DNA of 64,000 nt from Salpingoeca rosetta (taxonomy: Eukaryota; Protista; Choanoflagellata). Below the pieces are notes generated by a model. It did not search any database. It was not told the origin of the DNA and worked only from the letters and a program-made list of their open reading frames with translations. Location: the NCBI GenBank assembly GCA_033442325.1, contig JAWQFM010000013.1, positions 714,885-778,884 of the forward strand, in the 5' to 3' direction. A program made the translations under genes and the position numbers. Shown here piece after piece: positions 1-64,000 of the stretch; position 1 is the stretch's first letter, and the number at the start of each line of letters is the position of its first letter.

Positions 1-64
<64 letters not shown>

Positions 65-155
65 TGTGTGTGGTGTGTGTGTGTGTGGTGTGTGTTGTGC
101 GTTGACTCGGCTGACCTCCTTGTGCATTTCATTTCCCGGTTGTTGTCTGGGACAG

Positions 156-863
156 GAAAAAGTACAACAAGCCGATTCCGTTTGTGGAGCCGCCCCACTG
201 CGACCTCAGAGGTGGACAGTTGTGTGCTGCTTGTGGTTGTGGTTCAGACTGCCATTGTTGTCTCTCACTCACGCGCCACTCACCCTGCACTCTTCACACA
301 CTGGCATTCACATAGCCAACGCGAGCGAGGATGCTGACGACTGCGACGGCGATGACACGAACGGCGACAGCGGCGAGTTCGAAACGCCGCCCTCATCCAT
401 GCCGGCATCGCACGAACAATCGCAACCAACCGAGGACACCTCCAACATTTCATCATCACCATCGTCACCGCCATCTTCATCATCGCCGTCGTCGTCCAAG
501 GATTCGCGACAGCAGAGGGCGCAGCAAACAAAGGCATCAGCACCATCCCCGTCACAATCGTCATCAGGTGCAACGCACACGCGCGGTCCACTGCACTCCG
601 TCTCCTCCCCCGCCGTCGCGCCCATGGCAACAGCACGATCATCATCGTCGACACACGCGCACAAGCACACGCGCGAGCGACAGGCCGCCTCCACCAACAC
701 AACAGCAAGGGCGCCAAGATCATCAACTCCGCCATCATCATCGTCGTTGTCCTCTTCGCTGTCATCATCATCGCGTGCGCACCATCATCGCCACCATCGT
801 CGCAGTGCTCGGGAGAGCAGCAGTGCGCTGGGGCCGCCGCTCGGCCACCTCGCCTTTGTATAG
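156..863 (+). CDS. 3' end of a spliced gene with a Ser/Thr-rich low-complexity C-terminus, function unknown
   Basis: Exon ~156-211 (KKYNKPIPFVEPPHCDLR) is bounded by AG/GT and splices in frame to ~318-863 (ANASEDADD...LGHLAFV*). Upstream exons lie outside the window. Confidence 0.5.
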   Translation, partial: EKVQQADSVCGAAPLRPQRWTVVCCLWLWFRLPLLSLTHAPLTLHSSHTGIHIANASEDADDCDGDDTNGDSGEFETPPSSMPASHEQSQPTEDTSNISSSPSSPPSSSSPSSSKDSRQQRAQQTKASAPSPSQSSSGATHTRGPLHSVSSPAVAPMATARSSSSTHAHKHTRERQAASTNTTARAPRSSTPPSSSSLSSSLSSSSRAHHHRHHRRSARESSSALGPPLGHLAFV

Positions 864-1594
864 ACACGTGCATGTGTGTGCATGTGTGTGTGTGTGTGTG
901 CATGTGTGTGCATGTGTGTATGCATGTGTGTGTGCATGTGTGTGTGTGTGTGTGTGAAAGAACGGGTGGTGTTTCTTTTCTTGGTTTTTTCCGCCTAACT
1001 TGTGCACTATGCTCGCTTTCTCTTTCCCTTTGGCCAGTTCAACTGTTGTCTTAATCATCCAACGACGGCTTTCGCTGCTTTGGCTGCGTTCTGTCCCCCA
1101 CCCCCTCTTCTTGCTTCCCTTCCCCATGCTTCTTGTCTTCCCGAAATAGGATTGTTGTCCTCACTGCAGTGTTTACTGCTGGGCATGTGCACACAATGAA
1201 TCGGTGCAAGCGGGGCATGCGGCACAATACGTACAGTTGAGGTGGGTCAATGCACCACGAACCACCATCACAACGACAAGCTAAAATCACCGCCAGCACG
1301 CACGCGATGCCAACACGTCAGCAAGCACATCGGCGAACACACGACCAACCACTTTCATACGCAAGCCGCCGCTGTCAGAACTTCCATAACTGTCACCATG
1401 ACAAACCCCATATCGCCCACACCAGCCACCACCAGCACCAGCACCACCAGCCACCAAGCAACCAAGCTTCCATCACTTGCACCACCACCACCACCATCCA
1501 CCAATCTTCCATGCCTTCCATGCCTTCCATCACTTGCATCACTTTCATAGCTTGCATCACTTGCATCACCGCCATCACTGCAAACCCAGCGGCG

Positions 1595-4125
<2,531 letters not shown>

Positions 4126-4703
4126 GGTCGGTGGTGGTGGTCGGTGGTGGGTGGGATGGCGCGCGCTTGTGGCAGTTGTGGCAGTTGTGGGCTCGGGCTG
4201 AACGTGCGCAGGTGGCAAAAGGGCAAGTTTGACGTTGACGATGAGGCAAAAGGCAAGTTTGCTGTTGCCTGGAAGTGTACTAGGAGTAGGACTGTAGGAC
4301 AGAGCAGGATGGTGGGAGGGTGGTAGGAGCAGGAGAAGGACAGGTCTTCTGCGGGCAACACTGCAACAGGTGTCGCAGAGAACAGAAGAACAGCCAAAGA
4401 GCAACAGTGAAAGAACTCTATGCAACGAGTTGCTTTGTGAACGAGTGGGAAGTCAACGAAAGAACGAAAGACGAGGCACGGGGTATGATGAAAGGAAGTT
4501 GGGTGCTGTCAGAACGCATGAACAACAACACAAGAGGGAAGGATAGAGGCGCCACTGAAGTGAACTGACACCTTGACACGGGGAAAGAACACAAAGAGCT
4601 AGGGAGCAACGCGCCCAATGTGAGGGGGCAACACAAAGAGCACGGGGAACTTGGAGTGCTTGCAACGCGTTTCGATGCGGCAGGACGGGACGGGCTGACA
4701 GGA

Positions 4704-5721
4704 TCAAGGGGTTGAAGAGCTTGGCTGGCTCGCAGGAGTGTCATCTTCAAACACAAGAATGCCACGCACGAGGACGCAGGACGGGTCGTTGATTACAATC
4801 TCGGCGGCCGTGCGCTTGCTGGCCCACTTGGACGACTTGAGAGGTTTGGCGTGAAGGATGTTGCCGGTGCTAAAGTTCACCACGGCGACATGAGCGTCAT
4901 GGGTGCGAACGAGCGGCTTGCCGTTGAAGGACGTGTTCAGCACTGGGTATGGGTTGCCATACTGCACGTCGCACACAAGCACGACCCGCAACTGCTTGCC
5001 TGCAGGCAAGTTCAGGTTTCGCAGCACATCCGGCACATCATGGCACGCGCGACTGTACTCAAGGGCGCAATCGAGGTCTGGCGTGAAGTAGAAGCCAGCG
5101 CCGTACCAGCCGGCATCAAGCTTCTGCAGCTGTGCGAAATCGCCGCCCAAGATGCTCATGGCCACCGCAAAGGACGGCACGCCGTGGAACACGCGCTGCA
5201 GGCGAAGACGCACATCAGGCTGCATCATGAACTGATCCAACAACTTGTACGGTGGCGCGCTAGCGGTAGCAGCAGTTGTGGGTGGTGGATGCAGGGTGAC
5301 GCGAGCAAGGACGGCTGACTTCTCGGCATTGACGGGGATACCACTTGGGAGTAGCTTGCCGTCTTCGCCCATCTGAAGTGCGTACTTGGGGTGGAACGGG
5401 TGGTTGGCGCTGCTCATGTGGCCACGATAACGGGTTTGGTTGCGGTGCACAGCGCCGTTGAAGGCAGCATTCTTCTGGCTGCACTGCACAACAGCGACGC
5501 CAACAACGGTCTTGCCAAAGGGCTGCAGAGGATTGGCTGTCGCCTCATCGCTCGAGCGGCCACCAGCTTCCGTGATCATCTGTCGCGTGTTCAGCGGCGT
5601 GGGAGACAAAACAAGAGTGGGTGACAGTTGGGTGTGAGCATTCGTGAAATGACGTGGCAGACGCGTCATAGCAACCCATTACTTCACAACCACAAGATTA
5701 CACACAGACGCACAAGCACAG

Positions 5722-5797
<76 letters not shown>

Positions 5798-8694
5798 GCG
5801 ATCTCACCTGTTTGACGATGGCGATGGCCGTGTCGTGTGCAGCGCCAACAGCAGCAATGCGCACTGACGCGCGTGTTGGATGAGTCACAAAGAGGGACCG
5901 AAGTGGATCCAAGTCCTTCGGCTGCCACTTCCACACAGCATCGGCAGGGCCGTGCAGCAGCCTGTGTTGCTTCGCCATGTCGACAGCCTGTTGGTCACGT
6001 ACGGCGACATACTGGTCCTGCAGCGTACCTTGAAGCTGTACAAAAGATGGCCGGTTGCCGCCCACATCGAAGCACTGACCAAGCACCTGCTGCACCGCAT
6101 GGCTCAGCCTGCGACCGTTGATCTCAGCGTTGAGTGGAAGGTATTCGCCCTTGTCATACGCGTTGGCAATGACAATCAGAGACGCACCACTTGCGGAGGC
6201 ATAATTACCGTGGTGCCATGGCTTGGTGTTGAACAACAGCTCCCACAACAGAACGGCGAAAGAGAACACGTCCGTGTCCATGCGGAGTTCCTGCCCAAGT
6301 AGCTGCTCGGGTGACGCCCACAGCGGTGTGCCACCTCCATGTGTCAGCACGGACTTGTCTGTTGGCTTGAAGGTGCTCATGCCAAAGTCCGTCACCTTGG
6401 CGGACAGGGATGCATCCAGCAGCACGTTTGGCGATTTGAGGTCGCGGTGCACGACGTTGTGGGCGTGGAGGAACGCCATGGCACAGGCCACCTCAAACGC
6501 AATGCGATGGCGTGTTGCCTCGTCGAGCTGCTTCTTCACCACGTGCAAGACATCATACAGGGAGCCGTTCTCCGCCCAGCTCAGCACAAAGGCCAGCGTG
6601 TGGCTTTGCTCATCGTGGGTGAGGCCAAGGAAGTGCACGATGTTGGGATGGCGAAGAGAGAGCAGGATGCGCGCCTCGCGAAGTATTCGCTTCAAGTGAT
6701 CTGAAAAGTCCTGCGAGCCGTCGACGCTAGACAAGATGTCAGTGACACGCGGGCGCTCTGTCACTTCGGTGAGCTGCTTCAGGGCCACAGGATGGTCAGC
6801 CAGCTCTGCCTTGTAGAGGGCACCAAATGCGCCACGAACCGGATTTCCTCCAACGTCTTTGTGAGGTTTCTTGTTCGTGAACCGAGACGATGGAATGTTC
6901 AAATTGAACACTTCCTCTGAGGGCACAACAGATGACAAACGAGCAAACGAACAAGCAAGCGAACAAAGCAAGTACACGTGTGAGTAGTACATAGCTGACC
7001 CAGGTGTGTGCTGGTTGCAGGTCAATTGCGTCGTTCATTCATACACGACAGGTACGACAGGCGAGTACATTTACCTAATTGCAATGCCCATCGCCGCTCA
7101 CATTCACGAGAATGTTTGCCCTTCAACTCCGTCATGGCCTTCTCTGTTGTGATTTGAGTCAAGCAAGAGGGAGCAAGCGCGAATGAGGCGTCAAGCATCG
7201 CACGTGGAGGAACCAAGCCCGTCAATTCAACATGCACGTTTGCTTTTGTGCATATCGAGCTGGTTACAATCCTTGTTTTCACGGTCTTCTCTCTTACTAT
7301 TGTCTTCGAGTCGTGCCGCTTTCCGATCAAGCTCATTCTCTGTCGAGACACGCAAGTGGCTCAGTGATTAGCTGTGACTACATCATCCATCGTCAACTCT
7401 AATTCAACCTCCGTCATGCAAGACAAGGCATTTACACCGCGCAACACGTACTCAGATCTTTGGTCGCCTTTGTCAATCGCTTGAAGATGCCGTTCACCTT
7501 TTTCACCCCACTGCCAGTGAACAGGCTCATGCACGATTGTGAGCACAGAAGCTTCACACCCCTGCATACCCCTGCACTATCAGACCAAGGTGCATGGGAA
7601 GACCCAAATCCCTTCTTGCATGCCCTGCACAGGACTTACAACTTGACGGCGACGTGGCGCTCCAACGTGATGACTGTGGCGGCTATGAGTTTGGCTTGCT
7701 TCTCCTGTAGAGGCACAGCCGTGAGGCTGGAAAAGACACGGGGTGCGTGTCATAGCAGGTGCGGCTCAAAGGTAACCCCGAAATTACACACACATACGCA
7801 AGCACGCGCACACACACACACATATACGCAAGCACACACCCAGACACACACACATGCACACGCACACACACCCAGACACACACACACACACACACGAACA
7901 CAAACACGAAGAAACAGAACAACAGGCGATGCAGGGTTCTTACTCGACTTCAGTGATGGTTCTATCAGCTTCCAGAGCGAGCGCAATCGCCTCTGCGTAT
8001 TGATCAAGATACGCGCTTGAGAAAAGTTCGTCCACCGGAAGGAAGAGGTTAAGGAAGGTCAGGGACCATGTGTTTGCCTTCTCAAAACTTCGTCTAAGCA
8101 AAACAACAAAACAATACAAATGTACAACGCGCACAGCATGGAGATGAGCGGACGAACAGAGTTTGACAACACAACCCCACGCAGCGCCGTCTGCGCACTC
8201 TTTCACATACTCTTGATCCGTCGCATCTATCTCATGTGTGCGCCACTTACGCTTTGAGTTGGCTGGAACTGGCGCGAAAGGAGAAGCGTAGGGGGAGTAA
8301 AGCAGTTAAAACGCGGTGGGTGAGCCACAAAATCAAAGAGAACACCAGATCGAAACAGCACAATTGCTGCAACAGAGTTTGCTTGACGACTGACTGACCT
8401 CTCGCTGTCAGGTTGTTTGTCGACAATGCTTTGGAGATGCGACTTTGATCCCGGCGCCAACCAGTTCATGGAGTTGAGCAGCTCTTTAAGTTGTTTGCGT
8501 GCAGTGTCACACTGAGCACTCTGCGCATCTTCCTCTTGATTGGGGGTCTCTGTACCGTGTGTTTCGTGGCTCAATGAAGTGTGGATGACCGAAGCAGCAG
8601 CGTCGATGTTTGTGGTTGCCACACTTGCACCTCCCTGAATGTCGCTTGATGTGATGATGCTTTGTTCATCCCCAAGCGTTCCCAGCGTGCTCAT
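4704..8694 (-). CDS. TKL-type Ser/Thr protein kinase with a C-terminal PARP-like (ARTD) ADP-ribosyltransferase domain; multi-exon N-terminus, possibly degenerate RI-like LRR
   Basis: Kinase exon ~6916-5808: GAFGALY, VALK, REA, HRDLKSPN, DFG, GTPLWASPE, DVFSF. An intron at 5807-5580 (CAG|GTGAG...ACAG|ATG) joins it in frame to exon 5579-4704: FHG, YGAGFYFT, ALEYS, VLVCDV, AEIVI. Upstream GT/AG-bounded exons run back to the ATG at 8694; the 5' model is less certain. Confidence 0.8.
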
Positions 8695-9302
8695 GGTCGC
8701 GGATAAGCCAAGTCAGGAAGAAGATCCCGAGAACAAAGCCGACTGCAAGAGTGTTCGACACACAGAGAGCAGAGGACGAGACGACAAACAAAGTCGATGG
8801 TGGAAGAATGGATGTGAGAACAGCAGACAGGTCGTGTGCTTCGTTGGCATCAATGAATCAGCCAACACGACAAGAACAAAATGCGTCGTTGGTTGGCGAT
8901 GGCGCCATGGGAATTCTTTGGTCGCAGACGCTCAACGCACGACGTCTAATGCTGCTCTGCTCTTCGCGTGAGCAAGCATCACACGAGAATACTTTTCTCA
9001 ACAAGAGAAAAGACTCGTCAAATTTGGTAGGAGTTCCCATTTCCGATCGTACAAGTTTCCTTCTGTGGTGGTGGAGTTTCCCGCTTTGTGTTGGGTTGCG
9101 AAGTTTCGGCATGGGAAAAAGCGACAAGTGAAGAGGGAAAAAACAAACAAACCTGCTGTTACACTTCCACTCCTCCAACAATCAGTGAACGCTCCGTTTT
9201 TCTTCGTGCGCCATCTCGCATCTGCGAAGACACTTGTGTCATGTCATTTCACCACAGTCAGACAACCACACACCCAATACGATACGCGTGCGACGAACCA
9301 AA

Positions 9303-12300
9303 ATGGCGCAGTGCTGGATGCTTATCGCTGTGGTTTGCGCGGCAGCGCTTGTCCTCCAACCACTGGTGAAGACTGCAAGCGCTCTACCCATCACACAGGA
9401 ACGCCAAGACTTCGAAGCGAGGAAGGTACGTCAAGATGCCAAGCTTTTTCTGACTCCAGAGCAATGACACGACGATGTCTTTAGGCGGCGTGACCCAGTG
9501 ACTCAGCGACCATTTTGCTTGCTGTGTCTTCGTGTCTGTATCTGTGTGTTTGTGAGTGTGTCTGCGTGCGTGTGCGCATGTTTTCATGCGTATGTGCGCG
9601 TGTGTATGTGTGCACGTGCACGTAGATGTGATTGTGTGCGTGTGTATGCGCGTTCACGTTCGTTTTGCATACATTGTCTTTCTCCATAGCGTTGATATCG
9701 TTGTCAGAGATGACACAACACCACGACTTCAAAATGACACTCATCTCATGATCTTCTTTTGTCTTCTGCGTGTTTGGTCTTTGCACCTTTGCAGGAACAC
9801 CTCTGTCGCGATGCGGCAAAAGGCCTGGAAACCATTCCCACGTTGCTGAACTCCTATTCTGAGGACTTTGCACTGAAAGAAGGCGAGACTGGTGCCACAA
9901 GCGCCAGCTCCACAGACTTGAAGCGTGTATGGCAGCTGGTCAACAAAATGTGCATCGACACGCGTGCGATCAATGCCCCAAGAGAGGGTGTACTCAAAGC
10001 CTCAGGCTCAGAGCGCCAGGATGAAAGTGACTCAGCACGTGCAAGCCAAGCGCAGCACCATATGGCCAACGCCTTGCTCCCTCAAACCTACCCTCGCCAA
10101 GAGCGAGTGCGTCGGCAAAGTCGGCCCAAGTCGTCAATCCAACCCCCATTCTTCCCTTTGCTTCCACAGTCGACACACGTTGTGCCCCGACCACCGTCTC
10201 AATTGCACGCGACAAGGGACATGTGTGCTGCTCAGGGGACACCGGTGACTTGTTCTTTGGCCAACATTTTGCAGTGCAACTGCACAGCTACTTCTTCAAC
10301 GACATCGACCCTCATTGTGGTGTTCAGCTCCGGCAGCCCCCCTGTCCTCAATCCAAGCCAAGAATGTATTGCCACCACTTATCATATGCTTCAGCCGTGT
10401 GCGCTGCATATTCAGGGTGATGTGGACTCAACCAAACTGCAACCGTTTCTTGCAGCCACCAACTGGACATCAGTGAAGAGCCTCACTCTGCGTGGTCTTC
10501 GGTCCCCAACATTTGCCCTGCATTGGCTGCACACGACGCCCAGCGTGGTTGAGCTTGACATCAGCCACAACAGCGTGCAAACAGTGGATGTTTGCTTCTA
10601 CGACGGGTGCTTGTCGCAGCTCATCTCGCTCGACCTCTCACACAACCTGCTCACAGAAGTACCATCTCCACTCTTTGAAGTCGGCAAGACCATCACCTCG
10701 CTCGATTTGAGTCACAACTTTATCACAGTCTTTGAAGCTCGCACGCTCTTGGGCCTCCCCATTACTGAGCTGGATCTCTCTGACAACAAGATTTCCGTTA
10801 TCGCAAATTATTCCTTCGTGTATCCAGCCAAGGTACAGGTGCTGGACCTGCGATCCAACAATTTGAAGCATCTGGCACTCGAAGTGTTCTACAACTGCAC
10901 AAGTTTGACACACATCTACTTGGCAGACAACCTGTTGGACGAAATTGAGGGCGTTGAATTCCAGCCCCTTCAGCATCTTGAAGTGTTGGATGTGTCCAGC
11001 AACTATCTCACCGTTGTGAAGGAGGGGCTGGCAACCGCATCACTGCAGTCTCTGTACCTGCACGACAACATTATCACACAAGTTGACCGTGCCGCCTTCT
11101 CGCTGGGTACGCACCTCAAAAACTTGACACTCGATGGCAACCAGTTGCAGCATTTACCAGAGGGCGTTTTCGCTGCGTGCAGAAACCTTCAAGCGCTGTA
11201 CTTGCAACACAACCAACTGAAGTCCGTCACTCAGAACACGCTACAAGGTGGAGATTCGCTTACCGCACTGTATCTGAGCCACAATCACTTGACTGAAATC
11301 AAGGACCTCGGGCTAAGGAAACTAGCCACACTTGATGCATCGTTCAACCAACTCGACTACTTTTACCTTCATTCAAGCGCATTGCTCACTTCCCTGGATC
11401 TGAGCGACAACCCTTTGAGCGCGGTTCCCGATCTGACCCCGCTGACGCAACTTCAACTCTACGGACAGCGAGACCATTTCATGGCCATCATCGATCTCAG
11501 CGTGTTCGCGAACATGACGGGCCTGAGAGTGTTGGATATGGACGCTGCAATTGGAAGCACAAGTGCAGTCGTGTTTTCGCGACATCAGGCACCAGCGTGG
11601 AGTTTGTCTGATCTCGTGTTCTTTCACATGGCAAATGTCATATTTCCACACGAATGGCTACATGGCTCCAACGCCACCGCTAACTTGATCAGTCTGCACA
11701 TTGGCTGGCCTGGCCTGAACGAGACATTGCTGCCAAATCGCCAATTGTGCAGTCTCCTCGGCCCTGAGGCGACTGAGCTGGCGCTGGAGTCCACTTCGTA
11801 CACAACTCTGGAGCTCTGTGAGGGCGTGTCACTGAAAACGGTGTTTTTGATGAACAACTCTGCCATTGAGCACGTGTTTGTGCATGGCTCTCCCAACCTC
11901 GTGAACGTGTCTGGCTGTTCTTCTTTGGCCGAGATGTCCGTGCCAGAGGTTCCCGTGCTTGATATCAGTGACACCAAGATTCCACCACATGAGGCCCTGT
12001 GTGATACACAAGGCTCGACTATTCTCATCGCGCGCAACTGGAGTCATCCACGCCTCGGCCAGAATAGCGACACCAAAGCCCTCATCACCCGCTGTTTGGA
12101 GGCTGTGAATGTGTTCGATTTGTCGGACAATCAATGGCTTGCCTCCCTCGACCTCGTTGAGGCTGCCGCGCGAACAGTCATCTTCAGCACAGACCCAACT
12201 CTTTCTCCCGACGGGCGGTATCAGCCATCAAGAATCGCACCACAAGTGTTCTTGACACAGCACACGCTTGTGGAATGTGAACTCAACTTTGACGACCCAT

Positions 12301-12569
12301 ACATTGCCACTGACGAGAGCGTCATCAGCCGACGTCTGGGCTACAACTTCCAGTGTGATTGCGTTTTCGGGTCTGTGCAGGGTGGACAGTGCTTGCAAAG
12401 CGCACACTCCAGCTCACATGCTCGAAAGGTTCAAGCAAAGCTGCTTGCGGCCGTGTTCTTTGGTGGGGTAGCCACCACAATTGTCTGCTTTTTCGTCGGG
12501 TTCAGGTACTTGGGACGACGGACGGCATTCCCATTCACGCGTCAGCAGAACAATTACACTACTGTGTAA
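9303..12569 (+). CDS. Single-pass leucine-rich-repeat receptor (signal peptide, LRR ectodomain, Cys-rich cap, TM, 17-20 aa tail)
   Basis: Exon 1 (9303-9425) encodes the signal peptide MAQCWMLIAVVCAAALVL. Exon 2 (9795-12569) has many LxxLxLxxNxL repeats, juxtamembrane Cys residues, TM LLAAVFFGGVATTIVCFFVGF and a tail ending NNYTTV*. Confidence 0.85.
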
Positions 12570-13344
12570 GCGCACCGATTCGGGATACGGCCCACCCCAG
12601 CCCTCAAGGTTGTTGTGATGGTCTCTTTCTGTTCTGTGGTGAGTGTGCACTCACAGGCTTCCTGTCATCCTCGTGTCCCCCCCCCCCTTTTTTTTTTTGG
12701 AGTTGAGTGAACGGCCTCTGCTTTTTGTTTCTGCGTCTTGTTCTGCGTTTTGTCTCGTCAGTTGGCGTCAGTCTGTCGGTGCTGGCCTTGTGCTTCTCCT
12801 CCCACTGTCCAAGTGTCGAACAATTCGTTTCGTTGACCTAAGTCAAGGCATGCTGGGTTGCCTTCCCCACTTCCCAATTCCCCTCCACTTAGACATCGAG
12901 CAGGCTCTTAAGCTCTGTCGCTTGTTGTGTTCTTCTTTTTCTTCTTGTTGTGCTCTGCCGCACTCTGCACGAGGATGTGTAGCTTGTACTTTTCTTCTTT
13001 TCTTTTCGTCGACGTTCAGACGTTCATCCTTTCATCAGCCCATGCTCCACTTTCTTGTTGCTTTCTTTGGGTGTCTGCAAGTAGAACAGCAAACCCCACC
13101 AACGCAAAGGGCATCCTGGAAACAGGAACCGGGAGGAAGGAACTAAGGAACTGAAGGAGCAAAGCAACAAGCGACACAGGTCTGCAGGCTGCCTACAGTC
13201 ACATCAGCACCAATTCAAGCGATCCCGAATTAATCGAACATGACAATTTGCAGCGCGGTCCTGCCAAACACAATCATTCTGACCTCATCCACAACAGCAC
13301 CACGCTGCTCATCCATCCATCTACCGCCCACATCACCCACCATT

Positions 13345-13992
13345 ATGTTCGCCCGAAGCGTTGACGAGGTGGAGGCTGTTGACTATGCGACCCTGTGTCC
13401 CAAGGACCCCACCAAGGAGGCCATCGATGGCTACGTTCAGGTGCTGCAGCAGCAGCTGCTTCTGCTGCCTGCCTGCTTGTGTGTGTATATGGTTTACTGT
13501 GTTTGACTTTCTGGACGTCATGCTGTTCCTCGTGTCTTCAGGCCCCTCTTGTTCTTCCCTCACCTCCTCCACCCTCTTTCTTCTCCTCTTCTGCTTCGTC
13601 CCAATCCCTCTTGCAACGTGCGTGCCATACATCTAGGGCTTCAAAGCAGCGCTGAAGGACAGGCCGGAGATTACAGACGAGTTTAGAGAAGAAGCCCGCG
13701 CACCCACCATTGCAACCATCATGCGGTGCGTATGTGTGTGTGCGTGTGCATGTGCATGTGTGTGTGCATATGCGTGCTGCATCCTTGTCGGACACCGCAG
13801 CAGTGCGTGTCCTCATTCCTCTCCTGTTTGTCGTTCTTTCATTCCTCCTTCCCTTGTGATCCAGGTTTGTTCGGGCGCGAAAGTATGACGTCGAGGCCGC
13901 TGTGCAGCAGTTTGTTGATGCGGAAGTATGGTATCATGAGAACGACGTCGCTTCGGCCCTGGACACTGATCCAGACGAGGAGGTGTGTGCGC

Positions 13993-14074
<82 letters not shown>

Positions 14075-14781
14075 TGTCTCTACTTTCGTCGACCTTTGGG
14101 CCATCGCCCAGTGTCGTCCCCCCCACCTCCACTTCGACCCCTTCCCTTCCACTTTCACCAAGCCTTGCGCCTCACACGCGCGCTCTCTCCAACAGGTGTA
14201 TCAAGCTTTCTGCCCTGTTGCCCCCGAAGGCTTTGACAAACACGGCAGGCCAATCTACTGGGAGCGCACGGGCGAGATTCGCTTGCCAAAGGTGTGTGCG
14301 TGCGTGTGTGTGCGTGTGTGTGTGTGTGTGCGTGTGTGTGTGTGTGTGCGTGAGTACATAGATCTGTGTGTATGCGTATGTGTGTGAGTACATAGGTCTC
14401 TGTGTATGTATCCCTGTGTGTGCATTTGTCAGCCTGTGTGCGCGCGTGTGCTTGTGTTGCGTTTCCTCACTTCCTCATTTCACCGAGCTCCTTTGAGACC
14501 CTGAACTTGCTTCAATTCACGCCGGTTCACCTCCTCTTCCCAATTGGCGCCAAATGCCGCACGCTGCAGGTGCTGAAGCTGTTGACAGAGGAGAAGCTTG
14601 TTCGCCGCCACGTCCGACAGCAAGAAAACGCCGTCCGCCGTATGCAAGTGTGTGCCACACCATGTGTGTGTGTGTGTATGTGCATGTGTGTGTTTGTGTG
14701 CCCATGCATGTGTGTGTGTGTGTGTGTTTGTGTGCGAGCATTCCTTTCCACCCATCAACCTATGAACGCCATTCCACCGCT
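13345..14781 (+). CDS. SEC14/CRAL-TRIO lipid-binding protein (5' part; runs into gap)
   Basis: Spliced exons give TIMRFVRARKYDVEAAVQQF..W (CRAL-TRIO N), GFDKHGRPIYWERTG and LVRRHVRQQE. Confidence 0.8.
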
Positions 14782-15643
14782 NNNNNNNNNNNNNNNNNNN
14801 NNNNNNNNNNNNNNNNNNNNNNNNNNNNNNNNNNNNNNNNNNNNNNNNNNNNNNNNNNNNNNNNNNNNNNNNNNNNNNNNNNNNNNNNNNNNNNNNNNNN
14901 NNNNNNNNNNNNNNNNNNNNNNNNNNNNNNNNNNNNNNNNNNNNNNNNNNNNNNNNNNNNNNNNNNNNNNNNNNNNNNNNNNNNNNNNNNNNNNNNNNNN
15001 NNNNNNNNNNNNNNNNNNNNNNNNNNNNNNNNNNNNNNNNNNNNNNNNNNNNNNNNNNNNNNNNNNNNNNNNNNNNNNNNNNNNNNNNNNNNNNNNNNNN
15101 NNNNNNNNNNNNNNNNNNNNNNNNNNNNNNNNNNNNNNNNNNNNNNNNNNNNNNNNNNNNNNNNNNNNNNNNNNNNNNNNNNNNNNNNNNNNNNNNNNNN
15201 NNNNNNNNNNNNNNNNNNNNNNNNNNNNNNNNNNNNNNNNNNNNNNNNNNNNNNNNNNNNNNNNNNNNNNNNNNNNNNNNNNNNNNNNNNNNNNNNNNNN
15301 NNNNNNNNNNNNNNNNNNNNNNNNNNNNNNNNNNNNNNNNNNNNNNNNNNNNNNNNNNNNNNNNNNNNNNNNNNNNNNNNNNNNNNNNNNNNNNNNNNNN
15401 NNNNNNNNNNNNNNNNNNNNNNNNNNNNNNNNNNNNNNNNNNNNNNNNNNNNNNNNNNNNNNNNNNNNNNNNNNNNNNNNNNNNNNNNNNNNNNNNNNNN
15501 NNNNNNNNNNNNNNNNNNNNNNNNNNNNNNNNNNNNNNNNNNNNNNNNNNNNNNNNNNNNNNNNNNNNNNNNNNNNNNNNNNNNNNNNNNNNNNNNNNNN
15601 NNNNNNNNNNNNNNNNNNNNNNNNNNNNNNNNNNNNNNNNNNN
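14782..15643. other. Assembly gap
   Basis: Run of N. Confidence 1.
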
Positions 15644-16820
15644 TGTGGGATGCGGTCCTTCAAATAGGCCAGCACCGCCGGCGTGCCGCGTGCGAGGATG
15701 TTTGGCCGCGGAATCTTGAACATGTTCCCTTCAAGCTTGAGCGTGCGCACCTTCAGCAGCCCCAGCTCAGGCGGCACCCTGGCAGTGATGTGTGAGCGTG
15801 TGTGTGTGTATGCAATGAGTGAGTTGACATCGGTGACTGATCGCCATGCGCCCGCCCCCTCCTGTTCGCCCGCACTGTCACCGCACTCCAAGACCCTCCC
15901 CTCCCTTTACACCTGCTGATGTTGTTGTTGCTGACGTCCAGGCAGGCGAGCATGGGCATGCGCGTCAGGCCGTGCGGGTCGAGCGTGTCGATGGCGTTGT
16001 CGTTCACCACGAGATTCTCCAGCGCCAGCAGGTCATACACGCACTCGGGCAGCTGCCTGAAGCGGTTGAACGAGAGAATGAGGTCGCGCAGGCTGGCGAG
16101 CGAGATGAGTTCGCTTGGCAGCGACGTGAGCTGGTTTCCTTGCAGGTCCAACACCGTCAGGTTACCCAACAGCGCAATGGACGGCGACAGCGTGTCTAAC
16201 GGGGCGCATTTGAGAGGACCGACAATGTCGCGGTGCGTGATGCGATGTGCGTGCGCGTGTGTGTGTATGTGTGTGTGTGTGCGTGCGTATTGGACGTGTA
16301 TGTGCATGTGTGTGTGTGCATGTGAGAGAGAGAGAGAAAGAGCTTGTCCAGCGGATGCACGAAGGCAAGTGTGTCTGACAAGCGCAACACGCGCTCTCCC
16401 TACTCCTGTCAACCCCCTCTTTCTTTCCCGCCTCACACACACACACACAGAGCACACACACTCACAACACACACACACACACACACGCACACACACCAAT
16501 CTTGTTAAAGCCGAGGTCGAGCTCTGTGAGGGTCGACGCGAGGCAGTCTGTGCCTGCAGGCAAGTTCTGCAGCAGGTTTTTGCGCAGCACGAGCTTGGAG
16601 ATGCCCGCACCCTGAGCAGCCTCCAGCTGCTTACTGGGGACAAGCTGCAGCTTCTGCTCGCTCAGGTCCAGCGTGGCGGACGCCTTCATCTCCGCCTTTG
16701 CCACGGCCTCCTGGCGCTGTGCACTCGCCTCGCTCTGCACGCTTCCGCTCGTCAGCTCAGCAAGCTGCTCCTCCGTCATGCGCGACCTGACGGCAGCGCA
16801 TGTATGGGCGAAGTGCGTAT

Positions 16821-16893
<73 letters not shown>

Positions 16894-18172
16894 CGTGTAT
16901 GTGCATGCGTGATGTGAGTGTGTTGGCGGGGGGAATTGGGATTGTGTGTGTGTGTGTGTGCACGTGTTTGGGGTTGCAATGAACCGCATGGGAGCGATTG
17001 GCAGTCCACATGCAACACGAGCATGTGTCGCAGAAGCAAAGCGCACAACAAGTGTACTGCACACACACACACACACACACAAACCAACCAACCAACCAAC
17101 CAACCAACCAACAAACAAACAAACACACAAAGCACACAAACGAACGAACAAACAAACAAACAAACAAACAAACAAACAAACAAACAAACAAACAAACAAA
17201 CTCGCAAACACATCACGCCCCACGCGTCACCCACCTGAGGTACTTGAGGATGCCCTGCGTGCCGCGTGCGATAATGTCACGGCGCAGTGAGCGCATCGGG
17301 TTTCCGTCAAGCACAATCGACTTGAGCCTTTGAGCAATGATGGTGATGACGGCGATGACGGCGATGACGGTAGTGGTGGTGGTGCAAGGTGAGATGGGCG
17401 TAGTGATGTGGCGAAGTAAGGTGGCGAAGTGAGCCATGCAGAGAGAACACAGAAGCCGCGTACCGCGAGCAACACGCGCGTATGTGTGTGTGTGTGTGCA
17501 TGTACGTCCCTCAGATACCAAACACACATCCACCACCAGGCAGCAAACCCTACTTTGGCAGCACGCCGAGCTCTGGCGGGAGGGTGGCGAGGTCGTTGTT
17601 GGTGACATCGAGCCGCTCCAGCGCCTGCAGATGCACAATCGACGGTGAAAGGTCTCGCAACTTGTTGTCACGCACATCAAGGATGCACAGCCCGCTCGGC
17701 AGCGTGGCCCGAATGTCCCCTGTTGTGCGTGTGTTTGTTTGTTTGTGTTTGTTGTTTGTGATTATGCGTGAGTAAGTGTGTGTGTGTGCGTGAGTGTGTG
17801 TGTGTGTGAGTGTGTGTGTGTGTGTGTGTGCAAGACTTTGTGTGCATGAACAGTTGCGCGAATGCAAGCGACGATCTAGCTTGCCAACACCTCAAGATGC
17901 AGTTTGATGAAAACGCAAAACAAAACAAAAAAGGGATTGTACGTCACGCCACGGCAATACCACCATGTCTCTACTTCTCCTTTCTCTATCGACTCTACTT
18001 ACCGAGGGTGGTGATGCTGTTGAAACCGAGTGAGAGCTCGCGCAATGCCTTCAAATTGCACAGGCGCGGCAGTGCCGTCAGCTTGTTGTACCGCAGGTCT
18101 GCACGCACAAAGGGTAGCAGGTGTCACAAACGTGAGAACGCACGCAAATGTCTCCACACAAACACACACGCA

Positions 18173-18204
<32 letters not shown>

Positions 18205-19415
18205 CACACACACAAACAAACAAACAAACAAACAAACAAACACACACACACAAACACAACAAAATCCCCCCTTCCGTTGCTGCAGCAGCACGGACCAAGG
18301 CGGGTGAGAGAAGCCATGTTCTCGAGGGAGAGCGGGACGGCGGTGAGGCTGTTGTGGATAATCTCGAGCTCCGTAATCAGCGACAGCTGTGCAATCGACT
18401 GTGGCAGTGTCTCTGTTGGGCCAAAACAGAGGAACAAGGGGAGGGTGGGGGTAAGGGCACAAAGATGAGGCTATTGCTCTTCACAATAAGTCCTGTTGCA
18501 ACCACACACACACTCTCGCACACACTCACTCACGCACACACACGCACACGCGTCCGCAAAGCGACTCACGCAGGTTGTTCTTGTTGAGGGCGAGACGGCG
18601 GAGTTGCGCCAGGCGGCCAAGGGATTCCGGCAGCGACCGCAGCTGGTTCTCTGCCAGATCCTGCGACGTGACCATCAACGCACGCATGCGCACACATAGA
18701 CACGCCATACAATTGGTAAGTGACAAGAGAGGGTTGAGATGTGCAAGTGAACCAACAACACAAACAGGTAAACACAGCAAAGGAGCATGCGTTGGCCGTG
18801 TCACTTCCACACAACCAACAACTTAAACAACAACTTAAACAACAACAACTTAAACAACAACAACAACAACAACTGAAACAACAACAACAACAACTTAAAC
18901 AGCAACACCTTCCTTTCCCCGTTCCCCCATCCCCACCCTACTCGCACCAGTTCTTCGAGGTCTGTGAGGGCGCCGATGCGCTCGTCGACGTCCTGGATCT
19001 GGTTGCCGGTGAGGCGCAGGCTCTTCAAGTGCCGCAGCGCGTACACGCCGTCTGGGATGGCGCGCAGCTTGTTGTGCGCAAAGTTGAGGGCCTTAAGCTC
19101 CTGCAGCGCGCCCAACTTGTCGGACACGCGCTCAAGCTGGTTGTTGTGGGCGTCCAGCAGCGTGAGTGCGCCAAGCAGCTCCACATCATCCGGGATCTCG
19201 CGAATCTCATTGGATGCCACAATCAACCGCTGCAAGTCTGTCGACTCCCACCACCTTTGCGGATGTGCAGAGGTGAGCAGAGGTGAGCAGAGGTGTGCAG
19301 AGGTGAGCAGAGGTGAGCAGAGGTGAGCATTGGAAACAGTGCACAACTATGCAAAGCGGCGCAATTCTGTGCAAAGTGTCTCAGCAACACACACACACAC
19401 ACAATCACACACACA

Positions 19416-19470
<55 letters not shown>

Positions 19471-19893
19471 CTGTATGTGAGTAGCCTAAGAAGAACTGTT
19501 GAGCTTAGGGGCCGTGAGGAATATTAATGTGATCCGACAGAGTCCTACCGCGCCCCCCATAGTTTCCTGGGGACACAAGGGTAAACCCGCAGTACTCGGT
19601 AAGCGGGGGCAAAAACCCGTGTCGTGCACTTCACGGTCACGCGGCGTTAGGGCAAAGCATCTCCCTTAATGGAACGGACGGTCTTCTGTTCATGCAGAAG
19701 TGCAGGGCGTTCGAAGGAACTCCGAGGGGTACCCCATTCGGATCCTTTTTATACCATAGCTTGAAAAATCGGGCTTAGGACGTCTAGGAATTTNNNNNNN
19801 NNNNNNNNNNNNNNNNNNNNNNNNNNNNNNNNNNNNNNNNNNNNNNNNNNNNNNNNNNNNNNNNNNNNNNNNNNNNNNNNNNNNNNNNNNNNN

Positions 19894-19933
<40 letters not shown>

Positions 19934-20183
19934 ACACACACACACAATGTCCCCCCACACAACCCCCCCCCCCGCCCCCGCCCCCACCAATCCTCCACCT
20001 AACTTACTTGTCCTCGCTGTCGAAGGAAAGGGATGTCTGCTCTGGCGGAATCTCGTGCAGGTGGAACACGGCCTGTGGAATGGCCTCCAGCCCGCGCGCG
20101 CTGATGTTCAGCTGCCCGCTCTTGCGAGCGTTGGCCAACAGCTTGTCGCCAACGCCGCTTCCACCCTGTCGTTGTCGCTCCAT
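15644..20183 (-). CDS. LRRC40: Leucine-rich repeat-containing protein 40 homolog (stop codon in gap)
   Basis: N-terminus [22 protein letters not shown]|WWESTDL..LIVASN; mid-protein [26 protein letters not shown]; C-terminus [30 protein letters not shown]. All match recalled LRRC40 signature segments. Confidence 0.85.
18821..18905. repeat. Intronic (CAACAACTTAAA)-type tandem repeat
   Basis: Repeated caacaacttaaa and caa units are visible directly. Confidence 0.7.
19268..19330. repeat. 10-bp tandem repeat (CAGAGGTGAG) x~6 at the 3' end of an LRRC40 intron
   Basis: aggtgagcag repeated with one variant copy. Confidence 0.85.
19794..19893. other. Assembly gap
   Basis: 100 N. Confidence 1.
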
Positions 20184-20404
20184 CGTCGTGTGATTTGATA
20201 ACGTTTGAATTTCGCGGACTCAGCTTCAGGAAATGGCCCAAATCAGGTATCTCCAGCGCATGCGAATTTGGAGGCTTTCGCCCATTTTGAGATTGGAGAG
20301 AAAAAGAGCGTGGGCTGCATCCATCACAGACCACACCACAACACACACACTACCACACATCCCACCTCCCACGTCGTCTTCAACCCCCCCCCCCTCCTAT
20401 CATC
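20184..20404. promoter_or_regulatory. Putative bidirectional promoter (LRRC40 / V-ATPase A)
   Basis: Only ~220 bp separate the divergent start codons; no specific motif identified. Confidence 0.5.
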
Positions 20405-24816
<4,412 letters not shown>

Positions 24817-25299
24817 ATGCACACAGCTTACCCCCAGGCAACCCCTCAAAAACACACATGAATACCATGCTCCTCAACACCGCTCCCTCCCTCATCGCCA
24901 CCCTACGCCTTATTGTTGTTGTTTGTCAGTTGTATTGTCCTGTTCTCTCTCTCTCTCTCCCTCGGCTGCTGCTCTCCTTTCGCGTTGACTTTTTCGGTGC
25001 AAAGAGTGTGTTATGTGTATCATCGACTCTGAAACGCTCCCAGCATCAAAACTTCCTCCACATCATCACATCAAACAAACACCACAACTACCAACACATT
25101 CCAGCAAACAACAACTTGGGATTCGTTCATTCGTGTGTCAATCTCTCTAGTTGACCAACCATTCAACACCAATCAACTGACATGACGCGGCAATGGCGTG
25201 AAATGGGGCGAGAGCGGCATGGGTGGTGACACGCACAAATCACAACACACCAACTTTCAACTGTCGCACACTGTAACGCGTGTTCCAGTGCCCCAACAC

Positions 25300-26135
25300 C
25301 TACAACGCCAGTCTGTCCTCCTCCTCACGGGCCGCCACGATCATGTCTCGCAGCACCGCCTTGGCCTCCTGCGCCTGAGGAACAAGAAACCGCTCCTTGA
25401 GCGTGCCAGGAATGTCAATCTTGGGCTTCTTCCCTTTCTTGCTGCTGCTGTCTCCGCTGCTGCCACCCTCTTGCTGTTGTTGTTGTTGGCTCGCTGCTTG
25501 TTTTGCTTCTGCTTCTGCTTCTGCTTGTGCTTGTGCTTCTGCTGTGTTTGCTGCTGCGGGTTTGGCAACGCTGCCCCCAACGTCTTTCTCTTCAGCAGGA
25601 CTGGTTGCTGCTTCCGCATTGCTGCTTACACTGTCCGTTTTGCTGCTCTTGTCTACCTCTGCCACAGTTTCCTTGTCTTCTTCCTTGTTCTCTGCCTGGT
25701 CCTCCTCTGCCTCCTGTTGTTCCTGCTCCTTCTTCTCTTCCTCCTCATCATCGTCGTCAATTGCAAATGCAGCCGTTGCAGCAGGCGCAGCTTCCTCACC
25801 CTTCTCCTCCTCCTCTTCCTCCTTGTTTGTGTGTTCTTCGCCCTTTCCGCCTTGCTTCTGGCCTTCCTCTGCCTTCATGTCGTCCTTGCCTGTCGTGCTC
25901 GCTGCAACACCGCTTCCCGCCTCGCTTGGCGTCGCCGGCTGCTCCACAATGCCGGCCCTGGCCATCGCCTGCGCAATTGCCTCCTCTGACATGCTCTCGT
26001 CCTGTGTGGTGTGTGCGTTTTTGGGGGGGGGGGGGTTTGAGACGGGAAGGGAACGCGCGACAGTGGTGGCGCAAGGACGCTTCAAGTCGAGCTGCATGAC
26101 TACCAACACATGCACACACACATGCACACACACAT

Positions 26136-26220
<85 letters not shown>

Positions 26221-26439
26221 GTGAAGAGGAAGGAGAGCAAGGTTGGGTGTTTCTTCTTTGCTGTGATGCGAAGAATGGACGTGAGGGGACGGCGCCACAT
26301 CACCACGGCGTGATTTCCTCGCCCTTCAATCTCCCGAAGCTGTTGATTCGCACGGAGTGGGATGAGCAGGAGGTAGTGAGGAGCAATGATAATGGTTGGA
26401 ATAGAGTCGTATGTGCATGACTCCACACACAGACACAAA

Positions 26440-26518
<79 letters not shown>

Positions 26519-27320
26519 GCACGCACGCACGCACGCACGCACGAGAGAGAGAGAGAGATCCAGCGCACCTTGAGGATGTGTGAGCGGGTGAGGGCGAGGT
26601 GTGTTGGGTAGAGGAGGGATGCGTGCACTTCATTGCACTGGAACATTCGCACAATGTTCGATTCTTGCGCCGCCTTACCAATGTGCGCAATCAGTTCACC
26701 TGATGGACAAAAAGGGGGAGCGAAGCGGTGTAAACGCAACATCGGGCGCGCGTGTGTGTGTGTGCGTGTGAACGCGAGAAGGGGGCTGCTGAATCAGTGT
26801 GCGACAAACATACGACGCACGCGCACGCGCACGCGCATGCACACACGCACACGCACGCACGGCACACTGTAAACACACTGTAAAGAACACACACACATGC
26901 TACCTTCTGGGCTGGCGCCGAACGATGGGNNNNNNNNNNNNNNNNNNNNNNNNNNNNNNNNNNNNNNNNNNNNNNNNNNNNNNNNNNNNNNNNNNNNNNN
27001 NNNNNNNNNNNNNNNNNNNNNNNNNNNNNNNNNNNNNNNNNNNNNNNNNNNNNNNNNNNNNNNNNNNNNNNNNNNNNNNNNNNNNNNNNNNNNNNNNNNN
27101 NNNNNNNNNNNNNNNNNNNNNNNNNNNNNNNNNNNNNNNNNNNNNNNNNNNNNNNNNNNNNNNNNNNNNNNNNNNNNNNNNNNNNNNNNNNNNNNNNNNN
27201 NNNNNNNNNNNNNNNNATCAAAAAATACACTTTACGATAAAAAAAATCCATGTGGTATGGCTACAATGGCTCTCTCGCGCTGCCACACACACACACCACA
27301 CCACACCACACCCACACCCA

Positions 27321-27364
<44 letters not shown>

Positions 27365-27652
27365 GTGCATCAGGCCCAAATTCAAAAGCAGCACATGACT
27401 GGGCACCTTGTATGACGCCGCCCAGCCCGCAAACCGCGCGCCAAAGCGGGTCGGTTGCTTGTCCTCCACGTGCGGAACAACGGCGGATTCTTCCGCCAAC
27501 GGGTCGGACTGCGCTCGTGCAGACGTTTCCACGGCGTTTCCTGTTTGAGGGATGGACGGGGAGGGGGTGTATGGTGAATGTGATGATGGGGGAATGTGGA
27601 GGTTGATGTTGTGAGCGAGCGCGATGGTGGAGGCGGTGTGAAACCATCACAT

Positions 27653-27706
<54 letters not shown>

Positions 27707-28285
27707 GCACACACACGCACACACTCACACACACGCACACACACACACACGCACGCACACACATGCACGCACACGCACACGCACACACACCTTGGATGAG
27801 CTGGTCGAGCTTGCCGATGGCTTTGATGTGGTCGAAGACGGCGCTGTATCCGCCGCGAACACACGTGACGTGCATGAGGTGCCGCTTCAGGCACCTGTGA
27901 AGGAGGTGGAGGAGGCGACGGCGATGGTGGTGGTGGTGGTGGTGGTGGTGGAGCATGAGGATGAGAAAGGCAATCATCGCAACTGGAGTAAACATCGAAA
28001 GGAGAGAGCACAAACACACAATAAAACACTCCACAACAACAAGGCAAATGGCAACAACAAATCACAGCCGGGGACACCGCTGCTGGACGCACCGGGAGAT
28101 GAGCATCTTGAGAAGGTCGTCGTCGTCGGTCGAGCCCATGAAGCAAATGTGCTGCTGTGCACATGAACCAGTTGTGGCGGTGGCAGTCGTCATGTGAGGA
28201 GACAAGCATGCAAGATAGCAACACACACACACACAAGTGCAGGACATGGTGTGCAGCATGCAAGACAGAAACACACACACACAGC

Positions 28286-28355
<70 letters not shown>

Positions 28356-30347
28356 TGCAGGACGACCTGTGCGGAGTGTTCGAGCTGGTGCTCGAGGGCG
28401 GCGAGATCTTCATCCACGGCAGCGGGATCGTGCAGCAGCTGACACATACGCACACATGTTCACAAACACGCACACACACACATGTTCACGTATGCATACA
28501 CACTCATGTAAGTACATGCACACATGAGTAGCACCCGTGCACGTACACGAGCGCACACGACAATCCGCAGACAATCTTCCTGTTCTTCCCCTAACACACC
28601 CTCTTTGCGTCGAGGTGCTTTGAAGTGTGCGTGAGGTGCCCTGCCGTGTACAGCTCAGTGGGTCGCGTGTCCACAAGAAACAGCGAGCGCTCCCCAATCC
28701 TTCCGAAAGAGAGCGAAGCAAGGACGATGGTGCACATGTTGATGTAAGAGGAAGTGCGCGTAGAAGGGCGAGTACACGTGTGAGCGTGTGTGTATGTGAG
28801 CGTGCATGTGTATGTGAGCGTGTGTGTGAGGGTGCAAGAGAGGTGAACACGCTACCACAAACAGACACCGAGCGTCATGAGCAGAACGCAACACACATGT
28901 ACGCATCATAGTGAGACAGGAGAGCGTGTCACCTCTTCAGGAGCGCGGCTGGTGAGACGTCGAAGCACAGCAGCTGCATCACATCATCAAACCCTGCACA
29001 CATAAAACAGACAAGCAGTGGAGTGGAAGTACCGTGAGAGCACGCACATCTGCAAACAAAACACACTACACACTACACTACACCACACTACACTCCACAT
29101 CCTCTCTTCCCCTCCCCCCTCCCCTTTTCAACGCACCGCGGCCAGCAGTTGGAGAGCCGCCGACGCCAAAGACGTGCGCAAAGTAGTCTGAGCGCAGCGT
29201 ATCTGGGGTGAGCGAGCTGTAGTGCAGGCCGAGGTCAATGAGGTCGCCTAGGTCGTCTGGCGAGACCTGCGCAGGGAGGGAGGAGAGGAACTCCACCGCT
29301 GCGGTGGTGTCGCTGCCAAGATCAACAACATAGTCCTTGGCGTTGATCACAAACACGAGCGCCAGGAAGAACACTGCATGTGGTTTAAGGAAGAAGGGGG
29401 GGGGTTGTTGTTGCTGGTGAGCTGTGAACAGAAAGCTGCAAGTGTCGCTATTGCAGTGAATGTATGCCCACGGAGAGGCAGAGATAGAGACAGGCACAGA
29501 CAGGAAATGTTATCCTGTACAACATTGTGCACTGCACATACACACACACACATATTTACCCACACACACATATTTACACACTCAGCACACATGTACGCAC
29601 CAAGGAAGGGGTCTCCGTGGGCAATGTATTTGTCCCACAGCTTGAGCGCAATGTCCCCTGGACACGCCGTCGCAAACAGGCTCTGGAACTGTTTGCGTGC
29701 GCAAGTATACATGTGAACAAGCCAGCGTTGCTTTGGTGAGACGTGAAGAGAAGTGGTACTTCGCACAAGGACAACGCAAACAAGACAACACACGCACACG
29801 CACGCACACGCACACGCACGCACATACACACACACACAAAAGCTTCGCACCCATGGGAGGAGAAAGTCATGCATGCTGATGTGGGCGCTGTCAAGGAAGA
29901 GGCAGAACTCTGGCTCGTGATACAGCAGCAGCAGCCGAAACATGTGGAAGCACGCACTATGGCGGAGAGGGATGAGGGAGGGGAAGGCGAGGTGAGCACG
30001 AGATGTTGGACAACGCACACACATGCACACACACACACACACCACACACACTCACGCACACACAGACATGCACACACACACGCACGCACACACATACACA
30101 TGCACACATGCACACACACACAACGAACACACCTGTCTGGCTGGGTGTCCCTGAGGGCAAACTTGCTGACAAATGCGTAGAAACAGTTGTACACATCCCC
30201 AATGGCCATGCCAGTGCCAAAGAACGGCAGCAGCAACTCTGTACACCGCAGTGACGATTGGGTTTGTTCCAACGATGCAAAGGTGTAGTGGTGCAGGTGA
30301 GGCAATATTCCATGAAACGTCTTGCATCCAAGGGCACAGAGGTGCAC

Positions 30348-30402
<55 letters not shown>

Positions 30403-31320
30403 CGCGAACACACCGATCCATCCGTTGCTGACGGCGTGGTCTGTTGTGACGCCGCGGGCCTGGCAGAAGACCACAATCACCTTCACCATGTCTCCCGCCT
30501 CCACACTCATGCCATGCTCCGACTTCAGCTTGTCTGAATTTGTGTGATAAAGTGAATTGTGAGTGCGTGTGTGTGCGTGTGTGTGCGTGCTTGTGCACAT
30601 GTGTGTGCATGTGTGCATGCAAACAACATTCGCAAGATACTTCCCTCTCATTTTTCCTCACCCTCGCTCACGTATGCACACACACATACTCTCTCTCTCT
30701 CTCGCTCTCTCTCTCTCTCTCCATCTCACCTGCAGCTGTTCGGCACGCATCGAGGAGCTCGCCATCTTCAGGCACGCTCAGCGTCTTTGGCGTGATGGTG
30801 TCTGGCTTTCCACGCACCCCTGTAGAGCACACAAGAACAATGGCCCAAAGCACACCACATGGTGCGTGAGCAAGCACAGGTGTTGCTGGTGATAGCGCAA
30901 GATGCTGCAAGCACGCCACCCTTGTCTCCTCCTTCACCACTCACCAAGGAGGAGCGGCCACACGAGGCGCCGAAGGTGCTTCGGGCAGTCTTCCTCCTTA
31001 CACAGCCTGTACTCATGTCAACCAAAAAAAAAAAAGCAGTGAGTGCGAAGCGGTGACTTGAAATGATACACACACACGTACAAACACACACACACACACA
31101 AACACACACAAACACACACAAACACACACAAACACAAACACACCATGCAAACACACACATGCAAGCACACACACATGCAAACACACACACAGACACAAAC
31201 ACACCTTGTGGCGGTGGCAACGTCTGCGACGCCGCTTTCCAGGTCTGATTCAAACGCTTCCCTATGGAATCCCAAGACAAGGCAACACACGCAAATGCAC
31301 CTCCTGTGAATCCTGGCCAT
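25300..31320 (-). CDS. TBC1D23: TBC1 domain family member 23 homolog (TBC, rhodanese, C-terminal PH-like domain); spans a gap
   Basis: [36 protein letters not shown]; rhodanese-like HICFMGS and VRGGY; C-terminal LREI...[13 protein letters not shown] and ERFLVPQA. Start codon is approximate. Confidence 0.85.
26930..27216. other. Assembly gap
   Basis: Run of N. Confidence 1.
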
Positions 31321-31534
31321 GCGTGCTTCAACCCCTCAGCACAGCAAGCACATCTAGCACAGCAAGCACAACAGAGCAGCAAGCACAGCAAGCGCAACGA
31401 ACCAAGCAGTCATCTCGCTCCTTTTTCGGGCGCAGCGGTTTGTGACGATTAATGAATGATTTATAATAAATTTCTTCAAGTGCCAACACAGCGAACAACG
31501 AGAGCGAGCCAACCAGCAAACCAGCCAACCAGCC

Positions 31535-32156
31535 ATGAGCGAGGTGTGTCGTCGTCGTCGTTGCCTGGTTGCCTGGTTGCCTTGTGGTGGAGGCTGCTGT
31601 GGTGGTGGAGACTGCTGGTTGGTGTGGTGATGCTTGTTGGTTTTGATGGCACCAGTATGTGCTGCTTTACTCACGCTGCTTATCGTGTGCACCTGCATTC
31701 ATCCCGGTCCACAGAAGAAGCCTGCCGCTGGGTGAGTTTGCTTGTGTTATGCGACTGCATGTTATGTCTGCCTGTGCATCCTTGGTCCACCCCCGTTTCT
31801 TGTTTGAGCGCTCATACATGTTTTGTTGGTGTGGTTGCTGTTCGCTTGCCGTTTCATCAGCAAGGATGTCAACCTTGACATGCTGCACAAGTACATCTCA
31901 CAGCTCGAGGTTGTCAACAAGCAAAAGGTGTGTCTACTCGTGCTTGTGCATGTAAGGGTGCATGTGCGTGTGCATGTGCATGTGCGCGCATGCGTGTGCA
32001 CACGTGTGTGTGTGTGCATGTTGACTGGCATCTACGTTCATTCGCACACACACGCGTGTGTTCACAACGATCATGTCACTCGGTTTGTGTTGCAGGTTGC
32101 TGAAGAGGAGGCACAGGTGCACCGCTACTGGGATACACAGCCCGTCCCCAAGATGG
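31535..32156 (+). CDS. NMT: Glycylpeptide N-myristoyltransferase, 5' exons only (catalytic body absent from the window)
   Basis: Four small exons splice to MSE-KKPAAG-KDVNLDMLHKYISQLEVVNKQK-VAEEEAQVHRYWDTQPVPKM. (F/Y)WxTQPVP is the conserved N-terminal NMT motif. Confidence 0.7.
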
Positions 32157-32279
32157 GTGAGTTGCCCTTCCCTTGTGTGCTCACAGTTGTGTGTGTGAGT
32201 GTGTGTGTGAGTGTGTGTGTGAGTGTGTGTGTCTGTGTCTGTGCCTGTGTCTGTGTGCGTCTGTGTGTGAGTTTGTGTT

Positions 32280-32409
32280 CCGTTCTTCATCGCATTCACC
32301 TTGGCGATAATTTGCTGGGAACAGGAAACAAACGCAAGAGAAGGAAAGGGGACGCACCCGGTACGAATGATTGGCACTATGACACCAGCCATGTGGCAAT
32401 ACAGTTCCA

Positions 32410-32496
<87 letters not shown>

Positions 32497-32720
32497 CACA
32501 CATTCGGCGTACAATATCTTCCAAGCCGCCAACCTTGTTGGGGCGCTTCCATGTTGTGTGCGCGTGAGTTTGGAGATATTCAGCAATGCGTCTGGTCCAC
32601 CGTTGACATCCAGAAGGAGGAGGAGGTGAGGCCCAGAACAGCTGGTCTGTGTGTGTGTGTGTTTGCCAACACCTAATGGTGACTTGAATGCACAAGCCTT
32701 TCAGCACACAACCACACACA

Positions 32721-32754
<34 letters not shown>

Positions 32755-35715
32755 TATGGGAGGCGTGACGTACGGTAGTGCCTGGCGGGTAGACTTTGCT
32801 GGCCGCCTTTGTAAGGACGACCTCCTCCTCCTCCGTCCACTGGGCGGGCGGCTGCACAGCACACATACACACACGCACACACGACACAGCAGCAGTGGTG
32901 GTAGGTGGGCGGGGTGGGGGGCAAGAGTGAGGTGATAGAGGAACGTAAGCACTGGGACGAATGTACATGCACTGAGACCAAGTGTATGCAGCACCACCAC
33001 CAACGACAAGCATCCAATCGAGCACCATCAGCAGCAGTGTCGTCATGCTGTTGGGGTGTCTCACCTCGCTCTTTGCCTGCTTGACTTTGGCCATGCACTC
33101 CTTGATGCGTTCGACGCACTCCTTCTTCGTGCGGCCGGGAACAAGCTCGGCAATCTGCAAACACACGCGCGACAGACGGGCAGGGGCGGGGTGTTGGTTG
33201 AGAACAGATGCCATCACATCAGCTGGAACAACTGCATGAATGTAGAGCAGGGACAACACAACAAACAACTGAAACAGCAGCACCAACACCATCACCACTC
33301 AAGAGTGTGGGCGCACCTTATCCCAGCGGTCTGGGTCCGACTTTGGCACGGAGCGGATGGCCGTCTCGAGCACTTTCTGCTCGTCGTCAGACCACGGCTT
33401 GGGGCCCTGGGCATGAGATGATGAGGTGGTGAGGTTGTGATGATGGGTTGTGATGGGTTGTATTGAGGTGATGAGGTGGAGATAGGAAGTGGTTGGGAAA
33501 GGGAATTCTGAGCAACCAGTCATGAAAAGCACGCTTTCGTGCTTTCGTGTCGCTGGACAGTCATGGCAGGTACAATCACACCAGATCACGATGCAACACA
33601 CCTCCTCCTCTTCCTGTTCCTGCTCCTGCTCGTCGTCGTCATCATCGTCGCCTTCACCGCCGTTCAGCTTCTGCAGCTGCGCAAACACGGCCTTCTTGAA
33701 TGCGGCGTCCTCAGAGATGCTCGTCAGCGCCTTGATCCTGCACACACACACGCACACGCACGTAGCGAGGAGGGTGAGGCATAAACAATACAAGTGCACA
33801 CAACAGCACGTATACGCAACAGCACGCACGTAACAGCATGCATGTGTCTCCACAATCAACGCCATCCTCGATGATGACGACAACAAACAATTGCCATCAT
33901 CAATACGCAACATCTTCCTCTTCCCCTCTAACCCAGCTCCCACAGGCACGCATCGCTGGCAGCGCAGGTAACTCGGGTGTGGTGTGTGCACACGTACTCG
34001 TCTGCCTCAAGCGACTTCAGGGTCTCCATCTCGGCGCCCGTCACTACGCGCTTGCCGCCGACTTTGGGCGTCACAGAGGGGTTCTGGTCACGGTGGTAGC
34101 GACATGTTCATGATGATGTGCGTGTGCGTGTGTGTGGGGGGGGGGAGGGTGCAGGTGGAAGTTATGGTGATGGCGGCGTGAGTGGGATGATGAACACAAT
34201 TATGGGAGCATTGTGCAACGAACGTATCGAGGGCATTTCCCTCCACACGCAAACACAAATCTGACAGGACATGAGGCACACACCTCGGGGTCGTAGATGC
34301 CTGCGCGCTTGCACGCCTTTGTGATGGCGCGGCGCAGCTTCTTTGCTTGCTGTCAACATGGACGCATGTGCGCATAGGCCAGCCATGGTGGAACAGAATG
34401 AGGACACGTGTTCCATTTACACGCCAAGACGGGGACATCCAAAAACGGGCAAACATCGTTGCACACGCGTGTCAGAGCAAGATTGCGTGTGTACACATAC
34501 CTCCTTTGCCTTCTTCTCGTTTGCGCGAGCTTCCTCCTTTTCCTTCTTGCGCTGTTCCTCCTCCTCCAGGCGCTTCTGCCGCCGCTCCTGTCAACACACA
34601 CACACACACACACGCACACAAGCACACGCACAACAAAAATGTTAGTCAGCGTCGAAACAACAGAATTCAGCTCTGCCAACACCACTGCCATCACCACACA
34701 CCATCGCAGGAACAATAGGTGCTGACCTCAGCCGCTTGCTTCTTGCGCTCTTCACGAAGGCGCTTTGCATCCTCCTTCTCCTTCCGCTGGCGGGCAAGCT
34801 CCCTGCACACACACACGCACACGGGTGGATTAGAAAGAGACAACGGGAGCGTGGGTGTGGTGAGACACATGCAAGCCACTACAACCGCAACGCTGTGTCT
34901 AGCTCCAAACGACACAAATGCAAATTGGGTGCTCAGACGCATGTGCACGTGTGTGCACACCTCTTGATGCGTGGGTCGCATGCCTGGGCGTTGCTCACAA
35001 GCTTGCGGAGACGAGCAATCTCAGCCTTCTTCTTGCGCTTGCGAGCGTTCCTGGTGAGGAGTGAGGGAACGGGTGGTAGGAAGAGAGGGGGAAAGGAGGG
35101 AAAAGTTAGAGTGAGAGGATAAAGTATTGGATGAAAACACACATGCATGCAAGTGTGTGCACAATATAGCCCATGGTTCATGGTGGTTCACCGCACTTGT
35201 TCTGGCGCTCCATCCAGCGCTTCTCCTCACGGCACTCGGCGTCATCCAAGTTGTACTGCGCGTTGATAATGATGGTGATGGTGAGATGTTTGAATATACA
35301 CACGTGGACAGGCGCACACACAGGCAGGCGCATACGCAGACACGCACACGTACACACACACAGAGGCACAAACACAAATACACGAACACGTACACACACT
35401 TACACACACATATGCAAAACGCATCGGCAACTGACCTCGTCGTCATTGTAGCCAAACTCGCGCCAGGAGGTGCACGTGTTCCAAAACTCGTAAAAGGCGA
35501 CCACCTTCTTGTAGGGCGTGTCCATGGTGCCGAGCGAGGGCACGGGCTTCTCCACAACAAACTTGGCGTTGTGCTCAAAGACGGGCGCAAACACCTCGAT
35601 AAAGTCCTTGCGCTCCTTTGGCGGGAGAATGTCGGGGATGTCATCGTCAAAGTCGTCGACGGAATCGTACAGCCGCCGCATCTGCTCGTTGCACAGCAGC
35701 TCGTATGCTGCACGC

Positions 35716-35791
<76 letters not shown>

Positions 35792-36999
35792 CGTACAAAG
35801 AGTGCTTGTTTGTTTGGTGGTAGAGGCGTACTTGTGGAAGTGACATTGTAGCGTGGCCGTGGAGGTCAAGCGGCAATGAGCCAACACATCAAAAAGGAGG
35901 AGCAACAATCCAGCGCGCGTACCCTTTTGGATGCGGCTGAAGTACTCGTCGGCCTTCTTCATCTCCGCCGGCGGCAGGTCGCCCTTCTTGTCGGGGTGGT
36001 GCTTCAGCACCATCTTGCGGTCTACCGCGTCCATCATCAGCGCATCACATACAGATTGTGAGCGGCACGGAAAGCATGTGAACGCAATTGACACTACAGT
36101 TACATGCAATTCCTTCCACACACCCGCCAACTGCATTTCACGCTGTCTCGCATCACGCGTGTGAACGACTCACATGCGCGCTTGATGTCGTCCTGGGTGG
36201 CCTGCCACCGCTTGTCTTGCAGGCCGAGAAGCGCGTAGTGGTCTTGGTCCTGAGGATAATTGGGCAAGGCACACACAAACAGAGAAGACGAAGCGTGAGT
36301 TCAGCAGCAGAATGACTGGAGCAGAGACCTGACCCGCAACAATCAAACAAAACGCCAACACACCGCCCACGTACGCGGGTACACACACCTTCCACTCGCC
36401 GAGGATGTTGACGTAGGTATCTGCGGAGGAGCCGTCATCGTTGCCATCATCCGCTAAACGGATGAAGGGTAAGAAGGAGGTAGAGGATAGGCAAGGGAGC
36501 GGAGGAGGGAGAGACGTGAGCAAAGCAAGGGTGAGATGACATGGACATTTCGTCCACGAGTTTGAGGAAGGCACCTTCCCGACACATGAAGCAAGTGCAC
36601 ACAAGCGGCAGCATTGCAGTGCCTTACAGTTGTCATCGTCGCTGTCGTTCTTGCTCTTGCCGCCATCATCGTCAGCCGTGGGGGCAAAGGGGACGCTGAG
36701 CAGGCGGCGGTGGCTGTACTGCTCAAACCACTTGCCGACCGTCTGAATCTCCACACGAATCAGGTCTGCACAAACACAACAACGAGACAGGCAGGCAGTA
36801 ATGCACGTGTGTGATGTCATGGACGGGTTGTGAGAAGAGGCATATGGCGAGCACACAAAACGGAAAAAAGACAGCAAGGAATAGACAGCTGATACGCTGT
36901 CATGCTGATGCGCCCAACGCCGTGACTGCATCACGCGTCTCACACAGCCGCCATACCGGAGAGGCTGTCGACTGTCTTGCAGACATCATCAGCTGGCAT
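32280..36999 (-). CDS. DNAJC2: DnaJ homolog subfamily C member 2 (zuotin/MPP11) with SANT domains; 3' end apparently truncated
   Basis: EWK-DQDHYALLGL, RKMVLKHHPDKK (HPD), RRLYDSVD, FYEFW..SWREF, REEKRWMERQN, LRKLVSNA..DPRIK, and two SANT repeats. ATG at 36999. Confidence 0.93.
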
Positions 37000-37431
37000 G
37001 TCCTCCGGCAAGGGAGGCATCACCAGCACGTCGCTGCTCGTCACTGTGGCCATGGTCGTCGGTCTGTCTGTCAATCAATCTGTTCGCGTGCGTGCGTGCG
37101 TGCGTGCGTGTGCGTGCGTGTGTGCGTGACTGTTGATGAGTGCGTGTGTGCCGTGCGGCCTCGTGTGTGCGCTTGCTTTTTGCACGTGGTTGAAAGGCAA
37201 AATTGCGCGCCAGCCCCAAAGGCAAATTTGACTTTGGGCTGAAATCCACTGACAACCACTGACAAAAGAACGTTGCCATTGATGAAGTGAGCGAGTGAGT
37301 GAGATACATCAAGCGACGACTGCGTGAAGCACGATCGAAACAGCCAAGAAGCAAGCAAGAGGACCTGACACTGTCTTAACCACTGAACTAACAACCACTT
37401 GGAGGACAACATCGTGTGTGTGTGTGCCAAG

Positions 37432-41151
<3,720 letters not shown>

Positions 41152-41195
41152 GTGAGTCCACCACAGCGTGGCTTGTGTGTGCGTGCGTGCGTGTG

Positions 41196-41255
<60 letters not shown>

Positions 41256-41278
41256 CCCGTGTGCTGTGTGTGCGTGCG

Positions 41279-41514
41279 ACTACACGACGACCTCTGAATG
41301 ATGACGTGCTACCATCAGTGAGTCGGGCGTCAATGACCCTTGCTGTGCGTTTCTTCTCACGTTGCAACCAATTTGCCGAACGTATGTGTGTGTCTTGCAA
41401 CAGATGCGCAGCATGACCTTTTGGTCCAACGCCATTGCACAGACAGCACCGGGCGATGGCGACGCAGACAAGTACATCTTCAACTCCAAACTGGGCGTTC
41501 CCACCACCGCTTAA
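41279..41514 (+). CDS. Orphan 3' exons of an unidentified gene
   Basis: ..TTRRPLNDDVLPS|GTGAG intron, then AG|MRSMTFWSNAIAQTAPGDGDADKYIFNSKLGVPTTA*. Not CAP-like and out of phase with the CAP donor. Confidence 0.35.
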
Positions 41515-41652
41515 ACACACACACACATCCACAACACACACATCCACAAGCACACACGCACACACACACAAGCACACACGCACACACACGCACACACACA
41601 CGCACACACACACACACACACACATCCACAACACACACACACACATCCACAA

Positions 41653-41730
<78 letters not shown>

Positions 41731-42077
41731 CGTCATCGTGGCGTGCGGTGTGTTTTCGTTATGTTTTCCATTAAAATTCTGCGGCGTCAAACGCGCAAGG
41801 AAAGGGGTGTGTGTGGTGTTTTGTTTGTTGTTGTGTGTTGGTTGAAGAGACAAGCAAGACACACGCAGTGCTGCCCACCAGCCATTACCGATCTGCCTTG
41901 GGCACCACCCATCACCACCTCCCCAAATTGTTGGTGTTCCCGCGAGGGGACGGTCACAGGAAGGGGCAAAGAAGAGAGACGGAGGAAACCAGCAGTGTTG
42001 TACAAGCGTACTTCACCCACCGTCACAGCCCCTCAACCCACGCTATCGACTTCAAAATCAGCGTGCTGACGCAAGCC

Positions 42078-43522
42078 ATGCATGCGCCACGATCATCGCG
42101 ATCGTGTTGGCGCAGCGACAAACCCCGGCAGCCCCATGGCAATGACACCAACAACAGCACCAACAAGAACAGCAAGAGGAGCAACAGGACTGCTGTCCAC
42201 CGTGCCCGAGTTGCGCCCACAGGAGTCCTTGTGATTGCTTTCCTCTGCCTGCTTTCCATGAGCTGCCAAGAAGGTGAGACGCGCGTTTCATTCCCTTGTT
42301 TGTGTTGTTTTTGACTGTCGAGTTCGGAGGTGAGGCGGTTGCTCACACGTCTCTGCCCTCACTCCGTGTGCCCTCTACCTTGCGCTTGCCCTGCAGTGTC
42401 AGCGCAGTGCACGACAACCTGTGAAGCAGGAGAGAAGTGCGTCGGTTCAGATTGCGCCGAGTGTGACCCAGGTACAGCATGAACATAAAACATACAATAT
42501 CGTGGTTTGAGGTGTTTGGGGTGACATTGCATCTTCTCGGCGCTTCCAAGTCCGCTCCCTAAAAGCAACTACACCCACCACTGCCCCCTTCTCACTATGT
42601 CGCTACACTGGGCGTGCGTGCTGGTTGCTTATTTCTGCTCCAGGCACATTTCAAGATGCAAACGACCATATGCAGACCACGTGCAAGACATGCATGAACG
42701 CCTACCAGCCAAACTCCGGTCAAGCAGGTGTGTGTGTGTGTGTGTGTGTGTGTCTGTGTGTGTGTGTGTGTGTGCTCTGCTGTGCTGTGCCACCCTGCGC
42801 TGAAAGCATGATTGCACTCACCCCATCCCCGCACACACACTCACACATCTGCAAACCGCTTCATGCTTGTAGGTTGCATTGAGTTTGCGTCATGTGGCCG
42901 AGGCAAGAAGTTTGTGACTGGCACAACCACGACACCTTCCACATGTGCAAACTGCGATGCAGGTACACCACGAGTGTCCTGTCGGTGCATGCTCTCCTTA
43001 GCTCCTTTGGTGTGCCTGATTGCCAGACATGCTGCATCACAGTCAAGAGTGCTTCTGTATGCTGTTCAGCGCCTTCACTTCACCCCCACTTCATTCAACC
43101 CATTCTCCCATTCCCCACCCACCTACCTGGTCGTTGCATGCAGGTACATATCAGGATCAAAGCGGTCATTTTGATCCAGACTGCAAACCGTGCACGGGAA
43201 ACACGTTCACAGACCAGCCGGGACAACAAGGTCTGTGTGTGGTGTGTGTCTGTGAATGTGTGAATGTGTGTGTGAATATGTGCTTTTGTGTGCGTGTGTG
43301 CGACTGTCCATCCGCACAGTTGCTCACCTCGAGTGTTCATCCAGTGACTTTGCTTCCTTACGCTTCCCGCTCCTTCTTCTTACCTCTCCGCCTCCCCTCA
43401 CCTCCCCACGTGTCCATGCACGTTGACAGGCTGCTCGGCGTGGTCGTCGTGCAATCAGGGCCAGAAGTGGGCAGCGGGTTCAGCCGATGCAGACGCAACA
43501 TGCTCAAGCTGCACTCCAGGTT

Positions 43523-43596
<74 letters not shown>

Positions 43597-44080
43597 CAGC
43601 ACCATGGTATGCTTCATTGCTTGTCTTCATCTGCCATGGATGGCATGACATGTGCCCCTTGTCTTCACCATCATCACCACCACCACAACTCCTGCCAGGC
43701 ACGTACCAAAATGAGTTCAGCCACCAGCACACATCGTGTAAGGGCTGTGGAGCTGGAACGTTCCAAAGCGGACACGGCGCCTCAGGTCAGCCACCCACAC
43801 ATGTGCACGTCTTTGCTGGTGATTTCCTCCACCTTGGCGTGTCGTTTCTTTGTGCAATCAACAAACGGAGCACCATTGTCTTCTCATTCGCGTGTGTGTA
43901 TAAGTGTCTTTCGTGCACTCACTTGCTTCCACTGCCCCTTTTCTTGCGTCAAACAGGTTGCGACGACTGGAAGACATGTGGAAAAGGCAAAAAGTGGGCG
44001 ACTGGAACGTCCACAACGGATGCAACGTGCTCGCCTTGCGGATCATGTAAGCAATAGGGATCAGGAGGCGAAGCGGCGTG

Positions 44081-44130
<50 letters not shown>

Positions 44131-47100
44131 CAGAGGAGCTCCTTTGCCTGCACATACTCTTCCTGTCACGTTCTCACCCCACTCCCTCCTCACTCACTCC
44201 CTCCTCCCTCACTCACACTCATTCACCTCATGTGCAGTTCACTACCAGTCCAAGTCTTCGCACAAGGACACCTCGTGTACCTCGTGGTCCACGTGTGGGC
44301 CGGGGTATGAGGTGACCGTCGAACCGACAGCCAGCAACGACCGCTTGTGTGCAATGTGCGATTACGGGCACTACCAGGATGGCACGAACCAGCAGGACTG
44401 CAAGCCGTGTGACCCTGGCCAGCACCAAGATGAGCGCGGGCAAATAGAGTGCAAGGCGTGCGGTGCTGGCAAATATCAGAAGAGCTCTGGCCAAAAGGGT
44501 ATGCGCAATGGATGTTCAGGCCCTTGCGTTTGCTCTGCCCTTATGTGCTGTGCTGTTGGCGTGCATGGGGGTGGTGATGGTGGCACTGCATCTCAGCCCA
44601 TGCAACCATGGTTCTGCAAATACAATTACACACACACACACACACGTACACTAACAATGTCTCTCACGTGCTTTGGCTGTCGCGTATCAACTATGTGCAC
44701 GACAGATTGCATTGCTTACAGCACGTGCGATCGGGGAGAGCGCTGGGTCAGCGGAACGAAGACAAAGGACTCGTCCTGCAGGAGCTGCGATATCGGTGAG
44801 TTGGCTCGGCCATTGCGATAATGAGACAAAATAAATGCATGTGCGGCATTTTCGAGGGTGCTGGTGCATAGTTGCTGTGACGCCGTGCAGCTGCTGCTCC
44901 ACTCACTCTGATACACACCACACAACACACAACGCGATTGTTGCACGTCTGTGCCACCGCAGGCAAGTACCAGAACTTCCTCAACCACCAGCGCACATCG
45001 TGCAAGACGTGCCCTGATGGGAAGTACCAGCTGAACACGGGGCGTGGTAGCTGCCCAGACTGCACCACATGCGAGGACGGGTTCGAGGAGGTGCTGCCTT
45101 GCACACCAACATCCGACCGCACATGCGAAGGTGTGGGGTGCGATGTTGTGCATGGAAGGCATTGTTTGTGCAATGACACGTGGGGTTGTTGAAAGCACAC
45201 ATATGAAGAGGACTGGTGACTGTGACTTGCGCCTGCTTGCACTGAAGCTGTCGCCGCCCAGCTTCACATCTGACTGCATCCTCAAACACACACACACGGG
45301 ATCATGCTGCAGACAACGACCCGCCCACCATCGTGCTGCGGCGGCCAGACAACAACGCCGTCATCACAAACACGTACACAGTTGAGGCTGGGCTGCCTTT
45401 TGATCCCCCGATCTTCACGGCAACAGACACGGCGGCCGGTACCGTCACAAAGACGCCACCACCCAACCTCGGCGATATTGACACGAGTGAGTGCGTGAAT
45501 GCCGTGAATAGATGTGGTGCCCTTCTGGGTGCGGTTGATCACTCGCTTCTTGGTTTGCACTGCATCTTGTTGCATCTTGTTCTCACACGGATCTTACCTC
45601 ACACACACACACAATGCACACACACACACACATACACACACGAACACATACACACACACATACACACGCACACACATACACACACACAATACGCATACTA
45701 CACCACACGCACAGGCACCGTGCGGTCTGACCAGATGCTGACGTACAAGGCGACGGATGCGAACATGAACACGGCAACACGCACCATCACCGTGGTAGTC
45801 GTGGACACGACAGGGCCCGCCATCACATTTGACCCTGCAGTGCTGCAGCTGGAGGCCGGGGAGGAGGTGATGCGCAGCAACTTCACGGTCGGCGTTTCCA
45901 TCGTGGACCGCGTGGACGGAACACTGGGCATCGACCTGCTGGAATACGATGCCAGCGACGTGAACGTGAACACGCTGGGCATGTACGAGGTGGTGTACAC
46001 GCTGTCTGCACCCGACTCGAACGACAACGAGGCGCCGCCCACCACACGCACAGCAGCCGTCGTCGACACCCTTCCCCCAGTGAGTGTGTCTGTCTATATG
46101 TGTGTGTGTGTGTGTGCCTGTGTGTCTGTGTGTCTGTATGTGTGGGTGCGTGCATGTGTGTGTACATGAGTGTGTTTTTATTGTGTTGCGTGCCTTCATC
46201 TATGTGGACACTCACTTCCCTCCTTGCCTCCGAGTCTCCTTACCTCCGAGTCTCCTCGCCTCTCATTCAACTCTTTTGTCTGTTCACTTCCTCACCAATC
46301 CCTGTCACACATTGCCAACCAATCACAGGTCATCACCATTGGTTTTGGCGACCGCAACGTGTCGGAACACAACGTGGTTATCCACGAGGCGGCAACAGAG
46401 TTTATCTTGCCGAGCCAGTCTGCATTTGATACATTCGACACCGCTGTCAATGGCGGTGACGTGCGACGCAACGAAGAGCCGGTGGGTAGTCGCTCTTTTA
46501 CCCTTGTACCTGTGTCTTCCTTGTCGCTGCTATGTCTTGACCACGTCATGCACCATTCCATCGCTTCCATTTCTCCCACTTCTCACTCCCCGTCTCACAC
46601 ACCCTTTCTCCTCACCCTCACATTCCCCCGTCTCACACACCCTTTCTCCTCACCCTCACATTCCCCCGTCTCACACACACTTTCTCCTCACCCTCACATT
46701 CCCCCCCCACACCCACACACACACCCCCCTGTTCGCAGACCTTCAACTCGGTTGTGGACGACGACACGCAGTTCACGTTCACGTACACGGCGACGGATGC
46801 GTCGGACAACACGGCGATGGTGGTGTATGTGATTGAGGTGCGGGACACGATGGCGCCAACCATCACCATCAGCGGCGAGCACAACATCACGCACGAGGCC
46901 GGGACGGAATATGTCGATGCGGGAGCAACGGCAACGGACCTGCTGGAGGATGCGATTGGGCGCGGGGTGGAGGTGGTGGTCGCCAACAACGTGTTGAGCA
47001 AGCCGCCGTCTGTGCCCGCGGTGTTCACGGTGGAGTACGACGCGTGCGACAAGGCCGGCAACTGCGACGCCATCAACCGCACCGTGCACGTGCTGGACCG

Positions 47101-50100
47101 CACGGCCCCGAGCATCGAGCTCATTGGCGACGCGCTGCTGGTGGTGGAGGCCGGCAGCAACTTCAGCGACATCGACCCTGGCGTGACGCTGGCTGATCTG
47201 TACTACGACAACGCCGACCTGACGCTGGTGATTGACGATGGCGGGTACGAGGCGGCGCCAACCGCCACCCCGGTCTCCTTCAACGTCACATACACGGTGA
47301 CAGACCCGTCCCGCAACACGGCCAGCGTCACGCGCACCATCACCATCATCGACACAACGCCGCCAGACCTACGTGTCAACGGGAACCTGAGCGTGACGGT
47401 TGGCGACGGCGTGACGTGGGTTGAGCCGGGCATTGCACGTGCATACGACATTGTTGACCGCGATGTGCGATCGCGTGTGGTGGCGACGACGCAGCTTGAG
47501 GAGGCCGGCGTCGTTGTTCCCACCATGTGCGCGTATTCGTCTGCGCGCGCGTTTGTGCCGCCGCTGTCGCCGCGCGTGTGGTCTTCACCTCGAATGGACG
47601 CGGTGGAGTCGAGGGCGCCAAGCGGCACCGTGTACCGCATCAACTACACGGTGGCGGACGCAGCGAGCAACGTGGCGTTTGTGGAGCGCGTGGTGCGGGT
47701 TGCAGACCCGACGCCACCCTCGCTGCAGCTGCTTGGGGATCGGGTGCAGGCGCTTGAGTACGGCCCAGATGCGGCGTTTGTTGAGGCGGACGGCGGCGCG
47801 CCGACGCCCACGACGGCGACCTGAGCGGGGATGTGTGCGTTGGCGTGAGCATTGTGACGCGCGACGCGAGCGGTGTTGTTGCGCCAGGCGACGTTGGCGG
47901 TATTGGCGAAGATGCCATCAACTACGTCCTCTCGCTTGCTCGCAACGCATCCACAACAACAGCACCACGTCCCACCACTTCCACCGCTGCCACAACTCCG
48001 ATGAACGCAGACACAAGCAACAGCAGCAACAGCAGCAGCACAGCGACAACGACTACTGCAGCTGGGACGACAGCTGCGGACATGTTTGGGCTGGACGCTG
48101 CTGTGGCGTCGGCGGAGGTGGGCACGGTGTATGTGCTGCAGTACAGCGTGCACGACCGGGCGGGCAACGCCGCTGTCGGTGTGCAGCGGGCGGTGGTGGT
48201 GGTGGACACGACGCCGCCCGAGGTGACGCTGTATGGCGCGGAGGAGGTGCACGTGCTGTATGCGACACGGTATGTGGAGGCCGGGTACAGCGCACAGGAT
48301 GTGCACGACGGCAACGTGACGTTGCAGGTGGTGGTGAGTGGGGCCGAAGCGATTGACGTGCACGTGGCGGGGACGTACGAGGTTGAGTACGCGGTGACGG
48401 ATGCGAACGGCAACACGGGTGTCGCGGTGCGGACGGTGGTGGTTGAGGCGCTGATGCGACCGGAGCGGGCGGACCAGGTGGTGGAGCTGGTGCTTGCAGG
48501 CACGGCGGAGTCCATCTTTGGCGGCGACGTGCAGCAGCTGGAGCGCGACCTGGAGGAGGCGCTGAATGTGGACTTTGTGGTGGTGTTTCTCGTCTACGAC
48601 AAAGCCCTCGGTCGCCCCACCACCGACATCAACACAGTCCCACAGCAACAACAAGGGAGGAAGAGAAGGAGAAGCAGCGGTGGCAGCAGCCGTGACAGCG
48701 ACAACAACGACAACAACTACAGCGACTCCGACAACGCTTGGATCCGTGGACGGCGTGGGCTGTTGGCGCAGCCATCGACGGTGGTTGAGTTTGGGGTTCG
48801 CAACGGCACCAGCTTGGAGTGGGTCCCTGCGGAAGGTGTTGCTGCGACCTTGACTGAAATTCGCCGTGCTGGCTCGTCGTCCTTGCCCATCAGCTCTGCG
48901 CGCTCCACGGGCGATGAAGCGGAGGCCGGGCTCCCGCTCCCCATCATCATCGGTGCTGCAGCAGGCGGCATTGTTCTCATTGTGCTCATTGCTGTCCTCG
49001 TGTCGCGTCGTCGGCGCTCGAAAGCGGCGCCAGCGTCCATATCTGGGGGCATGTTTCCCTTCCAGCACTCAGGGACGTTTCAGGAGAGCATTTACACTGT
49101 GGCTGGCGAGGGCGCGACGGTGCCCATGCAAGAAATCAATTTTGGCAAGCAGCGCGCCGCGCAGCAGAGCTACAACCACAACCACAGCCAGTACCCGCCA
49201 CCACCACCCACAAACGGCGGAGATTTGTACGGCACGCCAACGAACCTTCCTGTTGTGAACGGCATGGTGGATGGGCAGGTGTCGGAGTCAAGCCTGTACC
49301 ACGTGCCAGGCCACCCCGAGGAGGTGCTGGCAGGACGCAAGACGCTGGTGCTGCAGCAAGGGGTGAACGGCGGGTTGCCAGGCGCCGTGTCCACAGATGG
49401 CGATGGCGAATTGTACGATACACCGCGCAGCAAGCCCCGTGTGCCGGACAAAGCAGGCAGCATGCGTGGTGCCCCTGTCACTGCTGATGACTACTACGGC
49501 AGCTTGGTGCACCCTGGCCAGCGCAACCATGCCATGAGCAATGCCGGTGCTGGTGCTGGAACGGATGTGGACGGTCAGGACATGTACGATGTGCCCCGCA
49601 ACAAGCCTCGCGTGCCAGAGAAGTCAGCAAGCATCCGCAAAGCCGCGGAGGCGTTGGGTGACGACTACTACGGCAGCCTCATGCATCCTGACCAGCAAAA
49701 CGGCAGCATGAGCAATGCTAGTGTTGGTGGTGTTGGTGGTGAAATGTACGATGTGCCTCGCAGCAAGCCGCGCGTGCCTGAGAAATCAGCAAGCATTCGT
49801 GGCACGGTCACAGCTGATGACTTTTATGGCAGCCTGGTGCACCCTGGTCAGCGAAGCAGCAGCGTGAACAACGCTGATGGCAATGGTAACGGCGATGACG
49901 GTGATATGTACGACGTGCCTCGCAACAACCCACGTGTGCCCTCGCGAGCACAGGCTGCCACAGCAACAGCGTCCGTAGCAGAATCAGGTGTGGACGATCA
50001 GGAAATGTACGATGTGCCTCGATCAGCACCCCGTCTTCCGGAGAGAACAGCAACCATGACGTCACGTGCCACCATCAGCGGCGATGGGGCCGAGCAACCG

Positions 50101-51207
50101 GAAGACCAGGAGCTGTACGATACGCCGCGCGCTGCGCCGCGCCCCAAACCACGAATGGTGCTGGAACAAGCAGATGCCGGCGACGCCGTCACCGACGACC
50201 AAGAGATGTACGACGTGCCGCGGAGCAAGCCGCGTCCGCAACCACGCCCGCGCAAACCAACACTCACGCTGGACACCAACGAGTACAGCGCCCTGCCAAC
50301 AGCCCGCCCCACAAACCCCTCTGCTCCCAGCAGCACCAACGACGTCGCGCGCGGACTGCCGATGCAAGAAACGGGGGAGGAGCTGTCGTGGTCGGAGCGC
50401 TCGCGCACACTCCGCCGCCCGCCGCGAACAGACAATCGCGTGTTGGACATGTTCTCCAGCGGCGATGGTGGCGATGGCGGCGGTGGTGGTGGTGGTGACC
50501 ACGTGGACAGCAGCGCTACAGGCCGGCGCCCGACGGCCCGTAGCCGCCCGCTGACGAGCGGAGATGATGACCCCATGCGAGTGCAGGCACGCGCCCTGCC
50601 GGGTTACATTGGCGAAGCAAATCGCATGCTGGCAGAGCAGAAGCTTGCAGGATCGGCGCTGGGCACGTACTTGTGGCGGGTGAGTGCAAGCCGGGCTGGT
50701 GCAGTGCTGTCTGTTGTTGGTTCGCGACGGACTGTGCACCACATGTTCACGCAGGACGCCAGCGGCATGATTCTGATGAACGACAAGCCGCTGTCGCAGC
50801 CGTGCTACGACCTGCAGAGCGCGGTTGCGCTCTTGCACTCGCACCAGGAGCAGATGTCCTCCCAGCTGACGACCCCGCTGGCACAGGCGCCTCGCAGGGT
50901 GGTGGCAGACACACACACGTGGCTGCTGCCTGGACTCGACCGAGCTGCTGCAAAGGCGTTGCTGCACGACACGCCCGATGGCACGTTTGTGGTTACGCCG
51001 ACAGACAGCAGCCACTTTACGCTGTTCCTCTCGTACAACTTTGATGTGTCGTCACACCGCCTCTCGTACGGCAGCCACGGCTGGGTGCTGCGTCAGCAGT
51101 TTGTGCCGGCAACGACGCTTGAGGAGTGTGTTGCCGCGCTGCACGACGCGTCGTACGGCCTCCCCTGTGTGCTCACGGGGCCACCACACCAGGACGCCAT
51201 GGCTTGA
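42078..51207 (+). CDS. Giant type I receptor (copy A): TNFR/ephrin-receptor-like Cys repeats, DUF5011/HYR-like Ig repeats, SEA-like module, TM, YDxP-repeat tail, two SH2 domains; frameshifted at ~47800
   Basis: Hydrophobic leader; phase-1 exons of CxxCxxGT(Y/F)Q repeats; repeats of VDTTPP...EAG...D..D...Y.V.D..GN...RTV; TM ~48931-49002; 5x YDVP and 2x YDTP; SH2-like GTYLWRVS and WLLPGLDR..GTFVV. The long ORFs 46754-47824 and 47833-51207 are out of frame. Confidence 0.85.
46586..46705. repeat. Intronic ~38-bp tandem repeat x3
   Basis: ccccgtctcacacaccctttctcctcaccctcacatt recurs three times with minor variation. Confidence 0.75.
47278..48830 (+). repeat. Arm 1 of a long inverted duplication (partner 62441-64000)
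   Basis: Reverse complement of 62441-64000 with scattered substitutions and a 7-bp indel. Confidence 0.95.
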
Positions 51208-51232
51208 GCCGCCGTGTGTGTGTGTGTGTGTG

Positions 51233-51311
<79 letters not shown>

Positions 51312-52406
51312 GTGTGTCTGCCTGCCTGTTTGTGTGTCTTTGTGTCTGTCTGTCTGTCTGTGTGTCTGTCTGTCCGTGTTTGGCTTCATGTCGAGAGCCA
51401 CTTTTCGGTTTTGTTTGACGTTAGTTCACCATTCCATTCTGTTGCTTTATTCCATTTATCGTCTTAGAAGTCGCTACACATTGCCCTCAGTTCACGTGTT
51501 ACTTTCGACATTGCACTGCTTGCTTGTGCTCATGTCACTGTTGACACCATTGTGACATGTCATGCAACGTTGCGTTTTGTCATTGCATTCCACATCATAT
51601 TTTCATTGTTACAAGGATCGTGGGCATTGTTTGTGTTCGTTTGTGTGCATGCTGGTGCCGCTTCCGTGGCGGTTGCGTTTGGCAAAACACATGGCTCATT
51701 CCCCGTTTATCTCTTTGTTTGCGCGTGTATTGCCCCTTTCACTCGCCACTCTTCTTCTCAGTTCGTTCCTTGCCTCATTTGCGTTAGGTCTGTCGGGCAT
51801 GAATGCACTGCCTCTTGCTTGCTCTTTTTCTTTTTCTTCTTGTGTTCGGCTCTGCTTGTGTCTGTGTCCATGTTTGTGCGTGTCTGTCTGTCTGTCTGTG
51901 TGTGTGTCCGTGTGTGTATGTGTGTGTCTGTGTCTGTGTCTGTGTCTGTGTCTGTGTCTGTGTCTGTCTGTTTTTCGGTGCTTTTCTACGCGGGCGCTGC
52001 TTGCCGGCACTTGTGGAGAACATGCGAGCCATTACAACCGAACACAACCCCAACACGCATGCACTGCGCTCTTTGTCGTTGGTGTGCGAACGGTGCTACT
52101 GGCATCAGAAAGGCGCAACATGTTTGGGGGAAAGGGGGGGGCATCGTGCAACAACGCACAACACAGCGAAAGAGCAACTGGAGGTGTAGGCAATTAACAC
52201 TGAACGAGGCAAGCTCAACCACAACACTCAATCCACATCCCACCCCTAAAAACAGCGTCCATACGCGCACACAAGAACACACAACGACACCAGCATACAC
52301 ACGCGCAAACAAAGACACCAGCATACACAAGCATACACGCAAATACACAAGCATACACGCAAATACACAAGTACACAAACACGCGCACAAACACACACAC
52401 AACACA

Positions 52407-55400
52407 CTAAAACCACACATCGTCATCACCGTGATACGCAAAATCGTCGTCAGAGTCGGGGTGTTCCATGACGTCGTAGTATGCTTCCGCAGCCGTCATG
52501 CCGTGGAGCATCGTCCCATTCAGCCGGCGCTGCACCACTGATGGGGGTTTGCTATGGCAGTGGAGATCGGGCCAGGGCGACTGGCGATCATCGGCCTGCG
52601 CGGCAGATCTGCCCTGTGGCCTCGGCTTGCCGGTGCAGTCCTCCACGGTGAGAGTGTCAAAGTAGGGCATCGAGTCGACGTTGGTGAAGTGAACCTCCCT
52701 CAGGGCCAGGCTGTTCACGCCGCTCAGCCCGGCAAAGTCCTCGATGCGCCCGCCATACACCTCCAGGGACGACACCCTGCGCGTAAAGTCAACGCGCACC
52801 TCGTCGACTTCCATGTGCACGTCATCAATTCCAGTCAGGGTCAGAGACGGGCAGGTGTCAGTGACCACGAGTGAATCCGCGTCGTCCACGCGAATCGCGC
52901 CTTCGCAGTCAGTGAGCTCCACAGACACGCAGTCAATCAAGCTGTCGCCCTTCTGCAGCTGGCAGGACCGAAGGGTGACGTCAGCGATGCCTGTCACGGA
53001 TGACAGGCCCGTGATGGCGTGCTTGGTCTCGCTGGTCGACGAGAGGGTGATGTAGTCCGCGTTTGCAAGGCGTGATGCATCAAACGGGCCCGACACCTTT
53101 GCACTCACTGTGTGCACACACGCGGGGAGGGTGCAGGTGATGTCGCTGGCCTTCATGTCCAGCAACAAGACTTTCGCCCCAGCCGGCACCAAGTGCAGCA
53201 ACCCCACCACGTTGGCCGTCGCCGCGCCCGTGAGCGTAATGTTCGTCACGTGTGGCAGGCAGGACTCGAGGAAGGGCGTGGTGAGCGGGCACCCAAGTCG
53301 CAGCTCCTGCGCCGACGCCACAGCTGGCATGGCCGTCAGCTCGGGGCACCGGTCAATGATGAAGCGCGCAAGCTTGAGGCCCGAGCTGGCGGCGGTGAGC
53401 TTGGCCTTCTTGGCGCGGGGCGTGCTGCGGCGCGCTCGCCCCTTGGCAGAGAGCACCTCGAGGGAGGCCAGCTTGGGGCACGCGTCTGCGGTCAGGCGTG
53501 TCAGGTTGCAGCCGGGAACGCCAATGGCCGTCACCGCGTCGCAGTCGTGCACGTGGAGATCACGCAGGCCGTGCAGGTGCGGTATGTGCAGCGCTGCAAT
53601 GTTGGGGCAGCTGCCAATATGCAGCTCGTGCAAGCGGGACGCCTCACAGGTGAACTCGGTGAAGCCGCAGGCGTGGCAGACGACAGCGGATGCGTCCTGT
53701 TCGGCGTGAATGTGCACGTTACGCAACGCACGACACACGGACAGCTCCAGCCGACCCACGTCTCCCGTGGCGTGGACACCGAAGTCGATGAGGCCGGTGC
53801 AGTTTGAGATGCAGATGGTGTCGAAGCTGTGCAGCTGCTGCAGTTGCACGGACGCGAGCGAGGCGCATGTGTAGATGTCCAGGCTCAGCAGTGCCATGTC
53901 GGCGAAAGCAATCTCCTTCAGTGCCTCGCATTCGCTGATGCCGACCTTCCGCGCGCTCTGGGCATTGGGGAGCTCCACAGACGAAAGGAGCTCGCAATTC
54001 CTCACGGTGAGGGTATCCAGCTTCTTGCTGCCGAGCACAACCCTGCCCATGCGATTGCAGGAACGGACATTCACGCACGTGGCGTTTTGCGCGTGAATCA
54101 CAGTCACCTGATGAACGAAGGAGAGGTCAAGGCGGTCGCCGGTGAAGCTGAACGCTTCAAAGGCGGCAACATCGCAGGCCCTGATATCCAGGTGCGGTAC
54201 ATCCTTCAGCGGGGCGAGGCTTTTCAGGCCAACATGGTCAAGCGATACTCTCTGCGCATGCTGCAGTGGAGTCAGGTCGGGCAGGGATGTGATGAACTCG
54301 AAGCTGACGTTGGGAACACCTGCCAGAGCGCTGATGTCAGAGATGGTGCGCCGGTCGCTGGCGTAGCCCCTGATGGACACCTCATTCACGTGGCGAAACG
54401 AGCCCTTGATTTCCGCCTGCGCCTGTGGGGAGGTCCACTTGAATGTGGTGACGTTGTCCAGGTCAAGGTGGTCGATGGGCTCCGAGGAAGTGATGCAGAG
54501 GTTGTGTGCGTTGCGCATGCTGAAGCGCTCCAGCTTGCCAAACGGCGCGTGGGGTTGGGAGCCAGAAGACCCAATACCCAGATCAAGCTTGCCGCACCCG
54601 GGGTCTCCCAGGGCTTGCAGAAGAAAGGAGAGGAAGTGGACGTCGCTCGCTTGATCGCACATGCACTTGGCATGTACGGTGATCTCCGCGGGGCGCAGGG
54701 GTGACGGGCGCGGTGCAGTGATGGCGCGACTTTTGGCACCGCTGCTGGTGTCGCTGCTGGGTGGGGGATCAAGAGCCATGAGCCTTGGGTTGTTGACCCA
54801 TGCTTTGATGTCGACCACATCCGAGAAACCGACGCGCCCAAAGAGCGCAAACTTGCGTCGAAACTCTGACTCCTGCGCCATGCGTGAAAACATATGGTGA
54901 GAACATCCCCACCAGACACCCAGTCTCGAGTATGCCAAGAAGCGGCCAGCCTCCCACGCTTCCGCAGCCTCCGCAGCCTCCTTGCTGGTGGTGGTGGTGG
55001 GAGTGATAATGGTGGGGAAGCCATCGGCGTCCATGCTGATTGTGAGGTGCGACGGAACTGCCGGTCGGATCCAGGAGCAAATCAGCCGGTGGGCAAACTT
55101 TCTGCCAAACCACCACTTTGGCATGGCCCACGGCAACTCATCGTACAGGAAGCGGCACGTGAACATGAGGCGCATCAGCGCTATGACGTCGGGGCTCATG
55201 CCATCAGGGGGGAAGGACTCTTTAGTGAGGTGACGCGCGATCAGTGACCACGCATCAATGCTGAGCGCGTGCACGCCTTGCGCATCATCCCCTGCCGTTT
55301 TGCTGCTGTCCGAGCTGCTGGATCCCTTGTCCGCGATCGCCTTTTTCTTGGCCGCCTTGCGGCCTCCTTTGTTGCCGCGACGGCTGCGGCGGGGCGGCAT
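52407..55400 (-). CDS. Intronless F-box-like/LRR protein (~1000 aa)
   Basis: Probable start MPPRRSRR (basic, NLS-like); F-box-like LSIDAWSLIARHL...RLMFTCRFLY; many Cys-containing LRRs (LxIxxCxxL, DISAL, DLTPL). Confidence 0.7.
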   Translation of the reverse strand: MPPRRSRRGNKGGRKAAKKKAIADKGSSSSDSSKTAGDDAQGVHALSIDAWSLIARHLTKESFPPDGMSPDVIALMRLMFTCRFLYDELPWAMPKWWFGRKFAHRLICSWIRPAVPSHLTISMDADGFPTIITPTTTTSKEAAEAAEAWEAGRFLAYSRLGVWWGCSHHMFSRMAQESEFRRKFALFGRVGFSDVVDIKAWVNNPRLMALDPPPSSDTSSGAKSRAITAPRPSPLRPAEITVHAKCMCDQASDVHFLSFLLQALGDPGCGKLDLGIGSSGSQPHAPFGKLERFSMRNAHNLCITSSEPIDHLDLDNVTTFKWTSPQAQAEIKGSFRHVNEVSIRGYASDRRTISDISALAGVPNVSFEFITSLPDLTPLQHAQRVSLDHVGLKSLAPLKDVPHLDIRACDVAAFEAFSFTGDRLDLSFVHQVTVIHAQNATCVNVRSCNRMGRVVLGSKKLDTLTVRNCELLSSVELPNAQSARKVGISECEALKEIAFADMALLSLDIYTCASLASVQLQQLHSFDTICISNCTGLIDFGVHATGDVGRLELSVCRALRNVHIHAEQDASAVVCHACGFTEFTCEASRLHELHIGSCPNIAALHIPHLHGLRDLHVHDCDAVTAIGVPGCNLTRLTADACPKLASLEVLSAKGRARRSTPRAKKAKLTAASSGLKLARFIIDRCPELTAMPAVASAQELRLGCPLTTPFLESCLPHVTNITLTGAATANVVGLLHLVPAGAKVLLLDMKASDITCTLPACVHTVSAKVSGPFDASRLANADYITLSSTSETKHAITGLSSVTGIADVTLRSCQLQKGDSLIDCVSVELTDCEGAIRVDDADSLVVTDTCPSLTLTGIDDVHMEVDEVRVDFTRRVSSLEVYGGRIEDFAGLSGVNSLALREVHFTNVDSMPYFDTLTVEDCTGKPRPQGRSAAQADDRQSPWPDLHCHSKPPSVVQRRLNGTMLHGMTAAEAYYDVMEHPDSDDDFAYHGDDDVWF

Positions 55401-55602
55401 GATCGCTTTCGCTTCACACCCTGTCCGTCTGCTGGCTGGTGTCGGCTTGTTGGTCTTGTCTTGTCGTCTTGTTGGTCTTGTCTTGTCTTGGTTTTGGGGT
55501 TTTCCGCGCCCTAAATAAACGTGCATCGAATCACGCAGGCTGCACACCACCAGCAAGCAGGAGACACGTGCCTGCAAACACACCTGAACCCACGACGGCA
55601 GC

Positions 55603-57342
55603 ATGAGTGAACCGTGTGAGAAGCGAGCCAAGACAAGCGAAGAAGCAGTGGAGCTGGTGGAGGAGCTGGTGGAGGAGCTGGTGGAGGAGGACGAGAGCGT
55701 GCAGTATGTGCCGCATCCACTGGGGATTGTGTCATCGATGATGGCGAGTTTGGGTAGTGGGACGGTGGTGGAACGATCCTCACTGGGCAGCCTGTTTGCC
55801 GTGCTGCCGGACGAGGTGGTGTTGGAGGTGCTGTCGCAACTGGACGCGCCGTCCCTCGCTGCCTTTGCCTGCTGCAGCCGCCTCTGCTACGTCTTCGCCA
55901 GCACGGACGAGCTCTGGAAGCAGCTCGTGCTCCAGGCGGTGCAGGCGGACAACATGCACGGCAAATGGGAGTACAGCGGCACCTGGAAGCGGACCTACGC
56001 CCAGCTGGCCACCACCCGCCGGTCCAACCACACCCAAGACGGGACGTCATCAACACAGACCACAGAACCCCCAGCAAGCAGTAACACGGTGGCATCAGGA
56101 GCGCCAGTGGCATCAATGTCATCGGCAACAACGGCAACGACGGCGGCCACTGCAACAACTGAAACGACTGCAACGCAACAACACCAACTATTCGGCCTGC
56201 AGTTTGGCATGGTGCCATCAGACACCCTCTTTGAGGCATGGCTGTCCGTGACGGCGAAGATCCAGCCTCACTGGCTCGTACACGACAACATACCGCGACG
56301 CGACGCCGCCTCCCTCAGCGCCCGCGAGTTTGACGAACAGTATGAGCAGCGGAGGCAGCCCGTGGTGATCCGAGGGGCCGCTGCAGAGTGGCCGGCCTTT
56401 CGAAGGTGGACGCGGGTTAGCATCGCGTCGCAGTTCCGTCGCCCCACAAGCAGCGACGCTGGCCATGGTGATCATGGCAGCAGCAGCGCCGGCGAGAGCG
56501 AGGAGCAGCTGTTTGATGCGTTTGATGAGTACTCTGGGTCCCACCGCATGACAATGGGCCAGTACATGGCGTACGCGCGGCAGCAGCAGGACGAGCGACC
56601 CCTGTATGTGTTTGAGCCGCGGTACATTGAGGAGAACAGCACGCTCGCACACGCATACACCACGCCGCCACACTTCCAGCATGACCTGATGTCCCACCTC
56701 GGCACGGCGCGGCCAGACTGGCGGTGGCTGCTGGCGGGGCCAGCGCGCACAGGCACCAACTTCCACGTCGACCCGAACCACACCTCCGCCTGGAACACGG
56801 TCGTGTATGGGCGCAAGAAGTGGGTGATGTTTCCGCCGCACGTTGCGCCGCCTGGCGTATGCGTGTGCCCCGAGACGGGTCGCGTGGAGCAGCCAGACTC
56901 TGTCATGGCGTGGTTCCTGCAGTACTACGACGACATCCACGCGGACCCGCGCCTGCGCCGGCACGTGCGCGAGTGCGTGTGCGGCCCGGGCGACACCGTG
57001 TTCATACCCGACGGCTGGTGGCACCTCGTCCTCAACACGGAGGAGACGGTTGCCATCACGCACAACTACATTGGGCCGGCCAACTTGCACCGCTGCCTCT
57101 CCTTCCTCGACACGGGTGTGCCCCGCCATATGACCCATGCGGGGCCCTCCGACCTTGCGAGCCGGTTCCGCGCAGCCTTGCAGCAGCATGCGCCCGACGT
57201 GCTTGCACGTGCAGAGCAGCGACTGCAGCAACAGCGGTGTGGGAACGGGTCTGGTGATGCTGTGGAGACGGCGTCCTGTCTCGCAGACGGCCCCAAGCCT
57301 GCAAGTTCCGTGCACGCGTTCAGCTTTAACTTTGCCACGTAA
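55603..57342 (+). CDS. Intronless F-box + JmjC (JMJD6-family) 2OG oxygenase
   Basis: F-box LPDEVVLEVLSQLDAPSL...CCSR..Y......LWK; JmjC RPDWRWLLAGPARTGTNFHVDPNHTSAWN...GRKKW and FIPDGWWHLVLN.E.TVAITHNY (HxD...H intact). Confidence 0.92.
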   Translation: MSEPCEKRAKTSEEAVELVEELVEELVEEDESVQYVPHPLGIVSSMMASLGSGTVVERSSLGSLFAVLPDEVVLEVLSQLDAPSLAAFACCSRLCYVFASTDELWKQLVLQAVQADNMHGKWEYSGTWKRTYAQLATTRRSNHTQDGTSSTQTTEPPASSNTVASGAPVASMSSATTATTAATATTETTATQQHQLFGLQFGMVPSDTLFEAWLSVTAKIQPHWLVHDNIPRRDAASLSAREFDEQYEQRRQPVVIRGAAAEWPAFRRWTRVSIASQFRRPTSSDAGHGDHGSSSAGESEEQLFDAFDEYSGSHRMTMGQYMAYARQQQDERPLYVFEPRYIEENSTLAHAYTTPPHFQHDLMSHLGTARPDWRWLLAGPARTGTNFHVDPNHTSAWNTVVYGRKKWVMFPPHVAPPGVCVCPETGRVEQPDSVMAWFLQYYDDIHADPRLRRHVRECVCGPGDTVFIPDGWWHLVLNTEETVAITHNYIGPANLHRCLSFLDTGVPRHMTHAGPSDLASRFRAALQQHAPDVLARAEQRLQQQRCGNGSGDAVETASCLADGPKPASSVHAFSFNFAT

Positions 57343-57771
57343 TGTGTGCGTGTGCGTGTGTGTGTGTGTGTCTGTATGTATGTCTGTGTGTATGTGTGTG
57401 CTTCATTTGATTCGCGTTCTCTTCTGCATGTGTGTGGCACCGTGCCCATGTGCATCCCCTTACGTTGCCCCCGCCCCCGCCCCCAGTGTCAGCTTCAGGT
57501 GCAACAGCACACGCTGTGTATTCGTTGTTGCGGTAGATAAACATCAAATGCATGATGATGGCCATGATGAACAACACAGCACGATGTTGGCTTGTCAGAG
57601 GCATAACACAAAACATGGTGATGATAGAACAAAATCGTGTCAACAAATGCAAGGACAACGGATGAATCATCCGTGATGACCATCATGATGATGATGATAA
57701 TGATGATGATGATGATGAGGGCGGGCTTCATCGCGCTCCCGCCACGCGCCCGTCACGCTTCCATGACTCAA

Positions 57772-59509
57772 TTACTCCTGGGTTGCACCCGGGGCGTAGA
57801 ACCACACCTCGTTGTGGCGGTTGAACTAGATACAGCGTTGCAATGTCGTGTGTGACAACATATGTAAGACAAGACGAGGTGAGACGAGGTGGTATTGGTA
57901 AGGTAAGAGGACAGTGAACACACGGCAAGCAAGAAGAATGCGAGATATGATGGGCGTGAGTGAACAAGAGTACAGATCCAATGCAATCAAAGCGACACGC
58001 GTGCAAGGCTGCCCACCAGCTGGTAGGGGCTGTCGTAGCCGGCAGTGTAGTACACCGTTGAGTTGAAGGCGATGTTGTCCTTCGTCAGCGCCTGTTGCCA
58101 GTGTTGTGTGCGCGTGTGCGTGTGCGTGTGTGAGAGGTGAGTGACACACACACGAGCACGAGAGAGTGTGTGATGTTGGTGGAATGTTGACGAGTATTGA
58201 TAGGTAAGCAAGAGAACACAATGACCGATCGACACAGCCAGACCGGGTTTGAGTGCTCGTGCGTGCCAGGCATACAGAGCACAACCCCATGGCTGCTGCG
58301 ATTCTCGTCATTACTGTGCTCTACCTGGGCGAGGGCTTCGGCGTGACCGATGTCGTCCTTCTCCTTGGCAAATCCAGGAAAGCTGGTGACATAGGTGGTG
58401 TGCGCGGGCTCAGACTCAATGTACACGTCCTTCGATGCCTGCATGGCAGCGAGTAGGTGAAGGGACAGCCAAGGACGGAAGAGGGGAAGAGAAAGGCGTT
58501 TCGTGAGCATGGAACATGTGCGATTACATTTTGTGTACGGCATGAGGCAAAGACATGCTCGTGTTGAGTTCCATCTCGGTGCTTGGGGTGTTGGGATGTG
58601 CATTCGGGGTGGTGGACACGCGGTGGCATGCGACACGCAAGCTGCATGTGTGTGTTGTGTCGTGTTGAATGTTAACTCACGGGCTTGGGTGGGTTTGGCT
58701 GGAAGGCGAACGGCACCATGAAGCTGACGGTGAACGTGGACTTGCAGTATGGGCCAGAGCCAGGGTACACTTGAACCGTGACGGGTGCGGTCATGGGAAT
58801 GTGCTTCACATCAACGTTTGCACCAGAGATGTAGCTGAACAGGCGCTGGAAACCTGGATGCATGTTGTGTGAGTGAGTATGTGTGTGAGTATGTGCGTGA
58901 GTATGTGTGAGTGAGCAAGTGAGTGCGCATGCATGTGAGTGTGTGTATGTGTGTGTGTGCATGTGTGTCATTGGGGGATAAAGTGGGTTGTTGTTGCTGC
59001 TCCTGAAGTCGTGCAAGAACCGACAAACCGTCACGCACGCACGACCACGTAACACCTCACCAATGGCGGTGGCGGTGGTGTAGTTTGCGCTCTCAACTTG
59101 GGTGCGTGCCCACTGGGACGCGCTGTAGTGGCGGACCTCATACGTGTCCGTGCGGTTGACGACCGTGAAACGTGGGCAATCTGAGGGATGGTGGAAAGCA
59201 AGCACGGGGGTCAAGTACACAGACATGTGTACACAAAGCTGAATGAATGAGCCGCGTGTGCAGGTTCATTATACACACCGAAGTGGGAACATGCGACACA
59301 GAATGAATTGGGGTCAGTCAACGCGGCACCAGCGAACACCTTCTCCAGCAACCGCGCTCCAAACTCTGCATGTCCTTACCCAGGCTGCGGCAGAAGGCGG
59401 GCTCATCGTTGCGTGAGAGCCGTGCTTGCAGAGGAGCAGCGTTGGCCACAGTCAGGGCCACAGCCGCAACGAGCACAGTTGCAAACACACATTTCCCCAA
59501 GGCGAGCAT
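57772..59509 (-). CDS. Secreted SOUL/heme-binding protein (6 exons)
   Basis: Signal peptide; DCPRF, YEVRHY, GFQRLFSYISGAN, IPMTAPV, TVSFMVP, AGYDSPYQL|FNRHNEVWF...*. Confidence 0.92.
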
Positions 59510-60378
59510 CTTGGCAGCGTGGAGGAGGTAAAAAGGAAACGTCGCTGAGAGAGGGGCTGAGACGTGACAGGTTGTAGCTTGTAAGTTGTTGGCTTGGAAC
59601 ACGGTGCGAGAGGTAAATGAACGTTAAAGCCGGGGCTGCACTGCCTGTGCGCACCCAATGTGAGCCAGGCAGCGTGTCCCCTCGTCATCTCACGCAGCAG
59701 AGCACACTCCCGTCATCATCATCGCTGCTCGCCTGCTTTTTTTGTTCGCATGGGTGCAACATTTGGGCTTCACGAACAGTCCTTCCTCCACACCCGCCTG
59801 TCAATTTTGACAGGTGATTGTTTGTGTTTGTGTTTGTGTTTGTGGTTGGGGGTGGCTTGGTTGTGTCTGTGTGTGGTTGCGACATGAGCATCAGCACAGC
59901 ACCAGCACACGCGCATGTCACACCCCACCACCTCAAGCACTGCGGGCCAGTTGTAGGAAGTGTATGTAGTCAGCAGCAGCTCTCACACCCAACGAAAAGT
60001 CAAGCAAGCACACAAACGCATAGGACGGTAACACACGGTTCGCGCGTTGCTCGGGCAGTAACATGACAGGCACATCATGTGGCGGAAGCTGCACATAACA
60101 GAAGAGGTGCAAAGGAATGAGCAGGAGCGAGAAACACTAAGGGCCGGGATGGCAGCAGCACAGAAATGTAACCAAGACGGGGCAAGCGCGCCACAAATCG
60201 CGGAACATGGACTGGGCGTAAGGAAAATGGAGCCAAAGGCGCGTGGCACACATAACTGAAAAAGCCAAACACGGCAGTTAAGTAAAGTGATGGAACGCAA
60301 CATAACGAACAGTATGTATCCTCAAACGATTCACACAACACAACACAACACAGCACAGCACAACACAGCGTGTGCGTG

Positions 60379-63300
60379 TTATGCCTCGGAAGCCGTGACC
60401 TCGGAAAGACCTGGCACGGCGGGCTCTTTCAGTAGCACGGTGGAGAGCTCCGTGCTGCGCCCGAGCAGCGCAACAACATCGTCGAGGGTCGTGCATGTCG
60501 TGGACAGCGGCTTCATGTTCATGACAATTGCACCGCTCGACGCGTCTCGCGTGAACACGTGGTGCTCCACAATGTGGCGCCCGTGAACCGAAAGCACGGC
60601 ACCCGGGGCGTTCCTGCTCAGCCGCCACAGGTACGTGCCTTGCTCGCGCCCACTCAGCAACTCCTCCACCTCCTTGCGGTTCATAAACCCAACAAATCCA
60701 GCCTGTGCACCGGCATTCAGGTATGCTGGACTCTGCGCCATCTCGCTGGCCATGTCCTCGGCCCGCAGCGTCGATCGCCTGATCTCGGCCGCTGAGCTAC
60801 CGCTGCTGCGTCTCACGGTGTCGGGCTTGCTCGTGGCTGTGGGCGCGCGCGTGCGACGCTCCTTGGTCGATGCAGACGCCTTCCCGACACCATGAGCACC
60901 GTCCGTGCTTGGCCTGCTCTGCCGCGCACTTGCAGAGCGGGTGGTTGTCGCCGACTTTGCCGATGATGGCGGTGCAAGCGTTGATGGCGACGAAGATGCA
61001 GTTGAACCGGAAGCAGGCGCCACATGCGGCACGGAGTACAGGTTGGCACCGGCTTCCTGCCCGGTGGGTTCGCCTTTCAGGTTCTCGTACACCTGCGTGC
61101 CTGCGCTTGACGGCGCTTCCGTCGGCATTGAAGAAACGGTTGCAGCACGCGGCGGCTGCGGCAGTCTCCGCACGCTTCCCGATCCAGCACTGCCACCCGT
61201 TGCCGTCGTAGCGGTGGTGCTGGAAGCGGTGGCGGCGGTGTGGCCCAAGGGCTTGCTCTGCATGACGGGGCTGTCCACGTCTTCGTACAGGCTTGGTGCA
61301 AAGTCCACGGCCCGCTGCTGCGCTGCCGCCGACGCAGCTGTTCCAGATGTCGCGCGCGCTTTCGGAACGTCGTACATGTTGTCATCTTCCACGTCCGCAG
61401 TCGTAGCAGCAGGTGTCGCCTGTGTCGTGGTGGTCGCACCAGCCTTGACGCGTGGCTCACGACGTGGCACGTCGTACATGTCATCAACCTCTGACGCCAC
61501 TGCGGTTGCTGGCGGCGGGGCACTGGCCACGGGTTTGCCCGTTGCCTCCACGTCCTCATACAACGCCTCGCCCGCTGGTGGGTGCTTCGGCTTCACAGCT
61601 TCCTTCTTGGGCACGTCGTACATGTTGTCTGTGTCGTCCGTCACTGCAGGCGCAACACGCGGCGGAAGCACAGGCGCCGGTGACGGGGGCACAGGTGCAG
61701 TCTCGCTCACATCCTCATACAGGTTGAGCTCGGGCACATGGGCCGTGGTGGCCGCGCCTGCCCGCAGCGTTTCCGTGACATCCACGAGACCGGCCGGTGG
61801 CGCTGTCTTTGGATTGGGGTCCGTGCTGCTTTCGTTGGCAGAGCACAGGTCGCTGTACAGCTCCACACCGCTGTGCCGCGATGCCAGCAGCCTGAGTTCA
61901 CCCGTGTCCGCTGCGAACCGCACCTCTGACACGGCAGGCCCCGTGTCGTCGTCGCTCCCGTAGCCATCGCCGCCAACATCGTCATCGCTGCTGCTGCTGC
62001 TGCTGTTGTAGGGGTCGTCGTGGTCTGACTCGTCAGAGAAGTTGGGCTGGCCAACGTGCCCGTCCGAGGACAGCTGGTTGCGAGCGCCGTTCATGCGAGA
62101 GGCGGCGGCGGCGGCGCCCGCTGTTGTGCTCATCACTGTGCCAGCCGTCATTTCCATTGCATCGCCGTTGCGGAACTCAAACGGGCCAGGTGCCATGCTC
62201 AGCGTGTTCTTGCCCGAGAACGAGTCCTTGGGCTCGCTGCTCCTCTTGAACAGGTCAGGCCGGCGCTTGTACACAACAACGGCAGCGACCAGCACCACCA
62301 GCACTAACAGCACGCCAACGACGGCGCCTGCAACAGCACCACCATCGCTTCCACCGCCGCGCTTGGCAGCGCTGGCAACAGACGTGATTCGAGTCGCTGC
62401 CAGGGTTTCGAGCCCTTCAAACCGAGCAAGCAGGATGTCGGCAGGCACCCACTCCAAGCTGGTGCCGTTGCGAACCCCAAACTCGACCACCGTCGATGGC
62501 TGCGCCAACAGCCCACGCCGTCCACGGATCCCAGCGTTGTCGTTGTGGCTGTAGTTGTTGTCGTTGTTGTCGCTGTCACGGCTGCTGCCACCGCTGCTTC
62601 TCCTTCTCTTCCTCCCTTGTTGTTGCTGTGGGACTGTGTTGATGTCGGTGGTGGGGCGACCGAGGGCTTTGTCGTAGACGAGAAACACCACCACAAAGTC
62701 CACATTCAGCGCCTCCTCCAGGTCGCGCTCCAGCTGCTGCACGTCGCCGCCAAAGATGGACTCCGCCGTGCCTGCAAGCACCAGCTCCACCACCTGGTCC
62801 GCCCGCTCCGGTCGCATCAGCGCCTCAACCACCACCGTCCGCACCGCGACACCCGTATTGCCGTTCGCATCCGTCACCGCGTACTCAATCTCGTACGTCC
62901 CCGCCACGTGCACGTCAATCGCATCGGCCCCACTCACCACCACCTGCGACGTCACGTTGCCGTCGTGCACATCCTGTGCGCTGTACCCGGCCTCCACATA
63001 CCGTGTCGCATACGGCACGTGCACCTCCTCCGCGCCATACAGCGTCACCTCGGGCGGCGTCGTGTCCACCACCACCACCGCCCGCTGCACACCAACAGCG
63101 GCGTTGCCCGCCCGGTCGTGCACGCTGTACTGCAGCACATACACCGTGCCCACCTCCGCCGACGCCACAGCAGCGTCCAGCCCAAACATATCCGCAGCTG
63201 TCGTCCCAGCTGCAGTGGTCGTTGTCGCTGTGCTGCTGCTGCTGTTGCTGTTGCTTGTGTCTGCGTTCATCGTAGTTGTGGAAGCGGTGGAAGTGGTGGG

Positions 63301-64000
63301 AGGTGGTGCTGTTGTTGTGGATGCGTTGCGAGCAAGCGAGAGGACGTAGGTGATGGCAGCTTCGCCAATACTGCGAACATCGCCTGGCGCAACAACGCCG
63401 CTCGCGTCGCGCGTCACAATGCTCACGCCAACGCACACGTCCCCGCTCAGGTCGCCGTCGTGCGTGTCGGCAGAGACTGCGCCGCCGTCCGCCTCAACAA
63501 ACGCCGCATCTGGGCCGTACTCCAGCGCCTGCACCCGGTCCCCAAGCAGCTGCAGCGAGGGTGGCGTCGGGTCTGCAACCTGCACCACGCGCTCCACAAA
63601 CGCCACGTTGCTCGCTGCGTCCGCCACCGTGTAGTTGATGCGGTACACGGTGCCGCTCGGCGCCCTCGACTCCACCGCGTCCATTCGAGGTGAAGACCAC
63701 ACGCGCGGCGACAGCGGCGGCACAAACGCGCGCGCAGACGAGTACGCACACATGGTGGGAACAACAACGCCGGCCTCCTCAAGCTGCGTCGTCGCCACCA
63801 CACGCGATCGCACATCGCGGTCAACAATGTCGTATGCACGTGCAATGCCCGGCTCAACCCACGTCACGCCGTCGCCAACCGTCACGCTCAGGTTCCCGTT
63901 GACACGCAGGTCTGGCGGCGTTGTGTCGATGATGGTGATGGTGCGCGTGACGCTGGCCGTGTTGCGGGACGGGTCTGTCACCGTGTATGTGACGTTGAAG
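60379..64000 (-). CDS. Paralogous type I receptor (copy B; 5' part outside window): DUF5011/HYR-like repeats, SEA-like module, TM, YEDV/YDVP tail, one SH2
   Basis: 1200-aa ORF; TM AVAGAVVGVLLVLVVLVAAVVVY-KRR; 3x YEDV, 3x YDVP, YENL; SH2 FVGFMNRKEVEELL...GTYLWRLS. Confidence 0.88.
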   Translation of the reverse strand, partial: FNVTYTVTDPSRNTASVTRTITIIDTTPPDLRVNGNLSVTVGDGVTWVEPGIARAYDIVDRDVRSRVVATTQLEEAGVVVPTMCAYSSARAFVPPLSPRVWSSPRMDAVESRAPSGTVYRINYTVADAASNVAFVERVVQVADPTPPSLQLLGDRVQALEYGPDAAFVEADGGAVSADTHDGDLSGDVCVGVSIVTRDASGVVAPGDVRSIGEAAITYVLSLARNASTTTAPPPTTSTASTTTMNADTSNSNSSSSTATTTTAAGTTAADMFGLDAAVASAEVGTVYVLQYSVHDRAGNAAVGVQRAVVVVDTTPPEVTLYGAEEVHVPYATRYVEAGYSAQDVHDGNVTSQVVVSGADAIDVHVAGTYEIEYAVTDANGNTGVAVRTVVVEALMRPERADQVVELVLAGTAESIFGGDVQQLERDLEEALNVDFVVVFLVYDKALGRPTTDINTVPQQQQGRKRRRSSGGSSRDSDNNDNNYSHNDNAGIRGRRGLLAQPSTVVEFGVRNGTSLEWVPADILLARFEGLETLAATRITSVASAAKRGGGSDGGAVAGAVVGVLLVLVVLVAAVVVYKRRPDLFKRSSEPKDSFSGKNTLSMAPGPFEFRNGDAMEMTAGTVMSTTAGAAAAASRMNGARNQLSSDGHVGQPNFSDESDHDDPYNSSSSSSDDDVGGDGYGSDDDTGPAVSEVRFAADTGELRLLASRHSGVELYSDLCSANESSTDPNPKTAPPAGLVDVTETLRAGAATTAHVPELNLYEDVSETAPVPPSPAPVLPPRVAPAVTDDTDNMYDVPKKEAVKPKHPPAGEALYEDVEATGKPVASAPPPATAVASEVDDMYDVPRREPRVKAGATTTTQATPAATTADVEDDNMYDVPKARATSGTAASAAAQQRAVDFAPSLYEDVDSPVMQSKPLGHTAATASSTTATTATGGSAGSGSVRRLPQPPRAATVSSMPTEAPSSAGTQVYENLKGEPTGQEAGANLYSVPHVAPASGSTASSSPSTLAPPSSAKSATTTRSASARQSRPSTDGAHGVGKASASTKERRTRAPTATSKPDTVRRSSGSSAAEIRRSTLRAEDMASEMAQSPAYLNAGAQAGFVGFMNRKEVEELLSGREQGTYLWRLSRNAPGAVLSVHGRHIVEHHVFTRDASSGAIVMNMKPLSTTCTTLDDVVALLGRSTELSTVLLKEPAVPGLSEVTASEA
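62441..64000 (-). repeat. Arm 2 of the inverted duplication (partner 47278-48830; may extend beyond window)
   Basis: See arm 1. Confidence 0.95.

What the first reader, a model, noticed from the sequence alone, without database searches (positions are those of the whole stretch)
47278..64000. Paired receptors: inverted paralogs with near-identical ectodomains but different TM segments and phosphotyrosine tails
Seen: 47278-48830 is the reverse complement of 62441-64000, with few substitutions and one 7-bp indel. Identity stops abruptly at LEWVPA, just before the membrane. Beyond it the juxtamembrane, TM and tails differ: copy A has YDVP/YDTP/YYGSL repeats and two SH2; copy B has YEDV/YDVP/YENL motifs, an RRLPQPP SH3 ligand and one SH2. 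The SH2 domains are clearly homologous yet well diverged (GTYLWR, GAVLSV, HH.FT.DAS, MN.KPLS), so the duplication is old while the ectodomain was homogenised recently. Known: gene conversion of ligand-binding regions between receptors with different signalling tails is the hallmark of animal paired receptors (e.g. Siglec-5/14, Siglec-11/16). Inference: a unicellular paired-receptor system giving two outputs for one ligand. Recombination between the arms could also invert the intervening ~13.6 kb and swap tails between the two 5' ends.
Basis: partly seen in the sequence, partly recalled or inferred. Interest (0 to 1): 0.85.

Follow-up and report, generated by a model that had tools for sequence, protein, structure and literature searches.

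The report
Receptor gene pair homogenised by gene conversion
Two convergent receptor genes of the choanoflagellate Salpingoeca rosetta share a 3.3-kb nearly identical core that was copied between them, while their outermost domains and their signalling tails stay different; this is a mosaic gene family that swaps pieces, not a proven "one ligand, two outputs" pair.

Summary
The inverted repeat is real and runs past the window end: 45323-48833 matches 62438-65923 at 96%. Both arms lie inside type I receptor genes of Salpingoeca rosetta. Each gene encodes TNFR-like Cys repeats, HYR/DUF5011 Ig-like repeats, a TM segment, a Tyr-motif tail and an SH2 domain.

Gene conversion is well supported.
- dS is 0.058 in the shared exons and introns differ by 3%. 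dS is about 1.5 in the SH2 and TM regions.
- Trees switch from (A,C26a) in the 5' part to (A,B) in the tract, both with 100% support.

- The N-terminal ~440 residues of A and B are only 30-55% identical, so the ectodomains are not near-identical throughout.
- At least six more copies elsewhere share the same core. They carry short tails without SH2, so this is a mosaic family, not a strict pair.
- Both tails are of one signalling class, and A's second SH2 is degenerate.

The 7-bp gap frameshifts copy A in the reference and splits its annotation. One RNA contig with A-private letters carries the 7 bp, so A is probably intact.

Tail A (PTSG_05573) was already published as a YxxP docking protein whose pYDVP peptides bind a Crk SH2. 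The new part is the concerted evolution.

The parts
42078..51207 (+). Gene A, whole span. The reference annotation splits it into a 1031-aa ectodomain model (P0004, ending at the frameshift stop 47824) and PTSG_05573 (1066 aa).
   Evidence: gene models on GL832967.1, which is 100% identical to the window; exon map.
42078..45486 (+). A 5' part: signal region and TNFR/ephrin-receptor-like Cys-rich exons. It is 92-100% identical to the C26a paralog and only 30-55% identical (protein) to B, except exon 44234-44497.
   Evidence: tree (A,C26a) 100/100.
45500..48831 (+). A arm of the A-B conversion tract: HYR/DUF5011 Ig-like repeats, the stalk and three introns. 5' breakpoint between 45476 and 45577; 3' breakpoint at 48831-48834.
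   Evidence: tree (A,B) 100/100.
45487..45714 (+). Intron (GT..AG), spliced out in RNA contigs; 1.3% different from B.
   Evidence: joints in X1 and X2.
46080..46328 (+). Intron, inferred from RNA contig ends, zero RNA depth and the restored reading frame; 4.9% different from B.
46482..46738 (+). Intron (GT..AG), spliced out in RNA contigs; 3.2% different from B.
47799..47800 (+). Site where reference copy A lacks AGTCTCT, which frameshifts it. It lies at a junction between a B-like patch and a C26a-like patch. One RNA contig carries the 7 bp together with A-private letters.
48832..49005 (+). A juxtamembrane segment and TM (approximately 48943-49005), followed by the RRRR stop-transfer. Unrelated to B at the DNA level.
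49006..50330 (+). A cytoplasmic Tyr-motif region (11 YxxP, of which 5 MYDVPR and 2 LYDTPR; 3 (Y/F)YGSL).
   Evidence: PMC5043372.
50590..50847 (+). A first SH2 (approximate limits).
50917..51186 (+). A second, degenerate SH2-like domain (FVVT in place of FLVR; approximate limits).
52407..59509 (.). Three unrelated genes between the arms: an LRR protein (-), a 579-aa ORF (+) and a SOUL-domain gene (-).
60379..64000 (-). Gene B, the part inside the window. Its last-exon ORF is uninterrupted from 64737 down to 60382 (extended coordinates). The gene continues to about 69468 beyond the window (2190-aa model).
62438..64000 (-). B arm of the tract (continues to 65923 beyond the window).
62272..62343 (-). 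B TM segment (approximate). The first 130 nt past the boundary are 89-91% identical to the C15 paralog.
61030..61857 (-). B Tyr-motif region (3 YDVP, 3 YEDV, YENL, YSVP; RRLPQPP).
60460..60708 (-). B SH2 (single; keeps the alphaA2 Arg, betaB5 Arg and betaD4 His).

Best explanation
A and B are two old paralogs within a Salpingoeca rosetta family of type I receptors. The architecture is Cys-rich TNFR-like modules, HYR/DUF5011 Ig-like repeats, a TM segment, a Tyr-motif tail and a C-terminal SH2. Their tails diverged long ago.

A ~3.3-kb internal stretch that encodes the Ig-like repeats and the stalk, introns included, was later copied between them by ectopic gene conversion. A was probably the recipient, because the tract clusters with the B/C15 type. 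The same core is exchanged in patches with at least four short-tailed paralogs on other contigs. Each gene is therefore a mosaic of N-terminal type, shared core and tail type.

Inferred function: after ligand binding or clustering, a cytoplasmic tyrosine kinase phosphorylates the YDVP-type sites. These sites dock Crk-type SH2 adaptors. The receptor's own SH2 may bind phosphorylated tails in cis or in trans.

The frameshift in reference copy A is probably an assembly error or a strain-private lesion.
For: - Repeat and its extension.
- Divergence: dS 0.058, dN 0.022 and introns 3.1% in the tract, against dS about 1.5-1.6 in SH2 and TM.
- Tails are collinear, with aligned MYDVPR motifs, and the SH2 domains are reciprocal best hits in the genome.
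- Topology switches from (A,C26a) to (A,B), both 100/100. Breakpoints are mapped by informative sites.
- Family members and their tails.
- Older SH2-tailed relatives with diverged ectodomains lie on C12, C30, C3 and C23.
- Spliced RNA contigs cover the A exons, and one bridges the boundary into tail A with 0 mismatches.
- A k-mer combination joining the 7 bp to A-type letters is absent from the reference but present in an RNA contig that carries A-private letters.
- pYDVP peptides of PTSG_05573 bind M. brevicollis crka1 SH2 by ITC (PMC5043372).
- B's SH2 keeps the pTyr-binding residues.
Against: - Read evidence comes from short-read contigs, which are themselves mosaics in this family. No long read was seen.
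- B's junction and B's expression were not checked with reads.
- Divergence inside the tract is 3-6%, so the event is not very recent, or several events overlap.
- The direction of conversion rests on one unrooted tree.
- The reference frameshift, if real, makes A a transcribed pseudogene.
- No ligand, kinase or in vivo phosphorylation is known.
Confidence: 0.75

Rival explanations
1. True paired receptors in the animal sense. A and B bind the same ligand through the homogenised ectodomain and give two different outputs, and selection maintains the homogenisation.
For: The shared core covers about 930 residues at 96-99% identity. The tails differ in motif content (YEDV, YENL and PxxP in B only; YYGSL and a second SH2-like domain in A only). 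The genes are linked and tail A is transcribed.
Against: The N-terminal ~440 aa differ (30-55% identity). Both tails share YDVP sites and one SH2 type, and no opposing-signal dichotomy or charged TM residue is seen. The core is shared with four or more further genes. Introns are homogenised as well, so no selection on the protein is needed to explain the identity.
Confidence: 0.15
2. Copy A is a transcribed pseudogene. The 7-bp deletion is real, only the downstream part could be translated, and B is the single working gene.
For: The reference has the deletion and its annotation is split there. All other paralogs keep the frame. No contig of the three other runs laid (X2, X10, X5) covers the site, and no public run was listed for the junction words.
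Against: An RNA contig with A-private letters T47832 and T47874 carries the 7 bp, and that letter combination is absent from the reference. The silence of the DNA contigs is explained by majority-paralog paths. dN/dS of about 0.37 in the tract and an intact 1140-codon downstream frame argue against decay.
Confidence: 0.25
3. A recent inverted segmental duplication, followed by non-homologous replacement of the tails and 5' ends (exon shuffling), rather than gene conversion between old paralogs.
For: Inverted arms lie 13.6 kb apart on one contig. Other family members have an intron in the TM region where tails could be swapped.
Against: The A/B boundary lies inside a continuous exon in both genes. 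Beyond it the two proteins remain collinear and homologous at dS about 1.5. Each 5' end has a closer relative on another contig.
Confidence: 0.08
4. An assembly artefact: one arm is a mis-placed or chimeric copy of a repeat family.
For: This is a multi-copy family. The reference is an older assembly. The 7-bp gap sits exactly at a mosaic junction.
Against: The arms differ at 153 alignment columns and have distinct flanks. Contigs from four runs in four studies bridge 48833 into tail A, one with 548 nt of core and 0 mismatches.
Confidence: 0.04

Closest known systems
Animal paired receptors homogenised by gene conversion (Siglec-11/16, Siglec-5/14, CEACAM1/3; PMC5701461, PMC5112662)
   Same: Linked paralogs whose extracellular coding DNA, introns included, is kept nearly identical by gene conversion, with an abrupt loss of identity just before the membrane and different cytoplasmic parts.
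   Different: - There is no inhibitory/activating dichotomy (no ITIM versus charged TM plus ITAM adaptor).
- The membrane-distal domains are not shared between A and B.
- Many genes share the core.
- The tails carry their own SH2.
- The organism is unicellular and no ligand is known.
PTSG_05573 and M. brevicollis A9V449 / A9VAL3: transmembrane YxxP proteins with C-terminal SH2-like domains (Shigeno-Nakazawa et al. 2016, PMC5043372)
   Same: PTSG_05573 is the C-terminal model of copy A itself. It has the same p130Cas-like YxxP array, and its pYDVP peptides bind a choanoflagellate Crk SH2 in vitro. A9V449 has the same architecture of Cys-rich module, DUF5011, TM, YxxP and SH2.
   Different: The paper used the truncated model. 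It did not report copy B, the upstream half of A, the paralog family or any gene conversion.
p130Cas/BCAR1 substrate domain
   Same: Repeated YDxP/YxxP sites that dock Crk and Nck SH2 domains after Src-family phosphorylation.
   Different: Cas is cytosolic, with SH3 and FAT-like domains. Here the array is the tail of a transmembrane receptor that ends in SH2 domains. Homology to Cas is not established (not significant in PMC5043372).
Concerted evolution of surface-protein multigene families by ectopic recombination (for example var, VSG, KIR/LILR)
   Same: Mosaic paralogs on several chromosomes, patchwise identity and segment-dependent phylogenies.
   Different: There is no evidence here for antigenic variation, mono-allelic expression or telomeric location. 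The exchanged unit is an internal core, not the variable part.

Membership tests
Paired receptors (animal immune type) | Two linked genes with highly similar whole extracellular (ligand-binding) regions | tested here: not met
   The core of about 930 residues is 96-99% identical, but the N-terminal ~440 aa are only 30-55% identical. Whole-ectodomain similarity holds instead for A/C26a and B/C15 on different contigs.
Paired receptors (animal immune type) | Opposing signalling: ITIM-type tail versus short tail with a charged TM residue recruiting an ITAM adaptor | tested here: not met
   Both tails are long, with YDVP sites plus SH2. Both TM segments are uncharged. Opposite function cannot be excluded without experiments.
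Paired receptors (animal immune type) | Similarity maintained by gene conversion that ends before the TM | tested here: met
   dS 0.058 against about 1.5, homogenised introns, topology switch at 100/100, and the boundary at 48831-48834.
Paired receptors (animal immune type) | Co-expression in the same cells and a shared ligand | not testable with these tools
   Only transcription of A was seen, in RNA contigs. B expression, cell type and ligand are unknown.
SH2 domain (PF00017), phosphotyrosine-binding | Pfam match above the gathering score, plus alphaA2 Arg, betaB5 (FLVR) Arg and betaD4 His | tested here: met
   B scores 29.6 bits when the domain is scanned alone. A's first SH2 scores 25.2 bits in the whole protein against a cut-off of 21, and 19.3 bits when scanned alone. 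The alignment to Grb2 SH2 shows the three residues. A's second SH2-like domain fails: 14.1 bits and Arg replaced by Thr.
Crk-SH2 docking (Cas-like YxxP array) | Multiple YxxP/YDVP sites in a cytoplasmic region; phosphopeptides bind a Crk SH2 | tested here: met
   There are 11 YxxP in tail A and 4 in tail B. Binding of the EM-pYDVP-RS and DM-pYDVP-RN peptides to M. brevicollis crka1 SH2 is published (PMC5043372). Phosphorylation in vivo is untested.
HYR / DUF5011 (Bact_surface_Ig-like) receptor ectodomain | Repeated PF16403/PF02494 matches N-terminal to a single TM | tested here: met
   PF16403 E-values of 1e-15 to 1e-25 in A and B; HYR is sub-threshold. TNFR_c6 and Ephrin_rec_like are found in the N-terminal models.

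The most novel reading that the evidence does not exclude
The conserved Ig-like core acts as a recombination cassette. It lets S. rosetta reassort alternative N-terminal Cys-rich (ligand-binding) modules with alternative cytoplasmic outputs. The present genome shows a 2x2 set: type-2 N-terminus with an SH2 tail (A) or a short tail (C26a), and type-1 N-terminus with an SH2 tail (B) or short tails (C15, C26b). The inverted A/B arms would swap tails by inversion. Exchange may still be going on in laboratory lineages, because the RNA variant at 47697-47799 is B-like where the reference A is not. This would be a pre-animal counterpart of paired and combinatorial immune-type receptors.
Probability: 0.2. 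Interest if true: 0.75.

Novelty: new variant of a known kind. Interest (0 to 1): 0.5.

Why it matters
[quoted passage not shown] Three things follow from this locus.

- A receptor family with a biochemically supported Crk-docking tail evolves by domain-level concerted evolution. That process was previously described mainly for animal immune receptors.
- The published PTSG_05573 model is probably a truncated half of a ~2,100-residue receptor with a large Cys-rich and Ig-like ectodomain. This changes how the protein should be studied.
- The family offers natural chimeras: the same core with different N-termini and tails. They can be used to dissect receptor-to-pTyr signalling in a genetically tractable unicellular organism.

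It is not evidence for a one-ligand, two-output switch.

Tried and rejected
- Purifying selection as the cause of identity: rejected, because introns are homogenised and dS is low.
- An independent assembly check: the GenBank record (GL832967.1) is 100% identical to the window over 23.4 kb. It is the same assembly and gives no independent support.
- A search for runs holding the deletion junction: the first attempt was too short. The second used only 2 sampled words and listed none. This is uninformative, because DNA contigs follow majority-paralog letters.
- Loose ends at 48717 and 50087 as structural variants: rejected. Both lead to one unrelated locus on C6 (about 1.97 Mb), which I take to be short shared or low-complexity words.
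- The loose end at 47709: it translates to SSPLLRVNGR, the peptide encoded there by the C26 paralogs. It is a graph branch, not a variant.
- DNA-level search for other copies of tails A and B: none, apart from 136 nt of B's TM region in C15.
- The search of earlier findings: nothing on record near this place.
- Literature search for gene conversion in S. rosetta: nothing relevant.
Full report
**Organism and locus**

The window is G000:C13:714885-778884 of a 55.4-Mb genome. Tail A is 100% identical to Salpingoeca rosetta PTSG_05573. The GenBank scaffold GL832967.1 is identical to window 37831-61207 over 23,377 bp, so the window comes from that same reference assembly.

**The observation**

The repeat finder confirms two adjoining inverted arms, 47278-47799/63479-64000 (98%) and 47800-48833/62438-63471 (97%), separated by a 7-bp indel.

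I fetched sequence beyond the window end. The repeat really spans 45323-48833 against 62438-65923 (3.5 kb, 96%; 153 differing columns). A separate island lies at 44231-44498 against 66572-66840 (94%).

Identity is 100% over 48523-48722. It collapses to about 40% within a few nucleotides of 48831, directly after the codons for LEWVPA.

**The two genes**

- Both arms lie in multi-exon genes that converge on each other.
- Gene A (+) runs from about 42078 to 51207. Gene B (-) runs from about 69468 (outside the window) to 60379.
- Pfam finds Bact_surface_Ig-like/DUF5011 (E 1e-15 to 1e-25), weak HYR, and SH2 in both tails. The N-terminal models carry TNFR_c6 and Ephrin_rec_like repeats.
- RNA-derived contigs from two runs splice out 45487-45714 and 46482-46738 (GT..AG) and have zero depth in three introns. 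With the inferred intron 46080-46328, the exons give an open frame.
- One RNA contig covers 48285-51205 with no mismatch. It joins the shared core, including three A-specific letters, to tail A. Contigs of three further runs bridge the boundary by 39 nt.
- So tail A is transcribed and the join is not an assembly chimera.

**Tails**

Tail A has 11 YxxP (5 MYDVPR, 2 LYDTPR) and three (Y/F)YGSL. Tail B has 3 YDVP, 3 YEDV, YENL, YSVP and RRLPQPP.
- Both TM segments are uncharged.
- The tails align collinearly: juxtamembrane, TM, basic stop-transfer, MYDVPR-type repeats, SH2.
- The SH2 domains are 44-48% identical and are each other's best match in the whole genome.
- B's SH2 aligns to Grb2 SH2 and keeps the alphaA2 Arg, the FLVR Arg and the betaD4 His.
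- A's second SH2 is only an SH2-like remnant. Pfam gives E 0.052 and 14 bits, and FVVT replaces FLVR. It is homologous to the second SH2 of a paralog on C12 (E 2e-6).

**Gene conversion**

- Over 924 codons of the shared exons, dS = 0.058 and dN = 0.022. The three introns differ by 3.1%.
- In the SH2 block pS = 0.65 (dS about 1.5). In the juxtamembrane and TM region dS is about 1.6.
- That is a roughly 25-fold contrast inside continuous open reading frames.
- Because the introns are homogenised too, selection on the protein cannot explain the identity.

**A family, not a pair**

The core has further copies at C26:~299 kb (C26a), C26:~448 kb (C26b), C15:~925 kb, C9:~1.491 and 1.497 Mb, and C3:~1.05 Mb, at 73-97% identity.

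- Their annotated or inferred tails are short (about 150-200 aa), carry Tyr motifs and a shared HAW..YD motif, and have no SH2.
- A's 5' part (42394-45476) is 92-100% identical to C26a. It is essentially unalignable with B, except for one exon. At the protein level the first ~440 residues of A and B are 30-55% identical.
- B's 5' part matches C26b and C15 (87-97%). B's first 130 nt beyond the boundary match C15 at about 90%.
- Maximum-likelihood trees give (A,C26a) and (B,C26b)+C15 with 100/100 support for 43501-45300. They give (A,B) with 100/100 for 45500-47700, with C15 as the next relative.
- Informative sites place the 5' switch between 45476 and 45577, at the exon/intron border, and the 3' switch at 48831-48834. 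Short C26a-like patches lie inside the tract.
- The genome also holds older SH2-tailed receptors with diverged Ig-like ectodomains on C12, C30 and C3, plus a Cys-rich (TNFR-like) one on C23. A metagenomic protein has the same architecture.

The simplest history is this. A and B descend from an old duplication of an SH2-tailed receptor. Their cores were later overwritten by ectopic conversion within a wider family that exchanges this core in patches. The present genes form a 2x2 set of N-terminal type against tail type.

**The 7-bp gap**

- Reference A lacks AGTCTCT in a coding exon, and every other paralog keeps the frame.
- The reference annotation consequently splits A into a 1031-aa model and PTSG_05573.
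- The gap lies exactly at a junction between a B-like patch and a C26a-like patch.
- One RNA contig (depth about 8) carries the 7 bp followed by A-type letters at 47806 and 47808. It also carries A-private letters at 47832 and 47874.
- That letter combination occurs nowhere in the reference. It therefore cannot be a graph chimera of reference sequences.
- DNA-run contigs do not cover the site. They follow majority-paralog letters throughout this family, so their silence says little.
- I estimate about 70-75% that A is in frame in living cells. The reference then holds either an assembly error or a strain-private lesion.

**Function**

Shigeno-Nakazawa et al. (PMC5043372) found PTSG_05573 as a transmembrane protein with 10 YxxP motifs and SH2-like domains. 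They showed by ITC that two of its pYDVP peptides bind the M. brevicollis crka1 SH2. They did not describe copy B, the missing N-terminal half or any conversion.

My mechanism beyond that result is inference:
- clustering-induced tyrosine phosphorylation of the tail;
- docking of a Crk-type adaptor;
- binding of the receptor's own SH2 to phosphorylated tails.

**Comparison with paired receptors**

Gene conversion that stops before the membrane is shared with Siglec-11/16 and CEACAM pairs (PMC5701461, PMC5112662). The defining features of an identical ligand-binding region and opposing signalling are not met for A/B. If any pairs resemble the animal case, they are A/C26a and B/C15, which share a whole ectodomain and differ in having long SH2 tails versus short tails.

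**Limits**

- Read evidence is from short-read contigs only.
- B's join and B's expression were not examined.
- Inversion between the arms was not testable.
- The direction and number of conversion events are tentative.

**Verdict**

This is a real, well-supported case of concerted evolution in a choanoflagellate receptor family. The paired-receptor function is unproven and, for A/B, unlikely as stated.

Noticed in passing
window 42078-47824 and 47833-51207: The reference annotation splits one receptor gene into two models at the 7-bp frameshift. The published analysis of PTSG_05573 (PMC5043372) used the truncated C-terminal model, without its signal region, Cys-rich modules and most Ig-like repeats.
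   Followed up: partly
window 48101-48300 (B side 63100-63300); L027/L028 (C9:1.49 Mb): A patch of about 260 nt encoding VTLYGAEEVHVPYATRYVEAGYSAQDVHDGNVT is 92-99% identical in all family members. That includes the C9 copies, whose flanks are only 56-80% identical. It looks like a conversion hot patch that reaches distant members.
   Followed up: no
window 46754-48400 and family-wide: The Ig-like repeats match mainly bacterial and metagenomic DUF5011/HYR surface proteins: 28-33% identity over about 80% of the query, with E-values from 1e-236 (best) to about 1e-130 among the top rows. This could reflect ancient transfer or simply a shared fold.
   Followed up: no
window 47697-47755: The RNA contig of run X1 is B-like at three sites where reference A is not. 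This is either a strain difference, possibly a further conversion in a laboratory lineage, or a graph switch within a 43-nt stretch that A and B share.
   Followed up: partly
L026 (C15:920501-930500), gene-sense position ~5226: The C15 paralog has an in-frame stop (AST*QGN) in the last large exon as read here. The annotated model PTSG_12379 is N-terminally partial. It may be a small intron or a broken copy.
   Followed up: no
L027 (C9:1486001-1496000): A run of N (reads as X in translation) interrupts the C9a copy inside the core. This is a masked or unresolved stretch in a repeat-family member.
   Followed up: no
window 43500-44250, 45598-45694, 46079-46164, 51210-51400 and the same introns in the paralogs: (CA)n/(GT)n microsatellites sit in the introns and flanks of all family copies, including right after the TM-coding exon of the short-tailed genes. 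They are possible recombination-prone sites.
   Followed up: no
L043 (C12:1071769-1075350), L044 (C30:153310-158649), L046 (C3:2496592-2500197), L045 (C23): Four further single-exon-tail receptors carry Tyr motifs and one or two C-terminal SH2 domains. They form a wider SH2-tailed receptor class in S. rosetta. The C30 member shares the YDVP/YEDV motif mix of copy B.
   Followed up: partly
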